Shown here: in pieces, positions 1-64,000 of the stretch
Layout of the letters: each line of letters begins with the position of its first letter
Position numbering within the stretch: the stretch's first letter is position 1
NCBI GenBank assembly: GCA_028289375.1
Contig: JANQQK010000028.1
Span: forward strand, 67,318 to 131,317
DNA from: Phycisphaerae bacterium
GTDB taxonomy: Bacteria; Planctomycetota; Phycisphaerae; UBA1845
Direction: 5' to 3'
DNA: 64,000 nt
Translations under genes and position numbers: made by a program
The notes under the pieces: generated by a model
Seen by the model: the letters and a program-made list of their open reading frames with translations, nothing else
Database searches by the model: none
Told to the model about the DNA's origin: nothing

Positions 1-140
1 TCCAATCCGGCATGATCGACCCCAACGTCCTCATGGAACTTGCCACCGAAGCATTGACCGGCCGCCATCGGGACGATCAACTAAGAGCCATCGCGTGGGC
101 TACGCGAAACGCATCGAGCCAAGAAGGAAGCAACCCATGA
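1..140 (+). CDS. 3' end of an upstream gene cut by the window edge (unknown product)
   Basis: Frame 3 is open from the window edge to TGA 138-140 (...LRAIAWATRNASSQEGSNP*). The stop overlaps the next gene's ATG (ATGA at 137-140). No recognisable domain in the 45 visible residues. Confidence 0.3.
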   Translation, partial: QSGMIDPNVLMELATEALTGRHRDDQLRAIAWATRNASSQEGSNP

Positions 141-742
141 TCCACGACAGCGTCATCGACATCTGCCTCAACGCCTTGCAGTCGCACTTCGGCTCCAACC
201 TGATCCTTCGCCCCCCAGCATCACTCGCCGACCTCGCAAAGCTTGAAAAAGCCGCCGGCACCCTCCCCCGCGACCTGAAGGTCTTCCTCGTCACTTGCGA
301 CGGTCTGCGCATCAAGACCGACGCGTCCCTGCCCCACGTCCACCTTTGGCACGTCCACGAAATGCTCGAAACGATGAGCGAAGAATGCCACGCCACACTC
401 CTGCCCGGATTGCTCCCCATCCGCGGGAACGTCGACGCCGAATGCGACCTCCTCGTCACCGATCCCGGACACATGTTTGGCCGTGTCGTCCGTCGCGATC
501 CATGGAAACCCGGCGCCGTGCTCTTCGCCTCAACATTCGGCCGTTATATCGATGGATGGTCGCGCTTCCTCATCGAGAGCTTCGACGCCAATGGCGTTTG
601 CCATCAGGAGCAGGTCCCGCCGTTCGAACATCGCCACGTCACCGTCATCGACGCCGAATTGCCAACCACCGCCGAAGACGACGAAGTCAAGTCATGGCTT
701 CGTCAACTGTCCGTCATCGAAAGCGGCGGCTCCGACTTCTAA
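137..742 (+). CDS. SMI1/KNR4 (SUKH-1)-like protein
   Basis: ATG 137 is preceded by GAAGGAAG. The motif LADLAKLEKAAGTLPRDLKVFLVTCDGL resembles the SUKH/SMI1-KNR4 signature. The track ORF starting at GTG 95 is probably too long. Confidence 0.6.
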   Translation: MIHDSVIDICLNALQSHFGSNLILRPPASLADLAKLEKAAGTLPRDLKVFLVTCDGLRIKTDASLPHVHLWHVHEMLETMSEECHATLLPGLLPIRGNVDAECDLLVTDPGHMFGRVVRRDPWKPGAVLFASTFGRYIDGWSRFLIESFDANGVCHQEQVPPFEHRHVTVIDAELPTTAEDDEVKSWLRQLSVIESGGSDF

Positions 743-871
743 CCAGCACACCGACAAGATTCCGACCGTTGTCGCGCAGTCGGCGAGTTCACCTGTGCAC
801 AGCGCACACCAATTTCGTGCAATCCGAACAGCCACGTCTGCCCAGTCTTCCCATTTGCGCGGTGTATTTCG

Positions 872-900
872 TTTATTGAATCAAGGGTCCGATTTATTGA
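872..900 (+). promoter_or_regulatory. AT-rich direct repeat TTTATTGA x2 (21-nt spacing) upstream of the GH13 gene; candidate operator or promoter element
   Basis: TTTATTGA occurs at 872-879 and 893-900 inside the only AT-rich patch of the 742-975 gap. The patch also contains the small palindrome TTGAATCAA. AAAGGAG lies 10 nt before ATG 975. Confidence 0.2.
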
Positions 901-974
901 TTGCAACACATACCCCGACCCCTACGATGACGTTGTGGTAAATCATGGGTTGACCTGAAAAGGAGCACACGACC

Positions 975-3146
975 ATGCAACACAAACTGCTATCCAATTC
1001 ACGCGTCGCACTCGCATTCATCATCGTTTCCATTGCAGCCATGACGGCCAATGCCTTCCCCTCATGGATCGGAGTGTACGGTTCCTTCGAACGCCACACC
1101 GACACCCAAAACCCCGGAACCTACACCGTCCTCATGAACCAGGATTACTGGGGCCTCCACTGCGAGGTCGGCATCCGCGTCGACGGCGGCTCATGGCAGG
1201 TCTTCCAGATGAGCTACGCCGGCAACGACTCCGGAAACTCAAAATGGGAACACACCCCATCGTCCACCTACGCACCCGGATCAAACGTTGAATACTACTT
1301 CCACGGCTACGACAACTGGGGCGGCCACATCTGGGACAACAATGGCGGCAACGACTATGACTTCGCCGCGGCGCTCGTCCCATCGTCCCAATCCGGCATG
1401 GGCGCCATCCCCTACACCGGCGGCGTCGCCTTCCGCGTTTGGGCACCCAACGCAACAACCGTCTCCGTTGTTGGCGATTTCAACAGTTGGAACGCCACCA
1501 CCAACCCACTCGCCTCCGAATCCGGCGGCATGTGGTCGGTCGACGTCGGCACCGCATCGGTCGGCGATGAATACAAGTTCGTCATCGACGGCACCATCTG
1601 GAAAAACGACCCCTGGGCAGAAGACGTCACCAACTCCGTCGGCAACAGCGTCATCACCAGCGACGCACCCTACAATTGGACAGCCTTCACTACCCCAGGC
1701 TGGCACGACATGATCATCTACGAGATGCACATCGGCACCTTCAACGACACCCCCGGCGGCACCCCCGGCACATGGTCCAGCGCCACCGCCAAACTCAACC
1801 ACCTCCAGTCCATGGGCGTCAACGCCGTCGAAATCTTGCCCATCGCCGAGTTCGCCGGCGACTTCTCATGGGGCTACAACCCAGCCCATCCTTTCGCACC
1901 CGAGAGCATCTACGGCTCCCCAACCGATATGAAAGACTTCATCGATGAATGTCATCAACGCGGCATCGCCGTCCTCATCGACGTCGTCTACAACCACCTG
2001 GGCCCAAGCGACCTCGACCTCTGGCAGTTCGACGGCTGGTCGACCGGCGGCATGGGCGGCATCTACTTCTTCCAGGACTGGCGCGCCGTCACGCCATGGG
2101 GTGACACCCGACCCGACTATGGCCGAGGCGAAGTCCGCACCTATCTCCGCGACAACGCCATGTACTGGCTCACCACCTACAACGCCGACGGACTCCGCTG
2201 GGACTCCACCGTCAACATCCGCACGCAGAACAACGGCGGCGGTGGCAACATCGCCGATGGCTGGAGCCTCATGCAATGGGTCAACAATGAAATCAATGCA
2301 GCCGTCCCATGGAAGATCTCCATCGCAGAAGACCTCCAGAACAATGAATGGCTCACCAAGACCACCGGCGCCGGCGGGGCGGGCTTCGACTCTCAATGGG
2401 ACGCCGCCTTCGTGCACCCCATCCGCGACGCCATCATCACCGGCAACGACGCAAACCGAAACATGTACAGCGTCCGCGACGCCATCACCCACTACTACAA
2501 CGGCGACCACCTCCAACGCGTCGTCTACACCGAAAGTCACGACGAAGTCGCCAACGGCCATTCCCGCGTCCCCGAGGAAATCTGGCCTGGCAACGCAACG
2601 AGCTGGTTCTCCAAGAAACGCTCAACCCTCGGCGCCGGCATCGTCTTCACCAGCCCCGGTATCCCGATGATCTTCCAGGGGCAGGAATTCCTCGAAGACG
2701 GCTACTTCGCCGACACCGACCCGCTCGACTGGACCAAAGCCACCACCTTCAGCGGCATCGTCGATCTCTACACCGACCTGATCGCCCTGCGTCGCAACAC
2801 CGCTGGTAAAACCGCCGGTCTCCGCGGCAACAACGTCAACGTCCACCACATCAACAACACCAACAAGGTGATCGCTTACCATCGCTGGGACAGCGGCGGC
2901 ACGGGCGATGATGTGATCGTCGTCGCCAACTTCTCCGGCACCGGATTCACCAGTTACAACATCGGCTTCCCGCGCAGCGGCTCATGGAAGGTCCGCTTCA
3001 ACAGCGACTGGAATGGATACGATTCCGCCTTCGGAAACTGGAACGCCTACAACACAACAGCCAACAGCGGCACAAAGGACGGCATGCCCTACAACGCCAA
3101 CGTCGGTATAGGCCCCTACACCGTCATCATCCTCTCACAGGACTGA
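975..3146 (+). CDS. secreted GH13 alpha-glucan-active enzyme (branching-enzyme-like core) with N-terminal starch-binding-like module and CBM48
   Basis: Signal peptide MQHKLLSNSRVALAFIIVSIAAMTANA. WDNNGGNDY motif (CBM25/53-like). FRVWAPNATTVSVVGDFNSWN (CBM48). GH13 regions VLIDVVYNH, DGLRWDS, SIAEDL, YTESHDEV. Confidence 0.85.
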   Translation: MQHKLLSNSRVALAFIIVSIAAMTANAFPSWIGVYGSFERHTDTQNPGTYTVLMNQDYWGLHCEVGIRVDGGSWQVFQMSYAGNDSGNSKWEHTPSSTYAPGSNVEYYFHGYDNWGGHIWDNNGGNDYDFAAALVPSSQSGMGAIPYTGGVAFRVWAPNATTVSVVGDFNSWNATTNPLASESGGMWSVDVGTASVGDEYKFVIDGTIWKNDPWAEDVTNSVGNSVITSDAPYNWTAFTTPGWHDMIIYEMHIGTFNDTPGGTPGTWSSATAKLNHLQSMGVNAVEILPIAEFAGDFSWGYNPAHPFAPESIYGSPTDMKDFIDECHQRGIAVLIDVVYNHLGPSDLDLWQFDGWSTGGMGGIYFFQDWRAVTPWGDTRPDYGRGEVRTYLRDNAMYWLTTYNADGLRWDSTVNIRTQNNGGGGNIADGWSLMQWVNNEINAAVPWKISIAEDLQNNEWLTKTTGAGGAGFDSQWDAAFVHPIRDAIITGNDANRNMYSVRDAITHYYNGDHLQRVVYTESHDEVANGHSRVPEEIWPGNATSWFSKKRSTLGAGIVFTSPGIPMIFQGQEFLEDGYFADTDPLDWTKATTFSGIVDLYTDLIALRRNTAGKTAGLRGNNVNVHHINNTNKVIAYHRWDSGGTGDDVIVVANFSGTGFTSYNIGFPRSGSWKVRFNSDWNGYDSAFGNWNAYNTTANSGTKDGMPYNANVGIGPYTVIILSQD

Positions 3147-3530
3147 CGGTAACGCAGGTCACAACCTGCATAATTCATTTGTAGACGGTAGACGGTAGAC
3201 GGTAGGGCAGGTGCTTGCACCTGCCGTCCGTCCTGTAGCGCCACCCCTTGTGGGTGGCGGGACCGCTCAGACGGTAAGTCAGGTCGCAACTTGCCGCGAT
3301 TGAACCAACGGTTGTGGCAACCGCTCGCACCTGCCGCTAGGACCGCAATGCGTGCAATGCAAACAGATCTCCCCCACCCGGCACCATCGGCGTGGGGGAG
3401 TCTCTTTGGGCAATCCAACGCTGCTCTGGGTGGCCCACCGACTTCAGCGGTGGGGGAGTCGAATTCCATTGTGGGGATGTGAACTCTGCTACAGAACGGT
3501 AGGGCAGGTGCTCGCACCTGCCGTTTGGGT
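3147..3530. repeat. cluster of REP-like palindromic hairpins (two families) plus a GTAGACG x3 micro-tandem
   Basis: Family 1: GCAGGT/ACCTGC 3154-3169; GGCAGGTG-N4-CACCTGCC at 3206-3225 and 3503-3522. Family 2: GCCACCC/GGGTGGC 3240-3258, CCCCCAC/GTGGGGG 3371-3398, CCCACCG/CGGTGGG 3434-3454. GTAGACG is repeated three times at 3181-3201. Confidence 0.7.
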
Positions 3531-3615
3531 TGGGCGCCCACCATCGTACCCGGCGCGCCGGAATGGGGCAGTCGATTCAAAGTAATTTAGATCGCCACCC
3601 GCCGATTCTCCCAAT

Positions 3616-4029
3616 TCAACGATCTGGCGACGATACCTCATCATGCTCGAGTCTTGGACCACGGGCCCGTCCCGAAAAAAGCCGCGTCAAGAACACCACA
3701 ACCAAACCAAAAGGCGAATACACCAATGCGTGCCCGAGTATCCAGGGCATCGGATTGGCCGTCGCCCTTACGTCGCCAGTCAACACGCCCGAACCGAGCA
3801 TCCCCGCAGCAAGCCCAACACAAATGGGAACAAACAACAGTAACTTCGCAGCCTCCGAACTCTCCGGACGTGAAGCCGAGTCAGCCACAAGAATCGCCGC
3901 GAGGAACATGGAACCAAGTTGCAGCACAGGACCCAACAGCCCCAAAACAAAGGCAATGGCAACATACCAGACCACACCATGCCAAATCCATCGACGCCCA
4001 CCAATCATCGTCCCGCGCCTCAGAGTCAT
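3616..4029 (-). CDS. hypothetical small membrane protein
   Basis: 137-aa ORF with several hydrophobic helices (VVWYVAIAFVLGLLGPVLQLGSMFLAAILV, LLLFVPICVGLAAGMLGSGVL). It is 4-nt overlapped with the upstream ORF. Confidence 0.5.
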   Translation of the reverse strand: MTLRRGTMIGGRRWIWHGVVWYVAIAFVLGLLGPVLQLGSMFLAAILVADSASRPESSEAAKLLLFVPICVGLAAGMLGSGVLTGDVRATANPMPWILGHALVYSPFGLVVVFLTRLFSGRARGPRLEHDEVSSPDR

Positions 4030-4433
4030 TCGATAGACCCGTCCCCACCATCACGCCTCCCTTTCTGGGAGTTCAGTTCTTCGAATAGGAATGCAACCGT
4101 GGCGGACAACACCCAAGCGACCGGCATCATGATCATGAACGTCGACCAAAAAGCAAACGCCGGATCCCTGTCTGTCTGCCTCGTCCCAAAATGCACACCC
4201 ATGTCGCCCAGCGACCAACCGAACACCAACGTGAATATCCGTGCCAACCGTGCCCCGACGTCGATCCAGTTCTTGCTTGACGTAACGACCACGACGAGCA
4301 CCGCCGCGACCATCCCCCACGAAGCTGCCGCCCGCCACTCAGTGACCCCCCACCGTTCCAATCCCAATGGGAAAACTCCGAACACAAAACCAATGATGAA
4401 GTGCCTGGTCATGGAACATCCACACGAATCCAC
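4026..4433 (-). CDS. hypothetical small membrane protein
   Basis: 135-aa ORF with hydrophobic helices (HFIIGFVFGVFPLGL, MVAAVLVVVVT, FWSTFMIMMPVAWVLSATVAFLF). Its stop overlaps the start of 3616-4029. Confidence 0.5.
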   Translation of the reverse strand: MDSCGCSMTRHFIIGFVFGVFPLGLERWGVTEWRAAASWGMVAAVLVVVVTSSKNWIDVGARLARIFTLVFGWSLGDMGVHFGTRQTDRDPAFAFWSTFMIMMPVAWVLSATVAFLFEELNSQKGRRDGGDGSIE

Positions 4434-4526
4434 GAAGTTCAGAGTACGCCGATCATAGCGCGATATTTCCGATGGCCCAACCAGCGTCTCTCAATTTCAC
4501 CACAGATCGTTCGGCCAAAACCTACA

Positions 4527-4606
4527 GTCCCACCACGCCAACCCCCATTCGCCACCCCGTAGCCCCCTGATCAAACAAAAATATTCCCTTCGATCACCCA
4601 TCACGT
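4527..4606 (+). repeat. conserved 80-nt intergenic element, copy A
   Basis: 69/80 identical positions without gaps to 18120-18199, same orientation, by hand alignment. Confidence 0.7.
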
Positions 4607-4728
4607 ACTTATGGATGGAGAGGAGGTGACCCCATGTTGCCGACGACGACACCAGCCCAGCCAATAACCCGATCCACCGATTCCCCGCGCCCCATTGGTC
4701 CCACCAACCACCACGCTAAAATCCCCCC

Positions 4729-5988
4729 ATGGACCAGCCCCCCAACACCATCATCATCGGCGCCGGCGCCGCAGGCCTCGCCACCGCCATCTTCGCCGCC
4801 CGCCCCAACCCCCACGCCAACGTCACCATCCTCGACGGAGCAAAGAAAATCGGCGCCAAAATCCTCGTTTCCGGCGGAGGCCGATGCAACGTCACCAACG
4901 CATCCGTCACGCCCAACGACTTCTACGGCGGAAACCGAAACATCATCCGCAACATCCTCCGCCGCTTCGACCACATCGCCGCCCGCAACTTCTTCACAGA
5001 TCTCGGCGTCCCGCTCCACGAAGAACCACACGGCAAACTCTTCCCCGATTCCAACAAAGCCCAATCCGTCCTCGACGCCCTCATCAATGAAGCCAACCGC
5101 CTCAACGTCACCATCAGCCCCAACCACCGCGTCACCAACATCACCAAATCCGACACCGGATTCACACTTTCGGTCAACGTCAACGACGAACCGCAGACGA
5201 TCCACGCCGACCGCATCGTCCTCGCCACCGGCGGAAAATCGCTCCCCAAAACCGGCAGCGACGGTGTCGGCTTCCAACTCGCACAATCCTTGGGCCACAG
5301 CCTCATCGAAACATCCCCCGCCCTCGATCCGCTCATCCTCGCCGGCGACTTCCACGCCCAACTCACCGGCATCACCCACGACATCACCATCAACATCCGC
5401 ACCGCAGGTCAAAAGCCATCCCGCATCACAGGCCCCGTCGTCTGGACCCACTTCGGACTCTCAGGCCCCGCCGCCATGAACGCCAGCCGCTTCCACCACC
5501 GCGCCCGCATCGAGAACAAGCACCAGCACATGTCCGCCAACTTCTGCATCGATCAATCATTCGAACAGGTGGACGCAACCATCCAATCGGCCGCCGCCAA
5601 CCGCCCCAAAGCACGCGTCACCACCATCATCCACCAATGGCTCCCCCAGCGCATCGCCGACGCCATCTGCAAACACGCCAACATCCCAACCGACATGGAG
5701 AGTGGCAGACTCACCCGCGACGCCCGCCGCAACCTCGCCCACGCCCTCACCGACTTCCCCCTCAACGTCACCGACACCCGAGGTTACAAGTACGCCGAAG
5801 TCACCGCCGGCGGCATCCCGCTCTCCGAGGTCGACCCGAAGACGATGCAATCCCGCAAATTCGAAGGTTTGTTCCTGGTAGGCGAGATCCTCGACGCCGA
5901 CGCCCGCATCGGCGGCTTCAACTTCCAATGGGCATGGTCCACCGCATACATTGCCGGCGCCGCGCTGGCAAGGGAATTGTCACTCTGA
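4729..5988 (+). CDS. HI0933/BaiN-family NAD(P)/FAD-dependent oxidoreductase
   Basis: N-terminal IIIGAGAAGLATAIFAA dinucleotide fold and the GGGRCNVTN motif typical of the HI0933-like family. 419 aa. Confidence 0.85.
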   Translation: MDQPPNTIIIGAGAAGLATAIFAARPNPHANVTILDGAKKIGAKILVSGGGRCNVTNASVTPNDFYGGNRNIIRNILRRFDHIAARNFFTDLGVPLHEEPHGKLFPDSNKAQSVLDALINEANRLNVTISPNHRVTNITKSDTGFTLSVNVNDEPQTIHADRIVLATGGKSLPKTGSDGVGFQLAQSLGHSLIETSPALDPLILAGDFHAQLTGITHDITINIRTAGQKPSRITGPVVWTHFGLSGPAAMNASRFHHRARIENKHQHMSANFCIDQSFEQVDATIQSAAANRPKARVTTIIHQWLPQRIADAICKHANIPTDMESGRLTRDARRNLAHALTDFPLNVTDTRGYKYAEVTAGGIPLSEVDPKTMQSRKFEGLFLVGEILDADARIGGFNFQWAWSTAYIAGAALARELSL

Positions 5989-6891
5989 ATGGTCGTTTGT
6001 GGATTCGGGTTTCTGCCTCGACTTGAATATCCATCCAATTGCTGGTTCGTTCTCGGCCTTGGCATCAGCGGGATTTTGATAGTGAAGGATTTCGACAGAG
6101 CATTGGTGAGGCGTTGCGGTGAGAACTGTCGCCCGGGTCCGATCAAGGAAGAACGTGTCGTGTTCGCGGATCAACTTCATCCCGACATCAACCCCATCAG
6201 CCGTGCCAATATCAAGAGTAGCGATTGCCTTGAGACAAGGGTGCCCCGGAACAGTGCCCGATTCTGGTGTGATGCTCCTCACTTGCGTAATCGATCCGAC
6301 GATCGGGCCCTTCAACAGCAAGTGCCTGAACTCGCGTGGCACATAGGGTTTGCCGCTGGGGCGTTTGTAATCCATGCGGAATTCAACGAAGAAGCCTCGC
6401 GGTCTTTCAGGATAAATCAGGTTCTTGTTGACATCGCTGCAGAACGAATTCATGTTCTTGGCAGGAACCAGATAACGAAGGCCTTCCCATTTCACGACGA
6501 CGAATTTCTTGTGGTCGAATATTCGCGATTTGTTGCGTTGGGGCGTCTCATGCACCAACGTGATCACACCGACTTTCTCTTCTTGAAGCTCTCCGTATGC
6601 AACCAACTTTCCAAGACCTGCAGGATGCGTGTATGCAAAACCAGATTCGGGAGCAACAAGGAGAACACTATGGCCATGGAAAGTAGGGCCGCTGGTGTAG
6701 AAACCAGCCCAATGGTGTGTTCTTCCGTGCGCCGGCATTCTCCGCAATTCCGCAGAAATCATCTCTGTTCGTCTCTCTGTCTCCCGAATGACCTCCTTGC
6801 GGTCAAGTTTCTCGCCCGCATCGACATGAGTAGGAATTGACAGGATGATCAATAAGCAAGGGAGTCCAATGGTGACACGAGACATGATCAT
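5980..6891 (-). CDS. hypothetical secreted protein (lower-GC gene)
   Basis: 303-aa ORF with signal peptide MIMSRVTIGLPCLLIILSIPTHVDA. No recognisable domain. One 60-nt line (6361-6420) is 47% GC. Its 3' end overlaps the convergent flavoprotein gene by 9 nt. Confidence 0.55.
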   Translation of the reverse strand: MIMSRVTIGLPCLLIILSIPTHVDAGEKLDRKEVIRETERRTEMISAELRRMPAHGRTHHWAGFYTSGPTFHGHSVLLVAPESGFAYTHPAGLGKLVAYGELQEEKVGVITLVHETPQRNKSRIFDHKKFVVVKWEGLRYLVPAKNMNSFCSDVNKNLIYPERPRGFFVEFRMDYKRPSGKPYVPREFRHLLLKGPIVGSITQVRSITPESGTVPGHPCLKAIATLDIGTADGVDVGMKLIREHDTFFLDRTRATVLTATPHQCSVEILHYQNPADAKAENEPAIGWIFKSRQKPESTNDHSE

Positions 6892-6916
6892 GATGGTTGT
6901 TGCACACGGATCCTCA

Positions 6917-8026
6917 TCACTGCCGCGTCATCTGCAGTGACATCAGACCGTACGCTGTGCCGTAGGGTTTGTGGTATGTGTTGATGTAAAAGTCCCACAT
7001 GCTGCCGTCGGATTCCTGCGTCTTGATGATCTCGTGGGCCAGCAGCGGCGTGTACTTTTGGCGGTCTTTCTCGGGCAATTCATTGATCACCTGCGCGGCG
7101 TAGTAGTGGCCAAAGAAGTAGAAATACCCGCTGTTGGCATAGTAGGCCTCATGTGGGATCGGCTTCTTGCGGGCGACGTCGAGGAACTTGTGGTGCTTGA
7201 AAAAGTGATCCAGCCCGGTGCGCAACTGATCCTGCGTAACCGGGTAGCCGCTCTTGAGCAGTGCGAGGTTGCAGACCTGAATCCGACACAACGACCCCTT
7301 GATCGTATCGATCCACTCCGAATGACGCGGCGCGGTAATGGCATTGACCGAGTACGTGTACGCCCCATCCGGCAGGCGGCAGCGTGCAACGGCTTTGGCG
7401 GAAATGCGCAACATGTCCGGCGGAACGTCGAGACCGGCCGCCTTGGCATCATGCAACGCCAGCACACCGACAGCCGTCATGAAACTCGTCGCCCACGCCG
7501 GCGTCGGCGCCTTCACCTCGAAATCGTAGTAGCCCCACCCGCCTGACGGCGTCTGATACTTCTGCAGTTCCTTGATCAACTTGTTGCCGACGGTGCGAAG
7601 CTTGGCCAGCCGCTCGGCGTCGTTGGCGTAACGCGGATTCACGATCGCCCGGGCCACGCCCTGCAAGCCATAAATGTACGCCCACGTGTTGTCCGTATCC
7701 CAATCGGAAGGGCGCTTCACGCCGGCGTTGTCGATCATGTAGTCGATCGCCTTGTCGTAGGCGGCCTGAATCTGCTCCGTCTGCGTCGCGTCCTGCAGCG
7801 CCATGGCGCCAAGACCGGTCGTGGCGAGGATCCACGATTTGTGCGTCTCCGGGTTGGACCAGAATTCGTGGGCCGGCTTGTCCCAGGAACCCCACGAGCC
7901 GTCCTCATTCTGATCTTCCAGCATGAAGTCCGTGGCACGCTGAATTGTCGAATCGGTCGGACTTGGCGCGTCGGATGCCAAAGCAGGGCCAGCCAACAGC
8001 GCGACGGTGATCACGAAACGCAACAT
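6917..8026 (-). CDS. prenyltransferase/squalene-oxidase repeat (alpha/alpha-toroid) secreted protein
   Basis: Repeats DQNEDGSWGSW, QTPSGGWGYY, TQESDGSMWDF. Signal peptide MLRFVITVALLAGPALA from ATG 8026, preceded by GGAAAGAGG. The track ORF extends to 8086. Confidence 0.8.
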   Translation of the reverse strand: MLRFVITVALLAGPALASDAPSPTDSTIQRATDFMLEDQNEDGSWGSWDKPAHEFWSNPETHKSWILATTGLGAMALQDATQTEQIQAAYDKAIDYMIDNAGVKRPSDWDTDNTWAYIYGLQGVARAIVNPRYANDAERLAKLRTVGNKLIKELQKYQTPSGGWGYYDFEVKAPTPAWATSFMTAVGVLALHDAKAAGLDVPPDMLRISAKAVARCRLPDGAYTYSVNAITAPRHSEWIDTIKGSLCRIQVCNLALLKSGYPVTQDQLRTGLDHFFKHHKFLDVARKKPIPHEAYYANSGYFYFFGHYYAAQVINELPEKDRQKYTPLLAHEIIKTQESDGSMWDFYINTYHKPYGTAYGLMSLQMTRQ

Positions 8027-8085
8027 GGGATACCTCTTTCCAAGTAGACTACGAGCAAAGCAAACGGGCACTCTTCTGGTGTGCA

Positions 8086-8853
8086 TTAGCCGTCAGCATC
8101 CGCCATCGCCTGTTCCAAGTCCTCGCGTGCCGTGGCGATGTCATCCATGATTTTGGCGACCTTGTGCTCCGCCGACATGAACGCGATCTGCTTCTGCACC
8201 ATGTCGGAGGTAGCTTTACGCATGGCCGCATCGGCGGCGAATTCCTTCTGCTGGAGCTTGTTTTCATGCTGGGATGTCTCCAGCGGGATCGTCTCGTTCT
8301 CCAGAATGTTGAGCTCATTTTGGCGAATCTCGAGCGATTTGCGGGCACGCTCGATACGTCGCTGACCACGACGAATCACGATCTCAGCCGTCTTGTCGGC
8401 CAAGTCCTCTTCCGAGTACATCATCTCGAGCTGCTGCAGCTCCTCTTCAGCCTCTTTCAGGCTGTCGGTCGCGCGCGTGAGGTTCAGCCGGGCCTGATCG
8501 ACGCGGACTTTGATCTCGTGATTGCGAAATTTCTCAACAGATGCACGGGCGAGTTCGACATCGCGACGGGCCTTGGATGTGTTCTGATCGTTGGCGACGC
8601 GCTGATGTTCGATGTCCAGGCCAGCCTTCGTGAGCTTTTCCTTGGCTTCGGCGAGGCTGCGCTCGAGGTTGGCGAGCTTGCGCTTCGCCTTGGCGATCTT
8701 CATCCGGGATTTGGCATCGTTCTTGTCGCCGTTGTCCGACTTGGCGCTCTCCTGCTCGGGTGCGAAGCTGGCTGATTCTGTTTCGGTCGTCTCGCAGCCA
8801 GTGAAGATGAGGGCGAGTGCTAGCAGGGCGAGCATGGGTAGGCGTGCTGTCAT
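8086..8853 (-). CDS. coiled-coil lipoprotein (unknown function)
   Basis: ATG 8853 with ACGGAGA upstream. Lipobox LALALIFTGC. The rest is a charged heptad-like sequence rich in K/E/A/R. Confidence 0.65.
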   Translation of the reverse strand: MTARLPMLALLALALIFTGCETTETESASFAPEQESAKSDNGDKNDAKSRMKIAKAKRKLANLERSLAEAKEKLTKAGLDIEHQRVANDQNTSKARRDVELARASVEKFRNHEIKVRVDQARLNLTRATDSLKEAEEELQQLEMMYSEEDLADKTAEIVIRRGQRRIERARKSLEIRQNELNILENETIPLETSQHENKLQQKEFAADAAMRKATSDMVQKQIAFMSAEHKVAKIMDDIATAREDLEQAMADADG

Positions 8854-8925
8854 CAATCGATCTCCGTTTCGTCGTGTTACGATTCTGAGACGCGAATTGT
8901 ACCAGCATGTCGCACCGCGCACAGG

Positions 8926-8951
8926 TGAAAATCACCCGACACGGTTGTCGG
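8926..8951 (-). terminator. possible intrinsic terminator after the carboxylase genes
   Basis: On the minus strand a CCGACA-N4-TGTCGG hairpin is followed by GTGATTTTC, about 25 nt after the stop at 8975. The T-tract is short. Confidence 0.3.
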
Positions 8952-8974
8952 ATATTGTGTTCAACGGGGCTGTG

Positions 8975-9493
8975 CTATTCGGTGCGGTCGAGCGTGACGA
9001 GCGTTGCATCGCGCTCGACGAGCTGCCCTTCGGTGCAATGGATGTCATTGATGACGGCGTCGGCAGGTGCTGAGAGCGTCATTTCCATTTTCATCGACTC
9101 CATGATGATCAATGGCTGATGCGCCTGCACACTGTCGCCGGCATCAACGAGGATCTTGAGAATCGTACCTGGCATTGGAGCGTTGATCAGGTTGCCCGAC
9201 GCACCCGCAGCCGCCGCTCCGCTGCGCTTCGGCGCCGTGTCGACGACGTTGAATGTGTACGACTGACCATCAAGCCAGACGAGGATGCGATCGCCCTCGC
9301 GATGCGTGACGTATCGGGAAATCCGGTTGTTCAAACGGATCAGTCCCGACGTCGGACCGGTCGCAGCCAAGTCAATCTCATGCGCCTCGCCGTCAATGAC
9401 AGCCACCAGGTTCGTTGGGTCGTCGGGGTCCGGACGTTGCAACTCGACGGCAACGGGATCGGGATGGGCGGCGGTGGAAAGCGTGGTTTTCAT
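8975..9493 (-). CDS. methylcrotonyl-CoA carboxylase alpha, C-terminal piece (BT-domain remainder plus biotinyl carrier domain)
   Basis: 172 aa from ATG 9493 (MKTTL...). Biotinylation motif IIMESMKMEMT near the C-terminus. It starts 1 nt after the stop of the biotin carboxylase ORF. Confidence 0.8.
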   Translation of the reverse strand: MKTTLSTAAHPDPVAVELQRPDPDDPTNLVAVIDGEAHEIDLAATGPTSGLIRLNNRISRYVTHREGDRILVWLDGQSYTFNVVDTAPKRSGAAAAGASGNLINAPMPGTILKILVDAGDSVQAHQPLIIMESMKMEMTLSAPADAVINDIHCTEGQLVERDATLVTLDRTE

Positions 9494-9494
9494 G

Positions 9495-10982
9495 TCAGGC
9501 GACCCTCCACGGACCAACGGTGTGCCACGGTGATTCCGTATTGATCGTGTGCGAAGCGGCAGACGTCGGCGTTGACGCGGTGGACTTGCAAACGGCAGCC
9601 GCAATGTACGCGGCAGGTGGCGGACTCGTCGGTGCGGCGTCGATCGCATGGTCGGCTAGGAAGTGCGTGTGCGTGTTGCCGGCCACGAACTCCGGATGAT
9701 TCAAAATGCGTCGCAGATAGGGGATGTTCGTGGTCGGGCCGAGGATGACGAAGTTGTCCAACGCATACGTCATGCGTGCGATGGCTTGTTCACGCGTTGG
9801 TGCCCACGCCAACAGCTTTGCGACCATCGGATCGTAATAGACGGTGATCTCCGAGCCCGCTGCCACGCCCGAGTCCGTGCGGATGTTCGTGCCCTGTGGC
9901 GGCTGATACATGTGGATGCGACCCGTGGCGGGGACGAAGTTATTGGCTGGGTCTTCAGCGTAGATGCGGCATTCAATCGCGTGGCCTGTTTGCTTGAGAT
10001 CGTCCTGCGAAAACGGCAGTTGTTCACCCGCGGCCACCAGCACCTGGGCGCGAACGAGATCCTGGTGCGTGGTCATCTCGGTCACCGGATGCTCGACCTG
10101 CAGACGCGTGTTGACCTCGAGGAAGTAGTACTGCCCATCCGGGGCGAGGATGAACTCGACAGTTCCGGCATTTGTGTAGCCAAGTGCCTTGCCGGCAGCG
10201 ACGGCCGATTCGCCCATCCGGTTGCGAAGATCCTCATCGAGCGCCGGCGAGGGCGTCTCCTCGATGATCTTCTGATAGCGACGCTGAATCGAGCATTCGC
10301 GCTCGAACAGGTGCACGACGTTGCCGTGGCTGTCGCCGAAGATCTGAAACTCGACGTGACGCGGTTTCTCGATGTACTTCTCGAGAAAGACGCGGGCGTC
10401 CCCAAACGCCGACCCCGCCTCGCGCGCCGCCGCCTCCCACGAGGCTTCCAGATCCTTCGCGTTTTCGACAAGCCGCATGCCTTTCCCGCCACCGCCAGCC
10501 GCCGCTTTGCACAGCAGCGGATAACCGATGCGGTCGGCCTCGGCTTGCACGACGTCGATCTTCGCGTTCGGGTCGCCGGACCAGCCGGGCACCGTGGGGA
10601 CGTTGGCGTCGTCCATCGTTTTCTTGGCTGTGATCTTGTCGCCCATCGCCGTGATGACCTCGGGCGTCGGGCCGATGAACGTGATGTTGTTTCGTCCGCA
10701 GGCTGCTGCGAATTCGGCGTTCTCGCTCAGGAAACCGTAACCGGGATGGATGGCGTCGGCCCCGGATTCCTTGGCGATTTCGATGATGTGGTCGGCCCGC
10801 AGGTACGTCTCGGCTGCGGTCTCGCCGGGCAGCGGATGGGCTTCGTCGGCGATCGCGACGTGCGGGGCAGCCGCGTCCGGAGCGGAGTAGACGGCCACAA
10901 CGGCGATGCCCATCTCACGCAACGTCTGCGCCACCCGAACCGCAATCTCGCCCCGGTTGGCAATGAGGACTTTCTTGAACAT
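9495..10982 (-). CDS. biotin carboxylase piece of an acyl-CoA (methylcrotonyl-CoA) carboxylase alpha subunit
   Basis: MFKKVLIANRGEIAVRV..., GYPLLCKAAAGGGGKGMR, EVNTRLQVEHPVTE are canonical ATP-grasp biotin carboxylase motifs. The tail ...SPWHTVGPWRVA resembles the start of the BT domain. Confidence 0.9.
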   Translation of the reverse strand: MFKKVLIANRGEIAVRVAQTLREMGIAVVAVYSAPDAAAPHVAIADEAHPLPGETAAETYLRADHIIEIAKESGADAIHPGYGFLSENAEFAAACGRNNITFIGPTPEVITAMGDKITAKKTMDDANVPTVPGWSGDPNAKIDVVQAEADRIGYPLLCKAAAGGGGKGMRLVENAKDLEASWEAAAREAGSAFGDARVFLEKYIEKPRHVEFQIFGDSHGNVVHLFERECSIQRRYQKIIEETPSPALDEDLRNRMGESAVAAGKALGYTNAGTVEFILAPDGQYYFLEVNTRLQVEHPVTEMTTHQDLVRAQVLVAAGEQLPFSQDDLKQTGHAIECRIYAEDPANNFVPATGRIHMYQPPQGTNIRTDSGVAAGSEITVYYDPMVAKLLAWAPTREQAIARMTYALDNFVILGPTTNIPYLRRILNHPEFVAGNTHTHFLADHAIDAAPTSPPPAAYIAAAVCKSTASTPTSAASHTINTESPWHTVGPWRVA

Positions 10983-11044
10983 GCCGGCATGGTAGCGGTG
11001 GCCGGGCGGCGTGTCACCGGACGCCGGGGTGGGGTGTTTGGTGG

Positions 11045-13087
11045 TTAGTCATCGTCGGGTGGAAGATCGTCGAGCCAGGATTGCATTTGTTCGACCATGT
11101 GAGGCATCTGGGCTTCGCGGTACATGTCTCGAGCTGTTCGCCAATAGTCGCGGCAGGTCTTGATGTCGTTCCGGTCGTGGTAGACGTTTCCGAGGTTGCC
11201 GTATTGGTTGGCTATTCCCTCGCGTTGTCCGAGTTGCTCGTTGATGTCGAGTGACTTGCGGAGGAATTCCTCGGCCTTGCCGAGATCGCCGCGTGTTCGA
11301 TAGATGAGTCCGAGGTTGCCGTATTGGTTGGCCATTCCCTCGCGTCGTCCGAGTCGCTCGTCGATGTCGAGCGCCTTGCGGAGAAACTCCTCGGCCTTCT
11401 CGAGGTCGCCGCGTGTTTGATAGATGAGACCGAGGTTGCCGTATTGGTTGGCCATTCCCTCGCGTCGTCCGAGTCTCTTGTCGATGTCGAGCGACTTGCG
11501 GAGGAATTCCTCGGCCTTGTCGAGATCGCCGCGTGTTTGATAGATGAGACCGAGGTTGCCGTATTGGGTGGCCATTCCCTCGCGTCGTCCGAGTTGCCTG
11601 TTGATGTCGAGCGCCTTGCGGAGGAATTCTTCGGCCTTGTCGAGGTCGCAGCGTATTTGATAGATGAGTCCGAGGTTGCCGTATTGGTTGGCCATTCCCT
11701 CGCGTCGTCCGAGTTGCTTCTCAATGTCGAGTGACTTGCGGTGGAATTCCTCGGCCTTGTCGAGTTGGCCGCGTGTTTGAAAGATGAGTCCGAGATTGCC
11801 GTATTGGTTGGCCATTCCCTCGCGTCGTCCGAGTTGCTTCTCAATGTCGAGTGACTTGCTGTGGAATTCCTCGGCCTTGTCGAGATCGCCGCGTGTTTGA
11901 TAGATGAGACCGAGGTTGCCGTATTCTGCGGCCAATCCTTCGCGTCGTCCCAGTTGCTCGTCGATGTCGAGCGCCTTGCGGAGGAATTCCTCGGCCTTGT
12001 CGAGATCGCCGCGTGTTCGATAGATGAGTCCGAGGTTGCCGTACTGGTTCGCCATTCCCTCGCGTCGTCCGAGATGCTCGTCGATGTCGAGCGATTTGCG
12101 GAGGAATTCCTCGGCCATGTCGAGGTCGCCGCGTGTTCGATAGATGAGTCCGAGGTTACCGTTTGCGGCCGCTTGCCAGGACAGGTCGTCCCCACACTTT
12201 GCGAGAACTTCTTTGTAGTTGTCCTCTGCTTGGTCAAGTCGTCCTTGGCCCTCATTGATGTGTCCAAGTCTGTTGATCGCGTCGAGATCATCGCCATCAA
12301 TGCGAATGATGGAATCGAGCCGTATTCGGGCTTCAGACCAGTCGCCTCTGATGTAGGCAGTCTCGGCGATTTCGCGGCAGAGTTCGATGTAGTCGGTGGC
12401 CATCTCGGCCATCTTGGCTTTGATCTCCGCTTCCTGTCGATCGGCCTCCTTGATGAGCCGATTTTGCATCAGCTCGATGTCGCCGGAGCGCCGCGCCTCG
12501 TCGATGGCGGCCTTGGCCTCCGGGTCGCCCGCTATCGACATTTTCTCGGCTCTGGCCAACGCCTTACGCAGTGTGTCGATCTCGCCCTTTGTCTTCGAAA
12601 GTTCGGACTGCATGCCGTCGATCGCGGTGTCTTTTTCTGCCACTGTTCTTTCGTAACGTCGCAGGATCAAGTCAATCGTCTCTTCGCTCGGTGACGCCTT
12701 GACCACGCGGACGAGTTCGAAGAGGCCAAATAGGACAGCCCCAGCCGTGAAGGATGCGGTCACAATGCTGCCGTTGTCGGTCGCGAATGCGACGAACGCT
12801 TCGGGGCCCCATTGATAGCGGGCGGACAAACTGAATATGGCTGTGGTACCCGCTGCAGCTGTTGCAAGACCGGTAGCTAATCTTCTGAAGAACGCCTCGG
12901 CGCGGCGAAACCACATCAGTGCGGCGGCGAGCGTGACCACCGCAGCAGCTTGGGTGTACCAGGCCGTGGGGGCGTAGCGGAGCAGGAGGGAGACAATGGC
13001 GGCTGCGGCGGGGATGAGGACGAAGGGGTTTCTGACGGCTGTCGCGAACCGTGATGTTGTCGTAGGTGCAGTGTCGGAATCGTGCAT
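11045..13087 (-). CDS. membrane-anchored tetratricopeptide (TPR_12-like) repeat protein
   Basis: ATG 13087 with GAGGA upstream. N-terminal hydrophobic helices and a coiled-coil stretch. Then about 10 TPR units of consensus GNLGLIYxTRGDLDKAEEFLRKSLDIxExLGRREGMANQY. Confidence 0.85.
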   Translation of the reverse strand: MHDSDTAPTTTSRFATAVRNPFVLIPAAAAIVSLLLRYAPTAWYTQAAAVVTLAAALMWFRRAEAFFRRLATGLATAAAGTTAIFSLSARYQWGPEAFVAFATDNGSIVTASFTAGAVLFGLFELVRVVKASPSEETIDLILRRYERTVAEKDTAIDGMQSELSKTKGEIDTLRKALARAEKMSIAGDPEAKAAIDEARRSGDIELMQNRLIKEADRQEAEIKAKMAEMATDYIELCREIAETAYIRGDWSEARIRLDSIIRIDGDDLDAINRLGHINEGQGRLDQAEDNYKEVLAKCGDDLSWQAAANGNLGLIYRTRGDLDMAEEFLRKSLDIDEHLGRREGMANQYGNLGLIYRTRGDLDKAEEFLRKALDIDEQLGRREGLAAEYGNLGLIYQTRGDLDKAEEFHSKSLDIEKQLGRREGMANQYGNLGLIFQTRGQLDKAEEFHRKSLDIEKQLGRREGMANQYGNLGLIYQIRCDLDKAEEFLRKALDINRQLGRREGMATQYGNLGLIYQTRGDLDKAEEFLRKSLDIDKRLGRREGMANQYGNLGLIYQTRGDLEKAEEFLRKALDIDERLGRREGMANQYGNLGLIYRTRGDLGKAEEFLRKSLDINEQLGQREGIANQYGNLGNVYHDRNDIKTCRDYWRTARDMYREAQMPHMVEQMQSWLDDLPPDDD
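11201..12160 (-). repeat. eight in-frame tandem 120-bp repeats (40-aa TPR units) inside the TPR gene
   Basis: Period 120 nt. Units 11321-11440 and 11441-11560 differ at 7/120 positions by hand alignment. More diverged units flank the array. Confidence 0.9.
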
Positions 13088-13258
13088 GGTCCTCGTAAGG
13101 TACAAGTCCGGAATGTGCGGGTCAAAATGCCGCGCGACTATTCTGAAGATCGCTCTCCGCACCCGTCGGTGACGAACAGGTTCGAATCGTTTAGTGTTCC
13201 TATGAATTGAGGTTCAATCGACTTGGCGAGCAACTTTTTGCGTGCAAGGAAACGGATC

Positions 13259-14671
13259 ATGCGAGGCGCTTGGGGTGTTTTGGTGTTGGTGGCGGGCGGT
13301 GTGGCGGTGGCTTCGGGAAAGGAGCCGGCGGCGAATGCTGATGTGACGTTTCATCGCGACGCGAAGCCATTGGCTGACGGGGCGGTCGTCGAGGATTGGC
13401 CTTGGTTTCTCGGCTTGCGGCATGACGGGGATTCACGCGAAAAGCCCATCATCGACGGCTGGGACGCCGACGGGCCGCCGCTCGTTTGGGAAATGAAAAC
13501 CGGCGAAGGATACGGTGCTCCGTCGATCGTCGGCGATCGCCTCGTCCACGCCTACCGTCGCGGCGGCGAAATCGTCGTCGACTGCGTGCGGCCAACGGAT
13601 GGCAAGCGCTGGTGGCGATGGACCTATCCCACGATGTACAAGGATCGGTTCGGCTTCAACGGCGGCCCACGATCAAGCCCCGTCATCGCCGACGGTCACG
13701 TCTACATCTATGGCCCCGACGGCTGGCTGTGCTGTCTCCAATTCGAATCGGGCAAGCTTGTGTGGAAGAAGAACCTGTCGGAAATGTACAAGGTGCGGCA
13801 GGACTTCTTCGGTGTTGGAACGACGCCGTTGTACGAGGCCGGCAAACTGATCGTCAATGTCGGGGCACCGGGTGGGCCATGCGTGGTCGCGCTCGATGCC
13901 AAAACGGGCAACGAAGTGTGGCGTGCCGGTGACAAGTGGGGCCCAAGCTACGCGTCGCCCGTCCCGGCCACATTCCACGGCAAGCGGCGCGTTCTCGTCT
14001 TGGCCGGCGGTGACAGCGACCCGCCAACCGGCGGCCTGCTGGTGCTCGACCCAACCGACGGGCGGATCGATTTCGAATACCCGTTTCGCTCGCGAAAGTA
14101 TGAATCGGTGTTGGCAGCATCACCGATTGTATTTGATAACAAAATATTCATTACATCCTCATACAAGACCGGTGGCGCTCTCATCGAAGTAAAGCCAGGC
14201 CTGGAGTACGCCGTCCGTTGGAAGAAGAACTCCCTTGGCGCACATTGGGCCACGCCGATCTACCGCGATGGTTTCATCTACGGCATGGATGGCGAAACGA
14301 TGCGTAAGGCTGCGGTTGTCTGCATCGATGCCGTGACCGGAAAGCGAAAGTGGCGAAATGAGCTGGAGTGGAATCGGGACATGCTCACGAAGTCCAGTGG
14401 CGTCAAATCGTTGAAGACGAGCGCCTTCCGTGGCTCCTTCATCGCAGCCGATGGGGCATACATCTGTCTAGGCGAGATGGGGCATCTGCTGCGGCTGGAC
14501 ATGTCACCGGAGCGTTGCGAGATGACGCATCGCGCTCAGCTATTCACCGCCACCGAGAGTTACGTCGCCCCGGTCCTGTCGAACGGATTGCTCTACGTCG
14601 TGCAGACGCGCGGCGGCAAACGCGCCGACGGCAAAGGCCGCCTGCTCTGCTACGACCTCCGCCGGCGATGA
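13259..14671 (+). CDS. PQQ-like beta-propeller repeat protein (BamB-like fold), secreted
   Basis: ATG 13259 after AAGGAAA. Signal peptide MRGAWGVLVLVAGGVAVASG. Repeated ...G..vW... blades (LVWEMKTGEGYGAPSIVGDRLV, GKLVWKKNL, GNEVWRAG). Confidence 0.8.
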   Translation: MRGAWGVLVLVAGGVAVASGKEPAANADVTFHRDAKPLADGAVVEDWPWFLGLRHDGDSREKPIIDGWDADGPPLVWEMKTGEGYGAPSIVGDRLVHAYRRGGEIVVDCVRPTDGKRWWRWTYPTMYKDRFGFNGGPRSSPVIADGHVYIYGPDGWLCCLQFESGKLVWKKNLSEMYKVRQDFFGVGTTPLYEAGKLIVNVGAPGGPCVVALDAKTGNEVWRAGDKWGPSYASPVPATFHGKRRVLVLAGGDSDPPTGGLLVLDPTDGRIDFEYPFRSRKYESVLAASPIVFDNKIFITSSYKTGGALIEVKPGLEYAVRWKKNSLGAHWATPIYRDGFIYGMDGETMRKAAVVCIDAVTGKRKWRNELEWNRDMLTKSSGVKSLKTSAFRGSFIAADGAYICLGEMGHLLRLDMSPERCEMTHRAQLFTATESYVAPVLSNGLLYVVQTRGGKRADGKGRLLCYDLRRR

Positions 14672-14840
14672 CCTCCGCGCAAGCGCGGCTGTTGCGAGTG
14701 AGCGATTGACAGACGCTGGCATGCTCTTGGGGGCCGAGCAGTTTCACGAAACAAAAGGCGATCGGTGGGAAGAACGCGTATGAACGGGTGGAGGGGCAGG
14801 CAGGGCGTGGGCGGCGTAGACTCGCCAATTGAGATTAGAC

Positions 14841-14914
14841 TGGGCGATAAGGGACTCGAACCCCCGACCTCACGGGTGTGATCCGTGCGCTCTAGCCAGC
14901 TGAGCTAATCGCCC
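14841..14914 (-). tRNA. tRNA-Val (anticodon CAC)
   Basis: The reverse complement folds as a 74-nt cloverleaf. Acceptor GGGCGAT/ATCGCCC, D-arm GCTC/GAGC, anticodon stem CACGG/CCGTG with loop AUCACAC, T-arm GGGGG-TTCGAGT-CCCTT. CCA is not encoded. Confidence 0.9.
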
Positions 14915-15059
14915 GACCATCATATCCTAACCTATCCCACCCCCGCGACAACCCCCAACCCCATGACACACCCAACCGCCACCCCTATAGTAACCGCTTG
15001 AGCACAACACAAGCGGCTTCGCAATCCGCGGCACACGGACAGACAAGAGCGACGATCCC

Positions 15060-16670
15060 ATGGACATCATCGAATCCAAGATTTCCCCCCAGGACCCCAC
15101 TTTCATCGAAAACCGCGATCACATGCGATCGCAGGTCGCCCAACTCAAGGATCGCCTCGAATCCGCCACGCTCGGCGGCGGCCAAAAATCGCGCGACCGT
15201 CACACCTCACGCGGCAAGCTTCTCGTCCGCGACCGCGTCGATCGCCTCATCGATCCCGATTCACCCTTCCTCGAGTTTTCCACCCTCGCCGCTCACGACT
15301 GCTACAACAACGACGCCCCCGCAGCCGGCATCGTCACCGGCATCGGCCGCATCCACAACACCGAATGCGTCATCGTCGCCAACGACGCCACCGTCAAAGG
15401 CGGAACCTACTACCCACTCACCGTCAAGAAACACCTCCGCGCCCAGGAAATCGCCCGCGAGAACAACCTCCCCTGCATCTACCTCGTCGACTCCGGCGGC
15501 GCCTTCCTGCCCAAACAGGATGAAGTCTTCCCCGACCGCGACCACTTTGGCCGCATTTTCTACAACCAGGCCCAACTCTCCGCCGCCCGCATCCCGCAGA
15601 TCGCCGTCGTCATGGGTTCCTGCACCGCCGGCGGCGCCTACGTCCCGGCCATGAGCGACGAATGCGTCATCGTCAAACAGCAGGGCACCATCTTTCTCGG
15701 CGGACCGCCCCTCGTGAAAGCCGCCACCGGCGAAGAAGTCTCCGCCGAAGATCTCGGCGGCGCCGACGTCCACTGCAGAACCTCCGGCGTCACCGATCAC
15801 TACGCAAACGACGACGAAGACGCCCTCGCCATCACACGAAACATCATTCACCACCTCAACCGACCGGCCAAACACCAGCTCCACATGGCCCCGCGCGAAG
15901 AACCCCGCTACGACCCGCACGACATCTACGGCATCGTCCAGAAGGACGTCCGCAAACCCTACGACGTCCGCGAGATCATCGCCCGCATCGTCGATGGCTC
16001 CCGCTTTCACGAATTCAAAGCGTTGTACGGCGACACCGTAGTCACCGGCTTCGCACACCTGTGGGGTTACCCCGTCGGGTTCGTCGCCAACAACGGCGTC
16101 CTCTTCGCCGAGTCCGCCAAGAAGGCCGCTCACTTTGTCGAGCTTTGCAGCCAACGCGGCGTCCCGCTCATCTTCCTGCAGAACATCACCGGCTTCATGG
16201 TGGGTCGAGAATACGAATCGGGAGGCATCGCCAAGGACGGTGCCAAAATGGTCGCCGCCGTTTCCAATGCAGCCGTTCCCAAATTCACCGTCCTCATCGG
16301 CGGATCATACGGCGCCGGAAACTACGGCATGTGTGGCCGAGCCTACCAACCACACCAACTCTGGATGTGGCCCAACGCCCGCATCTCCGTCATGGGCGGC
16401 GAACAAGCAGCAAACGTGTTGCTCACTGTCAAGAAAGACCAACTCGCCGCCAAGGGCGAATCGGCCATGTCCCCCGAGCAGGAAGCCGAATTCAAGCAAC
16501 CGATCCTCGACAAATACGAGACGGAAGGAAGCGCCTACTACTCCACCGCTCGCCTCTGGGACGACGGCATCATCGACCCCGCCGACACCCGCAAAGTCCT
16601 GGCCCTCGGCATCAGCGCCTCCCTCAACGCCCCCTTCCCCCAACGAACCCAAAGCGTCTTCCGCATGTGA
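15060..16670 (+). CDS. methylcrotonyl-CoA carboxylase beta (carboxyltransferase) subunit
   Basis: 536 aa. [41 protein letters not shown] closely matches the MCCC2/LiuB signature region. Carboxyl_trans fold throughout. Confidence 0.9.
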
Positions 16671-16685
16671 CGAATCGATGTCTCT

Positions 16686-16738
16686 GGTAGGGCAGTACCG
16701 TCTTGCCTTTTCTTGTAGGGCAGGTGCTCGCACCTGCC
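16686..16738. repeat. REP-like hairpins (family 1) directly after the MCC-beta stop
   Basis: A degenerate copy GGTAGGGCAGTACCGTCTTGCC is followed by the perfect GGCAGGTG-CTCG-CACCTGCC (16719-16738), identical to 3503-3522. Confidence 0.7.
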
Positions 16739-16858
16739 GATTCATCGACTCACCGATTCCCACGAAATCAAGACGAATTTTTTTTGCAGCCATCCCATCA
16801 GGCCGAATCGCTCACCTATTAAAGGACTAATTGCGTCATTGACCCCGAACGGGACTTC

Positions 16859-18010
16859 GTGATCAAATGCGTCGAGTCCATTCGAGCACTACGCCAAGAC
16901 ACACAATATGCAGCGGACTCGACGATGTCCCTGTCGAATCAAGGGGCGATCACAACTTTGAAGCGATATGCGAAGGAACACAGCACTGGACAGCACTGCC
17001 TCCACCTTGCTAAACTCATCCTTGTTATGATATCTGGTGACTGTCGATCGATCATGCACAGACTCTCCAAGACTGGCATATTCAAACAACTCATATTCGC
17101 TCATCCCGCAGAGCGATCACTCTCGAGGGAGCTACGCACATGCGCCGTACTCACCTCCGTACTGATCGCAGTGTCCATCGGCTCATACTTTGCATACTAT
17201 AAGGATTTCGGATTCCTCGCAGCTCTTGTCATTGCCGCCTCGGCATGGGTTGTCCAGATGGTTTATGCAAGTCCGATTCTCCATTGGCTGATTCTGGGCA
17301 ATACACGAGATGTCGAGTCTGCAAAGAAAGCAGTGGCCATAGCAAGAGATCGAGTCGATTCAATCGCCGAATCCGAAATTGTGAACCGCACGATCGCTGT
17401 ACTAGACTTCTTCGCCAAGAAAGAGAAGCTTGAGCTCGCGTACTCGCGCCGCCTCGAAAAGTTCCTCCGAAACGTGGCATCGCTACTAATCTTTGCCTCA
17501 ACACTTGCCCCGTTCGCAACAGCAATAATCTACTTCTTCTCTTCACCGATTGATACGTCGTCAATTGCTGCCCTGATGGCACTCCCGCAAGGGATTAATG
17601 AGATGATTGACATCGAAGGAATCAATCTCGACCGAGATTGGCGAGTGCTCGCAAGCGGAGTTTCATTCGCCCTTGTCTTTCTCGGCGCAGCAGCTGCATT
17701 GATGACGCAGATCAAGCAACTCACACAGTGGACTTCTTTGCTAATGAGACGGACTACGGTGTTTCATATGTTGCAGTCGGGCATCGAGCTATCGAGGGGA
17801 AACGCGGATCAGGACTCAACCGTTGCTGCCGCGGAGCAGGTGGTTGCCCTCATGCTTGATCCTAAGTTTGTATTTGATCTAGCCTGTGGCGATTCCCTGA
17901 CGAACAATACGGAGTCAAGAGAATCGACGACCGACCGTCTCGCAAGCGTGCCATTCGTTAGCGACGCAGCGAAAGCCATCGTCGATTCCAAGGGTGCTTC
18001 CACAACATGA
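16859..18010 (+). CDS. hypothetical multi-pass membrane protein (orphan, lower GC)
   Basis: 383-aa ORF (GTG 16859; alternative ATG 16925) with at least 4 hydrophobic helices. No recognisable domain. Single 60-nt lines count 52% (16861-16920) and 45% GC (17041-17100). Start uncertain. Confidence 0.5.
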   Translation: MIKCVESIRALRQDTQYAADSTMSLSNQGAITTLKRYAKEHSTGQHCLHLAKLILVMISGDCRSIMHRLSKTGIFKQLIFAHPAERSLSRELRTCAVLTSVLIAVSIGSYFAYYKDFGFLAALVIAASAWVVQMVYASPILHWLILGNTRDVESAKKAVAIARDRVDSIAESEIVNRTIAVLDFFAKKEKLELAYSRRLEKFLRNVASLLIFASTLAPFATAIIYFFSSPIDTSSIAALMALPQGINEMIDIEGINLDRDWRVLASGVSFALVFLGAAAALMTQIKQLTQWTSLLMRRTTVFHMLQSGIELSRGNADQDSTVAAAEQVVALMLDPKFVFDLACGDSLTNNTESRESTTDRLASVPFVSDAAKAIVDSKGASTT

Positions 18011-18051
18011 AAACATCAGCACACTGTGTCAAGTTGAGCCGAACGACGTAG

Positions 18052-18077
18052 GTCAGGTCAAGCGAAGCGGACCTGAC
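18052..18077. repeat. REP-like hairpin variant
   Basis: GTCAGGTC-N10-GACCTGAC preceded by CGTAG, related to the GTAGGGCAGGTG family. It lies 42 nt after the stop at 18010. Confidence 0.55.
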
Positions 18078-18119
18078 GATTCTCGTCCCACGCAATCACC
18101 ACCCACCATCCAAACCAAT

Positions 18120-18199
18120 GTCCCACCACGCCAACCCCTCGTAGCCACCCCGTACACCCCTGATCAAACAAGAATTTTTCCTTCGATCATCCACCACGT
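18120..18199 (+). repeat. conserved 80-nt intergenic element, copy B
   Basis: 69/80 identity to 4527-4606, same strand, no gaps. Confidence 0.7.
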
Positions 18200-18366
18200 T
18201 CAATAGGGTGGACGGACGCGCAACACCAAAACAAGCGCGAACCACGACCGCCCCAGACCGGCCACACCCGTCCACGCCGGCAGGACAGCGCACCATGCAC
18301 CGCGCCATCCGACATCTCAGACAGGTCAAGCACATCGCACAACGATTCTACGCCCAAATCAAACGT

Positions 18367-19623
18367 CTATTCCGAAATGCAGTACAAATGATCGCGCCCG
18401 CGAAGGTACAACTCCCCACCCACAATCGCCGGCGACGCATCAAACCCGTCATCCAACGTGTTCACCGAAACAACCTCAAATGCAGGTCCCTTCTTCAGCA
18501 CGACCACGTTCCCGTCACGACCCGTCACATACACGTGATCCGCCGCCCCGACCATCGACGCGTAAACACCCTTGATCTCCGGCAGCCGCTCCATCGGAAA
18601 GAACGGACTCCCCGTCTCGCTGCTGATGCACGAAAGCATCCCGTTGTTCCGCTTCAGGAAGTACAGGTACTTCCCATACAAAAGCCCCGTCGGGACGTAG
18701 GGTGTGTCCTGCTCATACCGAAACACGATCCGGTCACTGCCAGCCAGATCCCCCTTCGCCCCGCGGTACTTGATCGCAAACAAGGCGTTCCCGCGAAACC
18801 CGGTCATGACGTAGAGAAGCTCGTTCGTAAAAAACGGCGTCGGCACGGCGTTCAGCGTCATCCCGCCGACATGCCACACCTCGTCACCGTTGGCCACGTC
18901 GTATGCCCGGATGGTCGTCGCGTTCACGACGGCCAACTTCCGACCACCGTCTTCGATGATCACCGGCGTCGACCACGTTGTGGCTTCGACGCGCGGCTTG
19001 CGCCAGATCTCACGCCCCGTTTTCTTTTCCATCGCCACGATGAACGAATCCCCTTCGTGGTCCCAGTTGATGATCACGCGATCGTCAGCGATGGCAGCCG
19101 AACTGCCCTCCCCGAAACCCCGCCGCGTGCGCATGTCGCCAAGGTCTGTGCTCCACAGCACCTTGCCGCTCATGTCCAGACCGAAGATACCGCGCGATCC
19201 AAAGTGCGCGATGATGACCTCGCCGTCCGTTACCGGCGATGCCGATGCCTGACTCGCATCGCGATGCCCACGCTCGTGCGGCACGTCCTCGACGAGCATC
19301 TTCTCCCAGACCGTCGATCCATCCGTGCGATCGATCGCCAAAATGCTGAACTTGTACTTATCCCCCGCACCGGGCGCAGCCGTCTGCACGTAGACGCGAT
19401 TTTTCCAGACGATCGGCGACGCGTGGGCCAATCCCGGAATGGCCTTCTTCCACTTCACGTTTTTGGTTTCCGACCACTCCGTCGGCGGATTTCCCTGCGG
19501 CGCGACGCCGGTGCCCATCGGCCCGCGCCATTGAGGCCAATACTTCTCATTCTCGCCCGCCGTTGTTGCCAACGTCATGACACCAACCAACACCGCACAT
19601 GCAATCGTGTTCTTCATCGCCAT
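18367..19623 (-). CDS. PQQ-like beta-propeller repeat protein, secreted
   Basis: Signal peptide MAMKNTIACAVLVGVMTLATTAG, then YWPQWRGPMGTG and repeated propeller blades. The long plus-strand ORF 18208-20436 is its antisense shadow. Confidence 0.85.
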   Translation of the reverse strand: MAMKNTIACAVLVGVMTLATTAGENEKYWPQWRGPMGTGVAPQGNPPTEWSETKNVKWKKAIPGLAHASPIVWKNRVYVQTAAPGAGDKYKFSILAIDRTDGSTVWEKMLVEDVPHERGHRDASQASASPVTDGEVIIAHFGSRGIFGLDMSGKVLWSTDLGDMRTRRGFGEGSSAAIADDRVIINWDHEGDSFIVAMEKKTGREIWRKPRVEATTWSTPVIIEDGGRKLAVVNATTIRAYDVANGDEVWHVGGMTLNAVPTPFFTNELLYVMTGFRGNALFAIKYRGAKGDLAGSDRIVFRYEQDTPYVPTGLLYGKYLYFLKRNNGMLSCISSETGSPFFPMERLPEIKGVYASMVGAADHVYVTGRDGNVVVLKKGPAFEVVSVNTLDDGFDASPAIVGGELYLRGRDHLYCISE

Positions 19624-19647
19624 CCCTTTGCTTTCAGTTCGATCGGT

Positions 19648-20433
19648 TCAGGACGAAACCCAGTTTGGCTTGCGCTTTTCCAGGAACGCCTTCATCCCTT
19701 CCTGTCCCTCATCCGAAATACGCCGCTTGGCAATCCGCTGCGTCGTCAGTTCGGTCAGCTTGTCCCACATGAAGCCCTGCACGTCCCGCAGCACGGCTTT
19801 GCTGGCCGCCACCGCCAACGGTCCCGCCGACTTGATGGCTTTGCAGATGTCCGCGATCTTCGCGTCCATCGCCTCGACCGTGTCAGCCGTGTCGGAAACG
19901 AGCGCGATCCGCTTCGCCTCCGTCGCGTCGAAACGTTCCGCCGTGACGCCATAGCGCCGCGAGTGCGTTGTGCCGATTTTTTCAATGACGTACGGCGAAA
20001 TGACGGCCGGTATGATCCCCAGTTTCACCTCGCTCAGGCAGAAGACCGCCGAGTCCAGCGCGATGGCCATGTCGGACGCGGCAATCAACCCGACGCCACC
20101 GCCATAGGCAGCGCCATGTACGCGGGCGATGACCGGTTTGGGGCAATCGTGAATCGTCTGCAGCATCTTCGCCATCGTGGTTGCATCCGCCACGTTCTCC
20201 TCAAACGAATAGTCCACCATCCGTTTCATCCAGTGAAGATCGGCACCAGCGGAAAACGACTTGCCTTCCGACGCCATGACGACCGCACGCACGCTGTCGT
20301 CGCCCGCAGCCCGCTCGAACGCCGCCGTCACCTCGTCGATCACGACCTCGTTGAACGCGTTGTGCAGTTCAGGCCGTTCGATCGTCACCCGCGCCACCGC
20401 GTCCGCCACCGCATACTGCACGAATTCCGCCAT
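19648..20433 (-). CDS. enoyl-CoA hydratase/isomerase family protein (methylglutaconyl-CoA hydratase-like)
   Basis: MAEFVQYAVADAVARVTIERPELHNAFNE..., FSAGADL, VHGAAYGGGVGL crotonase motifs. ATG 20433 chosen over the longer track ORF. Confidence 0.85.
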   Translation of the reverse strand: MAEFVQYAVADAVARVTIERPELHNAFNEVVIDEVTAAFERAAGDDSVRAVVMASEGKSFSAGADLHWMKRMVDYSFEENVADATTMAKMLQTIHDCPKPVIARVHGAAYGGGVGLIAASDMAIALDSAVFCLSEVKLGIIPAVISPYVIEKIGTTHSRRYGVTAERFDATEAKRIALVSDTADTVEAMDAKIADICKAIKSAGPLAVAASKAVLRDVQGFMWDKLTELTTQRIAKRRISDEGQEGMKAFLEKRKPNWVSS

Positions 20434-20663
20434 TGATCTCGCCACCTTTTCCTGTTGCGGTTTGCCGTTTCCCAATGCCACTGGTGCAAGAGTATACCGC
20501 CGATCGCTCGTCATCACGAATCATGACATTGCAGGATGATGGTCCGACGTGGCGTGCGTGTTCGGGCTGACGAATCTGCCGACAGCCTCTCTCTGCGCAC
20601 CGACCAAGCAGTAACCAACGGGGCAAGCAGTCTTGAACTCGCGCGTGTTGGGGACTGTTGGCA

Positions 20664-21146
20664 TCACAGCTGGGCGGGACGAAGAGCGTCGGTGTTGAAC
20701 TTGACGGCGATGACGCGGCCCTTGGCGCATACCTGACCCTCGACGGCGACGTCGATGTCGACGATGACCTTGCGTGGGCCGACTTCGGCGATGCATCCGC
20801 GTGCTTCGAGCGACGGGCCGAGGGGCGTTGGGCGCAGGAAGTCGACCTTCAGCGAGGCGGTGACGAAGCGCAGGGGCGGATCGCTGCCTGGGTCGCGCTG
20901 CTCTGCGCGGTACATGGCCAATGCGGCGGATCCGGTTCCGTGGCAGTCGATCAGCGAGGCGATCAGTCCGCCGTAGACGTAGCCTGGTACGGCGATGTGT
21001 TCGGGGCGTGGTGTGAGGATGGCACATGTTTCATCACCGTCCCATGTGCTCTTGATGTGCAGTCCCTGCGTGTTCAAACGTCCGCAGCCATAGCAGTGTG
21101 CGACGTCGTCGGGGTAGTGGTGCTGTACGGGCGTGTGGTCGGTCAT
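20664..21146 (-). CDS. PaaI/hotdog-fold thioesterase
   Basis: HCYGCG near the N-terminus and GYVYGGLIASLIDCHGTGSAALAM as the hotdog core. Start uncertain: ATG 21146, or upstream as far as 21359. Confidence 0.7.
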   Translation of the reverse strand: MTDHTPVQHHYPDDVAHCYGCGRLNTQGLHIKSTWDGDETCAILTPRPEHIAVPGYVYGGLIASLIDCHGTGSAALAMYRAEQRDPGSDPPLRFVTASLKVDFLRPTPLGPSLEARGCIAEVGPRKVIVDIDVAVEGQVCAKGRVIAVKFNTDALRPAQL

Positions 21147-21820
21147 TTCCGATTTTCCTTGACTGAACGGCATCGGATCGCGCGTCGCATGCACGTTGGT
21201 GATCACGTTTGCGTGGCCCGCTGTGCCAGGATGGGGCAGCTTACCGACGGCGTCGGTCGGGTGGAAGCAGACAACCTCACCGGCGGTTGGAGCCGTTGTG
21301 GATTGCATGATTTTGGTGTGTGAATGGGGCCGTAGCCGCGTCTGCGCCAGTTGACCCATGGGGTTTGCGAAATCACGCGGGGCAATGTGGGTAAGTGTGG
21401 AGTTGCAGTTCGGTACGAATGCGCGTCGTTCGTTCGGTGCCGATTGGGGTGGAGCTTCGGGTGTGGTGGGTGTGCTGATTTGGTGTACGTCAGGAATTGG
21501 CGGAGTCGGCGACTGCGTGGCTGTTGATGACGGTCTGGTGGCTTGGTCGGAAAATCGTTCGAATCGGCTGGGTGCGAGAAGCGGTGTGAATCACCATATC
21601 CGTCTAAGAACGTCGGTTTCTTGAAGGGCTGGCCGATGCTTGTGGTGTGGCATGAATCGGGCACTCGGTTCTCGGTGGCAGTGGCACGGAACTTGCAGCG
21701 GAATTGGCGGAGCCAGGGATAATCTGCAACGATCGGCGTTGGTGTGGTGGAGGACGTGTGTCTTCATCAGGGTTCCGGCTGGCATTCTTCTGACGGGCCG
21801 TTGATTTGGAGTGACGAGCG

Positions 21821-23527
21821 ATGCGTCGTAGTTACGAGCATGGTGGCGGGGATTACGGATTTCTGGGCGAGACGATCGGGCGATGTCTTGATCGCGTGGC
21901 TGACGCGTATCCGGATCAGCCTGCGGTGATTTCGCGCGAGCAGGATGTGCGGTTCAGCTATCGCGAGTTTCGCGGGGTCGTGGATCGGGCGGCGAAGGCG
22001 TTTCTGAGACTTGGCATTGAGCGGGGGGATCGTGTGGCGATCTGGTCCACGAACAACTACGAGTGGATCACGGCGCAGTACGCGACGGCGAAGATCGGGG
22101 CTGTTCTGGTCAATGTGAACCCGGCCTATCGCACGCATGAGCTTGAGTACGTTCTGCGGCAGTCGCGGGCGAAGGTGTTGCTGCTGATCGAGTCGTTCAA
22201 GAGTTCGAACTACGTTGAGATGTTCTACGAGGTGTGTCCGGAGGCAAAGGACTGCGATCCGGGACACATTGATTCGTGGCGGTTTCCGGAACTAAAGAGT
22301 GTTGTGTTCATAGGCAGGGATGAACACCCGGGGATGTTCACGCGGCGTGCGTTTGCTGAGTTGGGCGATGAGTTGCCGGACGAGCCGCTGGATGAGCGGC
22401 GTGCGGCGTTGGACATGGACGATGTGATCAACATTCAGTACACGTCCGGGACGACGGGTTTTCCGAAGGGCGTGCAGCTTACGCACCACAATATCCTGAA
22501 CAACGCGTTGCACATCGGCGAGGTGATGAGCCTGACGGAAAAGGATCGCGTTTGTGTGCCGGTGCCGTTTTATCACTGTTTTGGCATGGTGGTGTCGAAT
22601 CTGGCTGCGATGACGCATGGTGCGGCGGTGGTGATTCCGGGGCCTGCGTTTGATGTGATGGGGACGCTCTCGGCGGTTCAGGAAGAGCGGTGCACGGTGC
22701 TGCATGGTGTGCCGACGATGTTCATCGCGGAGCTGGACCATCCGGAGTTTGCGTCGTTTGATCTCTCGACGTTGCGGACTGGGATCATGGCGGGTGCTCC
22801 CTGTCCGATTGAGTTGATGCGTCGTGTTGTGGAGCGGATGCACCTGAAGGAGATCCTGATCGGTTATGGACAGACGGAAGCATCGCCGATCACGACGTTG
22901 ACGCGACCGAATGACCCTTTGGAACGCCGGGTGAGCACCGTTGGGACGATCATGGCCCATCAGGAGTTGAAAATCGTCGATCCGATGACGGGGGCGACGG
23001 TAGGTCGGAACGTGCAGGGTGAGATTTGCACGCGCGGGTACAACATCATGCGCGGGTATGACAACGACCCGGATGCGACTGCTGAGGCGATTGATGAGAA
23101 CGGGTGGCTTCATTCGGGCGATCTCGGCGAGATGGATGATGAGGGGTATGTGAAGGTGACGGGGCGAATCAAGGACATGGTGATTCGGGGCGGAGAGAAT
23201 TTGTACCCGCGCGAGATCGAGGAGTTCCTGTACACGCTGGATGCGATCGCCGACGCGCATGTTGTGGGCGTTCCCGATGAGAAGTACGGCGAGGAGCTAC
23301 TGGCGTGCGTGAAGTTGAGCGCTGATTCCGCCGCGAGTGCGCCGACGCCTGAGCAGTTCCGGGAGATGTGCAAGGGGAAGGTTGCGCACTTCAAGATTCC
23401 GCGTTACTGGATGGTCGTGGAGGAGTTTCCCATGACCGTGACGGGCAAGATCCAGAAGTTCAAGATTCGCGAGATGGGTATCCGACAGTTTGATCTGCAA
23501 TCTTCGTCGACGGTTCACTCGGCGTAG
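21821..23527 (+). CDS. AMP-dependent acyl-CoA synthetase/ligase
   Basis: IQYTSGTTGFPKGVQLTH (AMP-binding motif I), GYGQTEASP, LHSGDLGEMDDEGYVKVTGRIKD, and C-terminal GKIQKF. Confidence 0.9.
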   Translation: MRRSYEHGGGDYGFLGETIGRCLDRVADAYPDQPAVISREQDVRFSYREFRGVVDRAAKAFLRLGIERGDRVAIWSTNNYEWITAQYATAKIGAVLVNVNPAYRTHELEYVLRQSRAKVLLLIESFKSSNYVEMFYEVCPEAKDCDPGHIDSWRFPELKSVVFIGRDEHPGMFTRRAFAELGDELPDEPLDERRAALDMDDVINIQYTSGTTGFPKGVQLTHHNILNNALHIGEVMSLTEKDRVCVPVPFYHCFGMVVSNLAAMTHGAAVVIPGPAFDVMGTLSAVQEERCTVLHGVPTMFIAELDHPEFASFDLSTLRTGIMAGAPCPIELMRRVVERMHLKEILIGYGQTEASPITTLTRPNDPLERRVSTVGTIMAHQELKIVDPMTGATVGRNVQGEICTRGYNIMRGYDNDPDATAEAIDENGWLHSGDLGEMDDEGYVKVTGRIKDMVIRGGENLYPREIEEFLYTLDAIADAHVVGVPDEKYGEELLACVKLSADSAASAPTPEQFREMCKGKVAHFKIPRYWMVVEEFPMTVTGKIQKFKIREMGIRQFDLQSSSTVHSA

Positions 23528-23594
23528 CGGTGGTGCGGGTGGCGGGGCGGAATTGCGCGGCGTCTCGCGCGTTTGTGGCGCCTTCCCTTGATTC

Positions 23595-24482
23595 TCAGCC
23601 TGCAAGCGCGGTTTGTAGACTGGCGAAATCGATCAGGTCGACGTCGTTGTCTGCATCGAAATCGACGGGGCTGCATTCCGGTGGGGCTTCGTCGTTTGGG
23701 GCGCTGACGCAGGACGTGAAGCAGGCGTAGTCGAACAGGTCCAGGTCGCCATCTCCGTCGCAGTCGCCTGGAGCGCCTGCCGCATCGATGAGCACATCGT
23801 CGACGTACCACTTATCCGAGAAGCCAATGAACGGTCCCCACGGGGTGAACCGGACCATGAGGAAGTCGCCGTAGCCGTCTGCGGGAAGTTCATGCTCGTG
23901 GTGGTCGAACGTGCTGTCGGAGACGCCATCGGAGATGATGTCCTGCAGGATGCGCCATTGGAATGCGTTTGAATCGAAGTACTCGACACAAAGGCGTTTT
24001 CCAGATTCGACGCCGCGGTGGTTGGTCCAGTAGGAGATGGTGGTTGGGGAGTCGGCGGTCAGCATGATGGTGCGCATGGTGTCGTATTCGTTGAGTTGTG
24101 CGGAGCGGGTGGGGCTTGGTTCGATGCCCCCGACGGTGCTTGAGGTTATGCCGCTGATTTGGCCTCGATAGGTAGCGGGACTGGCTGGTGTGACGGTTCG
24201 GCGTCCGGTTCTGTCTGCGCGGTGGACGCGGAACCCCGGTGCGCGGAGGTTGTGAGGGTAGAGGATGATGCGTTGGTTGGATTGGCCGATGATGGCGTCG
24301 AATGACCATGGGGATGCATGGTCTGTGGGCAATGCGATTTCGAGCATGACGTGGTCATCGGTACGGGGGAGTTGGCTGAGCCTGTCGCGGGCCATGTCTT
24401 GGGCGGTGGCGGACGATGTGCACAGGGCGATGACGGTAATGAGTTGGATGCGTGATGATTGGCTTGGATTTGGCGTGTGCAT
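23595..24482 (-). CDS. secreted protein with C-terminal dockerin-like double Asp-loop module
   Basis: ATG 24482 after AAAGGAAA. Signal peptide MHTPNPSQSSRIQLITVIALCTSSATA. C-terminus GDCDGDGDLDLFDYACF...DFDADNDVDLIDFASLQTALAG. Confidence 0.7.
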   Translation of the reverse strand: MHTPNPSQSSRIQLITVIALCTSSATAQDMARDRLSQLPRTDDHVMLEIALPTDHASPWSFDAIIGQSNQRIILYPHNLRAPGFRVHRADRTGRRTVTPASPATYRGQISGITSSTVGGIEPSPTRSAQLNEYDTMRTIMLTADSPTTISYWTNHRGVESGKRLCVEYFDSNAFQWRILQDIISDGVSDSTFDHHEHELPADGYGDFLMVRFTPWGPFIGFSDKWYVDDVLIDAAGAPGDCDGDGDLDLFDYACFTSCVSAPNDEAPPECSPVDFDADNDVDLIDFASLQTALAG

Positions 24483-24649
24483 GGTCGGATTTCCTTTGAA
24501 TCCCATCCGACCTTCCTGCCACTATCGCGAGCGGCGTGGGGGAACTCAACCTTGTCGCCTTGCTTCTGTTACGTCTGCAGGTACTGGCCGGTTTTCTTCC
24601 ATTGTCGTCTGATCTTGACTTGTGCGGGGGTAGATCGTACACTTCGGGT

Positions 24650-24703
24650 ATGAGTGATAAGCACGTCAACGCAGCGACGTTTTGGTGGTGGCCCGGGTTA
24701 TAG
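24650..24703 (+). CDS. trpL: candidate trp leader peptide MSDKHVNAATFWWWPGL
   Basis: 17-codon ORF with TGG TGG TGG at 24683-24691, located 128 nt upstream of trpE and followed by alternative hairpins and a terminator. No strong SD. Confidence 0.65.
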   Translation: MSDKHVNAATFWWWPGL

Positions 24704-24830
24704 GGTGGGCCACGCGCGTTTTCGTGCGATCATGAACACAGATGGACCCACCTCCGAGTTGATCGGACGTGGGTTTTTTCGTTGTTTGGCCAAATCCCAC
24801 CGATCAGGCGGAGGTTGATCGGAGCAGGAG
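24683..24830 (+). promoter_or_regulatory. trp attenuator RNA: 1:2, 2:3 (antiterminator) and 3:4 (terminator) helices, plus a hairpin overlapping the trpE SD
   Basis: 1:2 is 24688-24694 with 24707-24713. 2:3 is 24703-24709 with 24747-24753. 3:4 is 24746-24757 with 24763-24774. CCGATCA/TGATCGG at 24800-24822 touches GGAG 24821-24824. Confidence 0.6.
24746..24779 (+). terminator. intrinsic terminator of the trp leader
   Basis: ACCCACCTCCGA-GTTGA-TCGGACGTGGGT (11 of 12 positions pair) is followed by TTTTTT, 52 nt before the trpE ATG. Confidence 0.7.
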
Positions 24831-26213
24831 ATGGCCACTTTTTTTGACATTCCGGCGGACCTGGACACACCGGTCTCGGCGTTTTTGAAGCTTGGGCCGC
24901 TCAGCCCGCGTTTTCTGCTTGAATCGGTGGTAAATGGGGAATCGGTGGGGCGGTATTCGATCGTGGGTTTCGGTGCGTGCGACCGTATTCGCATCGACCG
25001 CGGTGGCGTCCATCGCAACGGGGAGAAGCTCCAGGACATATCCGACGCTGCGTCCGTCCTTGCAGGGTTGCGGGGCGCGCTTGAATCGGCACCGCGACTT
25101 GGGCCGGCGCCGCCTGATGTACCGTTTGTGGGCGGGCTTGTTGGATATTCGTCGTTTGAGCTGGCGCACCATCTCGAGGGATTGTCGATTCGGGGGGCGA
25201 ATGATGTTGATCTGTTGGCGGAGTATGTCGCACCGCGTTCGCTGCTCATTTTTGACCATACAACGCTGAGTATTGCGCTGCTGCATGCGGGTTCGGAAAG
25301 CGAGCATGCGTCGCTGCGTCGGGATGTGCTCGATCTGCTGCGTGGTCCGATTCCGAAGATCAAGACGGCGGGGGCGTTCGGCGTGGCAGAACCGAGTTTT
25401 GATCGGGCCGGTTTTGAGGATGCCGTTGCGGATGTGAAGGAGTTGATTCGCGCGGGCGAGGTGTATCAGCTCGTGCTGTCGACGCAGTTCCGACGGTCTT
25501 GCACGCTGCCGCCGATTCAGGTGTATCGAGCGTTGCGTCATCTCAATCCGTCGCCGTACATGTATTTGTTGAAGATGGATGAGCGGACGGTGGTCGGGTC
25601 TTCGCCGGAGGCGTTGGTGACACTCAATGGGCGTTCGGCGTCACTGCGACCGATTGCGGGGACGAGGCCTCGAGGCCGGGATGCTGCGGAAGATGCTGCT
25701 TTTGAGCATGATCTTCGTGATGATCCGAAGGAGATCGCGGAGCACATCATGCTGGTTGATCTGGCGCGGAACGATGTTGGACGGGTCGCGACACCGGGCA
25801 CGGTCAAAGTTGATCCGTATCAGACGGTCGAGCGGTACAGCCATGTCATGCACCTTGTGAGCGGTGTGAATGCGACGGTCGACGATTCGTTTGATGCGTT
25901 TGACTTGTTTGCAGCCACTTTTCCTGCGGGGACCGTCTCGGGTGCTCCGAAGATTCGTGCGATGGAACACATTTCGCGTTTGGAACCGGTTCCGCGTGGG
26001 CCGTATGCGGGCACCGTCGGGTACTTCGGACATGGTGACACGATGGATCAGGCGATCACGATTCGGACTCTGTTTTTCGAGCAGGACACGTGCGTGTATC
26101 AGGCGGGTGCGGGCATCGTGGCTGACAGTGTTCCGTCGAACGAGCATCAGGAAGTGTTGGCGAAGAGCGCGATCATGCAGGCGGCGTTGGAGCTGGCGGG
26201 AGGGTTGGAATGA
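24831..26213 (+). CDS. trpE: anthranilate synthase component I
   Basis: 460 aa. LNPSPYMYLL, GAGIVADSVP and overall chorismate-binding fold. ATGA overlap with trpG. Confidence 0.92.
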   Translation: MATFFDIPADLDTPVSAFLKLGPLSPRFLLESVVNGESVGRYSIVGFGACDRIRIDRGGVHRNGEKLQDISDAASVLAGLRGALESAPRLGPAPPDVPFVGGLVGYSSFELAHHLEGLSIRGANDVDLLAEYVAPRSLLIFDHTTLSIALLHAGSESEHASLRRDVLDLLRGPIPKIKTAGAFGVAEPSFDRAGFEDAVADVKELIRAGEVYQLVLSTQFRRSCTLPPIQVYRALRHLNPSPYMYLLKMDERTVVGSSPEALVTLNGRSASLRPIAGTRPRGRDAAEDAAFEHDLRDDPKEIAEHIMLVDLARNDVGRVATPGTVKVDPYQTVERYSHVMHLVSGVNATVDDSFDAFDLFAATFPAGTVSGAPKIRAMEHISRLEPVPRGPYAGTVGYFGHGDTMDQAITIRTLFFEQDTCVYQAGAGIVADSVPSNEHQEVLAKSAIMQAALELAGGLE

Positions 26214-26803
26214 CCACACGTGTGTTGCTTATCGATAACTATGATTCGTTCACGTTCAACCTGGTGCAGGCGTTTCGGATACTTGGTGCGGAGACGATCG
26301 TGCGTCGGAGCGATCAGATTCAGATTGACGATGTTGCGGCGGTTGAGCCGTCGCATCTGGTGATTTCGCCTGGGCCTGGGCGGCCTGAGGACGCTCATCA
26401 GTCGATGCCGTTGATTGCGTCGATGGCTGGGACGTTGCCGGTACTGGGCGTTTGCCTCGGCCATCAGGCGCTGGGTGCGGTTTTCGGTGCGACGGTTTCC
26501 CGGGCGGAGCATCTGATGCATGGGAAGTCGTCGATGATCTATCATGACTCGGGCACGATCTTTGCGGGGCTTCCCAATCCGTTTCCGGCTGGTCGTTACC
26601 ACTCGCTGTGCGTGCATCCTGATGACCTGCCGGATTGTTTCGCGGTGTCGGCGTACACGTCGGACGGGACGGTTATGGGCATTCGTCATCGTGAGTACCC
26701 GGCTGAGGGGATTCAGTTCCACCCTGAGAGCATTATGACGCCGGACGGGAACAGGCTGCTTGAGAATTTCCTGCGGCAGGTGATGGTTGGGGTTGGGACA
26801 TGA
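26210..26803 (+). CDS. trpG: anthranilate synthase component II (glutamine amidotransferase)
   Basis: LLIDNYDSFTFNLVQ, GVCLGHQALG, GIQFHPES triad motifs. Confidence 0.92.
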   Translation: MTTRVLLIDNYDSFTFNLVQAFRILGAETIVRRSDQIQIDDVAAVEPSHLVISPGPGRPEDAHQSMPLIASMAGTLPVLGVCLGHQALGAVFGATVSRAEHLMHGKSSMIYHDSGTIFAGLPNPFPAGRYHSLCVHPDDLPDCFAVSAYTSDGTVMGIRHREYPAEGIQFHPESIMTPDGNRLLENFLRQVMVGVGT

Positions 26804-27819
26804 ATCGGTTAATCGAGAAGCTGATCGCGGGAGAGGACCTGTCTGCGGACGAGGCGTCGGACTTGGTGTCGGCGATGATACGCGACGATGCTGATGCGGT
26901 TCATGTTGGTGCGGCGTTGACGGCGTTGCGTGCGAAGGGTGAAACGGCGGACGAGTTGCGTGGGTTTGCGCGGACGATGCTGGGGCATGCTGTTTCTGTT
27001 CCGTTTGATTGCGGCGATGCGGTGGACATCGTTGGGACCGGCGGGGATGGGTCGAACAGCCTCAATCTATCGACGGGATCGGCGCTTCTGGCTGCGGTGT
27101 GCGGTGTTCCCGTGGTCAAGCATGGCAACCGTGCTGTTTCGGGGCGGTCGGGAAGTGCGGATGTTCTTGAGGCCTTGGGGTTTGCGATTCCGTCGTCGCC
27201 GGTTGAGGCGGGTGCGCAGTTGGGTGCAGCGGGATTCACGTTTCTTTATGCACCGGATTACCATCCGGCGTTGGGGGCGTTGAAGGAGATTCGTCGCCGG
27301 CTGGGGGTGCGGACGATTTTCAATATTCTTGGTCCGCTTCTGAATCCGGCCAAGCCGCCTTACGCGGTGATTGGTGCACCGAGGCGTGACATTGCGTCGT
27401 TGATGGCGGACGCGTTGTCGAGCATGGGTGTTCGGCGTGCGTTTGTTGTCCATGGGGCAGATGATTGGGACGAGCCGACACCGCTTGGGCCGTTTTCGAT
27501 TCTGGATGTTCGCGACGGTGGTGTGACGACGTTGGTTCGCGATCCTGCTGACTTCGGGATTTCGCGGTGCGTGGCTGAGGACTTAGCGGGTGGTGATCCG
27601 GATCACAATGCCGATGAATTGCGGATGGTCTTTGAGGGTCGCAGGAATGCGCATCGCGATGCGTTGTCGATTGGGGCTGCGCTGGCGCTGGAAGTGAGTG
27701 GGCGGGTCGGTGGTCTCGCTGAGGGGCTTGAGGTTGCCGGGGATGCGTTGGATTCGGGTCGGGCGGTCGCATTGCTCGACCGCGTGATCATGTTTGAGGG
27801 AGCGCACGGCGATGGATGA
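26800..27819 (+). CDS. trpD: anthranilate phosphoribosyltransferase
   Basis: DIVGTGGDGSNSLNLSTGSALLAAVCGVPVVKHGNRAVSGRSGSADVLEALG. Confidence 0.92.
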   Translation: MNRLIEKLIAGEDLSADEASDLVSAMIRDDADAVHVGAALTALRAKGETADELRGFARTMLGHAVSVPFDCGDAVDIVGTGGDGSNSLNLSTGSALLAAVCGVPVVKHGNRAVSGRSGSADVLEALGFAIPSSPVEAGAQLGAAGFTFLYAPDYHPALGALKEIRRRLGVRTIFNILGPLLNPAKPPYAVIGAPRRDIASLMADALSSMGVRRAFVVHGADDWDEPTPLGPFSILDVRDGGVTTLVRDPADFGISRCVAEDLAGGDPDHNADELRMVFEGRRNAHRDALSIGAALALEVSGRVGGLAEGLEVAGDALDSGRAVALLDRVIMFEGAHGDG

Positions 27820-28648
27820 ACAGAACTTCCTTGAGCGGATGGCGTCGCTGAGTCGCCAACGGGCGGCTGCGATCGCGGATGATCGGATACGTGCGCAATT
27901 GCGACAGCGGGTTGTGGTGCAGGCGTTGCACAAGGTGAATCTGTCCGCGGCTGGCTTTGACATTATGGCTGAGGTGAAGCGACGTTCGCCGGCGCGTGGA
28001 GTTCTTGCAGAGGGTGACGCTGAGGCGGTTGGGCGGGCGCGCGCTTATGTCGCGGGCGGGGCATTTTCGATCTCGGTGTTGACCGAGCCGGCGGAGTTCG
28101 GGGGATCGCTGTCGGACCTTGAGATGGTCGCGTCGGCGGTTGATTGCCCTGTGATGCGGAAGGACTTTCTGGTTGATCCGGTGCAATTGCTGGAGGCGCG
28201 GGCGTATGGTGCGTCCGGTGCGCTGCTGATTGTTCGCATGCTCTCTTCGGACGTTATTGACGCCATGGTGGATGCTGCCTGTGAGCTTGGCTTGTTCCTC
28301 GTCTTTGAGATCTTCGGGACTGAGGATGTGGGTGAACTGGAGCGTGCGTTGTCGCTGTGTGAGCGATCGGGTGTTGTGGCGTTTTCGGGGATTAACTGTC
28401 GTGATCTGACGACGCTTGACGTTGATGCGGGTCGTCATGCGGAGCTTTTTTCGTGTGTGCCGAGTGACCGGCCGATCATTGCTGAAAGTGGGGTTGGAAG
28501 TGCTGATGATGCTGCTCGGCTTGCGGGGTTGGGCTATCGTGCGGCGCTTGTTGGGACGTCGCTCATGATGGCTGCTGATCCGAGAACGACGCTTGCGGGT
28601 TATCTGAAGGCGGGTCGTGTTGCGGCATTTCGGGAGTCGCCGGCATGA
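27812..28648 (+). CDS. trpC: indole-3-glycerol phosphate synthase
   Basis: MAEVKRRSPARGVL, FLVDPVQLLEARAYGASGALLI. ATG 27812 overlaps the trpD stop (ATGGATGA). An alternative TTG lies at 27794. Confidence 0.88.
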   Translation: MDEQNFLERMASLSRQRAAAIADDRIRAQLRQRVVVQALHKVNLSAAGFDIMAEVKRRSPARGVLAEGDAEAVGRARAYVAGGAFSISVLTEPAEFGGSLSDLEMVASAVDCPVMRKDFLVDPVQLLEARAYGASGALLIVRMLSSDVIDAMVDAACELGLFLVFEIFGTEDVGELERALSLCERSGVVAFSGINCRDLTTLDVDAGRHAELFSCVPSDRPIIAESGVGSADDAARLAGLGYRAALVGTSLMMAADPRTTLAGYLKAGRVAAFRESPA

Positions 28649-29280
28649 ATCGGACGCGGATCAAGATATGCGGGGTGACGACTGTGGAGGTGATCGACGC
28701 GGCGATTGATGCCGGAGTCGATGCGCTTGGGTTTGTGTTTGCTGAATCGCCGAGGGCTGTGACTGCTGGTGAGGCGGCGAAACTTGCAGAGTCGGTCCCG
28801 CCGTATGTGTCGCGCGTGGCTGTTTTCTTTCAACCGCGGCGTGAGGATGTCCAGCGGACATTGGCGGTGTTTCCTGCCGACGTTGTTCAGGCGGAACCTG
28901 TCGGTGGGCTTGATTCATCCATTCAGTTGATGCCTGTTGTTCATGACGGGCCCGACGCGGTGGAGCTGATCGAGGGCGATGTTGATCCTGGCGGGTCGCT
29001 TTTGTTTGAGGCGTCCGGGCGGGGTGGTCAGGGAAGGATGCCGTCGTGGGGCCGGGCTGCGAGGATTGCTGCACGGCGACGACTTGTCCTGGCGGGTGGT
29101 CTCACGCCGGAAAATGTCGGTGAGGCGATTCGCACGGTTCGGCCTTTTGCGGTGGATGTGAGTTCGGGGGTTGAGTCGTCGTTGGGGGTCAAGGACGCGG
29201 ATCTGATACATGAGTTTGTGGGTGCGGTGCATCGAGCGGATCTGTTTGCGCACCACGCCACGTTCAGGGAGCCACTATGA
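28645..29280 (+). CDS. trpF: phosphoribosylanthranilate isomerase
   Basis: RIKICGVTT start, LAGGLTPENV, FAVDVSSGVE. ATGA overlaps on both sides. Confidence 0.88.
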   Translation: MNRTRIKICGVTTVEVIDAAIDAGVDALGFVFAESPRAVTAGEAAKLAESVPPYVSRVAVFFQPRREDVQRTLAVFPADVVQAEPVGGLDSSIQLMPVVHDGPDAVELIEGDVDPGGSLLFEASGRGGQGRMPSWGRAARIAARRRLVLAGGLTPENVGEAIRTVRPFAVDVSSGVESSLGVKDADLIHEFVGAVHRADLFAHHATFREPL

Positions 29281-30512
29281 CCACGCAGATGTCTGATCAT
29301 TCTGAAGCACGTCTTGACGACCTGCTGGCGGGGCGGCTGCCGGATGGAACGGGTCGCTTTGGGCCATTCGGTGGGCGATTTGTGCCGGAGACACTGATGA
29401 GCGCGTTGTCGCGTCTTGAAGTGCGCGCCCGGGCTGCGTTTGCTGATGGTGACTTTTGCAGGCAACTGTCCGTCGAGCTTCGGGATTGGGTGGGACGTCC
29501 GACGGCGTTGACGCCTGCGCATGGGTTGAGTCGGCGGTGGGGCGCCACCGTTGTTCTCAAGCGAGAGGATCTTGCGCACACCGGTGCGCACAAGATCAAC
29601 AACGCTCTTGGGCAGGCGATGCTGGCGAAGTGGTCTGGTGCCCGGGAGGTGATTGCCGAGACGGGCGCTGGTCAGCATGGCGTCGCGACGGCTGCTGCGT
29701 GTGCGCGCGTTGGTCTGCCGTGCACGGTTTACATGGGAGCGGTGGATGCGAAGCGTCAGGCGCCGAATGTTGATCGGATGCATCGGCTTGGTGCGTCGGT
29801 GGTTGAGGTTGCGTCTGGCGATGCAACGCTTCGGGCGGCGGTCAACGAGGCGATGCGTCGTTGGGTCACGGATCCTGAACAGACGTATTATCTGCTTGGT
29901 TCGGCGATCGGTCCGCATCCTTATCCGTGGTTGGTGCGGGAGTTTCACAAGGTGATCGGGGAGGAGGCTCGGCAGCAGATGCTCGATCGATTTGACCGGC
30001 TGCCTGATGGGGTGGTTGCGTGTGTTGGCGGCGGCTCGAATGCGATCGGGTTGTTTCATGGTTTTCTGGGTGACGCCGGTGTTCGGCTTGTTGGTGCTGA
30101 GGCCGGCGGGTCGGGTGCGGGGCGGAATGCTGCTTCTGTCGTTCATGGTGTTCCGGGTGTTTTGCACGGTTGCCATACGCTGCTTTTGCAGGATGGTGAG
30201 GGGCAGGTGCTTGAGACGGAGTCGGTGTCGGCAGGGCTGGACTATCCGGCGGTGGGGCCTGAGCACGCGTTTCTTCATTCGATTGGCAGGACGGAGTATT
30301 GTGCGGTTTCTGACGACGAAGCGCTCGCGGCGTTTGACGAGTGCTGCTCGTGCGAGGGGATCATTCCTGCGCTTGAGACGGCACATGCGTTCGCGGCGGC
30401 GAAGCGGATGGCCCTTGAGTCGCCGGGCATCACGGTGTTGATCGGATGCTCGGGACGGGGTGACAAAGATTTGCCAAGCCTGCGTGAAAAACGGAGGGAA
30501 TCGCATGACTGA
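29277..30512 (+). CDS. trpB: tryptophan synthase beta chain
   Basis: GRFGPFGGRFVPETLM, LKREDLAHTGAHKINN, GGGSNAIGLF. Confidence 0.93.
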   Translation: MTTQMSDHSEARLDDLLAGRLPDGTGRFGPFGGRFVPETLMSALSRLEVRARAAFADGDFCRQLSVELRDWVGRPTALTPAHGLSRRWGATVVLKREDLAHTGAHKINNALGQAMLAKWSGAREVIAETGAGQHGVATAAACARVGLPCTVYMGAVDAKRQAPNVDRMHRLGASVVEVASGDATLRAAVNEAMRRWVTDPEQTYYLLGSAIGPHPYPWLVREFHKVIGEEARQQMLDRFDRLPDGVVACVGGGSNAIGLFHGFLGDAGVRLVGAEAGGSGAGRNAASVVHGVPGVLHGCHTLLLQDGEGQVLETESVSAGLDYPAVGPEHAFLHSIGRTEYCAVSDDEALAAFDECCSCEGIIPALETAHAFAAAKRMALESPGITVLIGCSGRGDKDLPSLREKRRESHD

Positions 30513-31320
30513 CGTCACAACGACGCGCGGTGCTGAGCGGATTACGGCGGCCATCCGAATGGCGAGGCGGGAGCGTGGTTTTGCGCTGGCGCCGTTTCTG
30601 ACGGCGGGTTATCCGAATGTTGAAGCGTGCGGTGCGTTGCTTGGTGAGATTGCCGCGAATGCGGACATTGTTGAGTTGGGGATTCCGTTCTCCGATCCGA
30701 TTGCTGATGGGCCGACGATTCAGCATGCAAGCCGTGTTGCGCTTGATGGTGGTGTGACGATCGATCGTGCGCTGGAGATGCTTCGCTCGGCGAGCGTCGG
30801 GATTCCGGTGATCGCCATGACGTATCTCAACCCGTTGCTGACGTATGGGTTTGCGCGCTTTGCGGAGGCTGCGGCGTCGGTTGGCATCGATGGGATCATC
30901 GTGCCCGATCTGCCGGTCGAAGAGAGTGTCGCGTTGCGGGAAGCGGTTGCGGAATTCGGGTTGTGCGTCATATCGATGGTGACACCGGCGACGCCTGATG
31001 ATCGCATGAAACAAATTTGCGCGCAGGCGAAGGGGTTTGTCTATGCCACGACGATCTGCGGCGTGACGGGGGCCGCGAATGCGATCGATGATGGCGTTGG
31101 GGATTTTGTGAAGCGTATTGCGCGTCACACCGATGTGCCGATCCTGGCTGGTTTCGGTATACGGTCCGCCGATGACGCCGAGCGTCTGGCCGATCACTGC
31201 GATGGGGTCATCATCGGGAGCGCGTTGATCGAATCGATCGATCGTGGAGACAGTCCGGCGGCGTTCCTGCGTGGGGTGCGGCCTGCTGTGGCGAATAGGA
31301 AAGGGAGTGTGCGATCATGA
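30505..31320 (+). CDS. trpA: tryptophan synthase alpha chain
   Basis: ATG 30505 after GGAGGG, overlapping the trpB stop (ATGACTGA). LAPFLTAGYPN, ELGIPFSDPIADGPTIQ, GFGIRS. Confidence 0.9.
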   Translation: MTDVTTTRGAERITAAIRMARRERGFALAPFLTAGYPNVEACGALLGEIAANADIVELGIPFSDPIADGPTIQHASRVALDGGVTIDRALEMLRSASVGIPVIAMTYLNPLLTYGFARFAEAAASVGIDGIIVPDLPVEESVALREAVAEFGLCVISMVTPATPDDRMKQICAQAKGFVYATTICGVTGAANAIDDGVGDFVKRIARHTDVPILAGFGIRSADDAERLADHCDGVIIGSALIESIDRGDSPAAFLRGVRPAVANRKGSVRS

Positions 31321-32363
31321 TGATCGTTCTGAGGGCGGATTGCAGCCTGAAGGAGAAGGCGGAGATCACGCGCATTCTTGAGGCTGGCGAGATCAACATC
31401 AATGTGACGGAAACCGGCGGCAGTACCGCCTTTATACTGATGCCAACGCCGGACGACGACATTGTGGCGTCTTTGGAGCGTCATGGGGGTGTTGCGGAAG
31501 TTCGTCGGGCGACGCCTTCGTGCCAGCTCGTAACGCGTGACCATCGCGCAGAGCCGACGCGGTTTCATGTCGGCCATGCGCTGGTTGGTCCGGATACGCT
31601 GACGGTGATTGCGGGGCCTTGCTCTGTCGAAACACGAACGCAGATGATGGAGATTGCCGAGTGTGTTGCCGATGCGGGTGCGACGATGCTGCGCGGCGGG
31701 GCGTTCAAGCCGCGGACAAGCCCGTACAGTTTTCAGGGATTGGGGGAGCGGGGGCTTGAGTTGCTGGCGGATGCGGGTGGTCGGTTCAAGCTGCCGACGG
31801 TTACGGAAGTGATGGCGCCGGAGCAGGCTGCATTGATCGCGCAATACGCTGATGTTCTGCAGGTCGGTGCGCGGAACATGCAGAACTTCAGTTTGCTGCA
31901 GGCTGTTGGTCAGCAGCATCGGCCGATTCTGCTCAAGAGAAGCCCGATGGCATCGATCGAGGAATTGCTTTGCGCGGCTGAGTATATCGCGGCGGCGGGT
32001 AATCAGCGGATCATGCTGTGTGAGCGCGGTATTCGCACATTTGAGCGTGCGACGCGAAGTACGCTTGATATTTCGGCTGTTCCGGTTCTGAAGCAGCTGT
32101 CTCACCTTCCGGTGATCGTGGATCCGAGTCATGCTGTTGGTAAGCGGGAGTGGGTGCCACCGCTTGCGAAGTGTTCGGTGGCTTGCGGGGCCGACGGGTT
32201 GATGATTGAGGTTCACCCGAATCCTGAGGAAGCGATGAGCGACGGTCGGCAAAGTCTGACGATGGATCAGTTCTCACGCATGATGGTTGATGTGCGGCGT
32301 CTTGCCGGGGCTGAAGGACGTCAGGATCATGCTGAAGGGTCGCAGCAGTCCGTGCGTGCGTAG
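31317..32363 (+). CDS. aroF: 3-deoxy-7-phosphoheptulonate (DAHP) synthase, type I-beta with N-terminal regulatory-like domain
   Basis: GPCSVETRTQMMEIA..., LRGGAFKPRTSPYSFQGLG, VIVDPSHA motifs of KDO8PS-like DAHP synthases. An N-terminal extension of about 80 aa. ATGA overlap with trpA. Confidence 0.88.
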   Translation: MMIVLRADCSLKEKAEITRILEAGEININVTETGGSTAFILMPTPDDDIVASLERHGGVAEVRRATPSCQLVTRDHRAEPTRFHVGHALVGPDTLTVIAGPCSVETRTQMMEIAECVADAGATMLRGGAFKPRTSPYSFQGLGERGLELLADAGGRFKLPTVTEVMAPEQAALIAQYADVLQVGARNMQNFSLLQAVGQQHRPILLKRSPMASIEELLCAAEYIAAAGNQRIMLCERGIRTFERATRSTLDISAVPVLKQLSHLPVIVDPSHAVGKREWVPPLAKCSVACGADGLMIEVHPNPEEAMSDGRQSLTMDQFSRMMVDVRRLAGAEGRQDHAEGSQQSVRA

Positions 32364-33122
32364 TTTCGACGATTGGTTTTGGATCTTATTGCTGGTGAAC
32401 GGGGAATTGGTGTTGCCAGCAGGTGGTCCGTAGAGTCGGTATCTTGGTTCGCTGCACCTGATCGGAGTTTTCGACGCGTGGTGATGCTCGTCGGGATGGT
32501 GGCTCGGAGTTTCGGGTTGCCATTTGCGTATTGTCAACGTGCGGCGTTGGTCGTAGGTGGTGAGATCGTGCGCTACCCGTCGATGCAAGCGGGTTCGAAC
32601 CCATCCCCGTGACAGCATGGCTTGCAACCACGTCGACGATTCGCGAATCCCCCGTTCTTCCTGCGAAACGACACTTGGACATGTCCCCAAGTTTCCATTT
32701 CAGATTGCCGGCCGTCGGGGGGCTTGCGGCCTGTTCCAATCGGGGTTGGTGCTTGGCGGTTCATGGGAAGGTTCTGGGCTGGTGATTGCGTTGTGTGCGT
32801 TGTTGACGAACGATGGGTTGGGTCGCGGTGTGGCGAGTTTCGTTTCCCTTTGAATGAGGCGAGCGCGGTGACCGGCAACGGTCGATACGCGTTGAACAGG
32901 CATTTGCCAAACCGGGCGCGTAAGCGGCGGTGACGGTGTCTGATGGCCGAAAAACGCAGCGTTGTCGGACGCGACAGCGGGACGTGGTTCGACTAACGTA
33001 CAGTCGGTGATGAACGCGGCAGGATGGCGGCGATTTTCCGGCTGTTTGACGGTGATCGGGTGGTCTGACAGGCGTGGCGTTTTGCTTGTCGCTCCGGTGG
33101 GTGCTCTACGATACGGGACTTG

Positions 33123-34979
33123 ATGATGAAGACACGCATGGCCCTGTTTTGCTTGGTGGTGTTGTCGAACATTCCCTTCGAGAGGGGGGGCAATTCGTGC
33201 ATGGCTGCGACGAATCAGGGCGGCAAGATCGTGATCTACCAGGTGTTCACCCGACTCTTCGGAAACCGCAACACGACCAACAAGGAGTGGGGCACTGTTG
33301 AGGAGAACGGCGTCGGGAAGTTCGGTGATTTCACCGACGAGGCATTGAAGGGGATCAGGGAATTCGGGACGACTCATATCTGGTACACGGGGGTGCCGCA
33401 CCATGCCGTCATTCGTGACTATACGGCTTACGGGATTTCGAACGATGATCCCGATGTGGTCAAAGGCCGAGCCGGGTCACCGTATGCGGTGAAGGACTAT
33501 TACAATGTGAATCCCGACCTTGCGGTCGATCCGGCCAAGCGTCTGGAAGAGTTCAAGGCGTTGGTGCAGCGTACACATCGACATGGCATGAAGGTCATGA
33601 TCGACATCGTCCCCAACCACGTTGCGCGTGGCTATCAATCCATCAGCAGTCCGGCGGGTGTGCGCGATTTTGGGGCGGACGATGACACCAGTGTCGCTTA
33701 TCGTCGAGATAATAACTTCTACTATATTCCGGGCGATTCATTCCGCGTTCCGGACGGCAGTGTTCCTCTCGGCGGGGAGGCTCATCCACTTGCGGATGGC
33801 AAGTTTGATGAGCATCCGGCGAAGTGGACGGGCAATGGGTCGCGTCTTGCCCAGCCGAATGCGCACGACTGGTATGAGACGGTCAAGGTGAACTATGGTG
33901 TGCGTCCGGACGGTACGCATGACTTCCCTGCTCTGCCTGAGACTCTGCGCGGTGCTTCCTTCCAAGAACATGCCGCGTTCTGGAGCGGGAAGGATGTTCC
34001 GGATTCGTGGATCAAGTTCCGCGAGATTGCACTGTACTGGTTGGATTTCGGGGTGGACGGTTTTCGTTTCGACATGGCTGAGATGGTGCCCGTGGCGTTC
34101 TGGAGCTATCTCAATTCCTCGATCAAGATGAAGGACCCCAATGCGTTGTGCCTGGCAGAGATCTACAATCGCGATTTGTACCGCAGCTATATTCAGCTCG
34201 GTCTGATGGATGTGTTGTACGACAAGGTTGACTTCTACGACACGATGAAGCGGATCATGCAGGGCCATGCGCCTGCGTCCGATCTGATTCCCATCATTGA
34301 CGCTTTGCGCGATGTTGATTCGCACATGCTTCACTTTCTGGAAAATCACGATGAGCAGCGTATTGCCAGCCCGGAGTTCGCCGGTGATGCGCGTGTTGGT
34401 ATGCCGGGTATGACTGTCTCCGCGCTGGTGGGGAAGGGGCCAAGCATGCTCTATTTTGCCCAGGCATTGGGTGAACGGGCGGATCGGAATGCTGGATTTG
34501 GTTCTGCGTCGCGGACCAGCATTTTTGACTACTGGGGACTTGAGACGCTGAACCGCTGGGCCAACGGTGGGAAATACGATGGCGCCCTTCTCTCAGGCGG
34601 TGAGAAGGCGCTTCGTCGACACTACACGGCACTGCTGTCGTTCAGTGCAAAGAGCCAGGCCATGAAGGGTGGGTATGCTGATCTGCACCGGTACAACCTG
34701 TCCAATGGGGAGAACTATACCGAGAGGCACTTTTCGTTTGCGCGATGGTCGGGTGGTTCGAGGGTGGTGGTCTTGGTTGGTTTTGATCGGGACAATGGGG
34801 CCCAGATTGATCTCCGGATTCCTGAAGCGCTTGTTGCTGAATGGGGGCTGGAAGATGGGACATATGGCCTTAAGGACGTTTTCGATGGGTCGTCAAGACG
34901 GCTTGTGGTTGAGCATGGTCGTGGCGTGATCCGTACGGTGCTCAAGCCTTTGGAATCGCAGGTGTACGTGTTTGAGTGA
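33123..34979 (+). CDS. GH13 alpha-amylase-family glycosidase, exported
   Basis: Hydrophobic N-terminus MMKTRMALFCLVVLS. KIVIYQVFTRLFGN, MIDIVPNHVA, DGFRFDMAEMV, FLENHDEQR (GH13 regions I, II, IV). Confidence 0.88.
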   Translation: MMKTRMALFCLVVLSNIPFERGGNSCMAATNQGGKIVIYQVFTRLFGNRNTTNKEWGTVEENGVGKFGDFTDEALKGIREFGTTHIWYTGVPHHAVIRDYTAYGISNDDPDVVKGRAGSPYAVKDYYNVNPDLAVDPAKRLEEFKALVQRTHRHGMKVMIDIVPNHVARGYQSISSPAGVRDFGADDDTSVAYRRDNNFYYIPGDSFRVPDGSVPLGGEAHPLADGKFDEHPAKWTGNGSRLAQPNAHDWYETVKVNYGVRPDGTHDFPALPETLRGASFQEHAAFWSGKDVPDSWIKFREIALYWLDFGVDGFRFDMAEMVPVAFWSYLNSSIKMKDPNALCLAEIYNRDLYRSYIQLGLMDVLYDKVDFYDTMKRIMQGHAPASDLIPIIDALRDVDSHMLHFLENHDEQRIASPEFAGDARVGMPGMTVSALVGKGPSMLYFAQALGERADRNAGFGSASRTSIFDYWGLETLNRWANGGKYDGALLSGGEKALRRHYTALLSFSAKSQAMKGGYADLHRYNLSNGENYTERHFSFARWSGGSRVVVLVGFDRDNGAQIDLRIPEALVAEWGLEDGTYGLKDVFDGSSRRLVVEHGRGVIRTVLKPLESQVYVFE

Positions 34980-35248
34980 TGATGGCGCGGACTTTGTCTT
35001 CCAGGGGATATGTGCTTGTGCTGGATTTGTTCGCAGGCCGGACTATGGGATGAGCGAATCCACTGGTGTGGGCTTGGAGACTCTGCATCGGTTATCAAGC
35101 TGAACTGTGTACGAAACTGGACGGTCTTCTCTTTCAGGGACGAAGAATCGATGTTGTCGTTTGTATGTGACTGCTGTGGGGCTCGTCGTGCTGTCTCCAT
35201 GGGTGCGCGGCTGCGGAGTGGTTGGACCGTCGGCGGAAGGGGGTCAGC

Positions 35249-36481
35249 ATGACCGAAGAAGCGGGAAGCCCGCAGCAGAAGTTGATCTTCTCGACGCCTC
35301 ACGATGTTCGGAAGGCGATCCTGATCACATTCATCGCGTTCCTGTTCTGTGGCTTTCAGGCTGCGATCTACGGGATGACGACGGTTCCGGTTTCGAAGTT
35401 TTTCGGGACGCTGCCTGAGACGATTGTGAAGTATGATTCATTCGGGATGTGGGGGCAGATCCTCGCGATGGGGACGGGGGGTTTCGTTATCGCCAGGATT
35501 CGGGGTAAGAACACGTTGCTCCTGGCCGGTCTGATGATGCTTGTGGCGTCCACGCTGATTGCGCTGTTCCCGGTGCTCCCGGTTTATATTTCGATGTCGT
35601 TTCTCTGCAATATGGCGATCGGGTTCGCGCTGGTGTCGTGTTACTACATGACGATGGGGACGGTCCGCAAGGAAGGGGAAAGCGAAGGGAAGCTGGCGAT
35701 CCTGAATGTATTTTTCAGTGCGGGCTTTATGATCAGTCCGATCATCAATGGCTTTGTGATTGACTCCTGGTCCTGGCGGGCAGTGTTCGTGTTGATTGCG
35801 GCCATGTTCGCTGCGTTCATTGCCATTCTGCTTTTCTTCAATATCAGCGAAATGGCGGATGATGCTCTGAAGGAAGAGAAGAAGAAGGAGCAGGGTGAGG
35901 CGACGGCGAGCTTCATGTCTGTTCCTCTCGTGTTGACGGCTGTTGCGTTTTTCCTGTTCGTCTATGTCGAGCAGATCATGAACAACTTGAATCAGCCGCG
36001 GATGCAGGTGGACCTGGGTTTCGACATCAAGGTCGTGGGTGCTCTGGTGACGACGTATGCGCTGTCGCAGATGGTCGGTCGATTGGTGTTTGGCAAGTTT
36101 CTGCTTCCTCGGGTGAAGGTGCACAAGTACATCATCGTTTCGTCGCTGCTGTTTGGCGCGTTCATTTTCATTTTCGTGAACCTCACGAGCCTGTCCACGG
36201 TGATCCCCTTTATGGTTCTGCTGGGGCTGGCTAATTCGTGTATCTATCCGTCCATCGTGGGCTACGGTTTGGATCAGATCGGGCATGCCAGTCCGAAGGC
36301 GACGTCGTTCATCATCACGTGCGGGTCGATCGGTATTCCTGTGGGAACGTTCATGTCCGGGTTGATCGGTGAGAATTTCGGCAGGACCAAGGCAATGCTG
36401 GTTGGCCCGGTGTTGCTGGTTGTGGTCGTGCTTCTCATCTTTACGGTGAGGCGTATGGCGGTGAAGAGGGAAGTTGCGTAA
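35249..36481 (+). CDS. MFS transporter (probable sugar/maltodextrin-related by context)
   Basis: ATG 35249 after AAGGGGG. About 12 hydrophobic helices throughout. Substrate is inferred from context only. Confidence 0.8.
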   Translation: MTEEAGSPQQKLIFSTPHDVRKAILITFIAFLFCGFQAAIYGMTTVPVSKFFGTLPETIVKYDSFGMWGQILAMGTGGFVIARIRGKNTLLLAGLMMLVASTLIALFPVLPVYISMSFLCNMAIGFALVSCYYMTMGTVRKEGESEGKLAILNVFFSAGFMISPIINGFVIDSWSWRAVFVLIAAMFAAFIAILLFFNISEMADDALKEEKKKEQGEATASFMSVPLVLTAVAFFLFVYVEQIMNNLNQPRMQVDLGFDIKVVGALVTTYALSQMVGRLVFGKFLLPRVKVHKYIIVSSLLFGAFIFIFVNLTSLSTVIPFMVLLGLANSCIYPSIVGYGLDQIGHASPKATSFIITCGSIGIPVGTFMSGLIGENFGRTKAMLVGPVLLVVVVLLIFTVRRMAVKREVA

Positions 36482-36511
36482 CGGGTCGGGAACAGTTGAA
36501 CGGGCTTGGGC

Positions 36512-39229
36512 ATGAAGATCAACTTGAGCATTCATTACGATACGACGTTTGGACAGACGATTTGCGTGTGTGGGTCGTGGAAGTCGTTGGGGAACTGGGA
36601 AGTATCGAACGCGGCGCGTCTGTCCTATGAGAAGAATGGTCGCTGGTCGCTTTCGCTCGATGTTGCCGAAGATCTGCAGGATCTGGAATACAAGTATCTG
36701 CTTGTTGAAGAGGATGGTCGGTATTCGTGGGAATGGGGTGACGTCCGATCTGTCAAGGTCGGAGGGTATGATGTTCCCGTCATACATCTGCATGATCAGT
36801 GGCGTGCTCCCGCGAGTCATGAAAGGGTCATGTTCAACTCGTGCTTTCGGGATGTCCTTATGAGGCCTGACATGGGTCTTAAAGGGGATCATGCGAATGC
36901 ACAGTCGTGCGTGGAATTCAGAATAGCGGTTCCGCGGATTGGGCCTGGGTTACAGATCTGTGTCGTGGGCAATCAGGAGGGATTGGGTGACTGGAAGAAG
37001 GGTGAGCCGCTTCTTCTTGGGTGTGGCGATGATTTTCCGGTATGGTCCGGCTCTGTTGATCGCGGTGCGCTCTCTTTTCCGGTCACCTACAAGTACGGTA
37101 TCTACGATCCTCGAAAGGGAGCTGTTGTCGGCGTGGAGGAGGGGGACGAGCGCCGAATTGAATCGCGCTCTGACGATGATGCCGAAGGCCGTGTTGTTCA
37201 AACTGACGAGTCTTTTCGATTTCCGCAGGGTGACTGGAAGGGTGCGGGGGTGGCTGTTCCAGTGTTCTCGCTACGGAGTGAAAAGAGTGCGGGGATCGGG
37301 GATTTTGGAGACCTGATGGACTTCGTCGGCTGGGCCGGTGAAGTCGGCATGAAGATGGTCCAGGTGCTTCCGCTCAACGATACGATTGCGACGCATGGGT
37401 GGCTTGATTCGTATCCTTACAAGTCCATCTCGGTCATGGCGCTTCATCCGATGTATCTGAACGTGCACCTTCTCGGGGAGTTGCGGGACAAGAAGCTGAG
37501 GGATGGGCTACTGGCGGAGCTTGAGGCGTTGAATGCTGCTCGGCATGTCCAGTATCCGGATGTGCATCGCGTCAAGTCGCGTTACTTCAAGTGCATTTTC
37601 GATCAGGAGGGGGATCGTGTGCTTAAGAGCGCTGCGTACAAGGCGTTCTTTGCAAAGAACCGGGATTGGCTGATTCCGTATGCTGCGTATTCCTACTTGC
37701 GCGATAAGGAAAGGACGTCAGACTTCAGGGAGTGGGGAAAGTACAGCACATATGACGAGTCGGCTATCGGGCGATTGTGCAGCGCGAAGTCCGAGGCGTG
37801 GGATGACATCGCGATACATCTGTTTCTTCAGTTTCATCTCGACAAGCAGTTGAGGGCGGTGACGGAATACGCGCGGAAGAATGGCATCGTGCTGAAGGGG
37901 GACATCCCGATCGGGATCAGTCCGAACAGTGTGGAAGCGTGGACGGAACCGCACTTGTTTCACCTGGATGCGCAGGCGGGTGCTCCGCCAGATGATCTTG
38001 CGGTCAAGGGGCAGAACTGGGGGTTCCCGACGTACAACTGGGAGGCGATGGCGAAAGAGGACTACGCATGGTGGAAGCGCCGGCTGCGTCATATGGGGTC
38101 CTATTTCGATGCGTACAGGATCGATCACATACTCGGTTTCTTTCGGATTTGGGAGATTCCTTGTGACTCGGTTGACGGCGTGCTGGGGCATTTCAACGCG
38201 GCGCTTCCGCTGAGCGTGGAGGAGATTGAGCGGTTCGGTATTTCGTTCGATGAGGATCGGATGGCGAAACCGTACATCCGTGAGCATCTGCTTCGCGATC
38301 TTTTTGGTGACGCGACAGAGTCGGTCAAGTCTGAGTTTCTCGAGCAGTCTGATTCCGGGCATTACCGGATGAAAGGGCCGTTTGATTCGCAAGTGAAGGT
38401 GAATCGGCATTTCCTTGATGGCATCGAGGAGGAGGAATTGAGCGATGGCGATCGGCGGATCAGGGATGGGCTCTTCGCTCTGATGGCGAACGTCTTGTTT
38501 GTGCAGACGGGCGAGAATGAATGGGCGCCGAGAATTACGCTGCATCTGACGTCATCGTATGCGGAGTTGGACGAAGCGACACGCGGGCAGCTTGATGCAC
38601 TGTACGTTCACTTCTTCTACGAGCGGCATGACGACTTCTGGTATCAGAAAGCGCTGGAGAAGCTGCCATCGATTATCTCTGCCAGCGACATGCTTGTGTG
38701 TGGCGAAGATCTTGGAATGGTTCCGGGTTGTGTTGCGCCTGTGATGGAGCAGTTGGATATTCTGAGTCTGGAAATCCAGCGCATGCCGAAGGATCCGAAC
38801 GTCAAGTACGCCGATCCGGCGAACGCTCCGTATCTTTCGGTGTGTACGACGTCGACGCATGATATGCCGACGATCAGGGGATGGTGGGAGCTGGAGCGGG
38901 ATTCGATGCGAACTTTCTTTTCCGACGAGCTTGGGAATCAGGGGGATCCGCCCTACTTTGCCGAGCCGTGGGTCTGCAGTCAGATGATCTCGCAGCATTT
39001 GCGGTCGCCGGCGATGTGGACGGTTTTCCCGATCCAGGACTTGCTGGCGATGGATGGCGATCTGCGATGGGATGAGACCCACGAGGAGCAAATCAACGAG
39101 CCGAGCAATGTGCGGCATCGATGGAAGTACAGGATGCATCAGAGTATCGAGGCGTTGAAGGGTGCCACGGATTTCAACGCGATGCTCCGGGCGATGATTG
39201 ATGACGCCGGCAGGAATGCCGCGTACTAG
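36512..39229 (+). CDS. malQ: 4-alpha-glucanotransferase (GH77) with two N-terminal CBM20-like modules (DPE2-like architecture)
   Basis: Two CBM20-like units (ICVCGSWKSLGNWE...EYKYLL; ICVVGNQEGLGDWK...TYKYGI). GH77 core YPYKSISVMALHPMY, GDIPIGISPNSVEAW, GAPPDDLAVKGQNWGFPTYNW, CGEDLGMVP. Confidence 0.88.
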   Translation: MKINLSIHYDTTFGQTICVCGSWKSLGNWEVSNAARLSYEKNGRWSLSLDVAEDLQDLEYKYLLVEEDGRYSWEWGDVRSVKVGGYDVPVIHLHDQWRAPASHERVMFNSCFRDVLMRPDMGLKGDHANAQSCVEFRIAVPRIGPGLQICVVGNQEGLGDWKKGEPLLLGCGDDFPVWSGSVDRGALSFPVTYKYGIYDPRKGAVVGVEEGDERRIESRSDDDAEGRVVQTDESFRFPQGDWKGAGVAVPVFSLRSEKSAGIGDFGDLMDFVGWAGEVGMKMVQVLPLNDTIATHGWLDSYPYKSISVMALHPMYLNVHLLGELRDKKLRDGLLAELEALNAARHVQYPDVHRVKSRYFKCIFDQEGDRVLKSAAYKAFFAKNRDWLIPYAAYSYLRDKERTSDFREWGKYSTYDESAIGRLCSAKSEAWDDIAIHLFLQFHLDKQLRAVTEYARKNGIVLKGDIPIGISPNSVEAWTEPHLFHLDAQAGAPPDDLAVKGQNWGFPTYNWEAMAKEDYAWWKRRLRHMGSYFDAYRIDHILGFFRIWEIPCDSVDGVLGHFNAALPLSVEEIERFGISFDEDRMAKPYIREHLLRDLFGDATESVKSEFLEQSDSGHYRMKGPFDSQVKVNRHFLDGIEEEELSDGDRRIRDGLFALMANVLFVQTGENEWAPRITLHLTSSYAELDEATRGQLDALYVHFFYERHDDFWYQKALEKLPSIISASDMLVCGEDLGMVPGCVAPVMEQLDILSLEIQRMPKDPNVKYADPANAPYLSVCTTSTHDMPTIRGWWELERDSMRTFFSDELGNQGDPPYFAEPWVCSQMISQHLRSPAMWTVFPIQDLLAMDGDLRWDETHEEQINEPSNVRHRWKYRMHQSIEALKGATDFNAMLRAMIDDAGRNAAY

Positions 39230-39273
39230 CCAAGCCTTGCGATCGAATTTCGGTGCGCGTGGAGTTTTGAGTG

Positions 39274-41037
39274 ATGGATCTCATGTGTAGCAGCAGAAAC
39301 GTCATTGTTCTTGTTTTGGTGATTGCCGGGGTTGCGTCGGCCCGCGAGTGGATCGATCGTGCGTGGAAGGATGATGTCATCTACTTCGTGATGACGGATC
39401 GGTTTCATGATGGCGATCCGGAGAACAACAGGCCGCCGGAGTCCGACCCGGGGCTGTACGATCCTGCTCAAAAGGACATCAATCTCTACCACGGCGGCGA
39501 CTTTCGTGGGTTGGAGAAGGCGTTGGAGCGTGGCTATTTTTCCGATCTGGGCATCAGCGCCATCTGGATCACGCCGCCCGTGCGAAACGCCTGGATGTCT
39601 CTGCATGATCTTGGTGGCAGCAAGAGCGGCTACCATGGGTACTGGGCTCAGGATTTTCTGGATATCGATCCGCACCTGACGAGTCGCAAGAGTCTGGGCG
39701 GCGAACCCTATGAGGCTGGTCGCGAGGGGCGCCTGCAGCATTACAAGGACCTGATCGCACTGGCGCACAAGCACGACATCAAGATCGTGCAGGATATTGT
39801 GTGCAATCATATTGGGCCGATTTTCTATTACGATCTTGACGGCAATGGCAGGCACGACGGCAAGAAGGGAGAGTGGACGCCGCCATACCGATCGGATGGG
39901 TCGTATCGGGATTTCATTCGCTGGGCCGACGAACCGAAGTGGAATGTCGGTAAGCTGCGCGGGCCTGCTTTGTTTCAGAGTGCGGATGTTTATTGGGCCA
40001 AGGGGTTCAGCGGTGACAGTCTCGGGAAGTCGGATGGCGAAGAGCGGCGATGTGATTTCTTGTCGCTGAGGGCGTTCAACACTTCGCCGGATGCTGAGCA
40101 CTTCGACAGGCTCGTCGATGCGTTTGTCGAGATTTATCATTTCTACATTGATGAGTTGGGCGTTGATGGCCTGCGGATCGACACGGTGAAACATGTTCAC
40201 AAGTCGTTCTGGGATGCGTTTGCCACGCGGATGCGGGAGCGTCTGGGGCCGGAATCGGAGAAGGTGTTGATGTTCGGTGAGGTCTTCGGGAACTCGATTG
40301 GCGACATCAACTTTTATACCAGCAGTAAGAACGGCAATGGGCGATGTCTGGATGGTCTGCTGAATTTCCAGTTCATGTGGGCAGTGCGTGATGTTCTGCG
40401 GCATAAAGATCGGGGCGACGCCGGGAAACTGAAGCACTTTGTTGATCGGATGGACCGGGAGGTTAAGGGTAGCAGTCGTTACGCTGCCAAGGAGATGCGT
40501 CTCAATACCGTCAACTTCATCGGCAATCACGACGGGATTAATCGATTCCTCGTGAATGGTGTTGATGAGCGCAACCATGCGCTTGCCTTGGGTGCGATGC
40601 TGACGTTCGAGGGTATCCCGTGCATCTACTACGGTTCTGAACTTGCCGTCCGCGATACGCGGCATGGGGTTGGCGGTGACAGCGAAACCGGTCGTTTCAC
40701 GCTGTTTGACAACGGGGGGCAGCGTCGCTTCGATGCACGCAAGGGCAACGCCGATTTCAAGAAGGTTGCCGAGTTGATTCGTCTACGAAGGAAGATGCCG
40801 GATTTGGTTGATGGCGACGTACGCGTGTTTCCGCTTGAGGGTGCCCGGATCGAAGATGGGGTGTTGGCGTATCGGCGTGGGTCGGCACTGGTGGTGCTTA
40901 ATGCCGGGACGGAGGGGCGTCGTTTTTCACTTCCCGCTGCGAGGCTCGTGTATTCCAACGGCTTGGTTGACAGGATGAAAATCGTGGAGAAGACCGAGAT
41001 CCCCGGCAAGACGCTGCAGGTTTATGACGTTGAATGA
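39274..41037 (+). CDS. secreted GH13 alpha-amylase-family enzyme
   Basis: Signal peptide MDLMCSSRNVIVLVLVIAGVASA. VIYFVMTDRFHDGDPENN, YHGYWAQDF, QDIVCNHIG, DGLRIDTVKHV, FGEVF, FIGNHD. Confidence 0.9.
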   Translation: MDLMCSSRNVIVLVLVIAGVASAREWIDRAWKDDVIYFVMTDRFHDGDPENNRPPESDPGLYDPAQKDINLYHGGDFRGLEKALERGYFSDLGISAIWITPPVRNAWMSLHDLGGSKSGYHGYWAQDFLDIDPHLTSRKSLGGEPYEAGREGRLQHYKDLIALAHKHDIKIVQDIVCNHIGPIFYYDLDGNGRHDGKKGEWTPPYRSDGSYRDFIRWADEPKWNVGKLRGPALFQSADVYWAKGFSGDSLGKSDGEERRCDFLSLRAFNTSPDAEHFDRLVDAFVEIYHFYIDELGVDGLRIDTVKHVHKSFWDAFATRMRERLGPESEKVLMFGEVFGNSIGDINFYTSSKNGNGRCLDGLLNFQFMWAVRDVLRHKDRGDAGKLKHFVDRMDREVKGSSRYAAKEMRLNTVNFIGNHDGINRFLVNGVDERNHALALGAMLTFEGIPCIYYGSELAVRDTRHGVGGDSETGRFTLFDNGGQRRFDARKGNADFKKVAELIRLRRKMPDLVDGDVRVFPLEGARIEDGVLAYRRGSALVVLNAGTEGRRFSLPAARLVYSNGLVDRMKIVEKTEIPGKTLQVYDVE

Positions 41038-41178
41038 TCTCGGTGGGGTGGGGGGCGTCCGGGTGACCTTGGTTTCGGGTCCTTTAGGCGATGAAGGGTT
41101 CGGGGCAGGGCAGGCGTGCGCAGGGCGACCTTTCGGACGCGTCTCGTGCGACATCGGGGCTTTGCGGGCTTTATTGAG

Positions 41179-41200
41179 CAGAGCGACAGCGGTCGCTGTG
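41179..41200. terminator. hairpin between convergent genes (possible bidirectional terminator)
   Basis: CAGAGCGAC-AGCG-GTCGCTGTG, 8 of 9 bp. No clear T-tract. Confidence 0.25.
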
Positions 41201-41269
41201 CGGATTGCTTGATCATCCGAGTGACGTCACTGCGACGCGGTTTGGATGTCGAGCACGGGTGAACTTGTC

Positions 41270-42964
41270 TTAGCCGAAGTAGGCTTTCAAGACGTACTGG
41301 CTCATCATGCGCTGCGTGTTGAAGAAGGATCCGTTCAGGGCGATGCAATTGCGCATGACCTGGATGAAGTCGGTTCTTCTCTCGTAGAAGAGGGGTAGAA
41401 TCAAGTACTCCAGTTTGTCATAGAGCATCGCAGCATCTTCATGCCGATTGGCTGGGGTCGGTGCATCGCCATTGGTCCGCCCGATGGCCCAACCGGTTTG
41501 TCCCTCGATCCATCCTTCGAGCCACCAGCCATCCAGAACGCTGAGGGAGGGAATGCCATTGAGCGCGGCTTTCATTCCGCTGGTTCCGGAAGCTTCCTTC
41601 GGGGGCTCGGGCGTGTTGAGCCAGAGGTCGACGCCCGCAGCCATGAGGTGGCACAGTTCGATGTCGTAGTCGGCGAGGTACACGCCTTTGATGCTGTGTG
41701 CGAGGCTTTTTTGTGCATGGACGATTCTTCGGATGATGTCTTTTCCGACTTCGTCGCTGGGATGGGCCTTTCCTGCGTAAACGACCTGGATTTTGCCGAC
41801 GACGTTGTGGATGCGGAGCAGGCGTTCGAGGTCATCGTAGAACATGTCCGCGCGTTTGTAGGCGGCAGCTCGTCGGGCGAAACCGATGGTGAAGACTTCC
41901 GGATCAAATTCGACGCCGCTGACGGTCTTGATGTGGTCGATGAGCGTGTTCTTCGACTCCTGGTGCGCTGCCCAAATCTCGTGACGCGGGATGGAGGTGG
42001 CTGTTCGCAGTGTGTAGTTGTCTTCACGCCATGAGGCCAGGTGCGCGTCCAGCACCTTCTGCATGGGCGGAGCGACCCACCTTGCAGCGTGCACACCGTT
42101 TGTGATTGAGTCGATGGGGTATGGCGCGAACATCTCCCGCGACACTTGCCCGTGGCGTTTGGCTACGCCATTGACGTAGTGGCTGAGGTTGAGGGCGAGG
42201 TAGGTCATGTTCAACGAATCATCCATGCAGTCGAGTTGATCGAGCAATTCGGTCGTTCTGCCGTGGAGGACGCTGTTAACCAGCTCGCGGGAGAATTTGT
42301 CGTGCCCGGCAGGTACGGGGGTGTGCGTGGTGAATACGCAGAGTCGTCTGACAGCTTCAATCTCCTCGTCGCCGAGTACGTCGTGTTTGTTGGCGCGTCG
42401 TCTCTCGTCGAGCAACTCGCATACGAGCAGGCTGGCGTGACCTTCATTCATGTGGAAGCGTTCGATGGCGTTGTATCCGAGTTCTCGGAGCACGCGTACT
42501 CCGCCGATTCCGAGCACTTTTTCCTGGCATAAGCGATAGCGCTGATCGCCGCCATACAGGTTGTGCGTGAGATTCCGATGTTCGGGGGCATTTCCGGGCA
42601 GATCGGTGTCGAGGAACAGCACCGGGATTCGGAATCCGCCGACGCCTTCGACCTCGTACTGCCAAACGGCAACTTCAACCTCGGTGCTTTCCACGTGCAG
42701 GGTGATGGTGCCCGGCTGCTTTGTCAGGAACTTCTCGATATCCCAGTCGAAGACTTCTTCAGTCTGGTTGCCGTCTGCGTCAATCCGCTGGTGGCAATAG
42801 CCATTGCGGTGCAGGAGGGTGACGGCGACCATCGGGACGCGCAGGTCGGCTGCTGCGCGAATGGTGTCGCCCGCGAGCACGCCCAACCCGCCGCTGTAGG
42901 TTGGCATTTCGGCAATGATGCCGATCTCCATCGAGAAATACGCGACTCTTCTTTGATCCGTCAT
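41270..42964 (-). CDS. glgP: alpha-glucan phosphorylase (GT35, short form)
   Basis: VAYFSMEIGI...YSGGLGVLAGD and TSGMKAALNG (pyridoxal-phosphate Lys region). 564 aa. Confidence 0.9.
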   Translation of the reverse strand: MTDQRRVAYFSMEIGIIAEMPTYSGGLGVLAGDTIRAAADLRVPMVAVTLLHRNGYCHQRIDADGNQTEEVFDWDIEKFLTKQPGTITLHVESTEVEVAVWQYEVEGVGGFRIPVLFLDTDLPGNAPEHRNLTHNLYGGDQRYRLCQEKVLGIGGVRVLRELGYNAIERFHMNEGHASLLVCELLDERRRANKHDVLGDEEIEAVRRLCVFTTHTPVPAGHDKFSRELVNSVLHGRTTELLDQLDCMDDSLNMTYLALNLSHYVNGVAKRHGQVSREMFAPYPIDSITNGVHAARWVAPPMQKVLDAHLASWREDNYTLRTATSIPRHEIWAAHQESKNTLIDHIKTVSGVEFDPEVFTIGFARRAAAYKRADMFYDDLERLLRIHNVVGKIQVVYAGKAHPSDEVGKDIIRRIVHAQKSLAHSIKGVYLADYDIELCHLMAAGVDLWLNTPEPPKEASGTSGMKAALNGIPSLSVLDGWWLEGWIEGQTGWAIGRTNGDAPTPANRHEDAAMLYDKLEYLILPLFYERRTDFIQVMRNCIALNGSFFNTQRMMSQYVLKAYFG

Positions 42965-43339
42965 TTGCTTCTATTCTCGGCAGTCCAAAGGATGCAGATT
43001 ACCCGGTTCACCAATTCAAGGGCCTGAATTCGGATTCGCGAGACGCGCACAACACGGCTGCGCCCCGAGCGTGACATCGAGGCCCGATCATCGACCCAAA
43101 TCCCGCCGGGGCGATGTGCCCTGAGACAATGGGCAAGCAGTGGGAAGAACACCAGTTGCCATTCGTAGGGAAACGCGACCCGGCCCAAACTGGGGAACAT
43201 GTTGCGCGATGTCGTTCGAATTGTCCACGTTCGGGGAATGCACATTTGGCTGCGAGACGGGTCACTCGTGACACGTGGACCCGGTCCGATAGAATGCGGT
43301 CGCGGGTCGAACAACGCCCATCGAGGGCCAACCGGACAG

Positions 43340-45472
43340 GTGATTTTGGACTCGGCGACGAATGACAATTCGATCCAGGCGGGGGAACCGTACCCGCTTG
43401 GTGCTCATTGGGATGGGGCGGGTGTGAATTTTGCCCTTTTCTCTGCGCATGCGACGGCGGTGGACCTGTGCCTCTTCGACGCGGTCGACGCGTCGTCTGA
43501 GAATTCGTGCATCCGCATTCCGCATCACACGAATCAAGTTTGGCATGTTTATGTCCCGGGCATTGGGCCTGGGCAGCTATACGGTTATCGCGTCCACGGG
43601 CCTTATGCTCCCGGTGCTGGCCATCGTTTCAACCCCAACAAGCTTTTGATCGATCCTTATGCCCGAACCGTGGCTGGAAGGCTGCAATGGGATCCGGTGC
43701 TCTACGGTTTCGAATGGGATGCGCGGGAAACGGAGGATCGAATCGGCTCGGGGAACAGTGCTCGCGTTCTGCCGAAGAGCGTTGTGACCGATTCGTCATT
43801 CGAGTGGGATGGTGACGCGAGCCCGCGGACGTGTTGGACCGACACGGTTGTCTACGAGTGCCACGTCAAGGGGATGACGCAATTGCACCCGGATGTACCG
43901 GAAGCGCACCGAGGCACGTTTCTGGGGCTGGCCAGTGAACCCATGATCGACCATTTCGTTGATCTCGGTGTGACGGCGGTGGAACTGCTGCCGGTGCACC
44001 TGTCGGTGGACGAAGAGCACCTTGTTCGCAAGGGGCTGACGAACTACTGGGGTTACAATTCGCTGGCCTTTTTCGCGCCGGATCCGAGGTTCAGTTCATC
44101 GGGGTGGGCCGGAGCGGTGTCAGAATTCAAGACGATGGTCAAGCGACTCCACGGAGCAGGGCTGGAGGTGATTCTTGACGTGGTCTACAACCACACGGCC
44201 GAAGGCAATCATCGCGGACCGACGCTCTCGTTCAAAGGCATCGACAACGCTGCCTACTATCGACTTGAAGAGAGAAACGCCGCGTATTACGAGAACCAAA
44301 GCGGCTGCGGCAATTGTCTTGATCTCCGGCATCCGAGGGTGCTTCAACTTGTGATGGACAGTCTACGCTATTGGGTTGAGGAAATGCACGTTGACGGGTT
44401 TCGGTTCGATCTCGCGTCCGTGTTGGCCCGCGATCGGATGGGGTTTGATCGGCACGCCTCTTTTTTTGCAGCGGTTGCGCAGGATCCCGTGCTGGCCGGG
44501 GTTAAGTTGATCGCCGAACCGTGGGACGTGGGGCATGGGGGTTACCAGTTGGGGTCGTTTCCGCCTGGATGGGCGGAGTGGAATGATCAATATCGCAAGG
44601 GAATTCGGGGCTTCTGGCGTGGCGATGAAGTTCACATGTCGGACCTGAGTTGCCGTCTGGCGGGGAGCAGTGATTGGTTTGGGCAGCCGGGACGGGGTCC
44701 GACCGCCAGTGTCAACTACGTCGTGAGTCACGATGGCCGGACGATGCGTGATCTGGTCAGCTACGAACAGAAACACAATCAGGCCAACGGCGAAGAGAAT
44801 CGGGATGGCAACAACCACGAGTTGAGCACGAATTGGGGGGTCGAGGGGGAGACCGACGATCCGGAGATTAACCAGTTGCGGCGGCGTATGGAGCGTAACT
44901 TTCTGGCGACGCTTGCGTTTTCGTTGGGAGTTCCGATGATTGCCGGCGGAGACGAGTTGGGCAGGACGCAAGCGGGCAACAACAACGCCTATTGCCAGGA
45001 CAATGAGGTTTCGTGGCTCGATTGGTCGGTTGGGTCAAAGTCTGGACAGTTGCGCCAATTCTTGAAGGAATTGCTGGCCATCCGGCGGGCGAGTGGCCTG
45101 TTCGGCCGTGCAGCGTTTCTCACGGGCAAGCCGTTTCTTGACGGGGCGCGTAAGGATGTCACATGGCTGAAGGAAGAGGGCTGTGAACTTGCCGTCGAGG
45201 ATTGGCATGACCCGGGCCGGAAGTCACTTGGCATGCTGCTGTTTGCACCGTCTGATCGGGAACTGGATCGAGAAAGCAAGGTGCTGTTGTTGTTGATGAA
45301 TGCCCATCATGACAAGCGTGTGTTTGCGATGCCGCAGATGGAGGAGGATGGCGTTTGGCAGTGCCGCGTCAATACCTTTGAGACGAGTGGATTGAGCGAG
45401 GAACGGGTAGAGAGTCAAGCAACCGTGAACGGTCGGTCGCTGGTTCTGCTGGAGTATGATTTCACGCGATGA
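43340..45472 (+). CDS. glgX: glycogen debranching enzyme (isoamylase-type GH13_11)
   Basis: GEPYPLGAHWDGAGVNFALFSAHA, VILDVVYNHT, DGFRFDLASVL, AEPWD, VSHDGRTM. Start uncertain: GTG 43340 proposed, in-frame ATGs at 43199 and 43238. Confidence 0.85.
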   Translation: MILDSATNDNSIQAGEPYPLGAHWDGAGVNFALFSAHATAVDLCLFDAVDASSENSCIRIPHHTNQVWHVYVPGIGPGQLYGYRVHGPYAPGAGHRFNPNKLLIDPYARTVAGRLQWDPVLYGFEWDARETEDRIGSGNSARVLPKSVVTDSSFEWDGDASPRTCWTDTVVYECHVKGMTQLHPDVPEAHRGTFLGLASEPMIDHFVDLGVTAVELLPVHLSVDEEHLVRKGLTNYWGYNSLAFFAPDPRFSSSGWAGAVSEFKTMVKRLHGAGLEVILDVVYNHTAEGNHRGPTLSFKGIDNAAYYRLEERNAAYYENQSGCGNCLDLRHPRVLQLVMDSLRYWVEEMHVDGFRFDLASVLARDRMGFDRHASFFAAVAQDPVLAGVKLIAEPWDVGHGGYQLGSFPPGWAEWNDQYRKGIRGFWRGDEVHMSDLSCRLAGSSDWFGQPGRGPTASVNYVVSHDGRTMRDLVSYEQKHNQANGEENRDGNNHELSTNWGVEGETDDPEINQLRRRMERNFLATLAFSLGVPMIAGGDELGRTQAGNNNAYCQDNEVSWLDWSVGSKSGQLRQFLKELLAIRRASGLFGRAAFLTGKPFLDGARKDVTWLKEEGCELAVEDWHDPGRKSLGMLLFAPSDRELDRESKVLLLLMNAHHDKRVFAMPQMEEDGVWQCRVNTFETSGLSEERVESQATVNGRSLVLLEYDFTR

Positions 45473-47700
45473 AACCTTCAAAATCAAATGCGCCGGCCCA
45501 TCCCGAAGAAATGGCCCATCTGGTGGATCCAGATGAATGGGGGAGGTTGCGTGCCGGTGAGCATGGTGAGCCGCATCGGATTCTTGGCGCGCATCCCGTC
45601 AGCACATCGTCAGGCCAAGGGTTCATGGTTCGGGCATTTCATCCGCATGCTGCCTCGGTCGACTGCTTGCTGCCGTCGGGTGAAGTGCACGCTCTGACGG
45701 AGGTGCGCGCGGGCGGCTTGTTCGAAGCGTTTATCCACTCAGTGGCTCAGAAGCTCAACTATCGGCTTCGATTTCGGTTTCCCGACGGCAACGAGTGGGA
45801 ACGCGGCGATCCTTATGCATACTTGCCCACGTTGGGCGACACGGACCTGCACCTTTTCAATGAGGGCAACCACCTGCGATTGTGGGAACATCTTGGCGCG
45901 CATGTCCGAACCGTCGACGGCACGCATGGTGTTTCGTTTGCCGTGTGGGCGCCGAATGCAAAGCGTGTGTCGGTCATCGGTGATTTCTGCGGGTGGGACG
46001 GGCAGGCGTTTCCCATGCGGCAGATGGGCAGCTCGGGGATATTCGAATTGTTCATACCGGACCTTGAGCCGGGGGTGCTGTACAAGTACGAAATCAAGAC
46101 GCAGGAGAATCACCTCCACGTCAAGACAGATCCCTGTGCGCACATGATGGAAGGGCCTCCGAACAACGCGTCGCGCGTGTTTCGCACGGACTACGTGTGG
46201 AATGATGATGCGTGGATGGGGCGCCGGTCATCGGCCGACATGACACGGGAACCGGTTTCGATCTATGAATTGCACTTGGGCTCGTGGGCGCGTGTTCCGG
46301 AGGAGATGAATCGTCCGTTGGGCTATCGCGAGATCGCACCACGATTGGCTGAGCACGTGAAGCGGTTTGGATTCACGCACGTGGAGTTGATGCCGGTTGC
46401 GGAGCACCCGCTCGACGCGTCATGGGGATACCAGGTGACGGGCTATTTCGCGCCGACGAGTCGATTCGGCACACCGGATGATCTGCGCTTCCTGGTGGAC
46501 CATCTGCATCAGAATGGGATTGGCGTGATTCTCGACTGGGTGCCCGCGCACTTCCCGCGTGACGACTTCGCGCTGCGTCGATTCGATGGGACCGCGCTGT
46601 ACGAACATGAGGATCCGCGACGCGGAGAGCATCCTGACTGGGGAACGCTGATCTTCAACTACGAGCGCAAAGAGGTGCGCAACTTCCTGGTAGCCAACGC
46701 GCTTTACTGGCTTAAGGAGTTTCATCTGGATGGTCTGCGGGTCGATGCGGTCGCATCCATGATCTACCTTGATTACAGCCGGGAAGAGGGGCAGTGGCTG
46801 CCGAACGTACATGGTGGCAAGGAGAACATCGGGGCGATCGAGCTGTTGCGGGCGGTCAATGAGTCGATTCGGCTGGAGTGTCCTGGTTGTATGACGGTTG
46901 CTGAAGAGTCGACGTCATGGAATGGTGTGACGGCACCGGTGTCGGAGGGTGGCTTGGGTTTTACGTTCAAGTGGAACATGGGCTGGATGAACGACACGCT
47001 GCGGTACTTTTCGCGTGATCCAATCCATCGGCGTTTTCACCAGAATGATCTGACATTCGCCATGCTTTACGAGCACTCGGAGCACTTCGTCAATGCGATC
47101 TCGCATGACGAGGTTGTGCACGGGAAGTGTTCCATGCTCGAGAAAATGCCGGGCGACCATTGGCAGAAGTTCGCCAATCTGCGTCTGTTGCTGTCTTACC
47201 AATTCACGCGGCCGGGCAAGAAGCTGCTGTTCATGGGGACGGAATTGGCGATGCATGACGAATGGGATCACGCGCGGAGCATGGATTGGCATCTTGCGGA
47301 TGAACAACACCGAATCGGCCATCAGAAGTTCATGGAGGACTTGGGTGCGCTCTATCTTGCAGAGCCATCGCTGTGGGCGGGCGACGTTGAGTCGAGCAGT
47401 TTTGCGTGGATCGACTGCAACGATGCCGAGAATTCCGTCTTGTCGTACCGGCGGGATCATGGTGACCGAACGGTTGTCGTCCTGATGAACATGACGCCGG
47501 TGCCGAGGGAGGATTACCGCGTTGGCGTTCCTCATGAAGGCGTTTACCGCGCGCTGCTGAATTCGGATGATGCTGCCTACGGCGGGGGTGGCTATTCCGC
47601 GGAGTCGGAGTGGCGCAGTGAGGCCTATGGAATGCACGGATACGCACAATCGATTCGACTGTCGTTGCCGCCATTGGCCGCGCTCGTTCTCACACAATAG
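45469..47700 (+). CDS. glgB: 1,4-alpha-glucan branching enzyme
   Basis: GVSFAVWAPNAKRVSVIGDFCGWDG (CBM48), VILDWVPAHFP, DGLRVDAVASMIY, TVAEEST, ISHDEVVHGK. ATGA overlap with glgX. Confidence 0.93.
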   Translation: MKPSKSNAPAHPEEMAHLVDPDEWGRLRAGEHGEPHRILGAHPVSTSSGQGFMVRAFHPHAASVDCLLPSGEVHALTEVRAGGLFEAFIHSVAQKLNYRLRFRFPDGNEWERGDPYAYLPTLGDTDLHLFNEGNHLRLWEHLGAHVRTVDGTHGVSFAVWAPNAKRVSVIGDFCGWDGQAFPMRQMGSSGIFELFIPDLEPGVLYKYEIKTQENHLHVKTDPCAHMMEGPPNNASRVFRTDYVWNDDAWMGRRSSADMTREPVSIYELHLGSWARVPEEMNRPLGYREIAPRLAEHVKRFGFTHVELMPVAEHPLDASWGYQVTGYFAPTSRFGTPDDLRFLVDHLHQNGIGVILDWVPAHFPRDDFALRRFDGTALYEHEDPRRGEHPDWGTLIFNYERKEVRNFLVANALYWLKEFHLDGLRVDAVASMIYLDYSREEGQWLPNVHGGKENIGAIELLRAVNESIRLECPGCMTVAEESTSWNGVTAPVSEGGLGFTFKWNMGWMNDTLRYFSRDPIHRRFHQNDLTFAMLYEHSEHFVNAISHDEVVHGKCSMLEKMPGDHWQKFANLRLLLSYQFTRPGKKLLFMGTELAMHDEWDHARSMDWHLADEQHRIGHQKFMEDLGALYLAEPSLWAGDVESSSFAWIDCNDAENSVLSYRRDHGDRTVVVLMNMTPVPREDYRVGVPHEGVYRALLNSDDAAYGGGGYSAESEWRSEAYGMHGYAQSIRLSLPPLAALVLTQ

Positions 47701-47703
47701 GCC

Positions 47704-49875
47704 ATGACCGACACATCTTCACTCCGCGCATTGGCCCAACATGCGGGCATCCTCGAAAGCTACACGGATCTGCTTGGCCGGGAACATCGCGTTTCCGACG
47801 ATGTCTGCGTTGCGTTGCTCGCGGCGATGGGATTCGACGCGTCGTCGGAGCAGGCGGCCAGTGCGTGTCTCGCAAGACTGCAGGCAGAGCAGGCCGAGCG
47901 CTGCATCGACGTCGTGCGTGTGGTGGAAGAAGGTGCACACGACGCGCGCTTGTTGCCGATCATTTTTCCGCCCGGTTGGTTGGGCGAATCATGCGGTGCG
48001 GTCACGATTACCGAAGAGTCCGGTGTGACGCACACACTGGAGTTTCGCCACGATCTCGGAGATGGTCGATGTACGAATCAGGTTCTGCCCGATTTGCCGA
48101 CCGGTTATCACCACGTTGCGGTGCAGCTCAGTTCCGGTTCGGTCGAGGTTGTGCAGGAGCAATCGCTGATCGTGGCACCGCGCCGGTGTTATTCCGTCGA
48201 CGACAGGGTTGGTCGGCGACGCCTGTTTGGCTTGTGGTGCAACCTTTACACGCTGCGCAGCGATCAGGACTGGGGAAGCGGTGATCTGACGGACCTTGAC
48301 TGCGTTGTACGCGAAACGGCGTCGGGGGGCGGGGCGTTCGTCGGGGTGAATCCACTCCATGCGATACGAAATCGGGGCGATGACATCAGTCCGTATTCAC
48401 CGACGAGCCGGCTCTTCGGTAATCCACTCTACATCGACATTGACCGCGTGCCGGAATTGGCATGGTGCGCTGCCGCACGTGACTTTCTGGAATCTGCGGA
48501 CGCCAAGGCGACGCTCGAACGCGCGAGGTCTGCGCGGGATGTTGAATACGATCGCATCCACGAACTCAAGCTGAGGGTTCTCCGTCTGCTCTTCGACACG
48601 TTTCAGGCTGATGCACATGCGGCAAGCAGCAATCGCATGGCTGCGTTCGCTCGATTCGTGAGCGCGGGCGGTGGGGCGTTGGAGACGTTTGCGACCTTTG
48701 AGGCGATCGGCGAGCACTTTCGTGAGGACGGATTTGACGGTTGCTGGCGCGATTGGCCAATTGCGCTTCGAGATCCCACCAGCGACGCGGTTGAGGCTTT
48801 TCGCGTTCGGCATGCTGATCGCGTTGCGTTCCACATGTATCTTCAGTTCGAGTTTGACCGGCAGTTGGGCGAAGTGGCGAAGCTGTCACGGGATGCGGGA
48901 ATGCCGATCGGTCTTTACCTCGACCTTGCGATCGGATCGGCGGATGATGGCAGCGACGCATGGGCCTACTCCGGATTGGTCGCACGGGGCGTGGAAGTTG
49001 GCGCTCCGCCCGATCCTTACGCGTGGCAAGGCCAGAAGTGGGGCTTTCCACCGCTGATTCCCCATCGCCTTCGGCAGGATGGGTACCGCTATTGGATTGG
49101 GCTCCTGAGGTCCGTGATGCGTCATGCGGGATTGCTGCGCGTCGACCATGTGATGGGGCTGTTCCGACTCTTCTGGATCCCCGAAGGCGCGATCGCGTCG
49201 GAGGGCGCTTACGTCCGCTATCCCGCGGAAGAGCTACTTGGCATCCTCGCACTGGAGAGTCAGCGGAACGAGACAGTGGTGGTCGGGGAAGATCTGGGCA
49301 CCGTGCCTGCCGAAGTGCCGCCTGCATTGGAATCGCGTGCGATTCTCTCATCTCGTGTTGCGTTCTTTGAGCGTGAAGGTGATGGTCATTTCCGAGCCCC
49401 CGAACACTACAAGGAGAACGCACTGGTCACGACCACCACGCATGATTTGCCGCCGCTGCATGGTCTGATTGAAGGCAGTGATTTGAAGATGAGGCACCAA
49501 TTGGGCCTGATCGGGCGTGATGAGATTGACCAGATGCTTGCGTCTCGACAGTCGGATGAGATTGCGCCGCTTCTGCGACATCTCGACCGCTTCGGACTGG
49601 AGAACGTCGGTGCGTCCGATTCTCGCGGATGGCCTGATCCGCATCGTGTTCTGCTGGCCATGCATGCGTTGCTGATTGCGACTCCATGTCGACTCGTTGG
49701 GATTTCGCTTGACGACATCGCGACTGAGCGAGACCCGGTCAATCTTCCGGGCGTGCCGAATTCTGTTCATCGTAATTGGTCGCGCCGGATGAGACGCCCG
49801 ATTGAAGACCTTTTTTCCGATTCAGGTACGGTTCAAATTCTGCAGCACTTGCAAAAGGGGATGTCGGCTGGGTGA
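47704..49875 (+). CDS. malQ: 4-alpha-glucanotransferase (GH77) with long N-terminal extension (actinobacterial MalQ-like length)
   Basis: GVNPLHAIRNRGDDISPYSPTSRLFGNPLYIDI, GLYLDLAIGSADDGSDAW, GAPPDPYAWQGQKWGFPP, VGEDLGTVP. Starts 3 nt after glgB. Confidence 0.88.
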   Translation: MTDTSSLRALAQHAGILESYTDLLGREHRVSDDVCVALLAAMGFDASSEQAASACLARLQAEQAERCIDVVRVVEEGAHDARLLPIIFPPGWLGESCGAVTITEESGVTHTLEFRHDLGDGRCTNQVLPDLPTGYHHVAVQLSSGSVEVVQEQSLIVAPRRCYSVDDRVGRRRLFGLWCNLYTLRSDQDWGSGDLTDLDCVVRETASGGGAFVGVNPLHAIRNRGDDISPYSPTSRLFGNPLYIDIDRVPELAWCAAARDFLESADAKATLERARSARDVEYDRIHELKLRVLRLLFDTFQADAHAASSNRMAAFARFVSAGGGALETFATFEAIGEHFREDGFDGCWRDWPIALRDPTSDAVEAFRVRHADRVAFHMYLQFEFDRQLGEVAKLSRDAGMPIGLYLDLAIGSADDGSDAWAYSGLVARGVEVGAPPDPYAWQGQKWGFPPLIPHRLRQDGYRYWIGLLRSVMRHAGLLRVDHVMGLFRLFWIPEGAIASEGAYVRYPAEELLGILALESQRNETVVVGEDLGTVPAEVPPALESRAILSSRVAFFEREGDGHFRAPEHYKENALVTTTTHDLPPLHGLIEGSDLKMRHQLGLIGRDEIDQMLASRQSDEIAPLLRHLDRFGLENVGASDSRGWPDPHRVLLAMHALLIATPCRLVGISLDDIATERDPVNLPGVPNSVHRNWSRRMRRPIEDLFSDSGTVQILQHLQKGMSAG

Positions 49876-50071
49876 CGGCGTCGGCTTGCCGGACTGTTCG
49901 TCATCGGTCGGCGGGCAATGTCGGGATTGAGGTTCGGGGACGCTATACAACAGCCCGCGTTCGTGTATCTTCATGGGTAGGACCGCAGACGGCGGGATCC
50001 TAGGTCTTCCGGGGATCACCCGATGAGGGTTCCGGGAGCACACGTCGCCCAAAAATCTGGGGAATCGGGTC

Positions 50072-51907
50072 ATGAGTGAGATCGGGGGCGAGACGCCTCT
50101 GGTGATCGAAGTTTCGTGGGAAGCATGCTCCCAGGCGGGTGGTATCTACACGGTCCTTCGCACCAAATGCGCAGCCGGTCTGGAATTGTGTGGTGATCAT
50201 TACTGCCTCTTTGGTCCCTACCATGAAGCGGCTGCGAAGATCGAGTTCGAGCCTGAACCTCAAGATGGCCTTTGGGGCGAGGTCGTCGACGAGGTTGCAC
50301 AGACCGGCGTCAAGCTTCATCTGGGGCGTTGGATCGTCACCGGAATGCCAAGGGTCGTTCTGGTCGACCTGAACTCGATTCGACCGCAGATCCCGAAGTA
50401 TGCCGCGGACTTCTGGAAGACGCTTGGCGTGTCGCAGCCGGGTAGAGATTCGGAAACCGAGGAGCACATTGCCTTTGGAAAGGTTGTAGCGGATTTGCTC
50501 GGGTGCGTGCGACGACGACTTCCGGGCAGATCCTTGCTCGCGCAGTGTCACGAATGGCAAGGTGCTGCTGCGATTCCGATTCTGAAGCACAACGACGCAA
50601 GAATCCCGACGATCTTTACGACCCACGCGACGCTTGTTGGCCGCAGTTTGAGTGCGGCGAATCAGAACATTTATGGAAATCTGGACGCGATCGATCCATT
50701 GGCGGTGGCGCGTGAGCATGGGATTGAGTCACGCTATCGCGTGGAACGGGCAGCCACCGAGTGCTGCGACGTCTTCACGACGGTTTCGGGAATCACGGGG
50801 CAGGAAGCGGCCCACTTTCTTGGGCGTCAGCCTGACTTCCTGTTGCCCAATGGGTTGAATGTGCAGCGGTCTGCCGCGGCGCCCCATGAGTTTCAGAATC
50901 TGCATCAGAAGTGCAAGCAGAAGATTCACGAATTCACGATTGGCCATTTCTTCCCCAGCTACACGTTTGATCTCAGCAAGACCCTCTACTTTTTCGTCGC
51001 CGGTCGCTACGAGTATCGCAACAAGGGCATTGATGTTTTCATTGAGGCGCTCGATGAGTTGAATCGCCGTCTCAAGGCTGAGTCGACCGGCGTGACGGTG
51101 GTGGCGTTCGTGATTGCCCGAGCGCCATACCATGCTTACAACATCGAGGTTCTGAATCGCCAGGCGATGCTGCACGAATTGAAGGGCACGTGCGAGGTGA
51201 TTGAAGAGCAGATGGGCGAGCGGCTGTTCCGCACGGTCATTGAGGGACGGCTTCCCAAGATTGACGATCTGTTGGAGGCTTACAATCGTGTGCGTCTTCA
51301 GCGCATGATTCACGCGTGGCATGAAGCGGAGGGCAATCCGTCCATCGTGACGCATGATCTGGTGGACGGGAGTCACGACCCGGTGCTGCAGCATCTTGCG
51401 AAGATGAACCTGCACAACACGGTGGATGATCCAGTCAAACTCGTGTTCCATCCACAGTTCATCAAGATGACCAGCCCGATTCTCGGCATGGAATATGATG
51501 ACTTTGTGCGTGGCAGCAATCTTGGGGTCTTCCCTTCGTATTACGAACCTTGGGGGTACACGCCGATGGAAGCGATCGTGCGCGGCATTCCCGCGATCAC
51601 CAGCGATCTGAGCGGGTTTGGCATGTACCTGAAGGACCGCTTCCCCGACCACGATTCAAACGGCATGTACGTGACCAGGCGTCGCGACGTCAGTTTTGCG
51701 GACAGCGTTTACCAGGTTGCGGGATGGATGCACTCGATGACGAAGATGAGTCTTCGCGACAGGATTCGTTTACGCGGGCGCGTCGAGAGTTACGCGGAGT
51801 ACTTCGACTGGTCGCAGATGGCCCGCAACTATCATGCTGCCCGACGTGCGGCACTTGAGAAGTACCATCCAGATCGGGAATTCAATTTTTCCGCTGACGG
51901 CGTGTGA
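50072..51907 (+). CDS. GT3-family (eukaryote-type) glycogen synthase
   Basis: EVSWEACSQAGGIYTVLRTK, TIFTTHATLVGR, PNGLNV, HEFQNLH, KTLYFFVAGRYEYRNKGIDVFIEAL, VFPSYYEPWGYTP. These are colinear with my recollection of animal/yeast glycogen synthase (GYS/Gsy) motifs. Confidence 0.88.
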   Translation: MSEIGGETPLVIEVSWEACSQAGGIYTVLRTKCAAGLELCGDHYCLFGPYHEAAAKIEFEPEPQDGLWGEVVDEVAQTGVKLHLGRWIVTGMPRVVLVDLNSIRPQIPKYAADFWKTLGVSQPGRDSETEEHIAFGKVVADLLGCVRRRLPGRSLLAQCHEWQGAAAIPILKHNDARIPTIFTTHATLVGRSLSAANQNIYGNLDAIDPLAVAREHGIESRYRVERAATECCDVFTTVSGITGQEAAHFLGRQPDFLLPNGLNVQRSAAAPHEFQNLHQKCKQKIHEFTIGHFFPSYTFDLSKTLYFFVAGRYEYRNKGIDVFIEALDELNRRLKAESTGVTVVAFVIARAPYHAYNIEVLNRQAMLHELKGTCEVIEEQMGERLFRTVIEGRLPKIDDLLEAYNRVRLQRMIHAWHEAEGNPSIVTHDLVDGSHDPVLQHLAKMNLHNTVDDPVKLVFHPQFIKMTSPILGMEYDDFVRGSNLGVFPSYYEPWGYTPMEAIVRGIPAITSDLSGFGMYLKDRFPDHDSNGMYVTRRRDVSFADSVYQVAGWMHSMTKMSLRDRIRLRGRVESYAEYFDWSQMARNYHAARRAALEKYHPDREFNFSADGV

Positions 51908-51968
51908 TGGCTCGGATGAAGCGCTGCGTGACGCCAGCAATGCTCGTTCGCCGCATCCGGGATACGGT

Positions 51969-52223
51969 TCAGCGGACGACGCCAAACACCCGTTGCAGTG
52001 CGGCAAAATCGTGAAGATCAACATCTGAGTCTGAATCGAAATCAAACAGGCTGCACTCCGCCGCGGCTCCCGGGCCTGATCTCGACGTTTGGAACCAAGA
52101 GAAGTCTATCAATCCGATGACACTGTCACATGCCACGTCACCCGGTGCGCATTCCTGGCAGAGCGTGAGGACGTGGTTATCGTTGTCGAGATTGATCCAC
52201 CCGATGTCGTCGGCCCAGATCAA
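51969..52223 (-). pseudogene. 5'-truncated remnant of a dockerin-like-module protein
   Basis: The 84-aa ORF matches only the C-terminal ~80 aa of 23595-24482 (...CSLFDFDSDSDVDLHDFAALQRVFG). Its first Asp loop is degenerate (CDSVIGLIDF). It directly abuts the integrase remnant. Confidence 0.5.
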
Positions 52224-52384
52224 GCCTGACAGATGGTCAATCGTGACGCGGACGCCAACTCGGAGTCGATGGTATTGAGCGACCTTCTCACTGGTTCTGT
52301 ACCAGTTCTATGCTCGTACCATGACAGACTTCTTGTGAAGTTACGCGGACGGGTAGGGCGCAGGGGGGACCTGCCGCTCGGAAC

Positions 52385-52680
52385 CTGCGTTGCCTCCATG
52401 ACGGCTCTGGAAGCCGACGGTCGGTAGCCCAATGCATCATGCCGGCATAGCGTGTCGTACGATGCCATTGCACGATCGGCACGCGGGCTTCGTTCAGGGA
52501 ATGGAGGATATCTCCGTTGATGAGTTCAGCCCGAAGCGTACCATCGAATGACTCCACAGACCCGTTCTCCCAGGGCGCCCCTGGTTCGACGAACAGCGTC
52601 TTGGCGTCAACATGGTCAAGCCGATGGTGCGCAGTACCATATCCGTTCCGTTGTCACTGCGGAATCGGCTGCGGTCCAAC
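52385..52680 (-). mobile_element. frameshifted remnant of an rve-type (IS3/IS481-like) transposase/integrase C-terminus
   Basis: Three frames together read RSDNGTDMV / LDHVDAKTLFVEPGAPWENGSVESFDGTLRAELIN...IVQWHR / YDTLCRHDALGYRPSA. This matches the conserved end of DDE integrase cores. No intact N-terminal part. Confidence 0.6.
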
Positions 52681-52928
52681 CGTCATGTGGACTTTTCGCA
52701 CCCACGGAATGCGAATGGTGCATAACAAAATGGCGTATGGGGTTGAGCGTCATCGAGGGCGTGGATTGGCTTCCCCACGTATTGATGGATGACCGTCCTG
52801 CCGTTTGGCCGCTCTTTCGATCTCGATGGCATGATTACCAACGGTGGCGATGGCGGCCATTAACATCGGAAGAACGGAGAAAATCTCAGATCAGATCTCG
52901 ATCCGCCCTGAAGGGCCCGAGAGTGGAT

Positions 52929-53284
52929 TGGAGGCGGGGGGAATCGAACCCCCGTCCCGCGACGGCTCAAGGAAAGCTTCTACGTGCGTAGTCGATCATT
53001 TGAGTCTCGCAATCCCCGACGCCGAACGACAGGCTTCGGGAACCGCCAGCCCGATCAAGCTCCTCGCCGACGTGCGACCAGACAAAGCACGTCAGCCAGC
53101 CCGCTGATTGACGTCCGAACGAGATAGCAGGCGTCTCCCGCCGGACGGGCTACCGCTTTTTAGGCAGCCATGCGCAACTGAGAGTTGGCATATAAAGTTT
53201 GTGCCCGTTGTTTAACGAGGCCAACGGACAACCTCGGCACGCCACTTCCCCATCGTCTCGCCCGGTCGAGCCCAAATCGCCCCC
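52929..53284 (-). ncRNA. ssrA: tmRNA (SsrA), tag ANSQLRMAA
   Basis: 5' GGGGGCGAUUUGGGCUCGAC... pairs with 3' ...CGCCUCCA, including G3:U. T-arm GGGGGUUCGAUUCCCCC. GCGUGCCGAGG...GUUGGCCUCGUUAAA pseudoknot region. Tag ORF GCC AAC TCT CAG TTG CGC ATG GCT GCC TAA at 53189-53160. Confidence 0.93.
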
Positions 53285-53371
53285 GTTCAAGAACCATGGA
53301 AATGGAACTCACGTCAGCCAACGCCCGTGGCACCGGATGGCCTGGGCAACAGCATCGGTACTGAATTCTAA

Positions 53372-53533
53372 TCAAAAAATCGGCAGAAGCGTAAACAACT
53401 GCGACAGGAGAATCTGCTCACCCAACGCCAGCACCGTCGGAGCGATCAGCGTCGCACAGCTCCCGGCCTGCAACAGACAACCGCCCGCCGCCACCAGCAG
53501 CAACGCCTGACGAACTCTCCGCGTTCGCGTCAT
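53372..53533 (-). CDS. small exported/lipoprotein-like peptide (53 aa), triad member C
   Basis: Not in the ORF track (under 60 aa). ATG 53533 after TAAGGA. MTRTRRVRQALLLVAAGGCLLQAGSCATLIAPTVLALGEQILLSQLFTLLPIF. 9 nt downstream of member B. Confidence 0.5.
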   Translation of the reverse strand: MTRTRRVRQALLLVAAGGCLLQAGSCATLIAPTVLALGEQILLSQLFTLLPIF

Positions 53534-53542
53534 GTGCAATCC

Positions 53543-53809
53543 TTAAGGACGTGGTCCAGGTGTTGGGAAAATCGGGCCGTTGCAGCGGAACGGGATCGTG
53601 CAACTGGGATCCAGATCGAAATCGGGAATGTCCGCGAAGAAGAAGTCGATATCTTCCTGCTCGCAGAACCCCAGCACCGTTCCGCACGGGTTGAACGTGG
53701 TCAGGAGGCCTCTGCACGAGGGCAGAAAACCGAACTGAAACATCATCGTACCGGTTCCCAACAGCACCATCGCCCGCCGGGCTACTTTTCCGCGTCTGCT
53801 TCGTTCCAT
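53543..53809 (-). CDS. small Cys-rich exported protein (88 aa), triad member B
   Basis: ATG 53809 after AGGAGAAGGA. MERSRRGKVARRAMVLLGTGTMMFQFGFLPSC... with 5 further Cys. Its pattern is shared with member A. Confidence 0.6.
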   Translation of the reverse strand: MERSRRGKVARRAMVLLGTGTMMFQFGFLPSCRGLLTTFNPCGTVLGFCEQEDIDFFFADIPDFDLDPSCTIPFRCNGPIFPTPGPRP

Positions 53810-53847
53810 GCGTCCTTCTCCTGTCACCATGCTCATCCCGCCGACGT

Positions 53848-54120
53848 CTACGGCATGTCCTCCGGGCAATCCGTCAGGAAGGTGCCTTCCTCAGCCATGC
53901 CGGAATTCATGCCAACGAATGACGTGAAATTCACAGGCACGCAGAAGTCAAACAGCCCGCCAAGTGCACCATCGTTGCAATTCAGCAGGAAGCAGAAGTC
54001 AAACGAGCGAAGCACCGAGTTCACACCGAACGAAAAGCACCCGGCTCCCTGGTACACCGTCGACGACGCGAGTGCCATCATCAACAGAGCCTTTACCTTT
54101 TTCACGCGCATCCGCTTCAT
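53848..54120 (-). CDS. small Cys-rich exported protein (90 aa), triad member A
   Basis: ATG 54120 after GAGGA. MKRMRVKKVKALLMMALASSTVYQGAGC... SFDFCFLLNC...FDFC... Confidence 0.6.
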   Translation of the reverse strand: MKRMRVKKVKALLMMALASSTVYQGAGCFSFGVNSVLRSFDFCFLLNCNDGALGGLFDFCVPVNFTSFVGMNSGMAEEGTFLTDCPEDMP

Positions 54121-54245
54121 TCGTTCATCCTCGTTTTCGGAGTCTCAATGCCTCTCCAAGCTGGACGGAGGCGAGTATAGGCCACCTGCCTACCCCCCGC
54201 AACCAACATCTTCCCTCGGGACGGGTGTCCAGGCAAACCGTCCGC

Positions 54246-55328
54246 TCAATTGACGGCACCGGCCAAGTCGCCCAGGACTGCCGACACCGCGTCAGCCGTC
54301 ACCGGCTCTATCATGCCGCGCTCTGTGATGATGCCCTTGATCAGCCGTGCCGGCGTGACGTCGAAGGCTGGACAGTAACACTTCACATCTTCCGGTGAGG
54401 TCAGCGTGCCAAATCCCCGCCGCACCTCATCAGCCGACCGTTCCTCGATCGGAATCTCGTCGCCGCATGCCAACGCCATGTCAAACGTCGAACTCGGGGC
54501 GGCCACGTAGAACGGCACATCATGGGCCGCCGCGAGCAGGGCCACGCCGTACGTCCCGATTTTGTTGGCGGCGTCTCCATTGGCCGCGATGCGGTCTGCA
54601 CCGGTGATGACGAGGTCTATGCGTCCCACCTTCATCGCGTGGGCGGCCGTGTTGTCGCAGATCAGCGTCACGTCGATCCCCGCACGCATCAGCTCCCACG
54701 TGGTCAGCCGCGCCCCCTGCAGCAATGGCCTCGTCTCGTCCGCGTATACGCCGAAACTCCTTCCAAGCTCATGCGCCCGATACATGACGGCCAACGCCGT
54801 GCCCATGCCGCCCGTTGCCAATGCCCCGGCATTGCAATGTGTCAGTACCGTTCCGCCTTCGGGGATCACATGCTCCCCGACGTCGCCGATCGACCGGCAC
54901 ATCGCCTCATCCTCGTGATGGATCGCGATTGCTTCGGCCAACAGACGCTCCTTCATGTCAAGGACAGACAGCTCGACCGACGCGCGTGCCACCCGCTTCA
55001 TCCGATCCAACGCCCAGAACAGGTTCACCGCCGTCGGTCGCGACGTGGCGAGGTAGTCGCACACCTGCTCGACGCGTGCGACGAATCCGTCGCGATCATC
55101 CCCCGACCAGTCGCGTACGCCGAGTACCACGCCCATCCCGGCGGCAACGCCGATCGCCGGCGCCCCACGGACCGCCAACCGTCGAATCGCATCAAACACC
55201 GTCTCCACGTCGTCGATTCGCATCTCCACGAATTCGCCCGGTAGCAACGTCTGGTCGATCATCGCCACGTGACCATCAAGGCCACCCACCCAGTACAACG
55301 CTCGTGCATGTTCAGCGTGTTCTGCCAC
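54246..55328 (-). CDS. mtnA: S-methyl-5-thioribose-1-phosphate isomerase
   Basis: MIDQTLLPGEFVEMRI, AIRRLAVRGAPAIGVAAGMG, GADRIAANGDAANKIGTY (eIF-2B-related MtnA motifs). Confidence 0.9.
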   Translation of the reverse strand: MAEHAEHARALYWVGGLDGHVAMIDQTLLPGEFVEMRIDDVETVFDAIRRLAVRGAPAIGVAAGMGVVLGVRDWSGDDRDGFVARVEQVCDYLATSRPTAVNLFWALDRMKRVARASVELSVLDMKERLLAEAIAIHHEDEAMCRSIGDVGEHVIPEGGTVLTHCNAGALATGGMGTALAVMYRAHELGRSFGVYADETRPLLQGARLTTWELMRAGIDVTLICDNTAAHAMKVGRIDLVITGADRIAANGDAANKIGTYGVALLAAAHDVPFYVAAPSSTFDMALACGDEIPIEERSADEVRRGFGTLTSPEDVKCYCPAFDVTPARLIKGIITERGMIEPVTADAVSAVLGDLAGAVN

Positions 55329-55343
55329 GTCCCGCCCCTTCAG

Positions 55344-57314
55344 CTATTGATCGCCGGCCTGCATCGCCAGCTTGTAATAGTGACTGTCCATCCGCATTGG
55401 TGTGCTGTCCCGGTCGTCGGCCCAACGCAGCGCCTCAACCAGATTCGCACCATACCCGCGTTCCATTTGCTTCAACACCTCTTCGCGCCGACGAATCAAT
55501 TCATCGACCGGTTGCAGCAGCGTTGTGTCACGTCCGCCACCCTTTTCATACGCTGTGACCGCTTGCAGCACGCCTACCGTCGTCTCGGTCAGCGTCAGAC
55601 AATCGCGGACCCGTGCTACCCGATTCTGCAACGTTGCATCGCCACGCGCCGCGCGCTCGGCGTCCGCCACCGCCTGCCTCATTCGGCTGATCCGGCTCTC
55701 GTATCCGATCATGATCCTCGCCATCATGTCAGGCCCGCTGTGCTTTGCACGCTGGAATCGGCTCGCCGCTCTTTGGACATCGGCATCACTGGCCACCCAC
55801 GCGTCCCGCCAGGCATCGCCCGCGAGCGCGTAGAATCGCCGCACGGATGGCGCCGCAGATTGATACAGCAGTCCGTAGTACTCATCCATCGTTTTCTTCA
55901 CGTTGGTTTTCGGATCCCACAGCATCTTGGCGATCAGGTAGGATTCATGGCCCATCTGTTCCCAACCCTGCGGCAGATAGAGATAGCAGCCGCGCATCCC
56001 GGACGAATCGTACAGACGCATGGACGCCACCAACCGATCACCCATCGGCGTCGGCAGACCGTAGCTGCGTCGAATCCGGTAGCACGTGTCGTAGGCGTAC
56101 ACCCGATCGTGAAGTTTCGCCCACGCCGGAAACAGTTCCCGGGTAAACGCCCAGTTTTCGCGTTTCCAGTTTTCGCAGCAGAAGTTCGGCACGACCACCA
56201 ACGCCACGTTTGGATGCACGTCAATCGGCATGCGGGGCGGAAACAGATAGTCCATGTAGATGTATGCACCGACCAGCTTGTCGGGATACTCAGCCGTCAG
56301 TCGCTCGGCGACGGCATTGTAAAATCGCAGCGCGCGTCGTGACTTGACCGGCTCCTTGCCTTTTTGCAGTCCGATCGGCACCCGATAGTCCGGCTCGTCC
56401 CATGACATGCACACATCGCACAAGCACATCCCGCTGCCGTCGGGCGGTGAAATCGAGAACATGTCCAATTCCGGATTGCGGCGATAATCATCGATGGCCG
56501 CTTCAGCCACGATGTTGATCACCTCCGGGTTGCTCATGCATATGTGACCGCCGCTGGATCCAGGCTTCCTCGTCCGACGTTTGTTGCCACGCATGGCGGC
56601 GTATTCCGGATGCCCGCGCCTGGCCCAGACGTCCACGGGCAGGATTCGTTGCAGGGCGTGACCATGTGACATGCCGTGGGCCGCACCCAGCCGATGCCAC
56701 CTTGCCCAGTCGCCCTTGCGCGATCCTGCTGGACCGTTCGTGACCGAACGATACTCAAACCGAGGTTCCTGCTTGATGATCAGTTTCGCCGGCACGGCTA
56801 ATCGGCTTGCGTTTGGCACAATGATGCCCAGCGGCTCCTGCCAGAACCAGCGCACACCGACGAAGCGCTCCAGGAATTCGTAAACGCCGTTGCAGGTTCC
56901 GCGCAGAACGGGCTTGTAATAGTCGACCCTGTCACCGCGGCCCGCACTGTCGTGCCCGCGAATAAACAGATGCCCGTCGTGCGCCTGAATCGCGAATCCG
57001 TTTGGCTTCAGTCCGTCCGTCGACGAGATGAAAATGTGCTTTCTGCCGGCCCTTGGCTTTTTCACGATCGGCAGTGTCGCTCCGGTCGCTTCCTTCACAT
57101 ACTTCTGCAATTCCCGTCCGGCCAACCGCGTCGTTTCAAGCGCACCCGCTTCGATGACGATTTCCGCCTGTGCGACTCCGTCCTCGACGAGCACCAACTC
57201 CGCCCCGCCCCCGAGCGTCACCAGATCCCGCAACTCCCCCAGCGCGCAACCCGAAGTGCCCACCAGCAAGCCCACAATCCCCGTGAGTCCGATTCGCAGC
57301 AGTATCATCATCAA
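55344..57314 (-). CDS. DUF4838-like lipoprotein (glycoside-hydrolase-like, function unknown)
   Basis: Lipobox LLVGTSGC. GTCNGVYEFLERFVGVRWFW and the overall length resemble DUF4838 proteins. The family name is from memory and was not searched. Confidence 0.7.
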   Translation of the reverse strand: MMMILLRIGLTGIVGLLVGTSGCALGELRDLVTLGGGAELVLVEDGVAQAEIVIEAGALETTRLAGRELQKYVKEATGATLPIVKKPRAGRKHIFISSTDGLKPNGFAIQAHDGHLFIRGHDSAGRGDRVDYYKPVLRGTCNGVYEFLERFVGVRWFWQEPLGIIVPNASRLAVPAKLIIKQEPRFEYRSVTNGPAGSRKGDWARWHRLGAAHGMSHGHALQRILPVDVWARRGHPEYAAMRGNKRRTRKPGSSGGHICMSNPEVINIVAEAAIDDYRRNPELDMFSISPPDGSGMCLCDVCMSWDEPDYRVPIGLQKGKEPVKSRRALRFYNAVAERLTAEYPDKLVGAYIYMDYLFPPRMPIDVHPNVALVVVPNFCCENWKRENWAFTRELFPAWAKLHDRVYAYDTCYRIRRSYGLPTPMGDRLVASMRLYDSSGMRGCYLYLPQGWEQMGHESYLIAKMLWDPKTNVKKTMDEYYGLLYQSAAPSVRRFYALAGDAWRDAWVASDADVQRAASRFQRAKHSGPDMMARIMIGYESRISRMRQAVADAERAARGDATLQNRVARVRDCLTLTETTVGVLQAVTAYEKGGGRDTTLLQPVDELIRRREEVLKQMERGYGANLVEALRWADDRDSTPMRMDSHYYKLAMQAGDQ

Positions 57315-57375
57315 GCCCCGACCATCCTTCGATCCTCATGGTCCCGGTACGGCGGGATTTCTCGGTTCCGGTTCC

Positions 57376-57963
57376 TCAAGGCACCAGCCGCTCTCTAGCC
57401 CAAACACCATCGATCAATCGCCACATCCATCGATCATGCAATCGATCCTCTCGGTCGTGCCAAACTTCGACTTCGGTCGGTGTCACGACCAACCCCACGA
57501 CCGAATCCGGCATCGGCACATCTTCCACTTCGTCAAACCGCTGTTCCAACTCGGCCATTCCCGCTTCCAGGGTAACGCGAGACGGAACGGGTGATGTCTG
57601 TGCTCCGTGGACGTCGTAATAGTGCTCCAACAGTCGCGCTCGACGACCCTTCTTTGCCCACTGATCCGCCAGAATGGAAGCCGGCATCTCAGCCAGCACC
57701 CCCGTCACGCGAAACTGCCGACCCACCGTCGCCCAATACAGCAACACCGCGACCTTCCCGCCAAGCGACATCTGCCGCCACTTTGGTGACGTCCGACTCA
57801 CCACGACGCCAATGCCGTACGCATCCAGCGACCGCAATGCCAATACACGCATGGCGGCCACGTCGCCATCGACCGTCCCCCAAAAGCACACGTCCGCCAG
57901 CGGATCTTCCGCCGTCGTCGCCGCCTCGCGCGCTGTCATCATGTCTGCCAACGGGCTACCCAT
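57376..57963 (-). CDS. pyridoxamine 5'-phosphate oxidase-like FMN-binding protein
   Basis: RQFRVTGVLAEM and C-terminal VEVWHDREDRLHDRWMWRLIDGVWARERLVP parallel the PdxH RQVRIEG / EFWQGxxxRLHDR...L.P motifs. ATG 57963. Confidence 0.75.
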   Translation of the reverse strand: MGSPLADMMTAREAATTAEDPLADVCFWGTVDGDVAAMRVLALRSLDAYGIGVVVSRTSPKWRQMSLGGKVAVLLYWATVGRQFRVTGVLAEMPASILADQWAKKGRRARLLEHYYDVHGAQTSPVPSRVTLEAGMAELEQRFDEVEDVPMPDSVVGLVVTPTEVEVWHDREDRLHDRWMWRLIDGVWARERLVP

Positions 57964-58049
57964 TGCCGGCCATCCTAGCACGGCTGCCAAATTCGTTCAC
58001 GCGCGCTATCATGTGCGAAATCGTGCACCACCTGTAGGAGACGCCCGAC

Positions 58050-59279
58050 ATGACCCGCTTCCTCGTCATGACCCTGCTTGTATCGATCACATCCACGGTC
58101 GCAGCCGCTGAGCGTGCCTGGCCCCAGTGGCGAGGCCCATCGCGGGATGCAACTGTCTCACGGGATGCCGTGTCGTGGAACAAGGATTTCAAGGCACTCA
58201 AGCAATCCTGGCGTGTCGAATTGGGCCCGAGTTACTCAGGTCCAATCGTCAGCGATTTCGCCGTCTTTACGACCGAAACCGTCAACGAGGAAAAGGAGGT
58301 CGTCCGGGCTTTTGACCGCAAAACCGGCAAGCAACTCTGGGAAACCGAATGGCTTGGCGCGATGGAAGTTCCCTTCTTCGCCAAAGCCAACGGTGACTGG
58401 ATCCGCTCAACCCCCGCATTCGACGGCGATACACTGTATGTCGGTGGCATTCGCGACGTTCTTGTCGCCGTCAACGCGAAGACCGGAGACATCCGTTGGC
58501 GTATCGACTTTGTTGAAGAATATGGCACGCCCGTGCCGGGATTCGGGCTTGTCTGCTCACCGCTTGTGACCGATGACGCTCTTTACATTCAGGCGGCTGA
58601 CAGCTTCGTCAAGGTCGACAAGAAAACGGGCAAAGTGACTTGGCGCAAACTTATTCAGTCCGCCGGCATGATGTCGAGCGCCTTTTCATCACCGATCATG
58701 ACGTCGCTGCATGGTGTGCGCCAGCTCGTCGTCCAGACCCGTCAGAAACTCGCCGGCGTGAATCCCGAAACAGGTGACATCTACTGGGAACAACCAGTCC
58801 CATCGTTCCGCGGCATGAACATCCTGACGCCGGTGATCTACAACAACGGCATCCTCACCAGCACGCACCGCCGACAAACGTACTTCTACCAGATTGGCAA
58901 GAAGGGCGATGAGTGGTCGGTGGATCTGAAGTGGACGAACAAGGGGCAGGGCTACATGTCCAGCCCGGTCGTCGTCGGCCAGCATGCTTACCTGCATCTC
59001 GGCAATGGCCGGCTGAGCAGCCTGAACCTTGAGACCGGCGAGGAATCGTGGCGATCCGAGTCGTTCGGCAAGTATTGGAGCATGGTCACCGATGGCCAGC
59101 ACATTCTCGCCCTTGACGAGCGCGGCGAACTTCTGCTGATTCAGCCCGACCCGACCGAGTTCAAACTTGTCGACCGCACGAAGGTCTCAGACCAGGACAC
59201 GTGGGCGCACATCGCCCCTGTCGGCAACCAGATTTTTGTACGCGAACTCCACGCACTAACGGCATGGACATGGAATTAA
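58050..59279 (+). CDS. PQQ-like beta-propeller repeat protein, secreted
   Basis: AGGAG 10 nt before the ATG. Signal peptide MTRFLVMTLLVSITSTVAAA, then AWPQWRGPSRD and propeller blades. Paralog of 18367-19623. Confidence 0.85.
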   Translation: MTRFLVMTLLVSITSTVAAAERAWPQWRGPSRDATVSRDAVSWNKDFKALKQSWRVELGPSYSGPIVSDFAVFTTETVNEEKEVVRAFDRKTGKQLWETEWLGAMEVPFFAKANGDWIRSTPAFDGDTLYVGGIRDVLVAVNAKTGDIRWRIDFVEEYGTPVPGFGLVCSPLVTDDALYIQAADSFVKVDKKTGKVTWRKLIQSAGMMSSAFSSPIMTSLHGVRQLVVQTRQKLAGVNPETGDIYWEQPVPSFRGMNILTPVIYNNGILTSTHRRQTYFYQIGKKGDEWSVDLKWTNKGQGYMSSPVVVGQHAYLHLGNGRLSSLNLETGEESWRSESFGKYWSMVTDGQHILALDERGELLLIQPDPTEFKLVDRTKVSDQDTWAHIAPVGNQIFVRELHALTAWTWN

Positions 59280-59318
59280 CGCATCGGCGAACCTCGGTAT
59301 CATCGTCGTGGCACGTCC

Positions 59319-59678
59319 TCATGATTTGACCTGCGACACTCTGCACGAGCCAGCAAGAACTCGAAGCTCCACTTTGCCGGTATCTTGTCCGACAAATTCG
59401 GCAAAGTGGCGATGGTCAGGCTCTTCGTCGCAAGTTTCGAGAATACGTCGACGAACCTCCTCATTCTCGCGAATAAACACGCCGTCACAGTCTCCTCCGA
59501 CAAGGCCGAAGTCCTCAATCAATTCCACCTCCTCAAAGTCAATCTGCCAAAGTTCCTCGCGCCAGTCCAGGAACCGGAACATCGCAGTACCACCTTCCCG
59601 CCGTTGGTACTCAGTGAAGTGACCATCGGAATACGGAATCTGGTTGAGCGCATCCAGTGACATTGTGTCATCCTGCAT
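59319..59678 (-). CDS. hypothetical small acidic protein
   Basis: 119-aa ORF (alternative ATG 59663), D/E-rich, no signal peptide, no recognisable domain. Confidence 0.4.
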   Translation of the reverse strand: MQDDTMSLDALNQIPYSDGHFTEYQRREGGTAMFRFLDWREELWQIDFEEVELIEDFGLVGGDCDGVFIRENEEVRRRILETCDEEPDHRHFAEFVGQDTGKVELRVLAGSCRVSQVKS

Positions 59679-59751
59679 TTCTTATGGACTCGTCCAATTG
59701 CGGCGCCGATTGTGTTCGCTACGATCATCATAAGCAACCAAAGGACCCAGT

Positions 59752-60357
59752 ATGCCCCGCTACCACATCCCCAAAAAACGACACCGCGTTGAAATCAAAG
59801 CGGGCAACTCGCGCTTCATCGCGACCATCGCACCGGCGGCCACCATCAAGGACGCTCAGGCCTTTCTCAATGACATCCGCAGCGAGATGCCCGACGCCTC
59901 CCACCACGTCTACGCCTTTCGCATTGGTTATGGTAACAGCGTCACCGAAGCCATGAGCGACGATGGCGAACCATCCGGCACCAGCGGGCCTCCGGCGTTG
60001 GCGGTCGTGCGCGGTTCAGGGCTTGGCGATGTCGCGTTGGTGATCACGCGCTACTTCGGTGGCACGAAACTTGGCACCGGTGGGCTTGTCGCGGCCTACA
60101 CCGCCGCCGCGCAGGCCGCCTTCGCCGAACTGGAAACGGAAGAAAAGGTCGCCCGCACCCGATGCACGCTCACGATTCCCTACGCCCTCCTCGAACGCGT
60201 CCGCCTCATCTTCGCCGACTTCGAAGCCACCATCGAAAACGAGTCCTTCGCTTCCGACATCACGCTCACGTTTGATGTACCGGAGGAGAATCTCCCGCAA
60301 CTCACTCAGGCGATCCGGGATATGACCGCAGGCCAATCCACACCGATTCCCGTGTAG
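59752..60357 (+). CDS. yigZ: IMPACT/YigZ-family protein
   Basis: IKAGNSRFIATIAP..., HHVYAFRIG, DDGEPSGTSGPP, VITRYFGGTKLGTGGLVAAY (UPF0029 signature). Confidence 0.88.
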   Translation: MPRYHIPKKRHRVEIKAGNSRFIATIAPAATIKDAQAFLNDIRSEMPDASHHVYAFRIGYGNSVTEAMSDDGEPSGTSGPPALAVVRGSGLGDVALVITRYFGGTKLGTGGLVAAYTAAAQAAFAELETEEKVARTRCTLTIPYALLERVRLIFADFEATIENESFASDITLTFDVPEENLPQLTQAIRDMTAGQSTPIPV

Positions 60358-60396
60358 GCCCGTTTTTGTGGTGGCTGCATTCTGGCATCGATGTTC

Positions 60397-63300
60397 CTAC
60401 GGCGTCATGGCGGTTTGGAATGTGCCGAAGTCGAGCAGATCGATATCGGTGTCGGTGTCAAAGTCGGCGGGCGTGCAGTTCATCGGCAATCCCGGGAAGC
60501 CCGGCGCTTCGTTCGGACCGGTGAAGCACTGCGACTGAAAGATGCCATAGTCGACGATGTCGACATCGCCATCGGTGTCGAGGTCGCCGTCGGGGCTATC
60601 GAACTGGACGAATGTAACGGTCATGGTGGTGCCGTCGTGCGTGACCTGCGGCGTGAGTGAAGTCGTGCCGGCTGTGATCTCGACGGTGTCGAACTGCCCC
60701 GTGATGTTGGCGGCGGTGATGATGTCGACCGCATCGCCGGGGACTGGGGTGTAACTCAGAACGAGGTTTAGGTTTCCGCCCTGGATGTCGGCGTCTTCGG
60801 AAAGGGTGAGCTTGGCGTGGTCCTGCGGGTTGGTGCCGGCGATGGCAATTTCGAGGGTGCCGGAGGCGGATTGGGTGTAGTTTTCCATTTGGAGTTCCGT
60901 GGCTGGGACGATTGTGCCGCCGTCGCTGACGACCGAGCCGATGATGTTGCCGTCACCGGTGAGCTGTCCGCCGTCGATGTTGAGCGGGTTGGGGATCGAG
61001 AATTCGAACCGGTCGATGGTTGCATTGTTGAGGTGCAGGGTTCCGGCGGTCTGGGTGTAGGCGCCGTTCATACGCATTGAGCCCGATTGAATGTCGATGG
61101 TGCCGGTGTTGTTGATGTCGGAGTCGATGTAGGACGATGCGGTTCCGGCAGATTTGATGAAGGTGCCGGCGTTGTTGAAGGTGTCACCTGAGACGGAGAT
61201 GTTGTCGCCGGTGATGTCGAAAGTGGCGCCCGTGAGGTTGTTGAAGACGGCGCCGTTGATCATGCCGAAGGGACCATTGACCGTGGCGACGTTCGTATTG
61301 TTGAAGACGACATTGCTGAGCGTTTTCTGCGAACCGCCGGAGGAGATGGTAACGGGGCCGACAGCGTTGATCGTGTAAGGGCCTCCGATGAAATTTCCGG
61401 CGCCGCGCCATGTGGTCTGACCGGTGATGGTGATGGTGGAGGCGTGTCTGAGGGTTCCGGGGCCGATGTCGAACGTGTCGGTGACGACGGGGTCGCCGCT
61501 GTTGAATTCGACGGTTCCGCGGACGAGAAGTGTGTTGAAGTTGATGGGTCCGCCGATGGGGGCGTTGCACCTGGTGATTCCGCCGTACATGAGGAAATCC
61601 TGTCCGTAGCTGATGATGTTGGCGGTTTCGGTGAAGTTGACGGACGGGCTGCTTCCGCTGTTGTGGATGGTGGCAGTTGCGGCGTTGTAGGTTCCGCGAA
61701 TGTTGACAGTTCCGCCTGCTCCGTCGGCGAAGGTCACGGTGTCTGCATTGATGGAGGAATCTTCCAGGAAGTTGTGCCCGCCACCTGTGAGTTGGAACCC
61801 TGTTCCTGAGTTGGCAAGGACGGAGCCGGTGTGTGTGCTGCCGCGCGTGAGATTCAGCGTGCCGTCAATGACGTGCATGATGCCGTTGTTTTCGATGTCA
61901 ATGCTGATGTTGCTGACGCCGGTGCTGGTTGTTTTTCTGATGGTTCCGTTGTTGGTGATGTGGTCGTCGATCCAGCCAACGAACACGCCGAGGCCGCTCT
62001 GGTGCTCGTAGGTGGCACCATCTTCGATGACGAGTTCGGATGCACCATTGAAGTCAATTCTGCCCGTTGAGACGCAGTCGCCGCCCAAATGGAGCTTGTG
62101 GTCGAGAAGCGGGGTGACGGCGGAGAATGTGGCGCCGCCGTTGGCGTACGTGGTACCCGGACCGTTGAGCTGCGTGACGTTGCTGCTGTTGGAACCCTGC
62201 CAGTTGAAGTGTCCTTCAATATCGAGGCGATCGTTGACGCGGATGTAGCCCAGTGCGCCGGCCATGGTGAGGTCGCCGCGGATCCAGCTTGGCTGGTTGA
62301 TGGTGAGGTCGGGGCGTGGGAGGCCTGTCGAGATGAAGTTGAGATTGTTGAGACACGCCAAGATCTCGACGACGGACACGCCGGTGTTGTAGTCGACGGT
62401 GGCCGTTCCGGGATCGTCGATGCAGACGTTGTAGTGGTCCGGCGGTGAGATGTTCTCGATCCAGTTCACGTCGGTGTTCCAGTTTCCGTCGCCGCCTTCC
62501 CAGTTGACGATGTTCTCGCATTCATCGGGGATGTCGTTTTCCGTGCAGTCCTTGCTGACGCCGTCTGCGATGTCACATTCGTCGGGCAGAAGGGAGTTGT
62601 TGCAATCCGGTTTGGCTCCGCAGCCGGCATCGCTGCAGGCTCCGGGGGGAACGTCGCATCCCTGCGCGTCTTCAAATGCGTCGCAGTCCACATCGCAGAT
62701 GTCGAGCAGGCCGCTCCCATCACAATCGCGAATCGTGAACGGACCGAGCATGGCGGACTCGCCGGCCCAGTTCCCGGCGCAGTCGCGAGCCCGCAGACCC
62801 AGATACCATGTTTCCGGTCCCAAGCCTGAGAGATTGGCAGATGTGGACGAGAAGCAGGAATCCTGGCCTTCGGATGTAAAGTCGACGAAGTCGCTGGGGT
62901 CGGTTGTCCAAAGAACACTCCACTCGCACGCACCGGTAACGTCGTCGAGCGGTTGGTCCCAGCTGACGTCGATGCAGCCGGAGGAACCACCGACGCCCAC
63001 AGGGTGTGATGACGAACTGAAGCTGGTGACGGCCCCCGGCACGTTGGTGTCGGCGGGAAACTGGTTCGTGTATGCGGGGGCGACGTTGAAGGCCGTCTTG
63101 TAAAATCCGTTGATCTCTTCGGGGAACAAATTGAGAAAGCTGTTGATGAATTGACTGATCGTGATCGGATCGTCACCGATGGCGATGGCGATGATGGGAC
63201 CGGGGCCCATGTTCAGGCAGTCCCTGATGCCGTCGGAATCATGGTCGTCGTTGGTGAGGTCTTCAATATCGGTCAGCAGCGCGGCCACGAAGTTCTCGGT

Positions 63301-64000
63301 GAGGAACGGGTTGCCGGCTTGGCCGTCCTGACAGCAGATGCCAAGATTTTCCTGGGGTCTTGGAATCAGTGCGGTCCACGGATCGCCGTTGAGAAACTCG
63401 TATGCTTGGGGGAGCCGGCGGGTGACGTAATCGGCAAGCCAGTTGGGCCAGCCTTCATTCCACGCGTCGTGGTCGGTTTCGGGGCACCAGCCGCAGTGAC
63501 CGCAGGAGCCGGTGGGGTTCATGTAGCAGTTCGGGACGCCGGAATCATCATCGCAGTAGCCGTTGCAGTAGTCGGGGGTGACATTGACGGCGAACTCTTC
63601 GAGCAGGTGGTGGCCATACTCGTGGACATGCGTCCCTTCGTTCCATTCGCGGCGCGTGCCGATCTTGATTTCGCCATCGTAGAACGCGTTGTTGCCCTCA
63701 GGCCACTGCACGTCCACGGATGGAATGCTCGTGGGGAAATACTGGTCGATCTGATCATGGGCGCGGCGGATGCTGTTGAGGATGTGCATGGCCTGATCGT
63801 TGGTTGCGGGGACGAGGTTGCCGTAGTCAATTTCACCGCCGTCGAAGTCGTCGATGACGTCGTCGCTGGTGGTCCATGAATAGTTGTTCTCGAGGATGCC
63901 GCCTTCCTCGACTTCGCACTTGGGGTTGGTGGTTTCGAGGTCAACGTAGACGTCCGGGCCATTCGGGTCGCCGGAAGAGATCGGACCTGTGTCGAAGAAG
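60397..64000 (-). CDS. very large secreted multidomain protein (N-terminus outside window): HExxH region, Cys-rich Asp repeats, long beta-helix-like repeats, dockerin-like C-terminus
   Basis: The frame stays open upstream of the track's Met (63789) to the window edge. VHEYGHH at about 63607-63627, followed by AWNEGWPNW. LLDICDVDCD...IPDECE. Hundreds of residues of G/T/N-rich repeats. C-terminus DGDLDTDGDVDIVDY...DFDTDTDIDLLDFGTFQTAMTP. Confidence 0.85.
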   Translation of the reverse strand, partial: FFDTGPISSGDPNGPDVYVDLETTNPKCEVEEGGILENNYSWTTSDDVIDDFDGGEIDYGNLVPATNDQAMHILNSIRRAHDQIDQYFPTSIPSVDVQWPEGNNAFYDGEIKIGTRREWNEGTHVHEYGHHLLEEFAVNVTPDYCNGYCDDDSGVPNCYMNPTGSCGHCGWCPETDHDAWNEGWPNWLADYVTRRLPQAYEFLNGDPWTALIPRPQENLGICCQDGQAGNPFLTENFVAALLTDIEDLTNDDHDSDGIRDCLNMGPGPIIAIAIGDDPITISQFINSFLNLFPEEINGFYKTAFNVAPAYTNQFPADTNVPGAVTSFSSSSHPVGVGGSSGCIDVSWDQPLDDVTGACEWSVLWTTDPSDFVDFTSEGQDSCFSSTSANLSGLGPETWYLGLRARDCAGNWAGESAMLGPFTIRDCDGSGLLDICDVDCDAFEDAQGCDVPPGACSDAGCGAKPDCNNSLLPDECDIADGVSKDCTENDIPDECENIVNWEGGDGNWNTDVNWIENISPPDHYNVCIDDPGTATVDYNTGVSVVEILACLNNLNFISTGLPRPDLTINQPSWIRGDLTMAGALGYIRVNDRLDIEGHFNWQGSNSSNVTQLNGPGTTYANGGATFSAVTPLLDHKLHLGGDCVSTGRIDFNGASELVIEDGATYEHQSGLGVFVGWIDDHITNNGTIRKTTSTGVSNISIDIENNGIMHVIDGTLNLTRGSTHTGSVLANSGTGFQLTGGGHNFLEDSSINADTVTFADGAGGTVNIRGTYNAATATIHNSGSSPSVNFTETANIISYGQDFLMYGGITRCNAPIGGPINFNTLLVRGTVEFNSGDPVVTDTFDIGPGTLRHASTITITGQTTWRGAGNFIGGPYTINAVGPVTISSGGSQKTLSNVVFNNTNVATVNGPFGMINGAVFNNLTGATFDITGDNISVSGDTFNNAGTFIKSAGTASSYIDSDINNTGTIDIQSGSMRMNGAYTQTAGTLHLNNATIDRFEFSIPNPLNIDGGQLTGDGNIIGSVVSDGGTIVPATELQMENYTQSASGTLEIAIAGTNPQDHAKLTLSEDADIQGGNLNLVLSYTPVPGDAVDIITAANITGQFDTVEITAGTTSLTPQVTHDGTTMTVTFVQFDSPDGDLDTDGDVDIVDYGIFQSQCFTGPNEAPGFPGLPMNCTPADFDTDTDIDLLDFGTFQTAMTP

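Follow-up and report, generated by a model that had tools for sequence, protein, structure and literature searches.

A probable leader-peptide attenuator of the E. coli trpL type upstream of a Phycisphaerae trp operon and at related trp loci

The trp operon and its surroundings

The window, that is, the whole stretch of 64,000 nucleotides that was analysed, has a G+C content of 58.8% and carries on its forward strand a complete set of trp genes in the order trpEGDCFBA, followed by a DAHP synthase gene (24831..32363, as shown in Table 1). The ORFs of this set overlap or abut, which is consistent with a single transcription unit from trpE through the DAHP synthase gene. The gene upstream (23595-24506) lies on the minus strand and is divergent, so the hairpin and T run found at 24746-24779 do not form the terminator of a preceding gene. 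The initial annotation judged the gene content not to be proteobacterial, and the named relatives of two proteins agree with it: those of the biotin carboxylase AccC come mostly from Planctomycetota/Phycisphaerae (~62-64% identity), with a few from Vampirovibrio or cyanobacteria, and those of TrpE include both Planctomycetota and Gemmatimonadota. From these named relatives (~60-64% identity for the two proteins), the host can be placed approximately: it is probably a Planctomycetota-like organism that branches deeply, and neither a proteobacterium nor an actinobacterium.

The trp operon is densely flanked by genes of alpha-glucan (glycogen) metabolism, located at 975-3146 and 33120-51907 of the window. 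Among them are genes for a GlgB-like branching enzyme, an amylase-family protein, a 907-aa MalQ-like 4-alpha-glucanotransferase and an alpha-glucan phosphorylase, then three tandem ORFs of 723-757 aa (43199-49875), the first of which has CBM48 and alpha-amylase domains, and after these a glycosyltransferase. At the Rfam gathering score, the whole window yields only a tmRNA (52929-53284, minus strand, tag peptide ANSQLRMAA) and a tRNA, tRNA-Val(CAC) (14841-14914, minus strand).

Table 1. Positions of the genes and of the predicted regulatory features of the trp locus in the window
Feature	Position	Strand	Basis or remark
Sigma-70-like promoter, TTGACT-17 nt-TACACT	24615..24643	+	Consensus match; conserved geometry
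Putative leader ORF (trpL-like), peptide MSDKHVNAATFWWWPGL	24650..24703	+	Sequence read directly
Three tandem Trp codons, TGG TGG TGG (proposed sensing site)	24683..24691	+	Sequence
Segment 1 (GTGGCCCG), pairs with segment 2 in the untranslated leader (anti-antiterminator)	24688..24695	+	Folds
Segment 2 (GGGTGGGCCAC), from the last base of the stop codon; alternative partners segment 1 or 3	24703..24713	+	Masked folds
Segment 3 (TGG-A-CCCACCTCCGA), 3' strand of the antiterminator; terminator 5' arm is 24746-24757	24743..24757	+	Folds
Segment 4 (TCGGACGTGGGT) and T run 24774-24779, intrinsic terminator with segment 3	24763..24779	+	Folds, covariation
Post-terminator hairpin CCGATCA/TGATCGG, loop CGGAGGT	24800..24822	+	97% of cells paired, 2 compensatory pairs, five closest relatives
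trpE	24831-26213	+	Pfam Anth_synt_I_N + Chorismate_bind
trpG	26210-26803	+	ORF list, Pfam
trpD	26800-27819	+	ORF list, Pfam
trpC	27794-28648	+	ORF list, Pfam
trpF	28645-29280	+	ORF list, Pfam
trpB	29277-30512	+	ORF list, Pfam
trpA	30460-31320	+	ORF list, Pfam
DAHP synthase gene	31317-32363	+	ORF list, Pfam

A short leader frame and its promoter

First of all, the classical arrangement of an attenuator, a short ORF in front of the operon in which codons for the controlled amino acid stand side by side, is found here. The leader frame consists of 17 codons, from ATG 24650-24652 to the stop codon TAG 24701-24703, and direct reading of the sequence confirms both this frame and the three Trp codons that had been proposed for it. 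The run of Trp codons occurs in all 13 sites of the family described below, and the Trp codon columns are invariant in two family alignments while the flanking codons differ. TGGTGGTGG alone is not rare, with two copies in the window as against 0.74 expected; the sole other copy (1495-1503, minus strand) lies antisense inside the GlgB-like gene and has no attenuator context. Since such a run is by itself not improbable in 64 kb, the case for an attenuator rests on context and conservation and not on the triplet run.

The promoter in Table 1 is the sole promoter-like site in 24000-25400. Its -10 hexamer ends 6 nt before the ATG, which makes the A of that ATG (24650), or a base close to it, the expected start of transcription. 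In 11 of the 13 sites, a -35/17/-10 pair ends 6-11 nt before the leader ATG, a placement met at 0.24% of random positions in the same loci. The absence of a Shine-Dalgarno sequence before the leader ATG, regarded by the initial annotation as its weak point, is real, and the adjoining promoter in these 11 sites probably accounts for it: the transcript is predicted to begin at the leader AUG, which would leave no room for a Shine-Dalgarno sequence. In L006, L007 and L008, an in-frame GTG stands directly before the ATG (GTGATGGT; L006 1115-1120, L007 149-154, L008 2813-2818) and exactly 7 nt after the -10 hexamer, and the true 5'-terminal start codon of these three may be GUG. Leaderless initiation is not universal in the family, since in L012 the leader ATG follows a GGAGG and no promoter match is seen, and in L133 the promoter match is weak.

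Judged from promoter geometry, we consider it likely that the leader is translated from a leaderless or nearly leaderless mRNA. There is a parallel in Deinococcus deserti, in which dRNA-seq revealed 14 putative leader peptides on leaderless transcripts, the transcription start of the trpEGD leader peptide being mapped 1 nt before the start codon (PMC4007540). The same attenuator could also work from a longer transcript that starts upstream, either by initiation independent of a Shine-Dalgarno sequence or from an upstream in-frame GTG (56-codon ORF), a version that we hold to be rather improbable. The GTG 168 nt upstream of the window ATG does give a longer ORF, the promoter is recognised by its consensus match only, L012 uses the GGAGG that stands in front of its leader ATG, and the -10 hexamer of L009 ends as far as 11 nt before the ATG. 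The upstream in-frame extension, however, varies in both length and sequence among the relatives, and the longer transcript has to be set against a promoter geometry kept beside the start codon in most of the family and against the lack of any second promoter-like site in the region searched.

Mutually exclusive helices and the terminator

The initial annotation had claimed three helices, 1:2, 2:3 and 3:4, and all three are present in the folds. The leader region is more stably folded than dinucleotide shuffles (z = -3.5), and in the unconstrained MFE fold of 24645-24835, which contains both 1:2 and 3:4, the 1:2 helix consists of 8 bp (24688-24695 with 24706-24713); it also appears in the fold that ends before segment 4 and carries no ribosome mask. 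The 2:3 helix joins GGGTGGG (24703-24709) to CCCACCT (24747-24753) and is extended by CCA 24710-24712 with TGG 24743-24745 across the bulged A24746. The 3:4 helix pairs 24746-24757 with 24763-24774 in 11 of 12 positions, with one C/C mismatch, and has a dG of -17.5 kcal/mol. The T run of six that had been described after it does exist at 24774-24779, but its first T pairs with A24746, so that five unpaired T follow the stem. Thus an intrinsic terminator separates trpE from the leader ORF, as in classical attenuators; a consensus terminator scan detected its inner 5-bp stem only.

To mimic the ribosome, the RNA was kept unpaired as far as 15 nt beyond the start of the P-site codon, and the masked folds were made for 10 of the 13 sites on transcripts that end short of segment 4. 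When the A site holds a Trp codon, segment 3 finds its partner just past the mask in all ten (in the window, 24703-24712 with 24743-24753); when it holds the stop codon, segment 2 is covered and segment 3 is left without an upstream partner. That is to say, an antiterminator exclusive with the terminator is freed in silico by a stall at the Trp codons and covered when the ribosome reaches the stop codon. Full-length folds, which contain segment 4, give the terminator as the MFE structure for every Trp codon that is masked. For this reason, co-transcriptional truncation alone is informative, and antitermination must be kinetic, as it is in E. coli.

In an independent duplex test, the partner that best fits the terminator 5' arm begins 17 nt past the final UGG in L011 and 7-12 nt past it in the other 12 sites; most dinucleotide shuffles of the intervening sequence give a weaker partner (p 0.002 to 0.064, with 3 of the 13 values between 0.05 and 0.06). 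In the untranslated state, segment 2 is held in the 1:2 helix in the window, L006 and L008. The 1:2 helix forms also in L006, L008, L009 and L057. It is not shared by the whole family, since several other members fold 2:3 when they are untranslated and carry no mask.

The same design at other trp loci

In the comparison of relatives that the initial annotation proposed, a W-rich mini-ORF followed by a hairpin is found at 12 further trp loci, 11 of them before trpE (54-73% TrpE identity) and one before trpD. A search of 5.8 billion proteins returned only four TrpE relatives above 62% identity. All four of L006-L009 (67-73% TrpE identity) have the same layout upstream of trpE: a mini-ORF of 19 codons that ends in WWW, three codons and a stop, GGTGGGC directly after it, and then ACCCACCTCCGA-loop-TCGGAYGTGGGTTTTTT. 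Their leader peptides are otherwise unlike (MVEKRGNTLVLSRWWWFPS, MVETLNNAHALCLWWWSAS, MVKNCKIEMALRSWWWPDT and MATQPNSLNAVRRWWWPST). The WWW-X3-stop layout is kept even in L057 (WWWSTP-stop), L135 (WWWRPS-stop) and L136 (WWWRHS-stop), despite a TrpE identity of 57-61%, and in the latter two the terminator is altered to ACCCATCTCCG...GGGGATGGGT.

The remaining members have leaders of other kinds. L133, a Gemmatimonadota MAG, has WWW in a 29-codon leader and the terminator ACTCACCTCC...GGGGGTGAG; the Planctomycetota MAGs L011 and L012 have WW in a 63-codon leader and WSWPW in a 33-codon leader, respectively; L085 has a WW leader; and L021 (6135-6290) has a WWWW leader (MQNPVLLLASKAHTSSWWWWYCAHAEVDATG) that stands in front of trpD instead of trpE, from which it appears that the module serves split trp operons too. 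Segment 2 lies inside the longer leader ORF in five sites (L133, L085, L021, L012 and L011), and in the other 8 the stop codon has a fixed relation to segment 2 while other codons vary.

As for the origin of these members, the more distant ones were found by sampling TrpE relatives at ~60% identity. A scan of metagenome DNA with the pattern ACCCACCTCCG-N6-14-GTGGGTTT gave, among the matches listed, L021, L057 and L085 as useful sites; L057 and L085, being retrieved by a terminator pattern, are not independent of the terminator sequence. A TrpE scan of a genome collection reached distant loci only (56% and 41% identity), and L004 is incomplete. The leader is absent from the inspected upstream regions of L001, L002, L003 and L134; within this TrpE neighbourhood, the element is thus frequent without being universal.

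Within the family, ACCCACCTCCG is nearly invariant, being replaced by ACCCATCTCCG in L135/L136 and by ACTCACCTCCG in L133. Over the 13 sequences, 93.6% of the cells of the terminator helix are paired, with 3 compensatory pairs (CG-to-UA changes); its covariation score was reached by no shuffle, and RNAalifold gives the same helix. A covariance model built from 8 members matches each of the other 5, which were kept out of it, along the full model (E 1e-6 to 2e-10) and has a single full-length match in the window. The antiterminator core GGTGGG/CCCACC is unvarying among the five close relatives, which makes alignment covariation uninformative there, and alignment-based covariation for 2:3 and for a small hairpin at 24713-24728 was no better than in shuffles. 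Since the pairing register shifts in more distant members, the support for the antiterminator is positional and not covariational. The small hairpin, with only 60% of its cells paired, is not claimed here.

Terminators of similar sequence also occur away from trp genes. At least ~100 metagenome loci (L013-L132) have the near-identical terminator ACCCACCTCCG[A/T]CAAACCGGTGGGTTTTTTGTGCC (for example, L083 5309-5336 and L013 482-508), preceded by a TTGAC-17-TAGCA promoter and a conserved leader of ~50 nt, and followed ~45 nt downstream by a match to sRNA-Xcc1 (RF02221) and then by a gene whose product begins MST.DS.DL..TGYFLPEDSQLRLKQLR. Taken together, these parts resemble a conserved mobile-element module, which is unrelated to trp. 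In L099 (4046-4072), L064, L091, L109 and L025, a terminator of the same type (ACCCACCTCCGGCTCCGGGGTGGGTTTT) comes after a conserved region of ~130 nt with a promoter of its own, upstream of a gene that by eye resembles a multi-pass membrane transporter, possibly of the EamA type. The short ORF of this group has one Trp codon only, the covariance model of the trp family gives partial matches to it (E 6e-5), and the element may be an unrecognised attenuator or riboswitch.

A hairpin between the terminator and trpE

The post-terminator hairpin of Table 1 has a 3' arm that overlaps the trpE Shine-Dalgarno sequence GGAG (24821-24824) and may modulate the translation of trpE. Its loop CGGAGGT is invariant in the five closest relatives, and the hairpin is absent from the more distant family members inspected. 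The loop is complementary to segment 3, as ACCUCCGA/UCGGAGGU in L006-L009 and in 7 of 8 positions in the window; written as letters, the complementarity between loop and terminator 5' arm in L006-L009 is ACCTCCGA/TCGGAGGT. The terminator 5' arm also contains CACCTCC, which resembles the anti-Shine-Dalgarno sequence of 16S rRNA.

A wider reading can be built on these likenesses, namely that the sites make up a single uncatalogued family of mostly leaderless Trp attenuators, common to Planctomycetota- and Gemmatimonadota-labelled genomes, with an anti-SD-like CACCUCC in segment 3 and SD-like GGAGGUG in segments 2 and 4, to which the hairpin may add a translational layer. Taken as a whole, this reading is speculative and we think it unlikely. 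If it were true, the complementarity between loop and segment 3 could give a second, translational control beside transcription attenuation.

Proposed mechanism

From the Trp run, the terminator and the antiterminator geometry in the 13 sites, the element very probably attenuates transcription of the trp operon through a leader peptide and the ribosome that translates it, much as E. coli trpL does, and the trpL-type logic read from this locus at the outset is thereby supported. Transcription would begin at or within 1-2 bases of the leader AUG at 24650, and a ribosome would load on the leaderless 5' end. When charged tRNA-Trp is ample, the ribosome would pass the three UGG codons and reach UAG 24701, covering segment 2 (24703-24713); segment 3 would then pair with segment 4, and the hairpin with its U run (24746-24779) would release the polymerase ahead of trpE. 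Should charged tRNA-Trp run short, the ribosome would be expected to stall at the Trp codons 24683-24691, covering segment 1 and exposing segment 2, which would take segment 3 as soon as it is made; the terminator would thus be blocked, and transcription would enter trpEGDCFBA and the DAHP synthase gene, so that read-through is predicted to depend on Trp. If the leader is left untranslated, 1:2 would pair and the terminator would form.

In other phyla, the trp operon can be controlled through other means, such as the TRAP and T-box systems of B. subtilis, and a trans-acting factor of this kind (a TRAP-like protein, uncharged tRNA at a T-box or another RNA-binding regulator) might drive the switch here, with the Trp-rich ORF being incidental. 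The GGTGGG motifs do look like Trp codons, and structural reasons alone could yield them. TRAP binds about 9-11 (G/U)AG triplets that are spaced by 2-3 nt and overlap the antiterminator; 24650-24830 contains just 6 of these triplets, no more than 2 of which follow one another at the required spacing. An Rfam search of 24300-25000 with E up to 10 matched nothing save a chance lncRNA, with both the T-box and the Trp_leader (RF00513) covariance models unmatched. Moreover, every Trp run falls in frame within an ORF whose start codon lies beside a promoter, and the stop codon keeps its place relative to segment 2 in 8 sites among otherwise variable codons. All this makes a trans-acting switch very unlikely. 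Least probable of these readings, and likewise very unlikely, is that the terminated leader RNA of ~130 nt (24650-24779) acts mainly as a trans-acting sRNA or through a functional small peptide, with cis attenuation secondary: rnTrpL/peTrpL of Sinorhizobium meliloti is a precedent (PMC6614838, PMC7298713) and the anti-Shine-Dalgarno-like CACCUCC of segment 3 could pair with ribosome-binding sites, but the peptide is unconserved outside the Trp run, and a trans role would add to cis attenuation without replacing it.

Relation to known attenuators

The E. coli leader peptide ends in ...GWWRTS-stop, and its segment 1 spans the Trp codons together with the codons after them. The attenuator proposed here is like E. 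coli trpL (RF00513) in having a short ORF with tandem Trp codons, three further codons and a stop (here WWWPGL, WWWRPS and WWWRHS), four segments that in the window can form 1:2, 2:3 and 3:4, an intrinsic terminator before trpE, and a predicted race between 2:3 and the more stable 3:4 that is decided by kinetics. It differs in that no sequence or structure match to RF00513 can be detected, that 1:2 begins within the final Trp codon and draws mostly on the three C-rich codons that follow it, that segment 2 (GGUGGG) resembles Trp codons, that the host is probably Planctomycetota-like, and that the leader lacks a Shine-Dalgarno sequence and is predicted to be leaderless.

In the latter respect, it resembles D. 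deserti trpEGD, whose start codon lies 1 nt from the transcription start (here, at or 1 nt from it by prediction) and whose companion leaders likewise stand upstream of amino-acid biosynthesis genes with transcription attenuation as the proposed role; the start there was mapped by dRNA-seq and here is predicted from promoter geometry, and the phylum is another one (PMC4007540). The trp attenuators of actinobacteria (Corynebacterium, Streptomyces) share the double or triple UGG, the GC-rich terminators with U tracts and the overlapping antiterminators, but differ in lineage and sequence (PMC1262725). Mycobacterial leaderless poly-Cys ORFs, for which cysteine-responsive attenuation of operon expression is described (bioRxiv 10.1101/834739), are on that description similar as leaderless short ORFs acting as amino-acid-responsive attenuators, again with a different lineage and sequence.

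The bacteria in which leader-peptide attenuation is established are mainly Proteobacteria and Actinobacteria; for Firmicutes and Deinococcus it has been predicted. According to a survey of 2010, which itself added Firmicutes, such systems had until then been known from Proteobacteria and Actinobacteria alone (PMC2965389). In the full-text literature searched, no description of trp leader-peptide attenuation was found for Planctomycetota or Gemmatimonadota, in keeping with the early guess that this is an undescribed occurrence. As far as the sequences tell, the novelty lies in the lineage, in the 13 related sites that make up the family and in their consistent layout, which is predicted to be leaderless; the mechanism is the textbook one, unchanged.

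Significance

The finding would extend leader-peptide attenuation to Planctomycetota-like and Gemmatimonadota-labelled MAGs, in which regulation is almost unstudied. The 13 aligned examples and the working covariance model could seed an RNA family and improve the annotation of "hypothetical" mini-ORFs. A promoter that stands so consistently beside the start codon suggests that these organisms use leaderless translation, and also that leaderless initiation can supply the fast ribosome loading that attenuation needs.

Follow-up and report, generated by a model that had tools for sequence, protein, structure and literature searches.

The window analysed here, a 64,000-nucleotide stretch of a Phycisphaerae genome, carries three small open reading frames (ORFs) in tandem on its minus strand. 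An earlier note on this DNA had described them as ORFs of 90, 88 and 53 aa, each preceded by a Shine-Dalgarno sequence and separated by 38 and 9 nt, and these coordinates, lengths and gaps were confirmed, as were the N-terminal motifs that the note had quoted. We call the genes A, B and C from upstream to downstream; their features, in coordinates of the window, are as follows:

53848..54120, minus strand: gene A, 90 aa (from ORF coordinates and motifs)
53543..53809, minus strand: gene B, 88 aa (from ORF coordinates and motifs)
53372..53533, minus strand: gene C, 53 aa (from ORF coordinates and motifs)
54128..54132, minus strand: Shine-Dalgarno sequence of A, GAGGA, 7 nt before the ATG
53813..53822, minus strand: Shine-Dalgarno sequence of B, AGGAGAAGGA (from the sequence)
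53540..53545, minus strand: Shine-Dalgarno sequence of C, TAAGGA, which overlaps the TAA stop of B
54040..54120, minus strand: residues 1-27 of A, putative signal peptide (from charge and hydrophobicity)
53717..53809, minus strand: residues 1-31 of B, putative signal peptide, which ends FQFGFLPS before Cys32
53459..53533, minus strand: residues 1-25 of C, putative signal peptide with a Q-x-G-(G/S)-C signature

The 38 nt gap lies between A and B and the 9 nt gap between B and C, where the overlap of TAAGGA with the stop codon suggests that translation of C may be coupled to that of B; GGAG-like ribosome-binding sites also lie 5' of most orthologues. All three N-termini have a net charge of +4 to +6 in their first 12 residues, followed by 16–19 uncharged, mostly hydrophobic residues and one Cys. 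In A the basic n-region carries +6 and the hydrophobic stretch (V9-G27) leads to Cys28, after which comes an acidic, Phe-rich domain with four Cys (C43, C48, C60 and C85); the putative mature protein has 63 aa, a net charge of −7 and 10 Phe. The A family has the motif DFCF(L/I)(L/F)(N/D)C(N/Q)(D/N)G..GG..D(F/P)C ... (F/L).DCP, the first block of which is nearly invariant, and its alignment is invariant at C43, C48, G55, C60 and C85. A dockerin/EF-hand reading of the NDG..FDF motif was dropped by eye, as its Ca-ligand positions are out of register. The hydrophobic stretch of B ends at Cys32 and four Cys follow (C42, C49, C70 and C76); the family motif is NPCGT..(G/A)(F/N)C ... PD(F/Y)..DP(S/T)CT(I/V)P, and the putative mature B has 57 aa, a net charge of −5 and 8 Phe. 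C has a basic n-region and a hydrophobic stretch that ends LLQAGSC (Cys26), and then a 27-residue hydrophobic/amphipathic tail that ends LLPIF and holds no further Cys (GRAVY 1.59). In the alignment of the C family Q22 and C26 are the sole invariant residues (motif LLQ-x-G-G-C), and G17 is nearly invariant.

The five Cys of A and of B and the spaced pattern L(R/T)(S/T)F(D/N)xC-x4/6-C, which the earlier note had seen in both, are indeed there, and the likeness goes beyond chance: in a profile-profile comparison the alignment of the two families covers the N-terminal part as far as the second Cys (hhalign probability 82.6%, E 1e-5). By this comparison of profiles A and B are paralogues, with B related to A in its N-terminal half. 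The exact M-x-R-x-R start that had been listed as a shared feature is not kept among orthologues, where the basic n-region alone persists, and the N-terminal segment of A and B is much less conserved than the mature domain. AlphaFold2, proposed earlier as a check of disulfide topology, gave low-confidence models for A (pLDDT 59.8, 41-row alignment) and B (pLDDT 57.1, 39-row alignment). Helix 2-21 is the sole segment of A with pLDDT >75, and an N-terminal helix, 3-25, is likewise the sole confident element of B. At such confidence no fold backs any function; the low values are compatible with small folds that might depend on disulfides or on a partner, and settle nothing.

Conservation, neighbourhood and distribution

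Conservation was followed in 41 genomes, namely the window's own (an assembly of 5.0 Mb, 99% complete) and 40 relatives, by six-frame searches and by iterated HMM searches on fetched loci. The six-frame searches found A in 38 and B in 37 of the 41; within the same family A is present in 24/24 genomes and B in 22/24, and matches extend to most of the ten other families of the order that were sampled. The HMM searches placed A, B and C next to one another. At every one of 34 distinct loci B comes next after A, in the same orientation and 21–144 nt away, and nearly all relatives give one match at E ≤ 1e-3, i.e., the genes are mostly single-copy. C, which had been presented as the third tandem member, holds that place directly after B at 21 of the 34 loci (21 distinct orthologues); at the other 13 there is no C-like ORF within 900 nt downstream of B. 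Pairwise dN/dS is 0.09–0.33 for A, 0.07–0.16 for B and 0.18–0.52 for C, with dS saturated for most pairs. The GC3 of the trio is 0.67–0.75 (A 0.75) and its GC2 is low, much as in the flanking genes. The codon-position GC profile of a 239-aa antisense ORF is flat, and that ORF is an artefact of the high GC content.

A, B and C are genuine genes, and this includes the 53-aa ORF C, which has orthologues under the selection just described. Had they been chance frames in a GC-rich spacer, or no more than a leader of ssrA, one might have pointed to their position 87 nt upstream of the tmRNA in the window and to the long antisense frame that the same GC-rich DNA yields. Against this stand protein-level conservation in more than 30 genomes, most of which have no ssrA nearby, dN/dS values below 1 for all three genes, a gene-like codon-position GC profile in the trio that is flat in the antisense ORF, and the Rfam search, which detects the tmRNA itself only. 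As the genes are conserved where ssrA sits elsewhere, we take this explanation to be refuted. The earlier note had itself said that a lack of homologues, or a role as ssrA leader only, would undo its proposal; homologues are present in the numbers given above and ssrA is mostly at other places.

The tmRNA gene (ssrA, one-piece, 52929-53284, minus strand; found by both ARAGORN and Rfam) begins 87 nt downstream of C. That adjacency, part of the original description of the trio, is true of the window's genome and elsewhere of two near relatives only; since ssrA lies downstream in just three genomes, we regard its neighbourhood as incidental and without functional meaning. Upstream of A is a gene of the IF-2B/MtnA family (mtnA, 54246-55328), and next upstream is one for a DUF4838 protein; mtnA is directly upstream and co-directional at 20 of 35 loci, mostly 125–350 nt away, which looks like inherited synteny rather than an operon. 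No sigma-70-like promoter was found for the trio, and Rfam has no match to a riboswitch or leader RNA between mtnA and A and gives the tmRNA alone. Decayed mobile-element remnants are also among the neighbours of the trio. As the earlier note had stated for the window, the trio has no adjoining gene for a modifying enzyme, a transporter or immunity; modifying enzymes, peptidase-ABC exporters, immunity genes and receptor genes are absent beside the trio in the window and in the 1.5–4 kb flanks of 34 related loci. No outer-membrane barrel gene adjoins the trio itself.

Distribution outside the order was judged from evenly drawn genome samples of the phylum (Planctomycetota). A was found in 0 of 300 sampled genomes, B in 1 of 400 (a weak match), and the C-family profile matched in 2 of 300, both times weakly and inside long ORFs. 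A is represented by 16 proteins in a collection of 5.8 billion sequences, and the B profile collects 97 clusters from 1.84 billion representative proteins, nearly all of them 75–145 aa long; three giant proteins that it also matched were rejected as low-complexity repeat artefacts. Pfam, NCBIfam, PADLOC, PHROGs and PDB sequences contain no significant match for A, B or C, and no Pfam model reaches even E ≤ 10. The lone profile line returned for the trio is VPA0252_fam at E 0.2, with 11.7 bits set against a cut-off of 100. A literature search found no description of the three families. Judged by these searches, A-B(-C) are order-specific families of small proteins and part of the core gene set of one order of Phycisphaerae, and the suggestion of a lineage-specific, small, lipoprotein-like and disulfide-rich family outside the catalogues has held up at the level of the order. 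Though uncatalogued, they appear to be of a familiar general kind, small exported lipoprotein-like proteins; they are unusual in the conservation of their N-terminal signature and in keeping the A-B(-C) gene order fixed.

A wider family of small proteins

The earlier note had proposed an HMM search for paralogues and for a conserved Cys pattern. The Cys number has a conserved parity (below), and at least 12 other small ORFs (~50–90 aa) in the window's genome have a basic, then hydrophobic, (F/L)Q-x-G-G-C N-terminus. With the trio, which the shared signature places among them, they make up an order-specific superfamily with at least 15 small members in each genome. No large protein of the window's genome has the (F/L)Q-x-G-G-C N-terminus, and the superfamily paralogues have no match in Pfam (10 paralogues included) or NCBIfam. 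Four of them form a tandem array (contig C7:80999-82139) flanked by rho and a pepP-like gene, and this array recurs in 22 of 41 relatives, usually as 2–3 tandem matches; one of the paralogues (C7:81589-81852), and it alone, contains a GLGQGIG-like stretch. Others adjoin genes for outer-membrane barrels (Alginate_exp, Phenol_MetA_deg and DUF481), a peptidoglycan amidase lipoprotein gene or the gene of an SH3_3 protein. Six genomes gave a match to the small ORF that adjoins Alginate_exp, and in 4 of them, from four genera, the two genes are paired. Judged by their gene neighbours, the paralogues would belong to the envelope, and partly to its outer membrane.

Sequence change in the paralogues is much quicker than in A and B (one was detected in just 6 of 41 relatives); within them the N-terminal (F/L)QxGGC segment has changed less than the remainder, the mature parts being highly variable. 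A DNA pattern for F-Q-x-G-G-C gave 98 matches against 45 for the reversed control (per-genome counts summed over the 41 genomes), and this roughly two-fold enrichment is too noisy for a phylum-wide census.

A conserved N-terminus ahead of a variable mature part is also what toxin and peptide families show, and the trio itself consists of small, Cys-rich tandem paralogues, so A, B and C could be thought to be secreted bioactive peptides (bacteriocin-like, RiPP-precursor or signalling), in which a disulfide-rich core follows a conserved leader. The earlier note's suggestions of a signalling or antimicrobial use were of this kind. They sit poorly with the neighbourhood of the trio, where the window and 34 related loci hold no modifying enzyme, exporter, immunity or receptor gene, with an N-terminus of Sec type rather than a double-glycine leader, and with the empty PADLOC and PHROGs searches. 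The genes are mostly single-copy, occur in ~90% of the order's genomes, have a fixed place among housekeeping genes and evolve under purifying selection, features that argue for a constitutive envelope role and not for a secreted weapon or signal, and we consider secreted peptides improbable.

The signal-end cysteine and the lipoprotein reading

The Cys of the three families follow a simple arithmetic. Beyond the Cys that ends the signal, A has four Cys in 30 of 32 orthologues and two in the remaining 2, B has four or six in 31 of 32, and C has none in 17 of 17; in the wider B family the number of later Cys is even in 66 of 66 representatives. Loss is paired and spares the signal-end Cys: the A protein of L041 is without C43 and C48, and the B protein of L006 is without C42 and C49. 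From this paired loss and the even counts we predict that A is bridged by C43-C48 and C60-C85 and B by C42-C49 and C70-C76, and the even number of later Cys leaves a separate role for the one at the end of the signal. This one-plus-even arithmetic is to us the most informative regularity in the sequences, and a lipidated Cys would fit it best.

Our main reading, to which we give a probability of roughly 0.55, takes A, B and C as small lipoproteins, of which A and B would be paralogous, acidic and Phe-rich with two disulfides each and C a lipidated hydrophobic helix, and the three together as a core module of the envelope. The figure is no higher because the evidence on lipidation points both ways, and for the same reason an uncleaved N-terminal anchor is kept as a tentative second choice. 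The genome encodes the processing enzymes (one match to LspA, PF01252, and two loci with Lgt, PF01790), and Lgt is found in 40 of 41 relatives; a dedicated second Lgt for the odd lipobox was considered and rejected, as the short second Lgt is sporadic and the trio near-universal. A, B and C all have the basic n-region and hydrophobic h-region of SPII substrates. The strict PROSITE lipobox (PS51257; [LVI][ASTVI][GAS]C) is present in just 5/32 A, 9/32 B and 1/17 C orthologues, with position −1 mostly Gly, Ser or Ala; at −3 Asp or Asn is frequent in A, and at −2 Pro, Asp or Glu in B. Distant B homologues carry the canonical lipoboxes VTGC, VGGC and FQVGGC. A crude census of the same genome listed 272 larger candidate lipoproteins, at least 17 of which have x-G-G-C and 16 Pro at −2. 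No polar linker follows the signal-end Cys of the trio, and C stays hydrophobic past it, so that an uncleaved membrane hairpin is possible for C.

The Gln near the Cys, which the earlier note had given as common to all three proteins, is invariant in the C family and lies within 10 residues of the Cys in just 11 of 32 A and 17 of 32 B orthologues. An invariant residue within a cleaved signal peptide is unusual, and Gln at −4, where C has it, occurs in 0 of the 272 larger candidate lipoproteins. This brings in the alternative that the three are small bitopic membrane proteins (N-in, C-out) whose uncleaved N-terminal anchor uses its Gln and Gly to drive assembly of A, B and C (and paralogues) in the inner membrane, with the interfacial Cys free or bonded between molecules. 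It would account for Q22 and C26 (with G17 nearly so) as the only invariant positions of C, for the conservation of the (F/L)QxGGC segment above the rest of the paralogues, for the non-canonical lipoboxes of A and B and for an N-terminal helix as the only element with pLDDT >75 in the AlphaFold2 models, and the positive-inside rule is satisfied. Yet a transmembrane helix would usually be longer than these stretches of 16–19 residues with their many Gly, Ser and Thr, of the three unpaired Cys in a single A-B-C unit one would be left over, textbook lipoboxes occur among distant B homologues, the N-terminal segment of A and B is far less conserved than the mature domain, and the arithmetic of one plus an even number of Cys in three families favours a lipidated residue. 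An uncleaved anchor is thus a real but minority possibility in our judgement, and small lipoproteins are the reading that we carry forward.

Predicted envelope role and known systems

If A, B and C are lipoproteins, the following course of events may be proposed. A single short operon, placed among housekeeping genes on the downstream side of mtnA, would encode all three; they would be exported by Sec through the basic, hydrophobic N-terminal signal and then, we infer, processed by Lgt and LspA at the single Cys that ends it. Mature A (~63 aa) and B (~57 aa) would fold oxidatively into acidic, Phe-rich mini-domains with two intramolecular disulfides each, one closing a small Cx4C or Cx6C loop and the second joining the other pair. 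Mature C (~27 aa) would be a lipid-anchored hydrophobic/amphipathic helix, probably in or on a membrane. A, B and C would probably act jointly: the order would have in them a constitutive envelope module of its own, structural or accessory in kind. The suggestion of a complex comes from the linkage of the genes, and C is missing beside B at 13 of 34 loci.

The cell envelope of Planctomycetota, and of Phycisphaerae especially, is poorly understood and few genetic tools exist for these bacteria; small proteins, moreover, tend to escape gene-calling programs and family databases. The two or three uncatalogued families of small proteins at the core of this order's gene set, together with the wider superfamily, are candidates for lineage-specific envelope components, and (F/L)Q-x-G-G-C is a simple sequence handle for finding such proteins. 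The trio answers no long-standing question, and its envelope function is a prediction from sequence.

Generic lipoproteins of the Sec/SPII, Lgt-LspA route resemble A, B and C in the basic n-region, the h-region, a single conserved Cys after mostly Gly, Ser or Ala that is not needed for intramolecular pairing, and the presence of genes for the processing enzymes. The trio differs from them in the Leu at −2 and Asp, Asn or Gly at −3 of A and in the L-P-S-C of B, and the other candidate lipoproteins of the genome are without the Gln at −4 seen in C and the paralogues. Entericidins EcnA and EcnB (PF08085) are tandem small amphipathic lipoproteins of enterobacteria. Tandem, very small lipoprotein-like genes in a chromosomal housekeeping context, and a C whose short mature part is an amphipathic helix and a lipid-anchor candidate, are features in common with them, and a pair or trio of membrane-active small lipoproteins acting as a chromosomal toxin/antidote module might be imagined. 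We think this very improbable: the trio matches neither the Entericidin model nor any other Pfam model at E ≤ 10, the acidic, disulfide-rich A and B domains are unlike EcnA/B, the families are confined to one order of Phycisphaerae, and C is dispensable in 13 of 34 genomes whereas A-B is fixed. Neither PF08085 nor the Gly-zipper Pfam families match A, B, C or 10 of the paralogues.

Braun's lipoprotein Lpp (PF04728) is a small, abundant envelope lipoprotein, helical, with a C-terminal Lys attached to peptidoglycan. C alone would be like it, as a putative small lipoprotein of the abundant envelope type with a helical mature part; the trio differs in having no match to Lpp and no coiled-coil heptads, and C ends in hydrophobic LLPIF with no C-terminal Lys. 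The glycine-zipper lipoproteins SlyB, Pcp and OsmB embed in the outer membrane and surround beta-barrel proteins. The trio is like them in being small and, if our main reading is right, lipid-anchored, with hydrophobic/Gly-rich helices, and several superfamily paralogues adjoin barrel genes; it differs in having no HMM match and no adjoining barrel gene, and A and B are not glycine zippers. One may speculate, and we hold this to be rather doubtful, that the (F/L)Q-x-G-G-C N-terminus, given its invariant Gln and Cys, goes beyond an ordinary signal peptide and is a dedicated sorting, processing or assembly tag of an unrecognised, order-confined class of very small envelope lipopeptides, membrane-embedded and SlyB-like partners of outer-membrane beta-barrels and wall enzymes, of which A-B(-C) would be the universally retained core. 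Without implying family membership, the small hydrophobic lipoproteins of the SlyB/OsmB kind may be regarded as the nearest functional analogy to the superfamily.

The trio locus and its variation

On the strand opposite the putative small lipoprotein genes A, B and C, which lie on the minus strand between mtnA and ssrA, there is a longer reading frame, and A is separated from mtnA by a short spacer:

Window 53534-54253, plus strand: 239-aa ORF antisense to A and B
Window 54121-54245: mtnA-A spacer, 125 nt

We rejected the antisense ORF as a gene because its codon-position GC profile is flat (0.55/0.53/0.63), and ascribe this artefact to the GC-rich DNA. Within the spacer, a consensus scan found no sigma-70-like promoter and Rfam gave no match.

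In relative G005 the locus holds one more ORF of this kind:

L003 (fetched locus) 705-911, minus strand: fourth signature ORF, 68 aa, containing ...AFQLAGCSIFDPQNIARIAF...

This ORF sits just downstream of C, which means that the trio can extend to four genes.

Superfamily members elsewhere in the genome

Other small ORFs of the window's own genome share the N-terminus of the trio (basic, hydrophobic, (F/L)QxGGC), among them a tandem array and a partner of an outer-membrane barrel gene:

Contig C7:80999-82139 (L057:534-1674), plus strand: four tandem small superfamily ORFs
Contig C73:5363-7170 (L051:2-1743), plus strand: Alginate_exp barrel gene and superfamily ORF

The array ORFs are ~57-79 aa each, an acidic DND..FD.F tail closes several of them, and the array is flanked by rho and a pepP-like gene; arrays of this type are present in 22 of the 41 related genomes (own genome included), mostly as 2-3 tandem copies. 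On C73 the superfamily ORF (80 aa) lies directly 3' of the Alginate_exp (AlgE-like) gene, a pairing kept in 4 of the 6 genomes in which the small ORF was found, and comparable pairings in the own genome involve a Phenol_MetA_deg barrel (contig C23) and a DUF481 barrel (contig C72).

Lgt genes and distant B relatives

The main Lgt gene was identified by its Pfam model match:

Contig C13:126595-127698 (L048/L050), minus strand: main Lgt, 413-aa ORF

The match is split by an insertion of ~130 residues into one part at positions 9-155 and another at 152-239, and most of the order's genomes show this split pattern. A second Lgt, short at 292 aa and encoded on contig C24, occurs only sporadically.

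Distant metagenomic relatives of B (P0070, P0076, P0078, P0092 and P0118) have canonical lipoboxes and long, low-complexity C-terminal tails rich in Gly/Thr/Asn; judged by these sequences, the B domain exists beyond the sampled order and there carries a different tail.
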